The position numbers and the translations under genes were made by a program. A stretch of 64,000 nucleotides of DNA, taken from NCBI GenBank assembly GCA_051362555.1, contig CM120644.1:13476567-13540566 (forward strand), given 5' to 3'. How positions within the stretch are numbered: the first letter of the stretch is position 1; every line of letters starts with the position of its first letter. Positions 1-64,000 of this stretch are shown one piece after another. The notes under the pieces are model-generated. The model did no database searches. It was not told the origin of the DNA and saw only the letters and a program-made list of their open reading frames with translations. The DNA is from Lingula anatina (taxonomy: Eukaryota > Animalia > Brachiopoda).

Positions 1-369
1 AATAAAAAGAAGGGGAACATTTTATACTGATTTTATTTAATTCATATATTTAAAAAAATCAAACACATGATAACCCAAAAAAGAAGTTAAATTGTTAACA
101 TAGATATAAGTATTATAAAATGAATATTATTGAACTTTTCATTGAACTATATTCAAATATTATTAATTTTGAATATTTTAATAAAATTAATTTAACAGTA
201 CCCCCTCCCCACTTCCCGCTCAGGGTATTTTTTTTTTTCTTTTTTTTTTTTTTAAGCTGTGGTTAAACTTCATGTAATCTGTTATCAAATTGCATATTTA
301 CAATTAGTAGACCCTGTACCCCAAATCCTAGGAGAAGCCCTGATTGGAACTATGTTAAATCAGACTTAG

Positions 370-582
370 ACCCCATTTCCAGAGATTAGATCGATCTACT
401 TTAGATCAACCTAACTCCCTGGGGGTTCATGCTAAATAGATGTCAGCCGAGCGGACACGAAAGTTAATTACCCCCTTACAGCTTGTAGTAGGTGGGACGG
501 ACATTTAAGCCGGATTATCTGACAGTAATCTAGTGAGACTCCCCGCGGGGATAGATCGATCTAAAAGCTCTTGGAATACAGC
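370..582. mobile_element. ~210-bp MITE with imperfect terminal inverted repeats
   Basis: Left end ttccagagattagatcgatcta versus right end tagatcgatctaaaagctcttggaa (imperfect reverse complements); flanked by TTA on both sides; no coding capacity. Confidence 0.5.
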
Positions 583-869
583 CTTATATGCAAGATTTAA
601 TCTTCAGGAGTTCACAAGTATGAAAAAACAACTTTTTACCTGAAAATAAATTCACTTTAAGGTGCATTTTCCCAGCTCATTTGATTGAGTATTTTGGTAA
701 TAAATACATTAAATGTATGACTACACTTATTAATTTACAAAGTTTTGGGTATGAATAGAAAAAAAAATATTGGTTTTGTTGGACAGGTTGGTTTGAAAAT
801 CGGACAGGTCAAATTTGTGACCACCTGTCCGCAGGACAGGTGCTCATAAAAGTTAGTGTCTAGCCCTGC

Positions 870-1059
870 CAGTGGGGCGGCGTCCTTTGTGCGACCAAAG
901 AACTGGCATCATTGTGGTCGTAGAAAGGAGGTACAAGCATTGCTTTGGTTGAAAAAATGAATATTTGGTGATTGGCCAGTTGTCAGAAAGTTAAGTATTT
1001 TAATTTTGTACTCTCAAATGGATCCGTACTACAGGACACAGAAAGGACGCCGTCCAGTG
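870..1059. mobile_element. ~190-bp MITE-like element
   Basis: cagtggggcggcgtccttt at ~870 and aaaggacgccgtccagtg ending at 1059 are near reverse complements. Confidence 0.5.
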
Positions 1060-1139
1060 TAAAGGGCCCCTTAGCTAACTATGAATTAATCTACCCCTGA
1101 CAGTTTGAAGAAGGCTATGACATTATGAAAGTTTCAAAA

Positions 1140-3720
1140 TCTTCATAATGGGCTGCTTTTTTTTTTTTTTTTTTTTTCAGAAAATTTGCTGTTGTTTTTG
1201 CTTTTTTCAGCATACATGCAACACTGTAAACACAGTTCAAGGAGAAGCAATAGGTCTATTGTCATGAAACTCACAGAACTGATGATTATTAGTAAAAGGG
1301 TTGTCAAGATCAAAAATCGGCATATCCGGGCCATTTTTTGTCAAAAGTTATGCTGTTTTTTTTCTGCCATTTTCAGCATATAAGTAACACTGTAAGCACA
1401 TTTCAGGGAGAACCGATAAGCCTGTTGTCATTAAACTCACAGGAGTGATCAATGTTACCAATATACAAATCAAGTTTGAAAATAGGATTGATTGGTTGAG
1501 TTTTGTGGAAGTTGTGCCTTGTTTTGATATATATAAGTGGTTTTCCTCAGATTTGATTGTCAGGCATGTTGACAGTTTCGTTATTGAACTAACTAGATAT
1601 GTAAATATGTTAGTGTTTGTCTGAAATTTTCTGCATCTTTACAACATTGCTAGTTGATTATATAAATATGACGGTAAACATGTTATCATGTACTGTGTAA
1701 TACAGTGTCTCAAAATGGAGGCAATGGGGTGATTATTTTCAAAAGTTTTGCATTTTTTCTCCTTTTTTCATTGTACATGCAACACTGTAAACACATTTCA
1801 AGGAGAACCAATAGGCCTCTTTTCATAAAACTCACAGAACTGATGATTGTAAGTAAAAGAATGGTCAAGATTGAAAATCAGCATGACCAGGCCCTTTTCT
1901 TTCAAATGTTATGCTGTTTTTTTTCAGCATATAAGTAACACTGTAAGCACATTTCAGGGAGAACCAATAAGCCTGTTTTCAAGAAACTCACATGAGTAAT
2001 CAATGTTATCTATATACAAATCAAGTTTAAAAATAAGATTGATTGGTTGAGTTTTGAGGGACTTCAGCTTTTATTTGTATATAAATGGTTTTCCTCAGAT
2101 TTGATTGTCAGGCATGTTGACAGTTTCGTTATTGAACTAACTAGATATGTAAATATGTTAGTGTTTGTCTGAAATTTTCTGCATCTTTACAACATTGCTA
2201 GTTGATTATATAAATATGACGGTAAACATGTTATCATGTACTGTGTAATACAGTGTCTCAAAATGGAGGCAATGGGGTGATTATTTTCAAAAGTTTTGCA
2301 TTTTTTCTCCTTTTTTCATTGTACATGCAACACTGTAAACACATTTCAAGGAGAACCAATAGGCCTCTTTTCATAAAACTCACAGAACTGATGATTGTAA
2401 GTAAAAGAATGGTCAAGATTGAAAATCAGCATGACCAGGCCCTTTTCTTTCAAATGTTATGCTGTTTTTTTTTTCAGCATATAAGTAACACTGTAAGCAC
2501 ATTTCAGGGAGAACCAATAAGCCTGTTTTCAAGAAACTCACATGAGTAATCAATGTTATCTATATACAAATCAAGTTTAAAAATAAGATTGATTGGTTGA
2601 GTTTTGAGGGACTTCAGCTTTTATTTGTATAAATGGTTTTCCTCAGATTTGATTGTCAGGCATGTTGACAGTTTCGTTATTGAACTAACTAGATATGTAA
2701 ATATGTTAGTGTTTGTCTGAAATTTTCTGCATCTTTACAACATTGCTAGTTGATTATATAAATATGAAGGTAAACATGTTATCATGTACTGTGTAATACA
2801 GTGTCTCAAAATGGAGGAAATGGGGTGATTATTTTCAAAAGTTTTGCATTTTTTTTTCTCCTTTTTTCAGTGTTCATGCAACACTGTAAACACACTTCAA
2901 GGAGAACCAATAGGCATGTTTTCATGAAACTCAGAGAACTGATGATTATTAGTAAATTAAAAAGAATGATCAAGATTGAAAATCAGCATGACCAGGCCCT
3001 TTTCTTTCAAATGTTATGCTGTTTTTTTTTTTTTTCAGCATATATGTAACACTGTAAGCACATTTCAAGGAGAACCAATAAGCCTGTTTTCATGAAACTC
3101 ACAGAACTGATGATTATTAGTAAAAGAATGGTCAAGATTGAAAATCAGCATGAACAGGCCCTTTTCTTTCAAATGTTATGCTGTTTTTTTTAAGCATATA
3201 AGTAACACTGTAAGCACATTTCAGGAAGAACCAATAACTTAAAGCCTGTTTTCATGAAACTCACAGAACTGATTATTATGAGTTAAAGAATGGTCAAGAT
3301 TGAAAATCAGCATGACCAGGCCCTTTTCTTTCAAATTTTATGCTGTTTTTTTTTTTCAGCATATAAGAAACACTGTAAGCACATTTCAGGGAGAACCGAT
3401 AGGCCTGTTGTCATTAAACTCACAAGAGTGATCAATGTTATCTATATACAAATCAAATTTAAAAATAAGATTGATTGGTTGAGTTTTGAGGGACTTCAGC
3501 TTTTATTTGTATATAAGTGGTTTTCCTCAGATTTGATTGTCAGGCATGTAAACAGTCTCATTATTGAATTTACTAGATATGTAAAATGGGTTGTTTGACA
3601 ATTTCTGCATCTTGACAATATTGCTAGTTGATTATATAAAAATGGTGGTAAACCTGTTATCTTGTATTGTGTAAAAAAAGTGCCAAAATGGAAATGAACT
3701 CGTATCATTGTAGTTTGTCA
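1140..3720. repeat. Higher-order tandem repeat (satellite), ~548-bp period with internal ~150-180-bp subunits
   Basis: gtgtctcaaaatggagg recurs at 1705, 2253 and 2801 (548-bp spacing); subunit motif aacactgtaa(a/g)cacatttca(a/g)ggagaacc occurs about twice per unit and is amplified on its own at ~2870-3400. Confidence 0.92.
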
Positions 3721-4504
3721 GATTCAATCATTCACAATGTTCGGAATGGAGGAAATTGGACATTTAAACTTGTTATATTGATATTTTTGCCATCTCAACA
3801 ATTTTCTTAGTTGATCATGTGAAATGGCAGTAAACTGTATTATTTTATGTAAAAAAGTTAAAAATGGAAAGAAACCCATTTCAGTACAGTGCTCTCTTGT
3901 ATACATTTAGCATTTTCAAAGTATGACTTTGGAGTTCCATGAACCTGAAAACCTTTGCTAGTCACATTTTCTGAATATTCATGATACTAATATTTTATTA
4001 TAAAAAATTGATGATCATTATGCTGTTAAGCATTATATAATATTGCATCAAATTGGAAGAAAGCACAATTTTGGGTGCTGCTGGCATGATGTCCTCAATT
4101 GTAAAATTGTGTACTGTGCAAGTCTGTATCCAATGGACGACACTTTGTGTTATCAAAATATAAAATTCATGATAATAAAAGAGTGCTAAATAGAAAATAA
4201 GCATTATAGTATGAAAATAAAATGTTTGAAAACGAATTTCTTTGGTCTTTTATTTTATTTCATCAGTATCCTTTCTTTTCCTAAATTAATTGATGTTTTA
4301 TCTCATAATCTTCAATTCTAAAAAAGTGGCAAAGCCCAGCATTAAATATTGTATAACTGTTCATTTAATCATCACCTCTGGTGTTATTTTGGAATTTACC
4401 TTAAATATGAAAGAATTTCATAAAAATGTGAATTGCTGCAAAGTAACGCTATATAAAATTTGCTTTGCATTAAAAGTACAATCATTATTACATGTAGATG
4501 CATG

Positions 4505-4735
4505 CATGTCCTCGGTTGTAATGTGTAGTGTCTGTCCGTGTGTGTGTCCGTGTGTGTCCTCGGTTAGAATGTAAAATTCTTGTCAGCAAAAAATTAGTTT
4601 TTATAAAAAATTAATTTATAACATTCATACTCGAATAGATTTTACCCTAAATTGAATGTTTTTATTTTGATTTAACCAAGGAATAAGATGTCCTCGGTTG
4701 TATGGTGTTGTGCTGATGTCCTCGGTTGGTACACA
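4505..4735. repeat. Four short direct repeats tgtcctcggtt, possibly subterminal repeats of a DNA transposon
   Basis: tgtcctcggtt at ~4507, ~4555, ~4689 and ~4717. Confidence 0.5.
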
Positions 4736-5574
4736 TAGACAAGTATGTGTGTATGTGTATGTGTGTGATTGAAGCGAATATAAGGCAGCTTAATTTTGGT
4801 ATCTAAAATTTATCTCCAAAGCTGACTTAAAACGTTTTGTGAAAGATGGTCCAGGCCTCGAACAGTGGCCCAGCCTTTGTTTTAAACCCTTCCAAAGGAA
4901 TTAGGGAAGCTATATTTGAAGATAGCTACGTCCCAATTTCAACAGGACATACAGTTCTGGGAATGAGTCGGCTTCCCGCATTCGCCGGACTTCATATTCT
5001 TTAATCCTCCATTCTTGCTACCTCGACAAACCAAAGGACACATCACATTTATGAAGTATATTGTACAACTGTATATACTAGTATACAGCATGTCAATGTA
5101 CAAAGTGACTAGTGTGTTATTGCAGTGAGACTACCCGCATCTTAATTACCATAGCGACTGCGCTGATAGTACACAATTACCCGCATCTTCTTTGAGATTT
5201 TGGACGATTATGCGTATTGAAAAAAAGTTTGACAGGGTTTGGAATGTTCTGAAATTATAGGGTAATTACTTGATCTATTCCGATGGGGGAAAATTGTGAA
5301 TTTTACAGATACTGCATTTTTGATTAAGTCTAGTTTCTTAAAATTAGATCATTGTTATTGATTAGAAGCAACAAAATTGAAAAGCAGCCTACTCCATAGT
5401 GCTGTACAGAAAAGTATTGCTATATCTATACAGTGAAACACCACACATCGATCTTATATGGAAATAGAATTCTGCGATTATAACATAATGTATCTGAAAG
5501 TTTGATAATTTTTGCCCATTTGCCTTAAGCTGTGTCTTACTAACCCAAACCATTTATATATGTATAAACAATAC

Positions 5575-6956
5575 CTGTAATGTTCAGTACATATATTATA
5601 TCATTTGGTGTCTCCATGGATAGGGAAAATCGACTCGTGCTTGCAAACGGCGCCAAAATGGTCGTGGACGATTTTTCAGCAATGGGAGTGTCCCCTTTTT
5701 TCCATTGCAGGTTATACCCTGGCATCCACGCCCCGGAGAATATACATTGTAATTCCACTCTCTCCCCGGAACTTGTTGAAACCGTTCCTGGTGTAACGGT
5801 AAGATTAACATTTTGCTGCCCATTGACTGAAACGTAAAAGGAAGACATTTTGCAATGTACGGGAATGGAATTGATTCATGACCATTTTTCTTTGGATTGC
5901 TTATATCTAGAAAATTTGTGTTGATTTAAACCACTATATACCACTTCTAAAACAGATGGCAGATTCAGGATATGGATGAGACAATTACTGAATTAATGGA
6001 TTACTACACAGTTTTGGAAACAACGAGGAGGTAAAAGATATATTACTGGGGGGGGGGGGGGGGGTTATTAGCATGTTCGGACCAAGCACATTGATGTCAA
6101 TTAAGGTGGATAAGGGGGAGGGGGCGATATAAAATGTTGAAAAGCCTTTTTGTTTCTGCAATGCTTTCTGGGTGATCTGTAATTACACCACTGTAACAGG
6201 CTTCGCCCATGTGTATAATTATTACACTGACGGTCTAGCCTTCGTAAGGTCGCCAAAAAGAAGTATAAGCTGATTATACATGTGTAACAGGCCCGAAAGA
6301 ACCCCCTTATTTGCTGGGAAAAGGTCCCCTCTGGGTAAAATTTTATCTAGGCACACAAAGATGTCATAGTAAAATGTCATTTTTTTTTTCATAGTACCCC
6401 CACCCCCTGTGGTTAAAACATGTTTTAGAGTATACTTACATTTGGTAGAAGGTGGTATTAGGGGAGAGAGGTATATTGCCCATGGTTTCAAACTGATTAC
6501 ATTGTTTTTCAAAATGATGTTTATGTAGAACATAATCAAGGAAATTTATGTTAGGAATTACATGATCTCCCAAAGTCACGTAATACTTGGGTAAATGATG
6601 GGGAAGCGGTCACATGTCAAGTGGATTGAATATATAATGTAAGTCAAAGTAGGCTGAATGATTTGCGGTACTCGATTTGCTGAGTGATGTAAAAGCAAGC
6701 ACCTCATAAAATTATTAAGACACAACTGAATACATTACTCAATTACCGACATATTTATATACAATATATAATATCTAATACACGCTAAACTAAACTGCGC
6801 ATCAGAAAGGCTTATACATTTGCCGTGATACATTTTGTTCTATTAAATATTAACGCAAGAGACAACACTGAACACAGAATGCAATTGTAGCTTCATACCT
6901 GTCAATGGGATGCCTCCAAAGTAGACGATAATGCCGAGAAGCCCACGGAAACTCAT
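5575..6956 (-). CDS. Immunoglobulin-superfamily (V/I-set) secreted or cell-surface protein, first two coding exons; remainder not identified in window
   Basis: Exon 1 6956-6899 (MSFRGLLGIIVYFGGIPLT, signal-peptide-like, phase-1 GT donor); exon 2 5826-5575 (phase 1-1; GERVELQC...LQWKK...SRFSL...YVLNIT, Ig B-strand Cys, C-strand Trp, D/E-strand motifs). The exon with the DxGxYxC strand was not found. Confidence 0.75.
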
Positions 6957-8221
6957 TGTACTTGTCAAGGTGTGGCCAACACAGGTACATACGAAACCTA
7001 CTCTTATATTTTGATGTGTGAAGAACTTGAAAAAATATGCCACCTCTTCCTATAGACCTTTATACACAGACAGATGATGATGATGTGGGTTCTATATAAA
7101 GATCTCATATGACCTGGAGTACGGCTGAATTATTTAAGTGTGTCGTAGATCGGCAGAGTCGTGCATTGTGTGTGGCGTTGATTAATGCAAACAAATAATG
7201 CATTTCTGTCGATGCTTGCGTGTTCCCTGTTGCGTGTGTACATCACAAACTAATTAAGTTTCTGTTTGCGTTTCTTTTTTCTTTCATCCGACCATCCATC
7301 TATCTATCCAGGTGTGTGCATTCAATCAAAACACAACATTTCGTTATCTATATTTTAACAGACCCACTTAGCCAGCTAGGTCTGTATAAAAAGGTAATGG
7401 CTGGTATATTTTGAATTGATTGCTTATTAATGTACTAAAGTATCGCTGAATCATTTGCTTCTCCATCTGCTTGGCTAAATAATGAGTTTGTTTATTATAC
7501 TATATCTTTGCAGAAATGTTGGGCAAGTGAATCAGTTCCAAAGCATGAACCTATTGTGTTTCAGAGACTCGTGAGGGTCAAAATTTCAAAGGGAATCAGT
7601 CCAATAATAAAGACTCCAATCAACTCCTTTTCTGTTTTCGTATCGTATTTTAATACACGTGCGTACTGGTATACAAATAGACATTCTGATATTGTTTGTG
7701 CCATTATATTATTGTTGAAATCATATATACAAACATTGGCTGAAAGGGACTTTGACAGATGGTCATAAATAATCATGATTAGTACACAACTCTTTTCATT
7801 TTACCATTAAAACAACCTTAAGCTTAGTCAAACAAGAAAGAAACAACAAGCTTTTCGATATTTTTTCTTTCTGAATTACCATATTTTTCTTTCAAGTAAT
7901 GTGTAAAAAGCATCTCCCCTCTCATGCTAGACAATTACGTCACTATCCACTTCCTAACCTATTGCATTTTATTAATAATTACATTAATTACCACGTATAG
8001 AGAATGATAACTTTCAATATTGTAACCATGTTGGAATGTTATAACAATGTATTCTCCAAAATATATTTCAATTGTTTGTAGCTTGCAATACAACAGAATT
8101 ACAATTGTGAAGCTAACAAGCATAATTGCATTCCATCTGTTATCATTTATACGTCTCTTGGGTTTCCATTTTTTGTGAGTCTCATTAATATACATGTAGT
8201 ATTGGTATTTCTTATTTCTGT

Positions 8222-11134
8222 TCAAGTGACCGTAAAATTCCCAGCACAGGGCACAGTGACATCAGATGGTTTAAACTGGATCATCAGAAAGAAATAAGTC
8301 AGGAACATGCCGATTATCTGAAAGAAATGACGGTTTATTAGCCTTACTTAGATTAGATTATTAGCCTTACTTATTTTCAAACACTTAACAAACGCTTCTC
8401 TCTTGCACTGAAAATGGTATCAAAATATCATTGTTAAAACCAACAATTTTTAAAATTTATTAAAACATCAATCCAAGCAACCATTGACAAAATGGCGCTA
8501 TAGACTTCATATATTAATATACCTTTAAACTATTGCAATATATAATGTCAGAAATATTACTTAAAACCAGACAAAATTAATAATTTGGTTAATCCCTGTA
8601 AACAATGTCCACGTCTTTTTCTTCTCGTGTTACGTTTAATTAGCAAAGAAAATAATTGTTAAGTCGTTCGATCTTTCCATTATCTTTCTTTTTTTATTTT
8701 AATATTTAGATGAGATATTTAAAAGACAGGGTGTAAGCTATTTAAGAGCGTGAAAACAGCTCCGGTGTTTTTTGTCTGTGATCAGTTGTAAATGTTTCCC
8801 TCTTACCAATCTAAATTCTAATGCATTTCTTAATTTGAAACAATGTTGCAATAAGAAAAATATGATTTTTTGTCGAAATGAGGGGTCTCACGCTCGATAA
8901 CAAACTTATCAATTTTGTATTTCTTTACTACATATATTATTGATCCATTTTATAACATTACTGTAACCATTACATTGTAACCATTTAAAGTAACTGAACC
9001 TTGTTTCTACATGTTTCACTCACCGTCAAAATAGTAGGTTTATCTATGGTAAACATCCCCAGTGCACTAAATCCTATTGGAGTTACACTTAGCTTGTTCA
9101 GGAACATCTGAAACTAAATAATTTGTAATCATTTAATGACGGTGTGAAACGCTTGCATTATTTTGTGTAAAGCATTTTATTACAAAAGTTTTATTGTATT
9201 TCACTAATCATAATTGCATGCTGCTCTTTAGTATCCTTATCGCCGATCAATGAGATCAATAGCCATTTGTTCAAATTCACATTACAAAATCCCATTGATA
9301 TTTTGCAAAACCGGTGTAACGCGACAGAGAGTTCCCCATGATAGAGAGTCAGCTTCCCATTCATGTCTACATGTTAGCCTCGATCGCCCTAGATTTTGAC
9401 CCATTTAGGTCATGCTTACCATTATAACTAAATAGAGGGCGGACATTACGTTACACGGACCCTCAGTTTCGTTACACCGGCTTTGGTCAAAAAGTGTTAA
9501 AAACAATTATTTTTTAAGTTGTGGAATGCTATAGAGAAGACTAAAACTTGTGAACATCGATGGGATTAATTGGTGTTTCCAGACAGTTGCCGTGAGCTTG
9601 AGAGAGCAAAATATTATTCCAATCGGCTTTTATAATGTTTTAAAAGCTTAAGTCACGCCTATTGAACTAAAGCATCGATTTCTTCCATACTACTTAAAGA
9701 AGGTATTTTATTCCAAACGAGACAATCAATATGAAACTATATGTTGCAATTACTGTTTTATTGGCAAAGCAAATGAGTTTTATCAGTCGATTTCACTCCC
9801 ATTTGCTGGACGATTAACGTTTCGTTTTTAGAGCAAGGTTGGTCATAGGGGACTGTAATTAACAGATGGTAAACTGGTGGGCCCCAGAAGAATGCAAGTG
9901 ACATTCAAAATTTCATAAAGGACAAAATAAATTCCTCGATTACATTATTTTTTGACGGTTGTTAATTGAAAAAAATCTTTTTGTATCTCTGGGAGCATAC
10001 CAGCCGAAGACGTGACTTGTTTGAATCCAGAATATTATCTATAATTTGAAATGTCTATATTTCTATGTGAGACACCACCTTATTTATCTTTAGCCCCTAC
10101 CTGGTGGTAAATGTTATACCATTTATTCTTACCGGAATCAACTGGCTATCGGGTATGATGTCCAGCTGAGCCTCGTTGAGCTCCAACAGTGGGGAATGTG
10201 CCTATAAAGAACATATATAGAACATAATTATTACAAATACACTTTGTTAAAATTAAACATAAATTATATGTATATATGTGTGTGTGTGTGTGTGTTAAAA
10301 CCTAAGCAACAATAAATTAATTCAATTATCTGTAAAATTATCCTAATTCAACAGTGGTGTATTTTTGTTTCAGCAGTAACGTGTTTGGTTCCATCAACCT
10401 CGTATAGGTCCAGTAAACTCATCTCTTTCTCAGTAAGCACGCCTGGTTCCGAAGTAATAAGTAAGCGGCTGGGCCCATTGTATCCCAAGCAATATAACCG
10501 TTTCTTCCCACTTGCACAAGCCCAAATCTGCCGGTTCAATACAAGTAGGACATCGTTAGATCGAAAAGCATGCATTGAGTATTTTTACTTGAATGCATTT
10601 TAAATATTGGATCAGTTGTCAAAACAGTTCAATAAAAAGGAAATTATCCGTTAGGCATTGGAGGAAGAAATACTGCCAATTCATTGTTTTTTGGTTTCCA
10701 ATGTAAACAAAATCGGGTGCAAGTACTTTGCGTATTGATCAATGCACTGAAAATTCTCAGGTGAGGAAAACTTCGATTGTTTTTTACACATCCTCGAGCT
10801 ACAAAAAATCGAGTTCCAGACATGTCTAAATTGTCGTTCAATGTTATACAAAGCACTGGTTTTGAGGGATTTAGCAAGATGATCTCTACATATGTAGAAT
10901 AAATTACAAAAGCGAAGACGAGACGACATCCCATCTAGCTGATGTCCGATTGTTGATCCAACTCCAATAACGGAAAAAGAAACTGATGCAATTTTGTCCC
11001 TGAAAACTTTGTTTTTATCGACACTAGTGGGGTGATTTAATTTAGGTTGAGAGATAGAGAGATGTAGAGATGTACTCCGTTGCGTGCATGTACATACTAT
11101 CGTAAGGCAAATTGTGTGTGTGTGTGTGTGTGTA

Positions 11135-11203
<69 letters not shown>

Positions 11204-12321
11204 CTGACCTGATCGTGAACTAATGCCCCAATGGAAATGACGCCCAGTTGCATTACGGCCTGTACTGCCCAAGATATCATTGCCAATATGTCCAAGGGTG
11301 TACCGGCCACGTCGTCCAAATGATAAATCAACAAGTAGCATATGAGGCAACAAAGTCCTGTATTTAAAACCAAAGTGTAGGCCACGAAGAAACTGAACAT
11401 CCCGTCGGCAATGTCAAATAATTTACAGAGTTTCAGATGACGGCGTCGGTGAAACTCCACACGGAGAGGCTCACCTGTTACAAGTGCTTGTTGTACTTCC
11501 TCTTTAAACTCATCGTTGAATGCCTTAAACAGGTTGTAGAACAGAATGCAGAAGAATGTATAAATGGCATATGGCACAAAAGCAGCAAGACTCGTGTAAA
11601 AACCGCCAAATGCCACAAATGCATTCAGTATAGTAACATCGGTGCTGGAAACTGTGACATTCACAACGTAGTGAAACGGAGAATAGAGAAATACCGGCGT
11701 TAATTCATTTGACATTAAGTAAACCATGTAAACAAAGTTAAGGACATTATAAAATACCACAAATGCTGCTGCAATTTTTGTCTTTAGATCGAGTTTGATT
11801 GCCTCCATCACGCTAGGAAGATCTCTTTCCAACTGGGTGCATTCCCTCCAGATCGCTGGCAACCGGTCGTTGTAATAACAAGCACAGTAACAGAACGTAG
11901 CTTGAAGAGCGCAAACCAGGTACCAAACCGCAAACATAATTTTATAGTACAGTGCTGGGTTTGCTACACTCTCATTGCCATCAAATGCAACCAGTCCACG
12001 TGCTATGAAATGTACCCACATATAGGACACAGCAATGAAACTATAAACGTGTAAAGCGGACACTTTCTGCTTCCCTGGTTCGTCCCTCTTCGCCGAGACA
12101 TCGTGAATTTTGGCGCCACTCCTTTTCTCGTGGTAAAGTCCAAATATTGTCATAACAACGCGTAACGGCTTAAAACTTTTATACACCTTGGAATCTTCTA
12201 TGGCCAACGCCTGACCATTTTGTCTCTTAGATAAAGCCTCGGGTATACACCTCGTATCATGTTGTCTCCCAACCATGTCGAATCCATCAAGAGTTGGTAT
12301 AGTGACTTGAACGTCGGCCAT
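8222..12321 (-). CDS. Gustatory receptor-like 7TM chemoreceptor, copy 1 (GRL1), 455 aa
   Basis: Exons 12321-11209, 10201-10133 (AHSPLLELNEAQLDIIPDSQLIP), 9113-9024 (FQMFLNKLSVTPIGFSALGMFTIDKPTILT), 8317-8222 (IIGMFLTYFFLMIQFKP...*); three phase-0 GT-AG introns near the 3' end and the TM7 TYhhhhhQF signature are diagnostic of the GR/GRL family. Confidence 0.92.
11113..11202. repeat. Compound (GT)n(GA)n microsatellite just inside GRL1 intron 1
   Basis: Directly visible; equivalent (GA)n tracts at ~18762-18806, ~32830-32872 and ~37590-37619 in the paralogues. Confidence 0.95.
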
Positions 12322-12354
12322 TTTTTCCAAAGTGAATGGCGATTAGAAACACAG

Positions 12355-12415
12355 ACGTGAGCTGCTGTACATTTATATGAGCGTTATATTGATTTATAAA
12401 CGTTGACCCATTAGT
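12355..12415 (-). promoter_or_regulatory. Putative GRL core promoter (TATA box plus conserved upstream motifs)
   Basis: Minus-strand TATAAA at 12372-12377, ~50 bp above the ATG; TATA-like boxes at equivalent places for GRL2 (19980-19986), GRL3 (34041-34046), GRL4 (38784-38789), GRL5 (43676-43681) and GRL6 (50849-50854). Confidence 0.6.
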
Positions 12416-14481
12416 ACATTAAGCACTTTTAGCAAGGAAAAGTTGGGGAGTTGTTTTCATGGAATTGTGGACAAACACCTCCCCAAGAAAAATTCCATAT
12501 ACACCTTGATATAATGCTGGGACACACAATGCGGTTCTGGGAAAATTGATCTCGCAAGCTGGTTGTCCTAAACTAAACAACTTGATGACAATTAATATCC
12601 GATGTAATGGGCTCAAACAGCAACTAAATTCAAACGTTTCCCTTTCCTGTGGTAATTGCAGATATAATAGTGGTCAAATGTCCAAACTCTATCGATTAGG
12701 TAGGTATGTTCACCAATTAAGTAAAACATTTGATGTCAGAGTTTTGTTTGTGGCTTTTAGGTGTGGATACAGAAAGGATCCCCGTTCATAAATTGCCCAT
12801 TTGGTTACTTGCTCGAGGGCAAGTGATCAAATAAATTACATAAAATACATAAATTAAAGTAATTGTAAAGCCTATTAGATAAAATTAGTCGTAAATGACC
12901 TGGAAGAGTTTGCTGGCCCTAGGGATTTACAGTCGTGAACGCCTTTAAAACTTTAGTCTGGTACATGCATATATTTATGTTGTAAGTTTTGTTTATATTT
13001 TCTAAAGGCACATTCTTATTCATGTTGTAAGTTTTGTTTATATTTTCTAAAGGCAGTTTACCAAGTGACCAGGAAGCAAAAATCAACGGAGGTCACAAAC
13101 GATGGTGCAAGTCTAGCAGGCTTTGCTATTGTAGATGGTGCCTTATCTATAGCACAGATAATTTTTTGCCACAAAAAACGACCAAATGCCTGGCACATGC
13201 TGTGCTTTTTTTTTTTCTTTTTTTTTTGGCACCAGTCTAAAGAGCTGAACCAACAAACTCCCTGAAATCTTAAAAATATCTCTTCATTAACCAAATCAGA
13301 TATCGGAAGCGTGACTGTTCCGATTCATCTCGTTATGTATTATCAAGGAGAAATGATAAATCAAGCGCTCAACTTAAAAAATCTGAGATCATTAAAAAAT
13401 CGTCATCAGGGAAATGAGTGCCATTGATCTTTTGGGCTTGTCCCGTTACGTAGTTTCTGTATGAGTCCATCAACTACATTAATTTTTTCTCCTAAGATTA
13501 GATATATATAGTTTTACGTTGTCAAACTAACATTGTATATTTATGCACTGACAGGATAAACAAAACTCTACAGACATTAAAATCTTGCAGACAAATACAT
13601 GAACACGTGTGTAAAAAGTGTTGGTCGTGCGCCACTACGAAAATATAATCTTTTATCTTAAAAAGAGTGAAACATTCAAACCTTTTAAAATGGGTCCTGT
13701 TCAATATGCAACCAAGAAAGACAAAGCGCGGCACGAGAGGTTGCTTTTAAGGCAAGGGTGCTTTTGAGGTCGGACGTCAGTTTATTTCTTGGCTTATAGA
13801 GAACAGGGACAAGGGTATGGAATGTATAACTCATGTAATTATCGAAATTGATACCATCCTTCTATAAGTTCTTTGCCGCCGGCTTAACATTAAAAGATAT
13901 CGAATAGACTTATAGACGCTCTTCTTTAGAACAGGGGATTATACAAATAGACATTACGATATTGTTTGCGCCATTACGTGGCTGTTGAATCGTATATACA
14001 AACATGAGCAGATGTTTTCATAAATAATCATAATAAGTACACAATTCTTTGTATTTTAGCATTAAAACAATTAACCGTCAGCTTAGACAAACAGGAAACA
14101 GCAAGTTTTTCGTTTTTTTTTCCTTTTTTTTCTTTTTGAATTACCATATATTTCTTTCAAGTAATAACGTGTCGAAGTCATCTCTCCTCTCATTCTAGAC
14201 ACTATTCATTATCCACTTGCTAAGCTATTGTATTTTATTAATAGTTACATTAATTACAACGAACAGAGAATGGTAACTTATAATATTGTAACCATAATGA
14301 AATGTTGTGACAATGAATTCTCCAAAATACATTTCACTAGTTTGTAGCTTGCAATACAACAGAACTACAATTGTAAGGCATTCAAGCATTATTTCATTCC
14401 ATCTGATATCCTCTAAATGTCTCGTGGGTTTTCAATTTTTGTGAGTCTCATTAATAAAGTATTGCTATTTCTAATTTCCGG

Positions 14482-15408
14482 TCAAGTGGCCGTAAAATTC
14501 CCAGCACAGGGCACAGTGACATCTGATGGTTTAAACTGGATCATCAAAAAGAAATAAGTCAGGAACATGCCGATTATCTGAAAGAGATGACGGTTTATTT
14601 GTCTTACTTATACTTGTGAATTTATTTCCAAACACTTAACAATTAAACGCTTCACCCTTGCACTGAAAATGGTGTTAAAATCCACTCACCGTAAAACCAA
14701 CAATTTTCAAAATTTATTAAAATATCAATCCCAGCAACCATTGACAAAATTGCATTAGACTACATTTGTTAATATACCTTCTTTAAATTCTTGCAATATA
14801 TAATGTCAGAAAAATTACTTAACACCAGACAAACTTAATAATTTGGTTAATCTCTGTAAACAATGACCACGTCTTTTTCTTCTCGTGCTACGTTTAATAA
14901 GCAAAAAAATAATTGTTACGTCGTTCGATCTTACCATTATCTTTCTTTTTTATTATAATATTTAGGTGAAATATTTAAAAGACAGGGTGTAAGCTGTTTA
15001 AGACCGTGAAAACAGCACAGGTGTTATTTTTTTCTGTGATCAGCTGTAATTGTCTCCCTCCTACCAATCTAAATCCCAATGCATTTCTTAATTTGAAAAA
15101 ATGTTGAAATAAGAAAAATATGATTTTTTCGCAATGAGGGGTCTCACGCTCCTTGACAAAATTATCATTTTTGTATTTCTTGACTACAGATATAATTGAT
15201 CCATTTTATAACATTACTGTGAAAACATTTACAATGTAACCATTTGAAGGAACTGAAGACTGTTTCTAGAATCCACTCACCGTCAAAATGGTAGGTTTAT
15301 CTATTGTAAACATCCCCAGTGCACTAAATCCTATTGGAGTTACACTAAGCTTGTTCAAGAACATCTGAAACTAAATAATTTGTAATTATTTAATGACAGT
15401 GTTAAACG

Positions 15409-15459
<51 letters not shown>

Positions 15460-16377
15460 TAAAGTATCTTTTTACAAAAGTTGTCAAATTAGGACTTATT
15501 ATGCTAGCAGTTTAATTGAATTTTACTGTATTTCACTAATCATAATTGCATGTTGTTCTTTATCACCGATCAATGAGCTCAATAGCCATGTGTTCAAATT
15601 CACATTACAATATTCCATTGATATTTTGCAAAACCGGTGTAACACGACAGAGAGTCCTCAATGGCAGAGTCCGCTTCCCATTCATTTGTACAGGTAAGCC
15701 TCGCCCTAGATTTTGACCCATTTAGGTCAGGTTTACCATTATATAACTAAATAGAGGGCGGAAACTGTGTTACACGGACCCTCAGTTTCTCTACACCTTC
15801 TTTGGTCAAAAAGCTTTAAAACAATTATTTTTAAGTTGTGGAATGCTACAGAGAAGACTAAAACTTGTGAACATCGCTGGGATTAACTGGCGTTTCCAAA
15901 CAATTGTCGCGGGCATGATGAGAGAGAGCAAAATATGATCCCAGCCGGTTTTTATAATATTTTAAAAGCTTACGTCACGTCTATTGAACTAAAGCATCGA
16001 TTTCTCCCATACTACTTATGGTAGGTATTTATATTGCAATTACTGTTTTTGAGTTTTATCGATCGATTTTTATCCTATTTGCTGGACGTTTCATTTTAGA
16101 GCAGGTTGGTCATATAGGGCGGTAATGAACAGTTGGTAAACATCTAATGTTAAAAAGAGTTAACAATATATTGAACTGATGATAAGGATGATGTCGATCC
16201 TTCGGTGTAAAAACCAGTCCAAAGTATTCCGAATGAGGTTCATTCCGTCAAATGTGCAGTTTTTATGAAACATATAAAACTGTGCTTTAATTTCTTGCCG
16301 TGGCAACTGGTTGGTTCCATAAATATATAAGTGTCAATCAAAATTTCATAAAGGCCAAAGTAAATTCCTCTATTGTT

Positions 16378-16408
<31 letters not shown>

Positions 16409-18761
16409 GTTTTTGATGGCTGTTAATTAAAAAAATTGTTTCTCTGGGAGCATACAAGCCGAAGACGTTATTTATTGAATCCAAAAACATTATCTATAAT
16501 TTGAAAAGTGTATATTTAATTTTACTTGCAGGACACTACCTCTTCTATAGTCTATTGCCCCGAAGCGTTGGTTAATGCGGAACCATTTTATTCTTACCGA
16601 AATCAACTGGTTATCGGGTATGATGTCCAACTGAGCCTCGTTGAGCTCCAAGAGTGGGGAATGTGCCTAAAAGAAAAAAGACATTACAACTAGAAAAGCA
16701 CTCAGAGAGCGCATACCTCCGCCAAGGCAGCAAAGTCTCCATCCAATGCCGTTTCAATTTTCAATATTTTTGGCAATTGATAATTGATTGATTATTGACC
16801 CGGATAACCACCAAAAACTAATCATCTCTTCCGTGGCCCGCTTCTGATAGTTCCTGAAAATTTCATAAAAATCAGTCCATAACTTTTTGAGTTATGTTGA
16901 TGACAGACGGACAAACAGACAAACAACCAGGGGTGAAAACTTAACCTCCTTGGCGGATTTAAATATACTTTGTTATAATTAAACATTTACATATATATTT
17001 AACAGCATATGTGACAACCGAAACAACAATTTAATCACTTCAATAATCGGTAATATTTTCTTAACACAACTGTGATGTATTTTTGTTTGAGCAATAACGT
17101 GTTTTATTCCATATCCTCGTATAGTACCAGATCAACAAAACAACTGTCTTTCTCAGTAAACTCTCCTGGTTTCGACCCCCCCCCCAAAAAAAAAAAAAAA
17201 AAAAAAAAAAAGGAGGAGGAGACTGGGCCCATTGTATCCCAAGCAATATAGCCGTGTCTTCCCACATGCACTAGCCCAAATCTGTCGGTTCAGCACAAGT
17301 AGGACATTACATCGTTAGATCGAAAAGCATACATTGAGTATTTTTACTTGAATGCATTTTAAATATTGGATCAGTTGTCAAAACAATTCAATAAAAAGGA
17401 AATTATCCGTCAGACATTGCAGGAAGACATACTGCCAATTCATTGTTTTTTGGTTTCCTATGTAATGGCCCTGTCACACCTTGACGATTTAGCTAGCGAA
17501 CGCCAACGTATGAAAAATTTGGCCAATACGCTGGCGTACGTCGAATGAGTGGTGGGTAAGTTTTGTATAAGTTAAGAACACGCTGAAGCACGCCGGTAGT
17601 CCAAAAATTTTATGCATGCACAAAACTTTTGGACGTATGTCAACGTATGATTCATACGTCCCGCATACGCGAGCAATAAGTTATGCGATCGTTGACACCC
17701 CATTCAAACAAACGTTATGTGTTAATTACTCACAAGTCGTAATACGTCAAGATAATATCAAGCTTACCAAGACGTTTGTTCAACCTTTGATTAACGTGTT
17801 TCGAACCTATGTGTAACTTATATCGAAATTACCTCTAACGCACATTGACATATTTAGACGTATTTGACGCATTCCGAACAACCCCGGAACTAACTAAACG
17901 TGATAACGTTGAGCTACCTTATGATGGCTTGTTGGCAGTGTTTAGGAGAATTGGGGTATAAAAATGGGGTTCGCATAATGGTGATGTTGACACTGCGATG
18001 CCTAGTGAGGTTAAGATTTGAGTCATCAAGTGGCAGCCTTTTCAAAGGCTACGGCACGTGATCGTCGGCCATACGCTGCCGTGTGGTATGCATAAGTTAG
18101 ACTGGCGTTGGGCATAAGTTGTGAACGCCGGCAACACGCTACGCATTCGTTGGTATAAGTTGTCTATAAGAAATAGAAACGTTCTATATAAGTTACTAAT
18201 ACGTCATGCATACGCCGAACTCGTTATGAATACGCTATGTATACGCCAAAATTTGGAAAAAAAACGTCGACATTGCCATCACAATGATCACGTCGGGTAT
18301 ACGCTGGCAAAATCGTCAAGGTGTACGTGACAGGGCCATAAACGAAATTCGGGTCCAGCTACATTACGTGTTGATCAATATACTGAAAATGCTCAGCCGA
18401 GGAAAACGTCGATTGTTTTTTTTTTTTAATCCTCGAGCTACAAAAAATCGAGACATGTCAGACATGTCTAAATTGTCATTAAATATTGTACAATTTACAA
18501 AGCACTGATTTTGATGAATTTAGCCAGATGATCCGTACATATGTAGAAAAAAAAAAAAAAAGCAGACGGCATCTCATCTAGCTGATCTCCGATTGTTGCT
18601 CCAATGGAAATAACTAAAATTACTATAAGAAACTAAAGCTATTTTGTCCCCGAAACCTTTGTTTTTTTTCGACATTCGTGCGGCGTTCAAATAGAGGTTG
18701 AGAGAGAGAGATGTTGAGATGAACTTCTATGCGTGCATATGCATGTAATCATAAGGCAAAC

Positions 18762-18810
<49 letters not shown>

Positions 18811-19928
18811 CTGACCTGATCGTTAACTATTGCCCCAATGGAAACGACGCCCAGTTGCATTACGACCTGCACTGCCCAAGATGCCATTACCAATATGTCA
18901 AGGGGTGTACCGGCCACCTCGTCCAAATGATAAATCAACATGTAACATATGAGGCAACAAAGTCCTGTATTTAAAACCAAAACGTAGGCCAGAAAAAAGC
19001 TGAACATCCCATCGGCAATGTCGAATAATTTACAAAGTTTCAGATGACGGCGACGGTGGAACTCCACACGGAGAGGCTCACCTGAAACAAGTGCTTGTTG
19101 TACTTCCTCTTTAAACTCATCGTTGAATGCCTTAAACAGGGTGTAAAACAGAATACAGAATAATATGTAAATGACATATGGCACAAAAGCAGCCAGACTC
19201 GTGTAAAATGCACTAAATGCCACAACTACATTCAGTATAGTAACCTCGGTGCTGGGGACTGTGACATTCACAACGTAGTGAAACGGAGGATAGAGAAATA
19301 CCGGCGTTAATTCATTTGCCATTAAGTAAACCATATAAACAATGTTAATGGCATTATAAAATACCACAAATGCTGCTGCAATTTTTGTCTTTAGATCGAG
19401 TTTTATTGCCTCCATGACGCTAGGAAGATCTGTTTCCAACCGGGCGCATTCCCTCCAGATCGCTGGTAACCGGTCGTTGTAATGACAAGCACAGTAACAG
19501 AACGTAGCTTGAAGAGCGCAAATCAAGTACCAAACCGCAAGCATAATTTTATAATAAAGTTCTGAGTTTGCTACACTCTCATTGCCATCAAATGCAACCA
19601 GTCCACGTGCTATGAAATGTACCCACATATAGGACACAGCAATGAAACTGTAAACTTGTAAAGCGGACACTTTCTGCTTCCCTGGTTCGCCCCTCTTCGC
19701 CGAGACATCGTGAATTTGGGTGCCACTCTTTCTCTCGTGGTAAAGTCCAAATATTGCCATAACAACACGTAACGGTTTAAAACTTTTATAAACTTTGGAA
19801 TCTTCTATGGCCAAAACCTGGCCAGCTTGTCTCTTAGAAAAAGCCTCAGGTATACGCCTCGTATCATGTTGTCTCCCAACCATGTCAAATCCGTCAAGAG
19901 TTGATATTGCGTCTTGAACGTTGGCCAT
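14482..19928 (-). CDS. Gustatory receptor-like 7TM chemoreceptor, copy 2 (GRL2), 455 aa; recent duplicate of GRL1
   Basis: Exons 19928-18816, 16666-16598, 15370-15281, 14577-14482; same exon lengths (1113/69/90/96) and phases as GRL1; TYFFLMIQF motif; introns and flanks still alignable to GRL1. Confidence 0.92.
16688..16960. mobile_element. Helentron-associated (HINE/DINE-1-like) non-autonomous element in GRL2 intron 1
   Basis: Absent from the paralogous GRL1 site (~10235); subterminal inverted repeats tccgccaagg (~16718) and ccttggcgga (~16948); internal gaca-type microsatellite (gacagacggacaaacagacaaac); no TSD seen. Confidence 0.7.
17466..18338. mobile_element. 873-bp non-autonomous PIF/Harbinger-like DNA transposon in GRL2 intron 1
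   Basis: TIRs tggccctgtcacaccttgacgattt / aaatcgtcaaggtgtacgtgacagggcca (right TIR has a 4-bp insertion); TAA target-site duplication (17463-17465, 18339-18341); the paralogous empty site in GRL1 has a single TAA at 10704-10706. Confidence 0.88.
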
Positions 19929-20033
19929 TATGTCCAAAATGAATGGCAATTAGAAACACAGGCGTGAGCTGCTGTACACTTATATAAGCGTTATATTGAT
20001 TACCTATTATCTTTGACCCATTAGTACATTAAG

Positions 20034-20545
20034 TGTGAGATAATGCACTGTCACCCGAGCGATATATGCCATAACACCTCGAGCGTCATCCTAAAACACC
20101 CCTAAAACCGAATAAATTGATCCTATGTCATGCTCTAGAGATGTTATATGGAATAAACTCGTCCACGTGCGCTGGTCACCTCCCGCCAAATTCTTACGTA
20201 TTGTCTGACCAATTTTTGGATTTTAAATTTGTCTACGTATATAACGCAAGCAAAGTCGCTATTCTCTTGTCAAGAAGGTTACATGTAAACTTCCGTCTTC
20301 GGCTTTCAGCATTTTAGAGACCTCGACTGATTTAACCAAGATGTAGTCGTGAAAGTCTACAGTAGGCCTACATCGAGGTTAAATCCGAGTTTTCCGAGAG
20401 ACGCTACGCAGAAATGTCAAGTGAAGCGAGATATTTCTGGGTAGCGGCTCGAGGTTGCCCTCGATCTTCACTGAAGCTTGGCTAAATGGACAGGCTTCAG
20501 TGATCAGCATATCGCCACGGTCACATAACATCCCTAGTTATGTAT
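20034..20545. mobile_element. ~510-bp interspersed-repeat insertion in the GRL2 promoter
   Basis: Absent from the otherwise alignable GRL1 upstream region (ttagtacattaag^cac..agcaagg at ~12423); related sequence (gtgtgag.taat.cactgtc...aaaacacccctaaaaccgaataaa) at ~49242-49417. Confidence 0.7.
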
Positions 20546-22084
20546 GCACGTTGAGCAAGGAGAAGTTGGGGAGTTGTTTTCATAGATTTGTGGACAAACA
20601 CCTCCCTGTGGAAAATTCCATATGCACCTTTACATAATACAGGGACACACAATATATCTGAAAAGTGCGGTTCTGCGAAAATTGATCACACAAAGCGCTG
20701 GTTGTGCTAAATTAAACAACTTGATGACAATAAACATCCGATCTAATGGCACTCAAATAGCAACTAAATTCAAATGTTTCCCTTTTCTGTGGTAATTACA
20801 GATATAATAATGGTCAGATGTCCAAACTCTATCGATTGTGTAGGTATGTTCACCAATTAAGTAAAACATTTGATGTCAGAGTTTTGTATGTCGCTTTTAG
20901 GTGTGGATGCAAAAATGACCCCCCCGTTATAACAGAGTTCCGCTCATACCAAATTGTCCACTTGGTGACTTCCACTTTTTATGTTATTCTATATCACATT
21001 AGAAAAATTAAAAAATCTCATATTAGACATTTCTGAACATTTTTGTACACGTTGCACAACGCCGCTAATTGTTGAGATTCGAGCGTCCGTCGTGAGCACT
21101 CCTTTTATGCTCCTGGCGTAGGAGTGACTCATGTGCTTTCGACTGTGTTCGTTAGCTGTGAGGGTGTGCGACGTACTCAACACGCAAAGGGCACTTGCTC
21201 CTTCATTGCTTGCGACGTGAGTCTTGGACCACGCACGTCTTACTTGCGAACTCCTTGAGAGGAGGGTAAAGTTACCGAATGCTTTAAGAAGTTTAGCATT
21301 CATTTTGTGCAGACAGAGAATGTTTAAACTTATGATTATTATCAGTGGATTGCACAGATGATTTTCATTGGAAAAATTCAGGTCATAAATGGAATGTTTT
21401 ATTTTGGAAGATTCATACATATTAAATGACTTTGATTTATAAAATGCTCCACAGTATAATTTTTGTCTTTTATTTTTGATGAAATAATATTCTATATACA
21501 TAGCATTTTACCCATGACATTTTCAAGCCAAAAAACCGAATACAAGGTACGCAAAGGCAATTGCGCCTCGGTTGACTCATCGCAAATTATATATTTATAA
21601 GCCCGAAGGGCTTGGTGTTCTATACATTTGACACGTTAATAAATGATGATGATCATAGTCTTCAAACAAGCGGCGATATCGCTTTTAGCGCGCAGTCAAA
21701 AATTGCGATACCTTCGATTTAGGCAGAAGAGCCGGATCGCAATGTTTGTCTGCGGTCGCAATTTGTCATGCTCTCAAGTTATCGAAACCTGTCCAGTTTC
21801 ATGGTCGCACTAGGGTTGCCTTCCAGTGTTAAAGGGGGGGGGGGGTAGCTTGCGACGCTATAAAATAATCCTCTATGAACAAAAGGAACAAAACGCCACG
21901 GGAGATTGATTACACGAGTTTGATTTTAAAGGTACTTAAAGGGGGCGTGCTTTCCTATTCGTCTGGGTGATTAGGCCAGTCACCTTATTCCGCAACGATC
22001 ATTATTAGTGAAAGTGTAAAAATCATACCTGTCCTTTGCAGTCAAAACTTCCAATTTCCTGTCTTAGGACTCATTCTCGTTGAA

Positions 22085-22300
22085 ACTATCTGTCTAAGTA
22101 CTTGGTAGATCGATCCAACCCCGTGGGGACATTCGCTAAATACAATCAGTTTAACAGATCAACACGCCTCCTACTGAGTAGCATACAGAAAAGCTGGTGT
22201 TTGTACAAGAACTTTGGGAAAAAGAGACGTGTTAATCTGTTAAACTGACTGCATTCAGCGAGAGTTTGATAGAACTACCCAGTACTTAGACCCATAGAAT
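22085..22300. mobile_element. Foldback/MITE-like long imperfect palindrome just upstream of the hypX-like gene
   Basis: Arms tctaagtacttggtag / ctacccagtacttaga and cgctaaatacaatcagtttaacagatcaacacg / cgtgttaatctgttaaactgactgcattcagcg pair as reverse complements. Confidence 0.65.
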
Positions 22301-22372
22301 TCGCGTGGTACGCACAATAAATGCATATAAATATTTTCCTCGACTGTAGAAAGGGAAAAAAGCCATTCAATT

Positions 22373-24858
22373 ATGCCGCCGTATTTGCCTATGCCAGGTC
22401 AGATATCAAGAAACCCATCTTCAATAGCAGGACTCCGTGTTTTACTAGTTTCCAACTCTGTCAACAGTTTGACCAATAGAGTTAAGATGACCTTACAAAG
22501 ATTGAAGGTAAGTAAAATAGTAATTACAAAAACAACTTATTTGTACTGCTTTAAGGCTCCCTTAAACTCTAAAACCCATACAGAATGTTTTGTGCATTTA
22601 AATAGCATTGATTAATAAGAGTACAATGCTATTTTTGTGTTCTGACAGTTTATGGGGCCTATTAATCTATTTAATAGCAAAGTCGAATCATTGCACGTTC
22701 CCATAGCTCAGGTACATGTACTGCCAAAAAGTCTTGACATTTCATATGGAATAATTTTTCCAAATCATTTTTTTTTTTTGCTTTTTTTTCTGACTGAAAA
22801 ATGAATTCGAGGATTTATTTCATCTTTTAAAAAACTTTTAATTAAATCTTCAGTGCCACTGTGTTGAATGAGTCATTGTCATGAGTTCTTTATTTGAATT
22901 ATCCTCATTAAGCAAAGAAATATAAATGGACTATTCTTACTCATACAACAACCACTAAAAAGGTGTTTTGGATCTCCACATATTCGATATCATAATATGT
23001 AAATAAGTTTTACATCTGTAAACGAGAGGAGGCTTGATCGTATCAGTGTCTTGTCACAGGCTGCTACCAGGGTTCTCAAGCGGCAAGGCATTCCCTGGGA
23101 CAAGTTTTGTAAAAGTGTAACCTAGCTGGAATAGTATTCCTGGCATCGGTCAGAACTTGTTCAATTTTGTTCCGGTTTGTTGCAGGACCAGTAGACCGAT
23201 GGTTTGTCTGAAGTGTTCAAATCTGGTGATCTTGATGGCTGTGGTAGCTCCTCAGTCCTTGGGTTCTGTAAGTAATCTACGCATACAAGCGGTCTGAGCG
23301 GACTGGCATTTTCAAATTGTAAAAAAATTCTTCCTGAGGTGTCCTCTAGCAAGTAGTAGGCAGGTGGTCTCCAGAATATTCCTGTATTTGACGTGGTCAG
23401 ATTTCAAACGATGACTACCATTGCTGTTTTGGCACCATTTTAGGAGTGACGCACACTTCGTTGTAGACCTCTTCAAAGTGTCCCTGAGCTCATATTTGAC
23501 CACTTTGGTGGTACAAATGAAATCTAACCTCAACAGAAAAAGCCATACGGTTCCAATGTTGTGCCAGGAACAGTTAATGGTTCCTTACATATTACATAGG
23601 CGACAAGGTTGTACTTTCCATAGGATTAGTAACCTGCTTAAACCACTGTAGCGTTCGCAAAAGGCCTTGAAAAACACTTTTTTCTGATGGAAATTTGTCC
23701 CTCAGTTTGATGGGAAACGGCTGCCGTTGTTTAGTTGTACAGGTAAAAGCCAAACTGTGGTTTTAAGTTGTGGTCACCCTGGGCGTGACATCTGCGAAGG
23801 TACACCAATCTGGGCATGCCTCTGGAACACTGTGCCGATCGTTCCTTAACCTTATGACACAATTTATCTGTCTGGTAATTGCACCATTCTAGCGTAGCTA
23901 TAACTAGAGCAACGGTTCTGTGAAACATTGCTTCGCTCAATCTACGCAAGCTGCTTGCTTTTATGCAAAATTTCAATCACCAGTGAAGGCGTTTCCAAGA
24001 TATGTATACTTACTGCTAGGACTACCTCAAAGAGTACTGCCCAATGGAATTATCACATATTACGTAATACTGGAGTGCCATAGACAAGGTAGTCAATTTA
24101 TTGGTACTGACACACCTGGCTACCAAATTCTCTATTCACATAACTTAAACCAGAAGGGAATTTTTTTTAAAATAACAATTCGTCTAAACCTGGAAATGCC
24201 TTTTCAAGTGAAATATTCCATACAAAATGTCAACTTAATATTTATTACAGTGCGTTGCCAAAATAGTTACAACCCAGTTATGTATGCTGCTGAAAACTGC
24301 CACATAAAATGAGAATTAGTTCAATCTTATTTTAGAAGGGCAACAAAATAATGTTTTTAGGTTCAGAACAAAAATTTGAAACATTCTCATGAAAACAAAC
24401 CATTATACTTTATTTATTCAGAAAAAAAAGAGAGTTAAGAATATGATTTTTGGATATTTTGATAAATTTCATCATTTTATATTACAAATAGTTAATGCAA
24501 TTTTGACAGTTTATCCTATAGTCTGTTACACTGTAGATTAATTTATATTTACTGAACTGTAGAGGTAGTTAAGTCCAATTGCCGAAAAACGGGGGTACGG
24601 GAAAGGAAACCGTTTATAGTATATGACATAACAGTGCCATGAAAAGACCCACGTTCCACCACCAAAGTAGCCATGCACAGGACACCAGAGGGACATAGAA
24701 AAAAGGTAGACCTTACATCACATGGAGAAGGACTGTTGAAGTAGAGTTGAGACAACTGGGAGAAAGCTGGGGAACCATTCAACACCTAGCTGGCTCGTGA
24801 CAGAGAGCAGTGGAAGTGTTTTGTTGGTGCCTTAGACGCTCGACGGTGTAAAAAGAGA

Positions 24859-24890
<32 letters not shown>

Positions 24891-25701
24891 ATTTAACTGA
24901 AGGATTGTTCAAAACATATAAATAATTAATGCGTGCAACAGTGAAGCATTTCTTAGGAAAATGTTTAAAAGTTCTGACATAAACCAATAAAGTTAAATTT
25001 TCAGTGAATTTTAACCTAGAATACCTGTATAATACTAAAGGGTACTTTTGTTAAAAATCGTCTGCATTTAAATGACTTAATGATTTTTGAAAAAATGGGG
25101 GTAAGGAGTAGACGTTGTTCATACACTGTAGTAGGGAAATTAAGTAAGATTTTAAAACTATGTTTTTTATCTACATATTATGGTTAAATACTATTTTGCG
25201 TGTACAGTAGGCTTCCCATAGCCCCTTTTGCAAAAGTGTTAAATTTAGTTAAGGGGCGCGAATTTTAGACAACTGCTGTTCAGCTGACTAAGGTGCCTTT
25301 TACAATAAATCTAAAAGATCGCTTGTTTAACTGTTTGACCTTAAACCTTTGACAATGATTTATTTGTCCAAGTCATTATTGAGCTCATAGGCAAATTACT
25401 TAAGTCTATTAGGATTTTCTTTTCAGAAACAGTGTCAAGATCCGTGTCACAACCGTTAATTGCTCCTTGGCAACGGACGTGTGTTTATTTGCATTGCTGA
25501 GCTGATATCGCTCTCAAAACGCCACGGTTTCACTGTCATCGTAGTTTACAAAGTCTCGGCAATTACCCTAACAAGTAAAAACACATGCAAGGTAAAACCA
25601 GCTCTACAGGCTCACTTCTACGGTCTGTAGTGTCTTACTTCTAACTACTTGTTAATCATCGGAAGTAAATAAACCAAGTCCTTGTGCACAAGCCAATATT
25701 T

Positions 25702-25740
<39 letters not shown>

Positions 25741-28637
25741 TTTTTAAGGTATGGGCAGATGATGACGTCGGGTTGGTAAATTGTAGAATATAGTATAGTA
25801 TTTATTTATTAACGTGACGTGATATAGTTTTACAAATCACCCTACCCCATGGGCCTACAAGTCACCGAAGTTTCTGCATATATCAGAAACAAAAACAAAA
25901 CAAAAAAATATGATTAAGGTTGAAAGTTATAACTAAGCAAATAGTATAGTTAATGGTAGACTCAACTCTTGAGTATAATAAGAAAAAAATATGAACATTT
26001 TTGTCAAAACGACTTGCTCATAGTGTAGTTGGATAAGTCGTATTTTACACACAGTTCGCTGAAAATACGTGTAGAACGTGCACCTTGTCACTACGTGTGA
26101 ACACATGTATCTTGGCATTTTTTTCGTTTCAAATGTGCGCATAAAATATAGCACAGGTACTGAGCTTACCTGTAGTTATTCCCGGAAATTAGTGTGCATC
26201 GAAAGATTGAAGACAGTGAATTACCCATACAATCGGATCCTATTACGGCCTTCAGTATATTAGGTATATAGAGTACTCATACTTGGAGTAACTGTTTGTT
26301 AATGGCATATCCCTGCGGTGAGCCTCGGTTAATACTGTTTATTAAAACCACATCGAAGGACCGTCACCCTCTCTGTGCGTGTACATTTACGTCACTACAT
26401 TGTACTGATAAAAGTATGCATTTTATTCATTTTTATCATCCAGGTGATTACCCATGTCCTGCCGTTCGTTAGTGGAAGCGCCATGGAAAATGCAGTAACA
26501 CTTTACCAACCCGACGTCATCATCTGCCCATACCTTACAAAATACATCCCAGAAACAATTTGGCAGACGACCAAGCGGCCATGTTTAGTTTTTCATCCGG
26601 GTATTGCAGGTGACCGCGGACCTAATTCCATTGATTGGGCCATACGGCAAGACAAGAAGGAATGGGGTGCGACGCTGCTGCAAGCTAGCCCGGTTATGGA
26701 CGGAGGCGACATCTGGAGTACGGGGACATTCCCATTAAAAGAAAACGCCACGAAAACAGGCGTGTACGGTGGGGAAATCAGTGACTTGGCCGCCGAGCTG
26801 GTCGTTGACGGGCTTACGAGGTATTTCAGTCCAATGTGACTGCCCTTCATTTCAGTGATCAATTAATAAATTAATCAATTAATTTTAAATATTCTTTGCT
26901 GTCTTTGCCATTGGGGTTTTGTAGCTTCTTTTTATTATTTTTCTTTGTATACTGTTATATAATGCGGCGACACGCTGAGTTTTAATCTCGATTTACTCCA
27001 TTCCATCTTATTCCTAATTAAGGTATCGACTTGGAGTGATTCCAACGCCACTTGATTACAATCGACCAGAAATAAAAGGCTGTCCGTTACCCCCAATGAA
27101 AAAGTCCGACAGGGAGATTGACTTGTCTGCCTCAGCTGATGATATATGCCGAATCATTCGAAGTTCCGACACACATCCAGGCGCCCTTGCAAATATCACA
27201 TTCCGCGACAACAATACAGAACTAACCGAAACTTATAGGGTATACGGTGCCCACATAGAGCAAGACCGTAGTGGAGCTTTGGAACAAAGGTTGAATGCCC
27301 ACAAACCTGGTTCTGTAATTGGAAAGAAGCAGGGGGCACTTTTGGTAAAAAGCGGAGACAAGCTGGGAGTTTGGATAACTTGTTTGAAGGTGAGAGTGTT
27401 TTATTTTCCAAGCGGTGAAGTGTACAGGTCTGCAGTAATGACACATTCATATTTTACTTGCTAATCCACGATACTGAATAGCAGAAAATTAAAAAAATAA
27501 ACCCACCTGTTACCACCAGGTGTCACTCCTGAAAGTCTGTTGATCACGGCGGCGCTTTACAGTAGTTTCTACAATAAGAATGCTTTCGTGGATCTCAGAT
27601 TGATGTTCACTCTGTCTCTTATGGAGAGAGACACTTTTTTGCTTTAAAAATTGGAGGGGGTCGTTTGATTGGAGTTTCTCTTATATCAAACTGGTAACTA
27701 GTAGTTTTTGAATAGATTTCTAATTTGCTTTAAAGGACAAAAAGAAGTTGTCCCTCAAGCTTCCAGCAGTGTCTGCAATTTCACCAACTCTGGCCTTGGG
27801 AATTGCGGATTTGAGCAATTTGTCTTCATATAATCAAGTCTGGGTGAGTCAATCCGGACAAGCGTGCTACATTCACTTTGATTTTTACAATGGTGCTATG
27901 GACAGCAACCAGGCAGATCATTTGACAGAGGTTCTTCGTCAAGTTGCCAAGATGAGCCACATCCGAGTTGTTGTGTTGATGGGCGGAGAGCGTTTCTTTT
28001 CGACAGGTGAAATCTTGATTTACACAGATGTTCAGACAATTCTGGCTGAGATTTGTTCACAGTACTGACTGTGTTTTATATTTATTTATTCGGTTCTTTC
28101 ATATATAATTAATACTGTGGCAATTTGTTTTAGAATAGGCAATCAAATCACTATGTAACACATAAAAATAGATGTTTTAATTTATTTTTGAAAGCAACGG
28201 TAATTTATCATTAAGTCTACAAAAGATATAAATAACCCTTTGCAATAGCGATTGGGTCATTAAAAATGTTTTGGTCACGCTCTGTCACAATTATAAAATT
28301 ATAAACAAATGAAGTGAACTGATCAGAAATGTACTTAAACTGACATGAAAGAAAAATGAGAAATGAAGATAATAATATTGTATTTTCGTAAAATCAGGAA
28401 TCAATCTCTGCCGAATAGAAGCTAGCAGTGACCCAGTATTGGAAGCTTGGAAGAATATAAACAAAATCGATGACGTCATACTGGAAATGAGCAAGATGAC
28501 CGATAAGTTGGTGGTTGCTGCTCTTCAGGGGAACGCTGGGGCCGGGGGAGCGATGCTTGCGGCAGCGACCGACGTTGTCGTGGCACATCCGGTATGTATT
28601 ATGTCATTGCCTTAAGATGTGGTTTTAGATTTGAGCG

Positions 28638-28684
<47 letters not shown>

Positions 28685-30061
28685 TTTCCATTTATCTGTT
28701 AATGAGTTTTATGTTTTTTTTTCATTGTTAGCTTGTTTATATATTTTCATTTATTCATTTATATATTTTTTAGTTTTTGTTTGCTTCATTATATCTTATC
28801 ATTATATTTGTTAATCTTGGTACTAGAATCAAGTATTTCGCTTTCATTTTAATCAAAAAGTTTGTATTAAAACGATCTTTCCAATGTTGAACTGACCCTA
28901 ATACAGTATATGAGAACGATTACGCCATAATCACAGTACGGGGAATGCATCGCAGATGTGCCCATACAGTATCTTGATGGCGTAAGTGATAACGCCTGGC
29001 TGGCATATACTGTATCTCACACCTTTCTGCAAAATGACCTTGTTTATATTATTATTATCTTTTTTATATTCAGGGTGTATTTCTGGGCCCTTCTTATCAG
29101 AACATGAACTTGTATGGCTCGGAATACTGGACGTACTTCTTCCCGAAGAGGGTTGGTAAAGAAAAGACAGATGAAATAATGTATTCTAACCCTGGGCCTA
29201 TCCTTGCTGAGCATGCGCAAGAGTTGGGCATTGTGGACCACGTGATTGGAAAGTTAGTCAAATTACACGTGATTGGTAACAACAACGCGCATGTGCATTC
29301 AATGTGTAGACCCGTTCAGCGGCCCTCTCTTTTCTGCCACGGTACTCTCTTTTTTTCCCCATAAATATAGTTTGTATAAAGAACTAAAAGGGACAAAATC
29401 AAATATTTTCCAGTCTGTTTCTATTTATTTACCAGGCGTGGCAAAACATTTTACTCTTATTCTCACCCGTCCCTTGAACAAAATTCTGAATCCATCAGTT
29501 CATATGCGTACCGACGCTACCATAGTTGGCTTTCCTTTCTAAATGTCTCTTATCACAAATGGAATCCAATTAAGTATGATATTACGCAATGTTGTAACAG
29601 TATTACATGCACAATGTGTTCCGTGATACGAGGAAACGTTTAAAAAAGTAAATTGGACTTTTCGTGAATCATTTTGTTAAATGCTAGTGTGCTTGTATAT
29701 AAACGTGTACAGTAGGCCTACTTACCGGTAAATGAAGCACATGCACTGTATACAGGTATTATGTGCGTGGCTCCATGTATTAATCGACGAAAATTGCATT
29801 CTACTTTCATTTTGCAGAAACAAGATGGACTTTTATAAAAAGCTCCCGATCTTCATCAACGATTTAGCCACGGACAAAGCTACGGGAGAAATCATCACGG
29901 TCAAAAAACGCACACGTAACGAAGAGTGGTTCCGAGTTCTTTCTTTCCACCGACACAGAGAGCTTCAGCTGATGTGGGAGTGTTTTAATTCGTCTTTCTT
30001 CCACAGGGAGAGAAAAAAGTTTGTATACAAACTTACTGACAAGGAATACGACGAATTATAG
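22373..30061 (+). CDS. hypX: HypX/HoxX-like protein (N10-formyl-THF formyltransferase domain plus enoyl-CoA hydratase/crotonase domain), 7 exons, 588 aa
   Basis: Exons 22373-22507, 26444-26820, 27023-27389, 27736-28006, 28398-28591, 29074-29252, 29818-30061 join through GT-AG sites in compatible phases (0,2,0,1,0,2) to give 1767 nt without internal stop. Motifs: LRVLLVSNSVNSLTNR, QPDVIICPYL, FHPGIAGDRGPNSIDWAI, WGATLLQA..MDGGDIW, KLPA, FDFYNGAM, FSTGINL, AALQGNAGAGGAML, PSYQNMNLYGSEYWTYFFPKRVG, FHRERKKFVYK. TATAAA at 22326-22331. Confidence 0.92.
23040..23900 (-). mobile_element. Degenerate Tc1/mariner transposase relic in hypX intron 1 (boundaries approximate)
   Basis: Broken minus-strand frames give FENASPLRPLVCVDYLQ...LPQPSRSPDLN (cf. 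Tc1 QDNAxPH...WPxxSPDLNPIE) and VKYRNILE (cf. YxxILE). Confidence 0.65.
24646..24890 (+). mobile_element. 5'-truncated RTE-clade LINE 3' end with (TAG)n tail, in hypX intron 1
   Basis: Translates to TTKVAMHRTPEGHRKKGRPYITWRRTVEVELRQLGESWGTIQHLA, then after a frameshift RDREQWKCFVGAL, typical of the RTE ORF C-terminus, followed directly by a (tag)n microsatellite. Confidence 0.8.
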
Positions 30062-30681
30062 ATGAAACCACTTTTAACCAGGGAGATCCATTTCAGCGAC
30101 AATGAAACATTTGTTCACTCGTACAATCGGACGGTGATTGGTTCAGCGGAGAAAGGGCAATCTCTTTCAAATAGAACAGTGCAGTGATTTTATTGTGATC
30201 TATACGAGCGAGACAGAGCGTTTAGGTTTGGGTCTGCTATGGTAATAGGCATAGTAAATTTTATTTAAAAAAAGGCTAAAATGTCAAGTGGTGACCATTG
30301 CCATGCCAACAACAAAAGCTGACAGCGGAAGTAATTTTCCTTCACTTCTTTGAAATTGTAAACTTTTTTTTTTCATTTTTATTTTTATATATTGTATATT
30401 GTTAAACGGTGAATCAGTAGCTAATGAAGAACATTTGAAAGGAGAGGAAACTATGATAGCACATATATTTGGAGAGGTTTTGCAAACGTTCTTGGTACCA
30501 GTATGTACAGTTGGTTTGTGATACTGAACAATTTTCTTGCACTAGATTTTTCTTCCTTGCATATGATATGGCAGTCCTCAAAATATGTTTACCGGTACCT
30601 TGTACAGTTCAATAATTGACATGGCTTAAAGCATGTCTGTGTTCATCTTGATGTGTCCATACATTATTGCTGCATCTATGT

Positions 30682-33600
30682 TCACGAGACCGTAACATTC
30701 CCGGCAAAGGGCATTGTGGCATCTGATGGTTTAAACTGGATCATCAGAAAGAAATACGTCAGGAACATGCCGATTATCTGAAATAAATAGCTGTTTATTT
30801 AGATGTTATTTTTTCATGTAAATTATTGCTTCATCTCGCCCTTGTATTGTGAAAAACATCAATAACATTGGCTAAAGGGCATTGACAGTGACGTTAACAC
30901 CGCACATCTTTTACGATGGGAGGAGTGATGGCAAAGTCTCGGGGTGGGCTATTCTAGAACGTGAAGCTTATGTATATAATTACATTAGGGTGTTTTTCTA
31001 GAGTCGGTTAAATATCTTCTTGTTACCAAAGCAAAACACAACCAGACTATAAACTAAATGGTAAAAATGCATAAAAATAAAATTCTGACTTTCTCAAAAT
31101 AAAGGGCGTTGTGGTCGTTAACCAAATTTATCATTTTTACCAACTTTATGTTTACCTTTACAACAGTTATGAATATTGTATTTATAACAAAACTGTATAA
31201 ACATGTACACCGTTGTCTAAGGCTACAACTTAATGTTTTGTTAACTTTAACAAAGATATGTATTTTATTATACGTATTTTTCGCATATAAAGGACCGGAA
31301 GCCTAAAATAATACGGAATATACCACCTCAAATTTGTACTGACCGTCAAAATAGTAGGTTTGTCTATGGTAAACATCCCCAATGCACTAAATCCTATAGG
31401 ATTGACACTTAGCTTGTTCAGGAACATCTGAAACTATATCATTTGCTATCGTAAAATGGTGTAGTGTTAAACCTGTATTATTTTGTAAAATGAATCTTAA
31501 TAATAGTACAGAAATTGTCAATTAGGAATTGTAGTTTATGAGAGTAAATTTTTCACCTCCTAAACTAACATGACAGATAGGTATACCTAAACAAAGCTTT
31601 CGGTCACTCCAGGTCCTTTCTTTGTGTATGTGTGTTACTATGATCGAGAGGGACCCATTCACTAATGTCTCAGTAATAGTGCTGTCCTATATGTGCGGCA
31701 ATTTGTGTCTCTGCGTATCGGTGCAGGCTCGGGTTGTGGGCAAGGATGTGCCTGTAACCTTAACCCTTCTCTCCGAGACTGGGGAGAGAGAGAGAGAGAG
31801 TGAGAGAGAGAGAGAGAGAAACATTAATTGTCGCACTTTACTGAGACATCTGTGAATCGGCTCATTCGCACAGTAACACAAACAGAGGAAGGAATGCTTT
31901 GGCATAGCTATAGTTTCAGTGTCGAAAGAGTTTAATCTTATAAGTTATCAACAGACTTAACAGATTAATTTCTATCAGAGTGTGAATTACAGCTAGGCTT
32001 TTTAATCTGTTCTCACTACCGTGATCGTGTCTACGGACACGGTTACTCTTCACCGTGACCAAGCCTACCGCCTACTTTTTGAACAATGGAAGTACATGTA
32101 TAGCACTAGGAATCAGTTGCATTTTTGCACTAATGTAGTTAATCACTTTTAACTGTTATTAACGAATCTTGATTTTCATAATTAACTTTCCCAATTATAT
32201 TTATAATTGTTCCGTTCTCTTAATCCAAATCCCAATTTATTCATATTGTTTTTTTGTGAAAATTCGAGCTTTCGTCACAAACTGGCCTTTCCAAAGAACT
32301 GAGACAAGTGCCAGAGCTAGACCAAAACGTTATATCTCAATTAGCTTTCAGCTAACGTTAAAAGCATTGTTAACGTCAATTGATCTAAGTAACCAATTTG
32401 CTATGGACTTTCCTGTATTACTAATGGACGTTTTTTTTTCTTGATGCATTAATCAATTAGACAAAGTAGCATGTTGCAAATACTGTTTTATCAGCACACG
32501 AAGAAAATCAATAGGCATCGTCTGTTGATGGTTTTACCCTTTGTTGGATGTTTGTTACAAGTATCTCATTTTAGAAGAAGGAGGACGACAATGAAATGTA
32601 ATTAGCGGTTTTCACAGCTATGACGCCAACCGTACTCTATAATTAATGCATCCATGACAAATTTCCCATATTTGTTGAACATTTGTTTTATTCTTACCGG
32701 AATCAACTGGTTATCGGGTATGGTGTCCAACTGAGCCTCGTTGAGCTCCAAGAGTGGGGAATGTGCCTAAAATTTATCACAAACACATTTTGTTATGATA
32801 AAACGTTTGCTCTACAAATTATATGTAGTGAGAGAGAGAGAGAGGGAGAGACAGAGAGGGAGAGAGAAAGAGACGTACTAACCTGATCATTAACTATTGC
32901 ACCAACTAAAACGATGCCCAGCATTACGATGCCCTGTACTGTCCAAGTTATCATGGACATAATGTCCAGGGGTGTACCAGCCACCTCGTCCAAATGATAA
33001 ATCAACATATAGCATATGAGGCAACAAAATATTGTGTTAAAAACCAAAGTGTAGGCCACGAAGAAACTGAACATTCCATCGGCAATGTCGACCAATTTAC
33101 AGAGTCTCAGGTGACGGCGTCGGTGGAACTCCACTTGGAAGGGCTCACCGGTAACAAGGGTTTGGTGAACGGCCTCTTTGAATTCATTGTTGAATGCCTT
33201 AAGCATGGAGTAAAACAGACAGCAGAAGAATGTATAAATTGCGTATGTCACAAAAACAGCCAGGCTCGTGTAAAATGCACTAAATGCCACAAATACATTC
33301 AGCAGTGTTACCTCGATGCTGGGAACTGTCAAATCCACGAAGTAATGAAAGGGAGAATAAAGAAATGCAGGCATTAAGGCGTTTGACATCAAGTAAACCA
33401 CAGATATAAAGTTAAAGCCATTATAAATAACCACAATTGCCACTGCAATTTTAGTTCGCAGATCGAGCTTTATTGCGTCCATAACGCTAGGCAGATCTGT
33501 TTCCAACTGGGCGCATTCCCTCCAGATCGCTGGCAATTTATACTGACACGCATAGTAACAGAACGTAGCTTGGAAAGCGCAACGCATGTACCAAAAGGTG

Positions 33601-33989
33601 TACATAATTTTATAGTACAGTACTGGGTTTGCTACACTATCATTGCCATCGAACGCAACCAGTCCACGTCCTATGAAATTTACCCACATGTAGGACACGG
33701 CAATAATACTGTAAACTTGCAAAAATGACACATTCCTCTTTCTACGTCCCTTTCCTAGCGCCGATATGTCGTGGATTTTGGCGCCACTTTTTTTCTCGTG
33801 GTAAAGTCCGAATAGTTTCATAACAACGCGTAACGGTTTAAAACTTCTAAAAACCTTGGATTTTTCTACAGACAACACTTCGCCATTTTGCCTACTCGGA
33901 ACAGTCTCAGAAACACCTCCTTTAGCGTTTTGTTTCCCAACTATTTCAAATCCATCAAGGTTTGCAATTGTGACTTTAACGTCAGCCAT
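30682..33989 (-). CDS. Gustatory receptor-like 7TM chemoreceptor, copy 3 (GRL3), 453 aa
   Basis: Exons 33989-32883, 32766-32698, 31433-31344, 30777-30682 (IIGMFLTYFFLMIQFKPSDATMPFAGNVTVS*); phase-0 introns; intron 1 is only 116 bp. Confidence 0.92.
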
Positions 33990-36900
33990 TTTTCAAACTG
34001 TGTGTCAATTTGAATACACAGTTAGGCGTGAGCTTCTGTACTTATATGAGCGTTATATCGATTGATTATTGTTGACCCATTAGTACGCACTTTTTACTGG
34101 GGAAAATCGGTACGTTTGTTTTTTTATTTACAAATTCTTCGATCCCCAAGTACAATTCAATTATCACGTTCATATATGCGGTATCTTTCAGATTAAACAC
34201 ACATACTTATTTTTCATAGTTCTCATTATAAACTTTGTAAGCCGTGCATTTTAAAACATTATTTAATAAAGATAGTCGGTGAAGTACAGCTGTATTGATC
34301 GCACGTAATTTCCAAGCACTTAATTTTCATTTGTAAAAAAAAAATGAATTTGAGAATGGCAGAGAAATAAAATGGGTTAAAACAACTGTTCATTTTGCCC
34401 AAAAATGGAATTTCCTGGGGTAAGCGACTATTTTCCGATATTTAAAATGCGTATTAATGAATATGTTCCGGCAACCACAGATAGTCCATGTATTTTTTAA
34501 CTCTGGTTTTTTGTAATAATTCCTTAAATGATTATTACAGAGGGTGGCCATATGCCTGTATGATGCTCCACGTGGCCAGATGGCAAGCAAAGATTGCAGA
34601 ATGATCGCAATAACTGCCGTATTGGTGGTACAAGAGAATTACATTCCTTCGAGCTGTTTACAATGTATTTATTGAAAAATATGAATCTCATACGAACTAT
34701 TTTTATCCTTTTAAATGCATGAATGTGCTGAATTTGTGTAACTTAATAAGAAATGTCACCGTAGCATTAGTATAGATGCACATTTAAATTAAACCATATT
34801 TAGTTGTATATTTGAATAATTACCTTGGGGCCATTTATGCACGAGATTTTCAGTAATCGTCATGGTATATCACTTCTTCTTACCACACAGGGCGCCAAAA
34901 ACCGTACAATACGGCAATTATCCATGCACAAAGCACCAATTAGTTATTAAACAGTTCTAAGACATTTATCATTCGATTTTTGTCTAATGGCACAGGCGAC
35001 GAAACCGAATTCAAAAAGTTTCCGTTTTCTTCGGTGGATATGGTCAAATATCCTACCACTAATAGGTATCGATTGTGCATACGTGTCCACTTATTACCTT
35101 TTGATGTCAGACTTTTACTTTAAGCTTCTGGGTGTGGAGACGAAGAGGGGCCCTCCATTCACGGCGAAGTTCCGTTCCTGCAGAATTGCCAACTAAACGC
35201 CTTGTTTAATGGAGCCTTTGATTACATCATTGATTACATTTAGCCCACCACGTTTTCTGGGCGTGATTTACTTTGACCTCAAATTTCTAGTATGGGTGGT
35301 GGTCTAAAAGTAAAAAAAAACTATAATTATATTAATGATTTGCGGCCAAAAACTGTTACATTACAAATAGAATTCTAGAATAAAAATAAATTAATGCAAT
35401 ATTAAAACTACAACAAATTAAATTGGCGTCTATGCGTTTAAACAGATTAAATTGATATTATACGTTCATCAAGGATATGAAAAAGGGGCACAGAGTTATA
35501 ATGTACTTCAGCTTATGCACAGCTGATGTTTTTTTTTTAATATTGACATTTTATGGCAATATTTCAAATCAGTTAATCACTGTGAAATGCTTTCTTAGAA
35601 GTCAATTACGCAGGGGTTTAACAAGAAAAAGCGCTTATATGATCCTTTATTTCTAAATAACATGCAAATATAATATTGATTGGTTAAAAATCAAAATCAC
35701 AGATTTTTATTCAAAAGCAATCCATTTGGTTTTATCGCATAAAAATAACTATTGTAACTAAATTCGAAAGATATATCATAACCAGTGTTCACCTTATATC
35801 TTAACAATAACCTTCTCCATATATTTAAAAAAAATTCTCTATTGGTTCACAATACATAGTTGTACAGTACATATTTACATTGGTAGAAAATTGTAATATG
35901 CATCAAAATCATTAAAACCCTTTCAAGTATTGCTTGCACGTATACGATGTACATAAAATTAGTTTGATGTAAATTTATTTTCATTATATGCGATTAAATA
36001 GTTTAAATATTTCTAAATATGTTTAATTACTACGAAGTGCCAAGGTTTTTAAAAAATATTTTTGAATATAATAATTGTTAAACAATAATTTCCAATCACA
36101 TGCACCATAAATAAAATGCAAATTAATCAGGAAAACCAATCGAACGTAATTTTTACTTCACGTCGACCACATGTGACGTTATAAATAAAGGTCGCGTAAA
36201 TCGCGTATTGACTTGGCCGGATTGACGTCGATTATACATGAAATTTAGGTTGATCAGAGCCATGACCTAATTTCGCCGTCGTTTCTAAGACTCCGTGCCA
36301 GTTGTGCTCAGTCATATTGTAGGTCGCTATCTAAACTCACTTGGTCATGTGTGCCTAAGCAAAACGTATTACAAATATTTGTGTTATAATTTAGCCTCAT
36401 ATATTTCAGATATCCGATTCCTTCTAATGGTTGAAAAAATGCCACTATAAATAAAAATATAATACCAAACAGGGTTATCACATATATAAGAAAGAGACAG
36501 AATATAGTTTATCTTTTGTCTCTCGGCATGGTTCATTAAACGCAACCTTAATATTCCTCTACATAAGATAGATCGCAGAGCAAATCATAAGTAAAACTAA
36601 TACTAAATTTGTGTGGTGGCCTTATAAACCACAGCAAGCAAAATATTTGATTCAGCACCCTGAATAAAGAGAAGCAAGCCTTGATGATATGATAAAAAAT
36701 AATGAAATAAAAAACAATATGGTTAAAATAACATGATAAAAATATGTGGTTAACAGCTAATGTGTTAAATTTGTGATTATTTCTTATAACTATTACACGG
36801 TTTATGTTACAAACTGCACATTTTCTGTCTCTCTGTCTCAGATTTAGAAATAACATTAACTGTAATCGGTTTATAATTTTCAAGATAACAAAAAATATTT

Positions 36901-37584
36901 TATTAAAACACAAAACGGTTTTATATATACAGCGTTTTACCACATTAAAACAATTATTTAATCCGTTGCAATTTTTGTGAGTGCGTCATAGATTGAAACC
37001 TTTTTGAAAAACGTCAACTATAAGAGCAATGAAACAAAGGCTTGTCAACATACATTTTTTGCATTTGCTTTTTCTTTTTCATAAGGTTGACAAAACTGAC
37101 GACCATGTACTTGAAACGGTTTGCCCAAACAGTCTAGTTACGTAATGCACTTTCTAGCTTTAACATCCTTCCGGTAGTCCATGCACCGGAAAAGCATGTT
37201 AAGCGAGTAAATATTTGAACAGGAGTTGCCAAAATGCTAGTTCGATAAAAAGGATATCATTTGTTAGGCTTTTAACGATAAAGAGCCTTTTACATTTTGA
37301 AAAGGGAAGCCATGTTAACTTAACGCGATGAATGAAGTTGATTTCCAATGCAAACAGCATACTTTGCAAACTGATGGATTTGCAGAAAACACACAGCCAA
37401 AGAAAAACGTCGATTGAGTTTTAAAATATTTCCTCTTACCAGAAAAAAAAAGCGATTCCGATTAAGACACGCATGTTGAAATGACGACCAAAAGTACAAA
37501 AAAATGTAATGTCAAAGAGATCGAGTGACACAAATTAATTGTGTGATACAGTTTCGCTCATTCGAAGAACAGTCAAATAGATTG

Positions 37585-37621
<37 letters not shown>

Positions 37622-37624
37622 AAC

Positions 37625-38734
37625 CTGCTCGTTAACTACTGCTCCAGCGGAAATAATGCCCAGTTGCACGACGGACTGAACTGCCCAAGTCATCGTGGCC
37701 ATTATGTCAATTGGGGAATCGGTCGCCGTGTCAAAATGATAAATCAACAGGTAACATACGAGGCAACAAAGGCCTGTATTCAAAACTAAAACGTAGGCCA
37801 CAAAGAAGCTGAACATTCCACCAGCAATGTCGAACAATTTACAAAGTTTCAGATGACGGCGTCGGTGGAACTCCACGCGGAGGGGCTCGCCTGTGTCAAG
37901 GGCTTGTTTAACTTCCTTTTTAAACTCATCGTTGAATGCCTTAAACATGGTATAAAACAGAATGCAAAAGAATGTGTAAATAGCATATGGGAGTAAAGCA
38001 GCAAGAGTCACGTAAAAACCACTCATTGCGGAATATACTATCAGTACTGTCACCTCGACGCTGGGGATTTTGAAATCCACGTAGTAATGAAAGGGAGAAT
38101 AAAAAAAGACTGGTATTAAGCCACTTGACATTACGTACACGCCGTATGCAATGTAAAAAACGGCATAAACTATGACAAGTACGACCGCAATTTTGGTTCT
38201 TAGTTCGAGCTTTATTGCCTCCATGACGCTAGGCAGATCAGATTCTAACCGTGCGCATTCCCTCCAAAAAGACGGCAATCTATAGCGACACGCACAGAAG
38301 CAGAATGTAGCTTGAAGAACTGCAGTCATGTCCCAAACCGCAAACATGATTTTATAGTACAGTGCTGGGTTTGCTACACTCTCGTTGCCATCAAATGCCA
38401 CCAATCCATGTACTATGAAATGTACCCAAATATAAAACACGGCAAAAAAACTGTAAACTTCCAGAAATGACACATTCCTCTTCCTTTGCTCCTTCCCCTT
38501 CATCGTGGTGTCGTGAATTTTGTAAGCGGCACCCTTTCTGTCGTGGTAAAGCCCGAATATTGCCATGACAACTCTTATTGGTTTAAAGCTTCTGTAAACC
38601 TTCGAATCTTCTATGGCCACTGCTTCGCCATTTTGTCTCTTTGATAAAGTCTCAGATACGCCCTTGGTATCATGTTGTTTTCCAACCAATTCAAATCTAT
38701 CAAGGTCTATCACTGTGACTCGACCCTCAGCCAT
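37625..38734 (-). CDS. GRL4: intact long first exon (370 codons, about TM1-TM6) with no exons 2-4 of its own; alternative first exon or truncated pseudogene
   Basis: Open frame MAEGRVTV...GAVVNEQ ending at a phase-0 GTTAGT donor, with TATA box. Only a relic of the exon-2 acceptor (TAG|GCACACATGACCAAGTGA = AHMTK*, starting 36354) is seen; no exon-3 or exon-4 homologue found in 34000-37600. Confidence 0.8.
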
Positions 38735-40228
38735 TGTTAAAGGTAAATGGTCACTAAAGTACTCGGACGTGAGCTGCTGTACCTTTATATAAGCTTCATA
38801 TTGATTTTTTATCACTGATCCATGGCCATTTGCAATTGAAGACAGGAAGTCTATGTTGAGAGATTTCATGAGTACACACTCTTCCAAGCACAGATCCCTG
38901 TACTTGCATATCAAACAACCAAACATGATATACCTAAAATTCACGGTACTTTTGAAATTCATTATCAAAAAAGCGCTGATAAACAAAAATAGTTTGCATA
39001 TATTTGATTTTATATACATTTAATAGCTGTTCAATATTTGATTTTATTTATTTCAACTTCCTTCTAATAGTTTTGAACCAATAACTGCGATTAGTATGTT
39101 TCCGTTTTCTGTGGTAGATAGGCTAAAATGTCCTACTACTAACATCTATCGATTGTGCATGTATGTTGACTTGTTAACTTTTGATGACAGGCTTTTACTT
39201 GGTTTGTTTGCAGATTTTTGGTACAGAATTAAGGAAAACAATCGCCATGCAAGGAGAATTCGTTCCATGCAAGGAGGATCCGTTCCTATCAAACTGCCCA
39301 TTTACACGCCTTGTTTTTGAAATTGGTCAATGAATGTTTCCGCCCCATCCAGCTGGTTCTGGCGGCACTTACGTAGATCTGAAATCTCCGATCTGAGTAT
39401 AGTCAAAATAATAATAATAATAATAATAATTTATATATGTTACTTATACAGTAGGATTGGGCAATAAAACAATTAATTCAATTGGTACCTAATTAGTAAT
39501 TTCATCATAAAATCAAAACAAAGCAGTGACATTTAGCTTCCGCGCATTTTCTCAAAAACAAGAAAAATAATAATAATAATGCAACCGCTGATCGTTATTT
39601 ATTATAAAATGACAGTTAAACATATTCAAAAGCATTCCATTTAATTTTCTTATGAATATCAATATTACAACTAAACACGGACAATCTCCAGATAAATTCT
39701 ACTCCGTGCTATCTAAATACATGTAGAAATCTACCATTATATTGATTTACAATATAGTTTTACAGTACATTATGACCTGTTCCCCTCACAAAACTGCTGG
39801 CACTTCAGACACACTATACACGTGTAAAAATGGACTAATTGTTTCTATATCCAAATATTAATACATATACACGAGTAAAACACGATTTAGTATATCCAGT
39901 TTCTTGTGCCCACTAGCGAATCTAGTGCTTAACATTCACACCCATGACCTCTGATCATGGGTCATAGCTTTACACCCGTTACCAAGTCGTACATTTCCTA
40001 CCTACAAAATGGCCGAGCTGGTAAATGTTCCGCCTTGATGGCAGTTATAGTATTATAGTTTACACTTTTGGTCACACGTTAATATACTTTTTTGAGGGTG
40101 AAAGATAAGAAGGTGATACCACCAAAGGTAAGAAAGTAACACGCCCACCCCCACCCCCACCCCTTTCTCTCCCCCCTCCCCTCCACCCCAGTTCCGTCCT
40201 TGCTATTACAGTGGACTTTGTGGCCGTT

Positions 40229-43200
40229 CTATCCAGTGCTGGTCGCGTTCACTGCAGTTGCGTCCTCTGTTGACGGTTTGAACTGAACCATCAGGAAAAA
40301 ATACGTCAGGAACATGCCAACAATCTGAAATTACACGAATGCTTTAGTTGGAACGGAATAATATTAAATAAATATGACTTATCGGGGAAATGCAAAAATA
40401 GCGATAAAATGGTATGGTTTCTCCTATTTCTTATTCTCTTAAAAGAAATGTGACATCAGTAATTAGGACAAATAACACTGCATTTACATCCCAATTATTT
40501 GAAATACACTTTACGTTAACAAGCGCAATCTCAACTACTGCAATCGACTGACAATTTCTATTCTGTTGATATTCTTAAAGACTTCTGTCCTAACTTATTA
40601 TTACGAATTAAAATACCCAATTTTCCAAAGATGTCTAAGATATAGAGGACCCCCTCCCTTTTGATATGCAAGTGCCCTCATCATTGGTCTAAAAGTTTGT
40701 CCCACCTCCAATTCCATGTACTAATTGTTTGACGAGAGCCCCCTCCCCCCCCCCCTCCCCATCTGTTAACGGCAGGGACGATATACAGTATTTTTATTGT
40801 TATCATTATAGTTTTTTACATTTCAAGCAGTTTGTTGTTCGTACATGCACCAGCTGGATGTTTAGATTGCCGGCATACGGGGCATTTTAAAACCAATTAT
40901 TATACTGTATATTATGTACATGAACATATCGTTAGAAGCATTCGCAGCACATAAATTCCAATACTTTTAGAAATGTAATGTTATGCTATGTGAGCTAACT
41001 TACCGTCAGAATGGTGGGCTTGTCAATAGTGAACAAACCCATGGCGCTGAAGCCGATCGAAGTTGCGCTTAGTTTATTGAGAAACATCTGAAACTGAATG
41101 GAGATTGAGCGTTAATTACCCCATGGCGGATTACGGAAATTGTTCAGAGGTGGGGAGGGGTCACAAGGATTAACAATAAATATTGAAATAAAACATAGTA
41201 GACGATGATAGATTTTTTTATAATGTAGAAAGCAAGGATGAAAATGTCATTGGTTTTGTGTTATTTCGTTTGTTAAATTGAAATTTTGGAAGGGGGAAGT
41301 GAAAGAGGTGGTACATTTGTACTTCCAAATACTGCAAGGGGGGCGTGACAGATTAACCCACTGCCCCTTCAACAAGCCCCCATTGTTACTTATTAGTGAA
41401 ATGGATCAATTATTAATGCCAGGTGAAATGGCTTGTTAAGGAGGAGAATTTTAATGGGAGGAGGGTTATGGCTGTGTAGTTTGCATAATAAAATTTGTGC
41501 GTATGTGTTTTAATGGCAAATACAACAAATTAAAGCATTGTTACTAGAGTGAAATTGATAATCAACCGTTGATTAAATAAGGAACTAATCCAATTAGCCC
41601 CAACGATTTCCTTTTCACTGTATCCTCAGTTCAGCAAGATAAGAAACAATTTTGCTTGCTATGCCCTACATATTTTTGTACATTAAGTATTTTTAATCTT
41701 ACTTCATTCATGATCGGAAAATAACATATCCTGGACTGTTTGTAAATTTATAATTTCGGCTCATAAAACAGTATATTCCAGAATATATAAAAACGCCATG
41801 TGTTGCAAAAAAGAAATACTTCAAGGTCCGATAAATAACATAACAATTATTGTAAGAGCAATGCTATATGACAAATAACATAACAATTATTGTAAGTGCA
41901 ATGCTATATGACAATCCTGCGCGGATGCAAGGAAGATAATAACTTTTTAAAGAACAAAAATTGCAGATGTGCAAATTAGATCTTTTAAACACACACACAC
42001 ACACAAACACGCATACACACACGCACACACACACGTGTGTGTTTGTGCGTGCGTGCGTGTGTGTATTGGTCCAAGGGAACTGTATCGAACATGATACCTG
42101 ACTACTTACCGGTATTTGCAGGTCCTGTTGCGAAGTGTGAAATTCTATGTCGTGAAGTTCCGAAAGTGGCGCATGTGCCTAAGATAAAGATAAGAAGAAA
42201 ATAAAATCATGTTTTTAGCACGTATCAAAAATTACCTTTGTCTTAAACCCGTCGGACTTGATATAGGATTTTCACTGTAAAGTACCAAATATAAGAGATA
42301 CAAAGACACAAATTTTATGAGTTTGCTCACTGGAAACCTCAAGTTAAAGTAAAACAAGACGCAAGTACACTTTCAGCCAATTAGAAACAGCAAGTTCTTT
42401 TCAGGTATCCACTCTCTCACCTGTGAATTTGTGATTAAAAAGAACATTAAAATTTTTCCATTATCTACCTGCTCGTTGACAACAGCGCCATACGCTATCA
42501 GCCCCAGCTGCGTGAACGCTTGCATGCTCCAAATCACCATGGCAACGATGGTGGGCACATCCTCCATCACTGCGGCAAAATGGTATATGAAGATATACAG
42601 CGTGATGCAAGCGGTGGCTGTACTGCTTACAAGAGCGTAGGCAATAAAAAAGGAGTACAAGTCATCCCCAATTTCCATGATTCGACAAAGTTTTTGATGT
42701 CTTCTCCGGAATGTTTCAAGGTCCAGAGGAGTTCTGCTCTCGACCGATTTCTGCACCGCGTTCTTGAAGTGGTCATTGTACGCCCTAAAGGCGTTCTGGA
42801 ACACGCCGCATACGCATATGTAAAAAGAGAACGGGAAGTAAGCGGCTGCTGATATTACGACCGTTGATATACAAGTGTAAACTGTCACGAATATGTTGCT
42901 CGCGTTCATCACTGACATGTCCATGAAACGATGGAACGGGGCGTGTATGAAAGGCACCCGTTGGTTCTGGTACGCAACTGTGATCCACAAAATATAGGTC
43001 AGGTTCATGACTATGGAGGACAGGGCCAGGCCGGTGAAGGTGACCACGAGGCAACGCACTTTCACTTCGCCTGCTATCCACGGCATATCTTGTTCCAGTC
43101 GAGCACATTCCTTCCAGAAAGCCGGTAATTTGTCTTGGCGGTGGCAAACGTGGAAGCAGAGCGTCCCTAGAATCGCGGCCAACAGGAAGAAAATGCTATA

Positions 43201-43584
43201 CGTTCCTTTGAAGAACAGTACTGGATTAGCAAGCACTTCGGTGCCGTCAAAAGCACCAAGACCTCGCGAGAAGAAATTTATCCATAGAATAAGCACAACG
43301 ACGAAGCTCCAAATTTTGGCAAAGGTCCATTTGGAGCGTTTGCTTTCAGTGTGCGCTCCTGCTAAGTCATGGATTCTCCCATCGCTGTAATTCTCAAAGT
43401 ACAACCCAAATACAGTCATTATTCTTAAAATCTGTCTCAAACCTTGGTAAATAGCCGACTCTCTATAAGGTACCGTGTAGCACATAATGGTGGCACGCTC
43501 TTTTAAATTCCCAACTTTTTTATGATTCTCTTTATCACGTAGGATGTATTCTTCTATCTCAGCGTCTGGATGCACGTGAGACAT
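40229..43584 (-). CDS. Gustatory receptor-like 7TM chemoreceptor, copy 5 (GRL5, divergent), 456 aa
   Basis: Exons 43584-42469, 42178-42110 (AHAPLSELHDIEFHTSQQDLQIP), 41093-41004, 40324-40229 (IVGMFLTYFFLMVQFKPSTEDATAVNATSTG*). Confidence 0.92.
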
Positions 43585-45279
43585 GTTGGCAGACGACAGG
43601 CTGGAATGCCACTGCTAATTAAGCCTAAAAGGCGACGTCCCTTAAACCTGAAATGTTTATTCAAGTGATCGATACTTTATACGCTTGTACGGCATTGGAT
43701 CTTGGATGTCTAAATGTGTATCGAGGTTTAAAGGTTTTTAATTTAAGATTGGTAAAATGTATGGTTACTTCAGATCCGCATACTTCTAACGAAATTACCA
43801 GTTTTTGTGCCGTCTGTGCGAACCTCAGCTAATCTTGCAGTGCTCCTGACGAAATTCACTACCATATCACGCCGTTACCAATCTTCCATCCGGGTTTCTA
43901 ATTTCGATTTTATATAAAGAAAGAATTTTTTAAATAATATGTGATGAAGTGCTATAATTGATGATCAATTAAAAACTGGCATAACATCATAGAAAAATCG
44001 CCTCTTATGATATGATATTTGATTATCAAAATTCATTCAACTTCGTGGTCAGAAAGAAAAAAACTGCTTATTCAAAATGATGCGGAAACCTCAAGTAAAA
44101 AAAATTAATTATGAAGAAATGCAAATGTTCAACTTAAACATGATTTGTGTGGACAACACGAAGGATGAAAAAGCGACTTCCTTCAAACGGAAAAAGTACA
44201 TAGCTGTTGGTTGATTTTCATTGATCTAAGAGTTAAATGGAATGCATTCACTTTTCCTTGTATTGATCAAATTCGCACATACGTAGTACATTTCCCTTCT
44301 ATTATCAGCCAAAATATCCGTTGTATTGTGGAAAGTTTCCAGTGAATTAAGGGGGATAGGTCAATCGTCGGGTTTCATAAGCATTCTTACACCGGAGTCA
44401 ATTTCTGGGTCGGGGTTCCATGACGTTGCTGACGCCGGAGGAGTAAAACACTTCATTGAAAACCATAATTACAGCATTGCTATTGGAAATGATTAATTGT
44501 GTACCGACTAAAAGCAATAAGTCAATTAGCCACTTATTAGAAGTTTGAAATATTTAAAAATTCACAGAGAAGGAGTACGTGAGGGGTTTTCCGTTTTTAT
44601 TGAGACAAATACTACCTTGCTCATTCAAAATGACATAGTGTCAAGTTAACAGTCTTTTAATTAAAGATGCATACAAAGTCAATTTTTGCCACAAAAACCG
44701 ACCAAATGCCAGCATATAGTTTCAAGTAGTATAACTAAGAGACTTACCAAAAGGCATCATTTAATTTTACCCGAAAATGATGTTTGATTTTTCTGCTTGC
44801 ATTCTACGCTGTATGTCAATGGGGCAGAAAAGTAGGTCACGATAGTAGGTTAAATTTTCGACCAAAAATTTAAAGAAAGGAGCAGTCTAAAGCTATTTTG
44901 GGCTGATCGAGTGATCTATTCAGTTTATCCCTTGGCATATGTCTTATTTATTTGAGTCGTATAAGAAACTTGTTTAATTGGTTTACATGAGCTACCGGGA
45001 ATCCACGCTCCACCGATGCTCGGTTCGTATGTACCTTAAACGAAGTAATACATTGAACAATTACTGTATCTTACTGTATCTGTGAGGGCAATTACCTATC
45101 AAAGATCTAATGAAGATATTTTTTAATTCTTAAAAACTGCTTAACTCATAATCATTCAATCTCTTATCATCCAATATCATTGATTTAAGTGAAAAATATA
45201 TTTTGTACAAATATTACATACGTAGGCGTAGACGTGTTTCCGCAAATACTACTAACCTATGACGTATATGCACACTTAT

Positions 45280-45390
45280 TATTTATCACGCGCTCTCGTT
45301 TGTAATTTCATCTCAAATCACGTGAGTGGCATATGTCACAGACGATGTATCTATGGCACAAATTTCTGCTGAATCAGGTGACGATCATGC
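45280..45390 (-). pseudogene. Degenerate partial duplicate of the 3' end of GRL6 exon 4 and its 3'UTR
   Basis: atttatcacgcgc...atttcatctcaaatcacgtgagtggc...gaatcaggtgacgatc matches 45914-46025 with indels; lacks the TY..QF part and the acceptor. Confidence 0.7.
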
Positions 45391-45950
45391 AACAATTACT
45401 GGTAAATTAGCATTAGGGCATTATATAAGAATGGAATGCACCGACACAGTATTCACTTCCCCCTTTTTTTCCGTATATTGATTATATTCACATATACTTA
45501 GTGCATTTCCCTTCTATGATCATTCACTTTGTTACTAAATATCCGTTGTATTGTTCAAAGTTTCCAGTGAATTAAGAGGGGTCTTGTTTCATAAGTATTA
45601 CGACAGTGTCATTTTCTGAGTAATGGCACTATGACATCAATCATAAGTAAAATAATCGGTAACAAACCGCAATTGCTACACCACTGCTGTTTATTATCTA
45701 CCTTCTAAATCATAAGTCAATTTGCTGCATTTTTGAAATTTGTAATATGTAAAAATGCAAAAGAGCACTACAGTACATGTAAATGAGAAATCTGCTTTAT
45801 TAATTTAGACATTCACTACTTTATAGTTCAGAGTTACATAATGTCATAATGTACAAATAACACATACGGAGACGTTTTACATGTACCAGCTACTTATAAT
45901 ATGTATAATGTCCATTTATCACGCGCACCCCTTTGTGATTTCATCTCAGA

Positions 45951-48900
45951 TCACGTGACAGTGGCGTTTGCCGCAGACGACGTATTCGTGGCAGACGACA
46001 ATCCTGTTGAATCAGATGACGATCCTATTGATGGTTGAAATTGAATCATGAGGAAGAAGTAAGTTAAAACCATACCAATTATCTGAAACGAAAACAACAT
46101 ACATACCTCCGTTAAACAATGTTTTATAAAATATATAATCTATTTCTATGAATTTCTGATTATTCTTCTGAATGTCCTTGTTCACTTATTTTTTTATTCT
46201 TCTTAATGTTTTTTTTTTACCTTAATTTGGCATTTCTGAGAGAACTCCCCTTCCTAGCGGACCTTGAGGCATATTGTTCGTTTATTTCTTTGATTGTCTT
46301 TTGATTATAATTTTTTTTTATTTACACGGATCAACTACCGATTTATTCATACCAGACCTTGCCCCGTACCCACAGGACATCTAACGATTAGCGAACCCGT
46401 AGTCACCACTGCTGCACTATTATATTCTGTTTTCATTCTAAATAATGCATGAAAGGGACTGAAGTAGTTATTATTGGTAATGTTTTACAGCTCAATAAAA
46501 CTACTTGCATAAACGTTCTAGAAACAAATAAACCGTTTACGGGATATGCTTAGTCAAATTTTGTCAATATCAAATAGAACTTGGTGTTATGTAAACCCAG
46601 TCGCTATAGGGCTTAAATGGTCAATGGGGGCCACACACACACAAACACACACGCGCACGCACACACACACACACACACACACATCAATTTACATGTATTT
46701 ACACCTATTAATGCTTACAAGGTACGTTTACACCATTTTCCTGATTAATTGATGATACATTTTAGCTTAAAAAATACCAATTACATTAGTTACCTTACTA
46801 AGCACTTTGGCAGTGATTTAGTGTTGTGACTATAGTTGTAGAAGTATCCTTGTCGTTTTATAGATTATCCTTAATGCTTTAAGTGGACTGAATACAGTAA
46901 TGCCCCCGGATCAATAAAGTTAATTGGAACTACATTAGGGAAAAACACCAATTACGTGTGTTACTTCAAGTTTGGACTATACGTGAAAGGAAAGTGATTC
47001 GGTAACACCAGCTGTGTTTGTTAGATAAAATATTGAGTTCCATCACATTAGAAATAAAAGGATTATAAAGGATTATGTCACTTAATAGAATCTAGTGGTG
47101 TACAGGTATGGCTACTTAATGTTTACTTGTACGCGTGCGTGTGTGTGTGTGTGTGTGTATGTGTGTGCACGCGCGCGTGCGTGTGTAACGCGAGAAAACC
47201 TGGTTAAAGATCTTAACTGAAACTTCGTTTAGGATAAAACCTAGTAACTATTTCATTCAAATGGCCATTTCGTTCAAAATCAATCTGTTATATAAACATT
47301 TAAGAAAATTATAGAATTGCGTGAGGAGTTATGTATTTACAGTCTACAAATTTAGTGTGGCTTGCTTCTCAGGTTTTGGAAATTGATTCTAATTGCAATG
47401 TCCGTGGATTTCTAACAAACTTGCAAAATCATCCATTTTCAGAACACACTCACCGTCAAAATGGTTGGTTTGTCTATAGTAAAGAGGCCAAGTGCACTAA
47501 ACCCTATTGGATTGACACTCAACTTGTTCAAGAACATCTGAAACTAAATCACAGAATATTGGTTTAATATTTTAAGTGTATGCATTCATTATTCATAAGC
47601 GTCGAACAAATTTGGAAACAACATGCCAATAATCGCTTTCTGAATATTTGCATTATAACATATTTTTGTGACATCGTTATACAGTGTACAACATAAGTAC
47701 ATTGCTTGTGAAAGAATAAAATAATTTTCTTAGATTTAGACGATAAGAATGCCACTTCTGCTCGGAAAGCATTCGGGCGTAACAAAACTGAGGGCCTGTG
47801 TAACAGAAAGTCCATCCTCTATTTAGTTATATTGCTTAGGGTTAGGGTTAGTGGGTCAAAATCTAGGGCGAGGGATCCCTGTACAAATGAATGGAAAGCG
47901 GACTCTCTATCATGGGCATTCTCTGTCACGTTACACTGGAGTATATTTACACAAGGTAATTATTTCAGTGGCATTTTTGAAAGTGAACAGTATGTAAATG
48001 TTATCCACACGATGGTGTACCGGGGTACACGTATAAATCACTCACTGGAATTAGTTGATCGATCTTGAAGGGGTCCAGTTGAATGTCATGAAGCTCTGAG
48101 AGTGGGGAGTGAGCCTGGAAATAGAAGAAAATATATATTTATAAAAATTTCCCCTAAAATTATTTTATTCCGATTTGCTAAAAAAAATGCCACAAATGCT
48201 TTTACACTTATTCTGGTATCTGTTTATAAATTTCTCCATTTTTTTCATAGCATCGGCGTTTCCGATGTTGATGTTGCAGTATTCTTTTTATTTCAGGAAG
48301 AATATGAAATAAATAAATTCACCCACCGCCCCCCCCCCCCCCCCCCCCCCCATCGTCCTTTGCTGAACTGGTGCTTAACGTACAGCATGCAGCATTTTTC
48401 TTTCCTTTTTTTTTCGAGCGAGGAGGAGTAGGCTTTTTTCTTTTTAAAATTACGTTGATCTATTGATAAATTGATTTCTTTCTCATACATACACATGTAC
48501 AGCCCATGCTGAGGTAAACAATGGCTAACTTTGCCTTTTGTAAAGTCAAAGCTGGTGATTGCCTCAATTTTCGTTTACTGACTCTGTTAACACAGTCTGT
48601 TCGTGAAAAAAGATATATTATTCCTTTACTATTGAAATGACATATGACCAATAAGCCATAACTGACTAGCTTCAAGCTGTGGTCACTAGTACTTTCGACG
48701 TAATTCGGGAAATATGATACATTTGTTATCGGATAGAGAATTAACTTTTGTACAAAACCCATCCGAATAATGAAAAGGAACAATCTGCATTGGCATTCCT
48801 ACTCTAGGGGCTCGCTGTGGTCCAGTGTTTGTTTTATGTATTATTTAGCATTATGGAACAAAAGCGTATGACTTAAGGTACACTTCAGGCTTTAAGGACT

Positions 48901-50777
48901 CACACGCATATAAACAGTGTAGTAAGTGTAACTTTGAGAAGTCAATACTGAAATAACAGGACACCAAAACAGCGTTGTCTCGTGTGTGACAGTGAAAATG
49001 GACGTATCGCCCAGATGTTATGTTGGACACATGAGAACGAAAACAATAACATCCCTTATTGATATCTAATTTGTCCATGAATATATGTGTAACTTTGTCT
49101 CATTATTCTACACATTTTGATTGCTCTACGCATACATGTACTTGATGATAAAAGACTGCTATTTTTCCAGAATTTTGAACAATTTACATAATAATCTTGC
49201 ATAATAATTTAGCCTGGCCAATTTTGTTAGAAAGGTATTTTGTGTGAGGTAATACACTGTCGCCTGAGCAATATACATAGCTTGCCAGAACACCTCAAGC
49301 TTCAGCGAGATGTGTTCAAGGCATATATCGCAAGAGGGTGGAAGTTTATTATTTGACATACATACTGAGAGAAAAGTGCTCGAATTCCACCGAAAAACAC
49401 CCCTAAAACCGAATAAAACGTTTAACGCCACGGTCACAAAACATCTCTAGGTACAGTATGTGTTATATTTATAAATATATGGACTAAGTAAACCTTGGTC
49501 TGACACATAAACCATGTCTTCCTTGTAATAAAACAGGCGCAATGTTTCATTTAACTGCACATCTACTGAATTTATATTGTGTCTACCTACTAAAGTTTGA
49601 TAAGTTAAAACCATTTTAGGATCTTAAGTCATTTTGAAAAGTAGCTACAGTAGGCCCATTCCCAACTCACCTGGTGATTGACAAACGCCCCCATAGAAAT
49701 AAGCGTCAACTGCAATATAAACTGGGATATCCAGATGGTGAAGGCGATGATGTTGATGACACTGCTTGTCACGGCGGAAAAGTGATATATCAAGATATAT
49801 ATAAGGAGGCAGAGAAGTCCCGTACTGAATACTAACGTGAAGGCGACAAACGCAGAGAAGAGATCGTCGGAAATCTCCATCAACCGGCAAATTTTCTGAT
49901 GCTTCCGGCGGTACGTTTCTAGGTCAATTAACCTCTCGGATTTTATGGAGTGTTTCACCGCCTCTTTGAATTCGGCGTTGAACTCTCGAAAAGAACAGTA
50001 GTGGACGTAGCAGACACAGACGAAAAGAGCCACCGAGGCGTAAGCGGCCCCGGACATGATGAGTCCGACGAGACAGGTGAATCCCAGTACGAGGCCGCTT
50101 TCAGTGGTCATGACCGTCATGTTCACAAAGCGGTCGAATGGAGTGAAAAAGAACGGGAATTGGGCGCCTATGACGGTCGTGGACACCATGTACACGAAGT
50201 TGAAGAGAACGAAGATGATGGCGAAAGCGGCGGATACGCTGATCACGCGACGCAGGCCGTTTGCTTTTACGATCGTCGGGATTTCGTGTTCTAATTGTGC
50301 CACCTCTTGCCAGAAGGTTCCTAAGCCATCTTCCTGGTTGCACATGTGGAAGCAGAGCGTGGAAAGTAAGGCACAGTATATGTAGTACGCCACGTACAAA
50401 ACTTTGAAGAATACAAACGGACTTGAAAGCGACTCATTGCCGTCAAATGCAGTGAATCCACGCACAGCATTCAGCCACAGAACCACAACTGCCACCACCC
50501 CGTACACTTTCCACCAGTTCAATTTTGCCGTGCTGTTCTTTTTATCAGACAAAAAAGCATCGTGAACTTTGGCACCACTTCGGCGCTCGTGGTACAGTCC
50601 CAAAACCGACATTAAGGCAAGGAATGGTTTGAAGAGTTGATAAATTTCCGACTGCGACTGGGTCACCTCCGTGGCATGTACCACATTGCCGTTGCCGTAC
50701 CCAACCTCTGGTTTCCCGTGACTGAGAAATTCCTCGACTCTTATGGTCGTGATTGAGCCGCTTCGCTTTCGAGGCAT
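45951..50777 (-). CDS. Gustatory receptor-like 7TM chemoreceptor, copy 6 (GRL6, divergent), 465 aa
   Basis: Exons 50777-49671, 48114-48046 (AHSPLSELHDIQLDPFKIDQLIP), 47543-47454, 46082-45951 (IIGMVLTYFFLMIQFQPSIGSSSDSTGLSSATNTSSAANATVT*). Confidence 0.92.
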
Positions 50778-53700
50778 TATTTTTCATGTGTTTTGAACCC
50801 ACAGGTGCTCGTATCGCTGACTGGTGCAGAACACCCAAAGTGGCCTACTTTATATCCTACTTATCGATCAATGCGCGACGGTCAATCGTGATACGCTTTA
50901 ACGAATGGCAAGCATCATTTATGCTTTGGAGACGTTAAACAATTCCCGATTTAGTTAATTGGAAAATCGTTATCACTTAACTTTGTTAGAGGAGGAGCTC
51001 AGATTGTGTGTATAAAACACAGTATTTTACCTGATGACTTAATTGTATTAAAATGTGTATGACCCATGTAGCGGCATCATTTTTACCAGTCATCGAACAC
51101 TTCCAAATGACAAGGAACAACAATAATGTTCTTTGATTATTACTATAAGTTTAAAAAATTATTTGGATCCGGATCAGCATCACTGCAAAAAGAGCATATA
51201 TCTTACGTTAGAGTTTCTTTCAAAAACTTCATTTGCTATAATTTATATTGTTTGCTTCTGTATCATTTCTGCATCTATGTACGTACTTTAAAATGAAGTC
51301 GTATTTTAATGGTTAGACCCGGTTATTCTATGACAATTAATTAGCTTTAACATCCAAGTTCACACACGTTGAGTTTGTCACATTCTGAAGAGGTTTACTG
51401 TATAATATTCTCTGGTGGATCCAGGATTTTGTTTTGAAAGGGGTTGGGGTGGTCAAGAAGTTTTAAAACTGCCGATTAAGTGATGAAAATATGAGAAGGT
51501 AGACCAATTTTTACCGTAATTAGGTGGGGATCGGAATGGCAGAAATGCTTGCTTTTGTCACGTTTCGATTATTATTAATCCGTTTTATTATGATTGTTTT
51601 ATTTATATTATTTATTTATTCATTTCTGTTTTATTTGGGTTACTATGATTTATTCTATTTTATTTTATTGTGGGTTTGAATGGGGGAAGAGGTACCTCCG
51701 AAACCCGATATGCCCATTCCTGAATCCTCCACCGACACCAGATCTAGAGTATCGAGTCATTCAAACATTTCTTTCGGATGTGTTTACTTAGGTGTTGACT
51801 TGTAATAATACTGGTATAACTTTGTTGACTTTATTGAGTTACGTTTAAGTCGTAATCTATAAATATTTACCTTACATAACCTGGTTAACAAAGAACCGGT
51901 TACAGACGAGGAAGTGTAAAGAATCATTTTGTTCGTTATTAAGGCATTTAATGCCATTTGCGAATGACGTCTGAAGTTTTGTTACAGTGTAATACAAGAT
52001 ATTATCCGATTCATTTCTTTCGTTGTAATTCTGAATGATTTTTGTGACAGGTTGAATCCGTGTGAGATATAATAAAATATTTATTAAGTAATTTATCATT
52101 AACTTTCTACATCAATATCCCAGACGATTCTATGTCGTTATGAATCCTGGAAAAATATGTGGCACCTGAACACAAATTGAGATATTGTTTTTGTTTTTGT
52201 TTTTGTTTTTCAGCTAGCTCTCCTAAGCTGAAGAGCATGGTCGTGTACATGAGCATTAAGAATACCACCAAGAAGTCAATGAAAATTCAGTAAAAAAACA
52301 AAGATTCCGATGTCCAATGATTAAGGTTGAAAGTTCATACACATAATATATTGTAGTAATCGAGCTTGAAAACCATATAAATTCACATACATGGTAAATA
52401 TTTACATATTTATACGTTTTCTTCTCTTTCTTAATTGTCTTTTAACTTTACCTATTTTCTTTTCTTTTGTTCGTACATTTTATTTGAGGGGGGGGGGGGG
52501 GTCAAGATGTTCTCTTCCGTAATTACCATGCAGACTTGCCTGTTGACAATCATATGCTGCTAATTGGTGACGCACCAGAAATGATAATCATTACTTCTGT
52601 GCTCTTGCACTTGACTCGAGCCATTAGATATAAGTATATTCCCAAATACTTGCAACTTAACAAAAACTGTTGATAATCTGGACAAGATGACTTGCAGATT
52701 TCGACATTGTTTCAGTTTTTGAAAATTAGTCATAACGTCCATTTTGAGAAACAACACGTGCTGACGTAAGCGTGACTTGCAATTTTAGACTTTGACAAAA
52801 CATCTAACTGGATAATTATGGACGTTATTGCAACTTCCTGAAATCGATGTAATTTATCATTTTGTGAACTCGCTTGCTAAGTACGTTAGAGTCAATACAC
52901 AAACCATTTTCCTTCACTTTGAAGCAAAAACTTGTTTTACACGACCAGAAAAACAGGCGGAACTAGATCTCTGAGAACTGCCGCTTTCATCTCAAAAGAA
53001 AATAATAGGCCAGACGCAAGAACATCGTTGTTCCGGCACAGTGGAAGTTGACCGCGATGCATTAGCTATGCTAATATTGTTAGAACACGCTCGGATCATG
53101 CATGCTTTTTATGATATTAGCAAATGGCACTGCCTATATTTTTCAGATCAATAAATCCCCATTGTTTTACCGCGACGGCACTGTCCAAGCAAACACACTT
53201 GTAAGAAGAATATGACTTGTTTTTGAAAATATATTGGGGCGAATTTACCAGTTTCCGTTAACCTGAACGTTGGCCTGAATTGCTTTAAAAGAGAGCACGT
53301 TTAAGTCGATAGACCTTTCATGTCACTTAATAAAAAAGAAACAAAAAAGCTCATATGACAAGACATGTCCTTAAATTAGATTAAGTTTCAGATTTGAGAC
53401 GCATTTTCGTGACACGCTTGAAAATATACATTCTATTCGCCACTGAGAAATTGGTTTCCTCAATTTCGGGTCAACGCTGTAACATTTTTATCTGTAATTA
53501 ATTAGATGTATTTTATCTGTTTGCCATACACTGTACTTCTTGCCTTAAAGCCATTGTTTTATTAATTTTCAATTTCGTTCTGGAAAAACGTGTTTTTTAC
53601 TTTCCTACGCATGTGGTCACATGTTCATAATGTAAGACAGACAGATATAATCAATATGCAAGCCTTGCAGCCTGAGAGAGCGGTTCTGTGATACTCAGCT

Positions 53701-53922
53701 CCAATAGGTCTTAGAAAAACACCAAAAATTAAAGAAATAAATTCTGACAACAATTTAAACGTTTGCCATACACTTTGCTCCTTCAGAAGAATTTGTTTTA
53801 AGAAGTAATTCAATTCACTGTCTAAATGCAACGTTTTTCACAAATATTGAGAAAAAACATTGGTAAATAGATAAAAGCCCAATGTCTTGTCAATAAATGT
53901 TTTATTTGTTTTTTAACTGTAT

Positions 53923-55825
53923 TTAGTTTCCAAATTCCACCGGTTTCTTGGTAAAACAATCCATCCTCTCGTTCTCTTTTAGAACTGCATAAGCCTTACA
54001 GTTGTCTTCTACCATCTTGCACTTCGGCGGCAGCCCAAAGGTCCCTGCCTTTAGTCCTTCGCTGCAATAATAATAATAATAATAATAATAATGAAATGAT
54101 ATCATAGAAATGATCAATATTTTATCATGTTTGTGTATACATGTTTTCATGCTTGTAAGGATAAATCTAACGCTTTTGTATGTCTAACATGTTACATGCA
54201 CAGCATGTATCTGGATAGCATTTGGACCATACATACACAAACACACAACGTTATTATAACGTTACTATAACGTTAATTTTACCAATGACCAGGTTATATG
54301 GTAACGTTATAAAACGTCAGATGTATTTGCTGGGTAGGTGCCCATGTAGGCCCTACTGCATGTATAATATGTTATCACCAATTAAATTTCACTGTGTTAA
54401 ACACTACGTACGAGCTATACGAGCTTCACTTAAGGGAGGGCGAGAGATGTAAGTAAACAGAAAGGGGATCTCAAATATAAGCTCCGGAATGCTGTTTAAT
54501 GTTATAACACTCTTGAAAATGGCTATCAGACCAGATAATAAAACCTGCTGTCAGTAATATTTAGTAAATAGATGCCTGCATTACTCACAAATTAACAAGT
54601 AATATACTGTTGTGCTTGTAAATTAGACGCCTAACAACGTCGATTAGACCAAATTGGTTTAGTTAGATTCAGCTGTTTTTGCACATGCGCATCAAATCTC
54701 ACTTACCCACAACAACTCATTCCATTCTCTGTGCATGTACAGCGCATGCAGTCCGCTGTTTTAAGCACGCTGCCGGGACGCAGCAGCAGGTCTTTATGCT
54801 TGCAGTAAGTAATGCCGGTCCCAAAGTCTGAAATTTAGAGACAAAAAAGCATGCAATGTGTGTCAGACTCGATGGAAGCAATGGATGGATTTTCCGGGAA
54901 ATTTCAGTTGTCTTCCCTTCATAATCCTTTGTCCGAAACCGTTGAGAAAATTGCGATCTTGCACCTATTTTGTATTTGTGAATTCATGATATTTAAAGTC
55001 CAGCGTGATATTTGCCAATCTGTATCTCCATGGCAAGAGTGATGAAAGAAACTAGAACCTTAGAACATCAAACACAGATTCATTGATCTTACCACTGGTG
55101 CTGATGTTCATTAATAGTGTACCTTCATGATAAAGGGTTGAAATGTCCAGAAAATATTTTTTGTTATAAAAATGTACAATGCTCATTGTGTGCATGATAG
55201 TGACCTTTCGCTAAAGAAGAAAAAGATGACTGTACATGTATTCTTTAAAAGTACAGGTTCATTTTTTACATCTAACGTATTTTTTAGCGTTCCGTTTTTA
55301 GTGTTCATTGATATGACGTCCTACTAGGGGACTTCACGAAATTCTGCTTAGATCATATTCTTTTTAAAACGAGTTTAGTTGAAATTCGACACACCGAGCA
55401 AAATTGGCAGTGTCTGGCGCGGAAGCTCCATTTTGGCGTTCCTTTTAGACGGCACTATAACTGGACTGATGAGCTGCCAGTCTCTCAAAGAAGAACGCTT
55501 AGATAGAACGCTCCATTGGAAAAGAGTTACATTTAATACACTGAAATACCCCTGCAAGAAAATAACTTTAATATGTAGATGTACATACATGTAATTTTGT
55601 ATAAAATTCGTCTTCCCCTCCCCCTCCCCTCACAAAAAAAAGATGATAATACTAAAAAATAAATAATTAAAATAGATATGCATGAAACAAAGTCTCTATT
55701 TAAATGGATATCGACTACATAGACTTACCTGACATTTTCCAGACGGGCATACTGGTATAACAGAAACTCTCAAACCCTCTAATGTAGAAACAAGCAAACA
55801 GGAGCGAAAAAAGCCACACATTCAT
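53923..55825 (-). CDS. Beta-microseminoprotein (MSMB/PSP94)-like secreted cysteine-rich protein, copy B, 118 aa
   Basis: Exons 55825-55729, 54827-54707, 54061-53923 (phases 1,2): MNVWLFSLLFACFYIRGFES-FCYTSMPVWKMSDFGTGITYCKHKDLLLRPGSVLKTADCMRCTCTENGMSCCGEGLKAGTFGLPPKCKMVEDNCKAYAVLKENERMDCFTKKPVEFGN; signal peptide and 10 Cys with the GS..T.DC..C.C...G..CC pattern. Confidence 0.88.
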
Positions 55826-58800
55826 TTTTGACCGAAATCCGATTGCGCACAAAATAGATGAACAAATGTTGAAAATTATATTTTTGGAATTCGATTTGAA
55901 AACCTTGAAGACTCACAAGTGCTTCCTAAAAAAACTTCAACACGTTCACTATGCGAATGAGAGCTGAAGACTCACTTGTTTGGAGACCAAGAACACGGAC
56001 GCTCTGTGCAGATAAAATTCTCGGGTCAGAGTTTTTATAGTCACGACTTTGGTAATTGGGAAGGTAAGCACCCTGTGGGTCAGCGTGTATAAATGCACAA
56101 TTTTGACCTCTCCACTGTGGCGAACAAACAGAAGATAAAATATCTATTTGTGATTAGGTCTGGCAGAGGATTTGCGGTGGCGGCGATGGTGGTGGTAAGC
56201 TCTAATTCACCTCGTTATCCATGGGAAAGGGCACAAATGTCGCTTACTGGCTTCCAATGAACAACATTTTGTCTACCATTTTTCATCCATAGAAGGGACG
56301 AGAGGGGTTGCGTAAAAAAGGTTCTGTTGTTGATGGTGGTGGTTATATTGTCTTTGCCAAATAAACCAAGGTACAGGACACATTATAGTCCTCCCGAAAA
56401 TCAGAAACCCATTTTCCTCTGATCGAGAACAGTACCTGAGAAGAGGAGAATCAGAATTCATCCGATTAGCCCTATTTTGATATAAGGCCTTGACAGAAAT
56501 GGTTTTTGTCATATTGAAACTAAGGGTGCAGTCAAGCGATATCAATTTGATGAGGAACTTGTACCTTTTAATATTTCTCATTTAAGGAGAAAGGAAATTA
56601 AAAGATAACGTTTGCATCCAGGCAATTTGACTATAATTGAAAGTTTATTAAATGTTTACCAGGATCCATGCGTCAAACTGAATGAATGGCACTGTCCGAA
56701 ATTGGCCAACAATTCCGTGGAGTAAGGCTGACACCCCCTCTCCCAATAAATCAATCGGTTTTATGCATTTTGTGGAATCAATACTGAAAAAGCACCTAGA
56801 AAGAACCCACGGAAAATTTTCAATTGTTGATTTTATTTCTTTTTTAATTTATATATCATTTTATCTATCTATTCATCTACCTAAATATATCTATTTATTT
56901 ATTTATTTTATTTTATTTTATTTTATTTGTGTAGGGGAGATTGTTCTATAACTCGGCGCTTTTCCGGGAAAGCTACACTTTGAAAGAAAATTGTGTCGAG
57001 GCATCCTCCACAAATGACGTCACGTCACGACTAGGAAAACCTTTGACCATCTTTTTTTTTATCTTTTGGAGACAGCTTAGATTAGGCACATGAACGGACC
57101 TCAAGCTTAACTGGACAATTTCAACATGTGAAGACTCGTTCAAATCCGTACTAACAATTCGCATCCCTGGCAACTTCGGTTAAAGCCTTTTGCTTTAAGT
57201 TAGAACTGATCTGATCACGCCTTAAAATCCAATAGGAGAAAAAAAGACCTGGCGAACGTAGATTTTCACATTGTTGAGCAATTTAGTTTGTTCGCTTTGA
57301 TACCAGTTATTGAAATAAGCGAAAATGATTATGGGTCCTAGGCTAAAATAATGAGGGATTTCGTGGGAATTGTTTTAGCTCGGATCGACAATTTGCTCGT
57401 TGTAAATAGTTGTTTCGATTTCATATGATAACGACTTGGCGGAAATGGGTACAAGAAGCGTTTTACTAATGACGCATTATATGTAAATGACTCCATTACT
57501 CCCATTTGATCAGGGACTGGTTTTGTTATAAAAATTAAGCAGCAATATTGGTAAAAGAACCTGGTACACTATAAAAGCGTAGTCTGTAGTTCAAGATAAA
57601 ACCAAGGTAGTGTAGTTAAATAAAGTACGTATTTGTCTTTTCGTATTAAAACAGGCGCAATATTTCACTAGATTGTATTACCACTGACTTTTCACTAACC
57701 ACTGTAGGCTAAAATGTCGGTCTAGATATTTAGACCAATTTTGGTAACTAAGTTCTTTCGTGAAAGAGGTCCCTGGGTTTGTGTATTTCACATATCGTTA
57801 AAAACTTCACCATAGTCAAGCCTCATTTATAAGCCTCGTTTACTGCTGCACTCATTATTTCTTAGTTAATGTGGTCAATTACGCTTATTTTCATCTTAAT
57901 CACCTTAGATCAAATAGCTCAAAATGCGTTCAAAGTGTAATTTCCGCCAACCAACGTGGCGGCAGTAATCTAGCCACTTTTAGTGCATAGGGCAATTTTG
58001 TCCATCTGGTTTAATTCATCTTTTTGGTATATCAAAGAATTGTTATTGTTTATCGCGATTTTTGCATTGAAAGATGGCAACATAAGAAAATATATGACAC
58101 AAAATTCTTTTTGGGGTATTTGTGTGCATTTAATGAACTTTGACCAGTTTTTGGACCAACTAATTTGAGATTTAAAAAAAAGAACACATCACGTGGTGCA
58201 ATGGCGTCTCCACGTCGTTATAACAATGTTACAGCATCCGAGTAACGTTATTGCAGTGTGACATTGTTCACGTGGGGGGGGGGGGGGGGCACATGGCACG
58301 TTGCATAGGGCTTGTTGGTTACTTTCCATTTAATTTTCCATAGAAATACATATGCCCCGTTATCCTTATTCAAAACGGGCAGGGTTGCCGTCAAGTGTAT
58401 CAAAAACAGACCACATCATAATACGAAAGCCTTTATTACAAATGATATGTTTATCATTCTATAACGCACTTCTCTGTTCCACTCATATTTACAACACAAA
58501 AAAAAAACAAGATTCATCACCACCCTTTTCAAAAATCATGACAGGGGCAACAAAAGAATTTTTTGCGTGACGCAATTGCAAACCTAGATTGAAATACATG
58601 ATGCACGTACATCAAGAACTGTATTTAATACCATTTTGAAATATTGTCATATAATTAGTAAAGGTGGATACCATCTAGAATGCTATAGGCACACATATCA
58701 CCATAATGAATGTTGACCAAAGCCTACCCAGGTATCCGGTTTAAGTATATGAAAATATGAATGCACACGTGAATGAGACGGACAGTGGAACACTAAGTGC

Positions 58801-59640
58801 TTCGATCTCCTCTGTCTTTAACAATATGGATCCTGCGGATGCTAAACATCATAATATTAAATGTACAGTTTTTTATCAAGTCATCATCTTGTCACACATT
58901 ATAACACCGATTTTTACGTCGGTTTTCTGTGGGAACTTAAAGGCCACCAACACTAAATATATACCCACATTATATGCTTGCAAGACTTTTTTCGAAATAA
59001 ATAAATGAATTAATTAATAATAGTACCGGTAGATAATAGCAATTCAGCAGTTATTTTAAATAACTATGAAAGTCAATATACACTGTGCACTAAATCTAGG
59101 CACGTAGAGAAATGCAGAGTTTGTAACCCCTGGAACGAGTATTTTTCACTTAATGCCAGGAAAAACATGTTTGATAACTCCATCTGTCGCTATAATTAGT
59201 TGACAACCATCAAACACGTACTGAAAGAGCCCACGAATTAACGTCCGGCGCACACTACGAGATCCAAGCTCAGTCATCTAACTCAAATCAAATTTGAAAC
59301 ATCATTGAAAGTGTGCGCTGACTTGAGATACAAAACACGCTCGACATTCCCCGAGGAAAAAACGATAACAACCAGTCGAATTGCTAAGCTCACGAGAACA
59401 TTCGCTCAGCTCGTAACTCATAGCGTGTGCCGGCCGTAATAACACCGGTATTTTATTCATTTGTGGAAATACAGACCAAGAATCCCCATTTTCGAACAAA
59501 AATGTTCACTAGTTTATAACCGTGACATTGGACCTGGACGACGACACAGTGATATATAATAGATTCATTCACAGAATAAAAGCGGAAATCAAGTCAAGAG
59601 CTGCTACCGCCGCTGTTGCTGCCGCTGCTGCTGTTGCTGA

Positions 59641-59923
59641 TTACCCCACCAACACGGAGGGGATTTCACTGCTTGGTTCTTTCTCCGACAGACCCGCAGT
59701 ACCGACCTCATCAGGTACCCACTGGATCTTGCAATTCACGCTGACCGCTTTGAGCCCAGGCGGTCCAGCGATCACACCGGCCTTCAAACCCTGCCTGCAA
59801 AGATGGAAAAGCTTTTTGATAAGAAAAATCGACCACAAATGAAGGTTGTTTATATTTAAGGCAAACCACACATGATTTCAGCAGAAGTGACACTGCAGAC
59901 AGGGTTAGATCCATTCATGTGAC

Positions 59924-59958
<35 letters not shown>

Positions 59959-62169
59959 ACGAAAAGAAACCCAAGGATGGAATGATAAGGAAATGTATAT
60001 CAGTGAAATATAAATGTGAAGGGTATCTTTCATTTTTTCACAACCAATAAACAAAATGATAATTAGGATAATAAAGATACGACAGCCCATCTTAGTAGGC
60101 GATAAGCTAGGGTCATTTATCATTCGAATGAAAATTAAATTGTCGTTTGGTTACCACGGTTCATCTCTTGATGAATTTATTACTCGAAATAACCACAAAA
60201 TACTCCAAGTATACAAAACAACATTTTTATGCATTATTTCCGCATTCACCACAGCGGGAGCTATGAGCACAGCACCACCGACATATGATGATTTATGGGT
60301 CCGATAGAGGGCGGCACTTTTCCATAACTCATTTTCATTTGAACAAAGTGTTTTGTAAGTTCTCTAAACTTTTTTTTTTGCTTTTGAATGCAATCTAGGT
60401 GCATGATTGCGTCATAACCCTACCCCGTCAAAATATGAATAAAAAAAGAACAGAATATCAGAAAAAACTTTTTATACAGTTTTAGACTGAGTATTTAGCA
60501 AATTGTCTGATCAATTTCGTCCAAATCCGACCACCACCTCTCCTCTGTGTCATATTTAGTACGAACAAAGCGTGATGTAAGGTGTAAACATACACACGGT
60601 ACCCTTTCACTAATAAAGACAAGATACATGTATCAATCTCAAAACTTTTTTATCTTAAAACAAAAATGCCACTTTCGTTTATCTCCTTTTTTTAGAATTC
60701 CGTCAGTCCCCACAATTAATTAATCCCCGTTAACCACTTTCACATTTAATTTTTTTTCTCTTTAAAAATTAGAATGCAAATCATTACATATGTGTATAGT
60801 CAACCTACCCGCAACAGGATAGCCCGGTCCTGAAGCACTCACAGCGCATGCAGTCTTTGGTATATATAACAGACCCGGGACGGAGTCCGATCCCTTTGTA
60901 CTCGCAGTAGGGAAATGCACCATAAGCTGTAAGAAAACAGAACTTTGTAAATCTGTAGGTTTTCGCTGATATTGTTGTAAACTTGTACATGATAATGGGT
61001 ATCATCTTAGAACGAGGTGTTCGGTATTTGTGACGTCATGTGAAATAATAAAACATGTGGAAATCCGTGTAAAGTGGGATTATATTTTTAGTGATAAAGA
61101 TGAAACTTGGGGTGAAAGCTCCGGGAAAGTTTTCTTAGCAACCAATACAAAAATGACGCGCAAAGCATGGAGCATTCGCATTGTTTTGCGATAAAGTAGA
61201 CAGTAATTATACATAATTTAAGCAAAACAACCAGAAAATACCAACGAATAAACTCTATCAGATTATACTTGTTGCCGTAACGAACCCGTTAGTCTGCCAT
61301 TACTTCTGACCCCAATGTCCTTCAAAACCCATGAAATCTCGCTAAGTCTCGAGGTTAGATATTTCTATCCCTACAGTAAAGTGATACTTTCCGGTTCTTA
61401 TTAACACAATGTGGAATGGTCTGTTAGTTTTAAATATTAAAAAGGAAATCCTGAATCAGTGAGTCAACGCACCGAAATCCAAATATCGGATTAATGCATT
61501 TTTGCAGTCGAAATGCCGTGTTTAAGTAACGTTAGAAGGGTTATAAAAAGCAATATACACTTTTAAGATTACGGCATGGAAACGTTTCCTAAATTGAAAC
61601 AAGAACTGCACCCATTAACTGGTGGAGATCTATCGGTAAAACTGTCGGTTTAATGCATTCCACAAAGTAACATGTTGTGTTGAAAGGAAGTATTGGTAAG
61701 GATTTTATGTCAATCTTTAAATATTTATGTTTCCCATATGGAATACTGAAAATCTGCGGTAGGGTTAAAACACAACCATTAGAGTTTTTTGTGGTGCAGT
61801 GATGTTATTTCAGATCCAATGCGGCCAATAAAAAGCGCACTTGTGTGCTCCTGTACTCCTAAATCTGTTTATATATTTCAAAGGTATTACAGTCTTAAAA
61901 TAGTATCACTGAAGTGGTGGTTATTTAGAGTAGGCTGAAATGACGCCTCATAGAGTGATTTTTCCCTCTTAATTCTCTATGGACAGTACATAGACGCCTA
62001 ACACCATCTTAACCATATTAACTTCGCAGTTTCAGTTTTATGACAATCTTGATTTTGCGTGCAGACATTCAAATATCATATCCTTTTTTTACATTTTAAC
62101 CTACAATCGCAGATCTAAATTATAGTTGATGCATACTGTTAAACAATATACTTCACGAAAAGATGTCGG

Positions 62170-62216
<47 letters not shown>

Positions 62217-62416
62217 GTTCGCAGCAAACCTGTAATGCAAACTATAGCAAGTATTAGAAAAAGGCATAAGTGTAAAGAAACGACAGAAAAAAAGGGTAAC
62301 AAACTATACTTACGTGTCAAGTCGATCTTCGGTCGTGACCTATTGCAGAAAGCATCAACATTAAGAATGAAGCAGCAAACGGCCACAAACGCAAGGGAAG
62401 CAACTCTTATCTTCAT
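59641..62416 (-). CDS. Beta-microseminoprotein (MSMB/PSP94)-like secreted protein, copy A, 124 aa, 8 mature Cys
   Basis: Exons 62416-62314, 60926-60809, 59794-59641 (phases 1,2): MKIRVASLAFVAVCCFILNVDA-FCNRSRPKIDLTPYGAFPYCEYKGIGLRPGSVIYTKDCMRCECFRTGLSCCGQGLKAGVIAGPPGLKAVSVNCKIQWVPDEV...VLVG. Confidence 0.87.
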
Positions 62417-63405
62417 TTTGTGCCAATGTAAAAGTTACGGGACCTGTCGCTTTTTCCGAAGTTCTTCGGTGCCGGGAAAATCTGGACGGTTCTTGCTTTC
62501 GAATGGGTAGAAGTCTGTCTATGATTGATGCCGTAACTTGGCTTATATGCTTATTTTAAAACGAACCCTTGACCACGTGAGTTAGCAGGCACTCCGTTAG
62601 CGTCAGCCCTATTTTTATCTGGTTGATATTTTTAAGTTGGCCTTACTGCACTGATGAATTTTGTGCGTGCTTGATCAAAATTACCCACTCTGTAAGGAGA
62701 ATTACTCAAGATGATATTTGATGAATGCTCCCTTTGAAGAAGTGCGCGAGTGTCCGCCAAATCACCTCTCTGACGGGAAACGGCTCAGAAAGCGTACATA
62801 AATACTCTCGCGCACGTGCACAAATCCACTTCCTCTTCGCCCGTGATGAATGTTAGGATTGCTGAAAATGTCTGGAATGGGAAAGAAATTTAAGCGAATT
62901 ATTTGCTCGTTCCAACCGCACGGAAACGTGAGCGATGTTTCAAGTGTCTCGCAAAGCAGGCTATCTCTAATAGAATTCTCAATGTCAAAATGCCACAGCG
63001 CTTTAAGCACCTTTATACTCGTTTTCGGAGGATAAGGTGAGAGTATATTTAGAACTGTGACGTCGCGGGCATCACGCTCCCGCTGACAGGCTGATGAAAC
63101 ATGCGAATTAATTAGTGAAGGCTATAAATAGGTTGATTTCTGTGTGTTTCCTGCTTACGATTTTTGGCAGATTTCTTTAACGAAATAATACATTCATGCA
63201 AACTGAATAGATCATGAATTAAAGGAAAACAGGTGCAACGGTTATACAGGTCTTTTGCACTAGGGTGTAAAATGTAAAATGTTTACTGCAACATGTAAAA
63301 AAATTGGGAAGGGGAGGTCGACAGAAAAACAAACATCACCTGATAAAATTTTTCACTGCTATTGTGCGAATGAAAAAATGTTCCCATGCAAACCTAAGTT
63401 AGGTA

Positions 63406-63446
<41 letters not shown>

Positions 63447-64000
63447 ATAAAAAAAGGAAACGAACCGAAATTACAAGATGACATTCACAGTAAGTCAGTA
63501 CACCGGCACTTGGTTAGCGTATAATTTATATCGTCAAGGTGTCTGGTGCCTCTCAGCACGTAAACAAATTATTTATACTGGACACATGGTACATACGCCT
63601 CTTTACCGGCATCATCAATTATATTTTGGCTGTTGCAGCCGCTTGTTTATTCATTTTTATACTTTATTCGTTATTCCCAGCATTCTGCATGATTTTTCAT
63701 GGTACCAATTTGAAACTGGTTGTCATTGAATTTTCTACATCTCCCAAAGTTCCAGAGCCAGATCCTGTTTCTATAGTATCCAGCCTCGATTTGAGCAAGA
63801 CAAGACGAAAACTGGATCATTTTCCGAAAAATGCAAAGTACAGTCAATATTGTGGTTCTGTTAGCCTTTAAGTTTAAGTAGATGGATTAAGCGTACCTTA
63901 ACAGAAGTTTGTAAACAACTTGGCGGCTTTACCTTTTCTTAGTGTGTTGCATAATTAGGTTATGCAATGCTTAAAACGTAAACATTTTGTTCACCAGAAA

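Follow-up and report, generated by a model that had tools for sequence, protein, structure and literature searches.

A spliced HypX/HoxX-family gene in the brachiopod Lingula anatina and its candidate role as a heme-free source of carbon monoxide

Introduction

Heme oxygenase is an endogenous source of CO in animals and is treated as their enzymatic source. It consumes heme and O2 and is unrelated in sequence and fold to HypX, which consumes folate-bound formyl carbon together with CoA. HypX is described from Aquifex aeolicus (PDB 6J0P, 6J1E-6J1J) and, as HypX/HoxX, from Cupriavidus necator as a 10-formyl-tetrahydrofolate (10-formyl-THF) decarbonylase, and the bacterial enzyme carries out both the formyl transfer to CoA and the cleavage of formyl-CoA, and produces CO in vitro (reviewed in PMC12134894). 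HypX holds CoA tightly as a cofactor, and the Aquifex enzyme can bind CoA without its four diphosphate contacts (PMC6802093). Decarbonylation is the sole job proposed for Tyr416 and Glu426 in the discussion of that paper. A homologous formyltransferase domain, which passes the formyl group to a pantetheine thiol, is found in FMT and as the hydrolase domain of the 10-formyl-THF dehydrogenases ALDH1L1/2 (PMC6802093).

Here we describe a HypX-family gene in a 64-kb stretch of Lingula anatina DNA, referred to below as the window. The first-pass annotation of this DNA knew of no function described for such a gene in animals, and our literature searches turned up no paper on eukaryotic HypX; a list of HypX homologs, reportedly given by Burstel in 2016, could mention eukaryotic ones.

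Results

The gene lies on the forward strand and comprises seven exons and six introns, with 1767 coding nt that encode 588 aa and close with a single terminal stop. Exon 1 (22373..22507) encodes aa 1-45, a 20-aa N-terminal extension followed by the first strand and helix of the formyltransferase domain. After intron 1 (22508..26443; 3936 nt, GT-AG, phase 0), exon 2 (26444..26820) encodes Formyl_trans_N and carries His96 (26594-26596), Asp102 (26612-26614) and Asp131 (26699-26701), the equivalents of Aquifex His74, Asp80 and Asp109. The linker and Formyl_trans_C are encoded by exon 3 (27023..27389), which also carries Leu205 (27123-27125) at a site occupied by Trp in 124 of 126 homologs. Exon 4 (27736..28006) contains the domain linker and the beginning of the crotonase-like domain, including Asn345, which corresponds to Aquifex Asn306, a contact of the CoA 3'-phosphate. 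The crotonase core, with its GNAGAGG motif and Ala432 (Aquifex Ala392), lies in exon 5 (28398..28591); exon 6 (29074..29252) carries the proposed decarbonylation bases Tyr456 (29095-29097; Aquifex Tyr416) and Glu465 (29122-29124; Aquifex Glu426); and exon 7 (29818..30061) encodes the C-terminal helices and the stop.

All six introns are of the GT...AG type with pyrimidine-rich acceptors and phases 0,2,0,1,0,2, and the 12 splice sites of the 588-aa frame are intact. Junctions were called from the splice signals and from a gapless match to the L. anatina RefSeq model LOC106164295 (P0001), which is identical to the window protein at 513 of 588 positions (87%, 0 gaps) and spans all six junctions. 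The two-domain frame with six canonical introns claimed in the first-pass annotation is therefore borne out, as is its TATA box: a TATA-like hexamer (TATAAA, 22326..22331), a putative promoter element, is present 47 nt 5' of the ATG. An in-frame splice acceptor of good quality (AG ending at 22349) makes an upstream exon possible. A presequence exon at 20818-20860/20885 was considered and rejected: its composition suits, but comparable candidates turn up in 39 of 104 other stretches of the window and in 109 of 300 simulated stretches, so that it stands at chance level. The stop falls 21 codons ahead of that of the RefSeq model, and the DNA beyond it still resembles the longer tail. The transposon relics claimed for intron 1 fared less well, with Pfam transposon families matching none of its 34 stop-free stretches; the repeat relics are seen by eye only, among them 24790-24890, which by eye we take to resemble a LINE 3' end with a (TAG)n tail.

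N- and C-terminal formyltransferase subdomains are followed by a crotonase-like domain within one chain. Formyl_trans_N (exon 2) and Formyl_trans_C (exon 3) exceed their Pfam cut-offs and pieces of ECH_1 match weakly across exons 4-6, while NCBIfam, which has no HypX model, returns only sub-threshold crotonase and fmt hits. The best PDB match is HypX 6J0P from Aquifex (E 2.5e-99), the next family standing at 1e-9. For the fold we used the AlphaFold model of the RefSeq protein (pLDDT 95.1), the gapless 87% match described above, and its top Foldseek hit was again 6J0P (TM 0.84/0.90). The earlier assignment to HypX/HoxX thus agrees with both the sequence and the fold of the ortholog. Matches to ALDH1L1/2 and FMT, where the product is CO2, reach only about 1e-8, and the carrier and aldehyde dehydrogenase domains that are the hallmark of ALDH1L1/2 are absent from the window protein. 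As judged from sequence, the window gene is an intact, spliced animal member of the HypX/HoxX family. It shares with the bacterial proteins the two-domain build, the fold and the residues His74/Asp80/Asp109, Tyr416/Glu426, Asn306 and Ala392. It differs from them in being eukaryotic with six introns, in its identity of about 33%, in the lack of hyp and hydrogenase genes in the window, in its short C-terminal tail, in the alteration of Arg131 and further CoA contacts, and in having no known CO acceptor.

Alignment to Aquifex HypX places His96/Asp102/Asp131 and Tyr456/Glu465 on the five proposed catalytic residues, and the motifs read by eye in the first pass (HPGxxGD, MD-GDIW, PxY, YGSEYW) are all where they had been placed. 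The His, Asp, Asp, Tyr and Glu are kept in 162, 162, 160, 158 and 162 of 163 aligned rows, and none of the 44 eukaryote-type rows used for the tree lacks the Tyr416/Glu426 equivalents. The CoA contacts have diverged: relative to Aquifex, Arg9 is Ser, Gln15 Asn, Arg131 Gly, Ser194 Thr, Gln195 His and Arg542 Lys, and among the seven CoA-tethering residues (these six and Asn306) Asn306 alone is identical. The diphosphate contacts also vary among bacterial homologs. The C-terminal tail has 9 residues in the window protein versus 20 in Aquifex, and 0 in many animal homologs. In Aquifex HypX the 20-residue tail closes the domain interface; it is not known as essential.

Besides Leu at the 98%-conserved Trp (205), the window copy has Thr in place of an 89%-conserved Ala (480). 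Changes between the window protein and the RefSeq model fall in 2 of 90 columns with at least 90% conservation versus 33 of 154 with less than 30% (Fisher p 8e-6), a residue pattern by which the window gene is shown to be under purifying selection. Terminal branch lengths are 0.071 for the window copy and 0.041 for the RefSeq model; a faster rate on the window branch is not a conclusion that the 35/15/21 unique changes allow, since these come from an unrooted trio. Two copies of the gene are present in L. anatina, on contigs of equal length that are probably one scaffold.

The window gene falls within a metazoan clade (support 100/99) alongside genes from placozoans, cnidarians, amphioxus, molluscs, annelids and nemerteans. 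This clade contains none of the 46 bacterial rows, and the nearest relatives include brachiopod and bivalve proteins. Fungi and plants have more relatives, as do rotifers, a tardigrade and a fly. The main animal clade does not include the rotifer, tardigrade and fly rows, and the tree does not establish that all eukaryote homologs are monophyletic (bacterial side 76/99). Since the clade spans Placozoa, Cnidaria, Lophotrochozoa and amphioxus, with wider relatives besides, the gene, on this distribution, goes back at least to an early ancestor of the animals, and it may ultimately derive from bacteria, from a source that predates eukaryotes or lies early in their history. The ancient, likely horizontal acquisition proposed in the first pass gains no support in that form: the gene is not special to Lingula and is not a traceable transfer into this animal. 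The suspicion that HoxX-like annotations might already exist in some fungi and invertebrates proved well founded for the animals. Entries automatically named 'hydrogenase maturation factor HoxX-like' come from Mercenaria, Mya, Tubulanus, Branchiostoma, Hydra, Nematostella, Oculina, Montipora, Trichoplax, Hypsibius and Bradysia, all in the same clade or family and with the same catalytic set, although many have presequence-like N-termini that the window copy lacks. The window gene is an ordinary family member.

Its neighbours are of animal type (7tm chemoreceptor-like and Ig genes), and within the 64-kb window, which none of six search seeds matched, there is no hypA-F, hydrogenase, MHYT or folD match. 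Together with the spliceosomal introns, the neighbours and the lack of hyp genes in the window uphold the earlier view that the gene is integrated in an animal genome and is not bacterial contamination.

Elsewhere in the family, 13 of 32 long homologs scanned carry a fused FolD domain, the producer of formyl-THF. Such fusions are also seen in named proteins of bdelloid rotifers and Ktedonobacter, and folD adjoins hypX in one locus (L031). Of 32 named homologs from animals, 18 begin with a mitochondrial-type presequence-like N-terminus, versus 275 of 7181 internal windows; such a basic, acid-free N-terminus is absent from the window protein (ATG-22373 model) and from the RefSeq model. Seven of 50 hypX-bearing bacterial genomes have no HypD match (three isolates and four MAGs, which may be incomplete), and the five of these that were retested all lack a NiFe large subunit. 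At 10 of 37 loci lacking hyp neighbours, versus 0 of 43 having them, hypX has an MHYT gene less than 1 kb away, a count that is not independent, as six of the ten loci are from actinomycetes and the five seeds were taken from these same loci. The hypX-MHYT loci are spread over five separate positions in the tree, and an MHYT neighbour is missing at 27 of the 37 non-hyp loci. The same domain type occurs in CoxC of Afipia carboxidovorans, where it senses CO via copper; according to the abstract of PMC11347149, which makes no link to HypX, CoxC senses outside CO for the cox genes.

Discussion

By analogy with bacterial HypX, we infer that the animal enzyme produces CO. In the reading that we favour and hold to be moderately probable, the formyl group of 10-formyl-THF would be moved onto bound CoA, and formyl-CoA would then be cleaved to release free CO, with no hydrogenase to receive it, as a gas signal of one-carbon load. 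An abundance of formyl-THF in the folate pool would lead to CO release beside heme or copper targets, with THF freed simultaneously; for presequence-bearing homologs the targets would be mitochondrial, for example cytochrome c oxidase. The signalling role is the weakest step, a tentative proposal about which we lean towards doubt. The FolD fusions, the presequences in homologs and the MHYT genes beside hyp-less bacterial copies give circumstantial support to a CO function. Nothing in this analysis supports symbiont provisioning, which the first-pass annotation had also suggested.

The main rival to CO production is the release of formate, in which formyl-CoA would be made and then hydrolysed (a PurU-like net reaction), so that the enzyme would relieve an excess of formyl-THF and recycle THF, with CO at most a side product. 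The C-terminal tail and Arg131 are lost in the main animal clade, and with altered CoA contacts and a shortened tail the cavity could be open enough for formyl-CoA to be hydrolysed or to escape. The FolD fusions and mitochondrial-type presequences suit folate housekeeping as well as signalling, and free CO poisons respiration. However, the decarbonylation pair is kept in every eukaryote-type row, and a crotonase domain would be superfluous for a hydrolase, and we regard this explanation as unlikely. Still less probable is other acyl chemistry, with formyl-CoA from a source such as alpha-oxidation captured into the folate pool or another acceptor formylated, as the general formyltransferase class of the N-terminal domain and the differences in some CoA anchors would permit. 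Against it stand the tight hold of HypX on CoA (PMC6802093), the retained decarbonylation residues and, among the animal homologs inspected by eye, no evident peroxisomal-type C-terminus.

The two remaining explanations concern the gene more than its chemistry. A functional family in which the window copy is a slowly decaying duplicate would account for the Leu at 205, the Thr at 480, the earlier stop and the longer end branch in a species with two copies, but the 1767 nt are open, every splice site and all five catalytic codons are intact, changes are strongly depleted at conserved columns and many homologs terminate even earlier, so that slow decay seems improbable. Recent bacterial transfer, or contaminating non-animal DNA, might be suspected for a family best known from bacteria, whose bacterial homologs are 33-41% identical to the window protein; six spliceosomal introns, animal-type neighbours and an animal clade free of bacterial rows speak against it. 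A recent event is refuted, and we give this explanation next to no weight.

Returning to CO production from 10-formyl-THF, it is likely that many animals have a second, heme-free CO route. A wider proposal, which we consider rather doubtful, is that of an ancient second eukaryotic CO-synthase system that would be folate-fed, mostly mitochondrial and lost in the usual model animals, would act as a gas signal as in the bacterial hypX-MHYT pairs, and would supply the CO of siphonophore floats from serine carbon instead of through heme oxygenase. Papers of 1960 and 1962, the latter by Wittenberg, are said to report that the folate-rich gas gland of Physalia produces CO from L-serine, and serine labelling in Physalia reportedly gave a C3 result for CO. 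On expression and phylogenetic grounds, a 2026 Physalia genome paper ascribes float CO to heme oxygenase; it does not mention HypX. The best 120 matches of a cnidarian profile search named no siphonophore homolog; they included proteins of Hydra, Nematostella, corals and an anemone as well as unnamed ones.

If our reading is correct, a second CO route would extend across placozoans, cnidarians, molluscs, brachiopods, annelids and amphioxus, CO output would be tied to one-carbon metabolism, and HypX would be active outside hydrogenase assembly. For the CO that siphonophore floats derive from serine, the HypX family is also a candidate source that can be tested directly.

Results

The HypX/HoxX gene of the window, whose structure was derived from positions 21500 to 31000, was read from the sequence as seven exons (22373-22507, 26444-26820, 27023-27389, 27736-28006, 28398-28591, 29074-29252 and 29818-30061) separated by six introns, all GT-AG, of phases 0, 2, 0, 1, 0 and 2. 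As the first-pass annotation had proposed, the exons join cleanly, giving 1767 nt and 588 amino acids with a single stop; coding GC is 47%, against 31-43% across the window's 2-kb bins. With exon 2 as the sole query, the L. anatina RefSeq protein LOC106164295 (P0001) was found at 93%. The window protein is identical to it at 513 of 588 residues without a gap, so the separate annotation predicts identical junctions, and this closeness points to a Lingula-type brachiopod as the organism. With P0045, a further L. anatina model that is partial, it shares 332 of 393 residues. The window holds one copy of this gene, which is real and intact, and its identity as first given is correct.

The transposon relics claimed for intron 1 were not borne out, as none of 34 intron stretches gave a Pfam match to transposon families. 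By eye, 24790-24890 resembles a LINE 3′ end with a (TAG)n tail, and 22990-24090 on the minus strand has a degenerate retroelement look, both without Pfam support. Intron 1 also carries, directly after an (AT)n/T run, a 45-bp stretch (25740-25784) whose reverse complement recurs, at 96% identity, within exon 2 (26498-26542).

The gene lies inside an array in which at least six related genes for multi-pass membrane proteins stand in tandem, and on the opposite strand to them (long minus-strand ORFs at 10681-12342, 18687-19949, 32793-33992, 37535-39019, 42373-43614 and 49629-50783). One of five array ORFs scanned matched Pfam 7tm_7 (chemoreceptor, gustatory-receptor-like) above cut-off; the domain scan of the sixth gave no convincing match. 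Further upstream is an immunoglobulin-domain exon (5540-5875, minus). Within the 64-kb window, none of six hyp/hydrogenase seeds found a match, nor did five MHYT seeds and folD.

The HypX assignment held for both sequence and fold through P0001: its best solved relative is Aquifex HypX (E 2.5e-99, the next families being at about 1e-9), and its AlphaFold model (127-row alignment, pLDDT 95.1) has HypX 6J0P as its top Foldseek match (TM 0.84/0.90). Named animal homologs come from bivalves, a nemertean, an annelid, amphioxus, Hydra, Nematostella, corals, Trichoplax, a tardigrade, a fungus gnat and bdelloid rotifers, and other named eukaryotic ones from Chara, a moss, a liverwort and two basidiomycete fungi. 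Many are already annotated "hydrogenase maturation factor HoxX-like", as had been suspected for fungi and invertebrates. The best matches listed, which are no test of absence, include no vertebrate, Drosophila or nematode names.

In an IQ-TREE analysis (LG+G4) of 90 rows hand-picked from the collected proteins and loci, the window and Lingula sequences group at 100/100 and then with bivalves at 100/99, within a main animal clade (100/99) in which 17 rows carry animal names and 6 are unnamed. An acquisition special to this animal is thus contradicted by a clade of many animal phyla. Membership running from placozoans to bilaterians dates animal HypX, on this tree, to at least the placozoan-cnidarian-bilaterian split. 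A branch at 76/99 has the 46 bacterial rows on one side, and none of them was identified as donor of the animal gene. Rotifer, tardigrade and fly rows fall outside the main clade amid plants and protists (P0075 and P0165, from fungus gnat and tardigrade, are placed with plant and protist sequences), which may reflect separate transfers or long-branch effects.

Among 80 bacterial hypX loci, 43 carry hyp or hydrogenase genes within the flank retrieved and 37 do not. A HypD match was missing in 7 of 50 hypX-bearing genomes searched, and the NiFe large subunit in all five HypD-less genomes retested. At 10 of the 37 non-hyp loci (L002, L017, L024, L029, L055, L065, L071, L075, L077 and L079) hypX has an MHYT gene no more than 1 kb away, versus 0 of the 43 hyp loci, a difference inflated by kinship and same-locus seeds. 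These ten, from Bacillota, Gammaproteobacteria and Actinomycetota, occupy five tree positions, and their MHYT either stands by itself or is part of a fusion with PAS-GGDEF-EAL or with a histidine kinase.

A domain scan of 32 long homologs found FolD fused to HypX in 13, at either end, in bacteria and eukaryotes. In the set P0100, P0133, P0187, P0224, P0357, P0427, L004 and L031, fusions occur in both domain orders, among Chloroflexota, bdelloid rotifers and eukaryote-type proteins that are unnamed, and in L031 folD is directly upstream of hypX. These fusions tie the family to formyl-THF supply. Other fusions are a C-terminal hemerythrin domain (P0172) and an N-terminal receiver domain (P0229). 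By a crude rule, 18 of the 32 named animal homologs have presequence-like N-termini, versus 3.8% of internal windows; the rule flagged neither the window protein nor P0001. A candidate upstream presequence exon was rejected as evidence, as it occurs at chance level.

Discussion

Bacterial HypX transfers formyl to CoA, decarbonylates the product and releases CO in vitro (review PMC12134894), and it still works once moved to E. coli (PMC9100943). By analogy, the window enzyme probably performs the same two steps, formyl transfer to CoA and then decarbonylation with release of CO. Its catalytic residues are kept, as had been judged by eye: His74, Asp80, Asp109, Tyr416 and Glu426 of Aquifex HypX (Muraki et al., PMC6802093) align with His96, Asp102, Asp131, Tyr456 and Glu465, all five being present. 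The main rival is an unlikely one, hydrolysis to formate in place of CO release, and reverse chemistry is more doubtful still. Among the CoA contacts, Asn306 alone is identical between the window protein and Aquifex HypX; Arg131 is missing across the whole main animal clade, whose C-terminal tails are short or absent. Four diphosphate contacts are dispensable for CoA binding in the Aquifex enzyme (PMC6802093). Decay of the window copy is as improbable as reverse chemistry: this copy differs from P0001 at 2 of 90 conserved columns (at least 90% conservation) versus 33 of 154 variable ones (below 30%; p 8e-6), so the changes avoid conserved columns, and Trp205 to Leu is its sole departure at a conserved column.

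In a Bacteroidota clade Thr replaces Tyr416 (L008, L023, L030, L035, L060; P0097, P0098, P0126, P0149), and all five of these loci are hyp-linked, so HypX may not strictly need Tyr416.

Under the two-step chemistry, the CO released would signal one-carbon load by acting on proteins that contain heme or copper, a suggestion with less support than the chemistry itself. In CoxC, MHYT uses copper to sense CO (PMC11347149), and the bacterial hypX-MHYT loci may pair a CO maker with a CO sensor away from hydrogenase. This possible pairing is the best precedent for signalling use of HypX-made CO.

No title or abstract in the literature searched concerns eukaryotic HypX, the available text of PMC2974642 treats only bacterial HypX, and the search agreed with the earlier statement that no function in animals has been described. 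The Physalia gas gland produces CO (10.1101/645465) from L-serine (PMC13579702); the latter source calls the mechanism unclear and puts forward heme oxygenase on the basis of a phylogeny and single-cell expression. HypX, HoxX and formyl do not occur in its main text as available, nor HoxX in the other siphonophore literature searched. A hydrozoan homolog is present in Hydra; because the matches listed include no named siphonophore sequence, HypX as the source of siphonophore float CO is a hypothesis.

The window gene by itself is unexceptional, a eukaryotic, hydrogenase-free variant within a known enzyme family whose eukaryotic members are widespread, carry automatic names and are apparently unstudied. 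What the family offers is a direct way to test whether animals make CO independently of heme.
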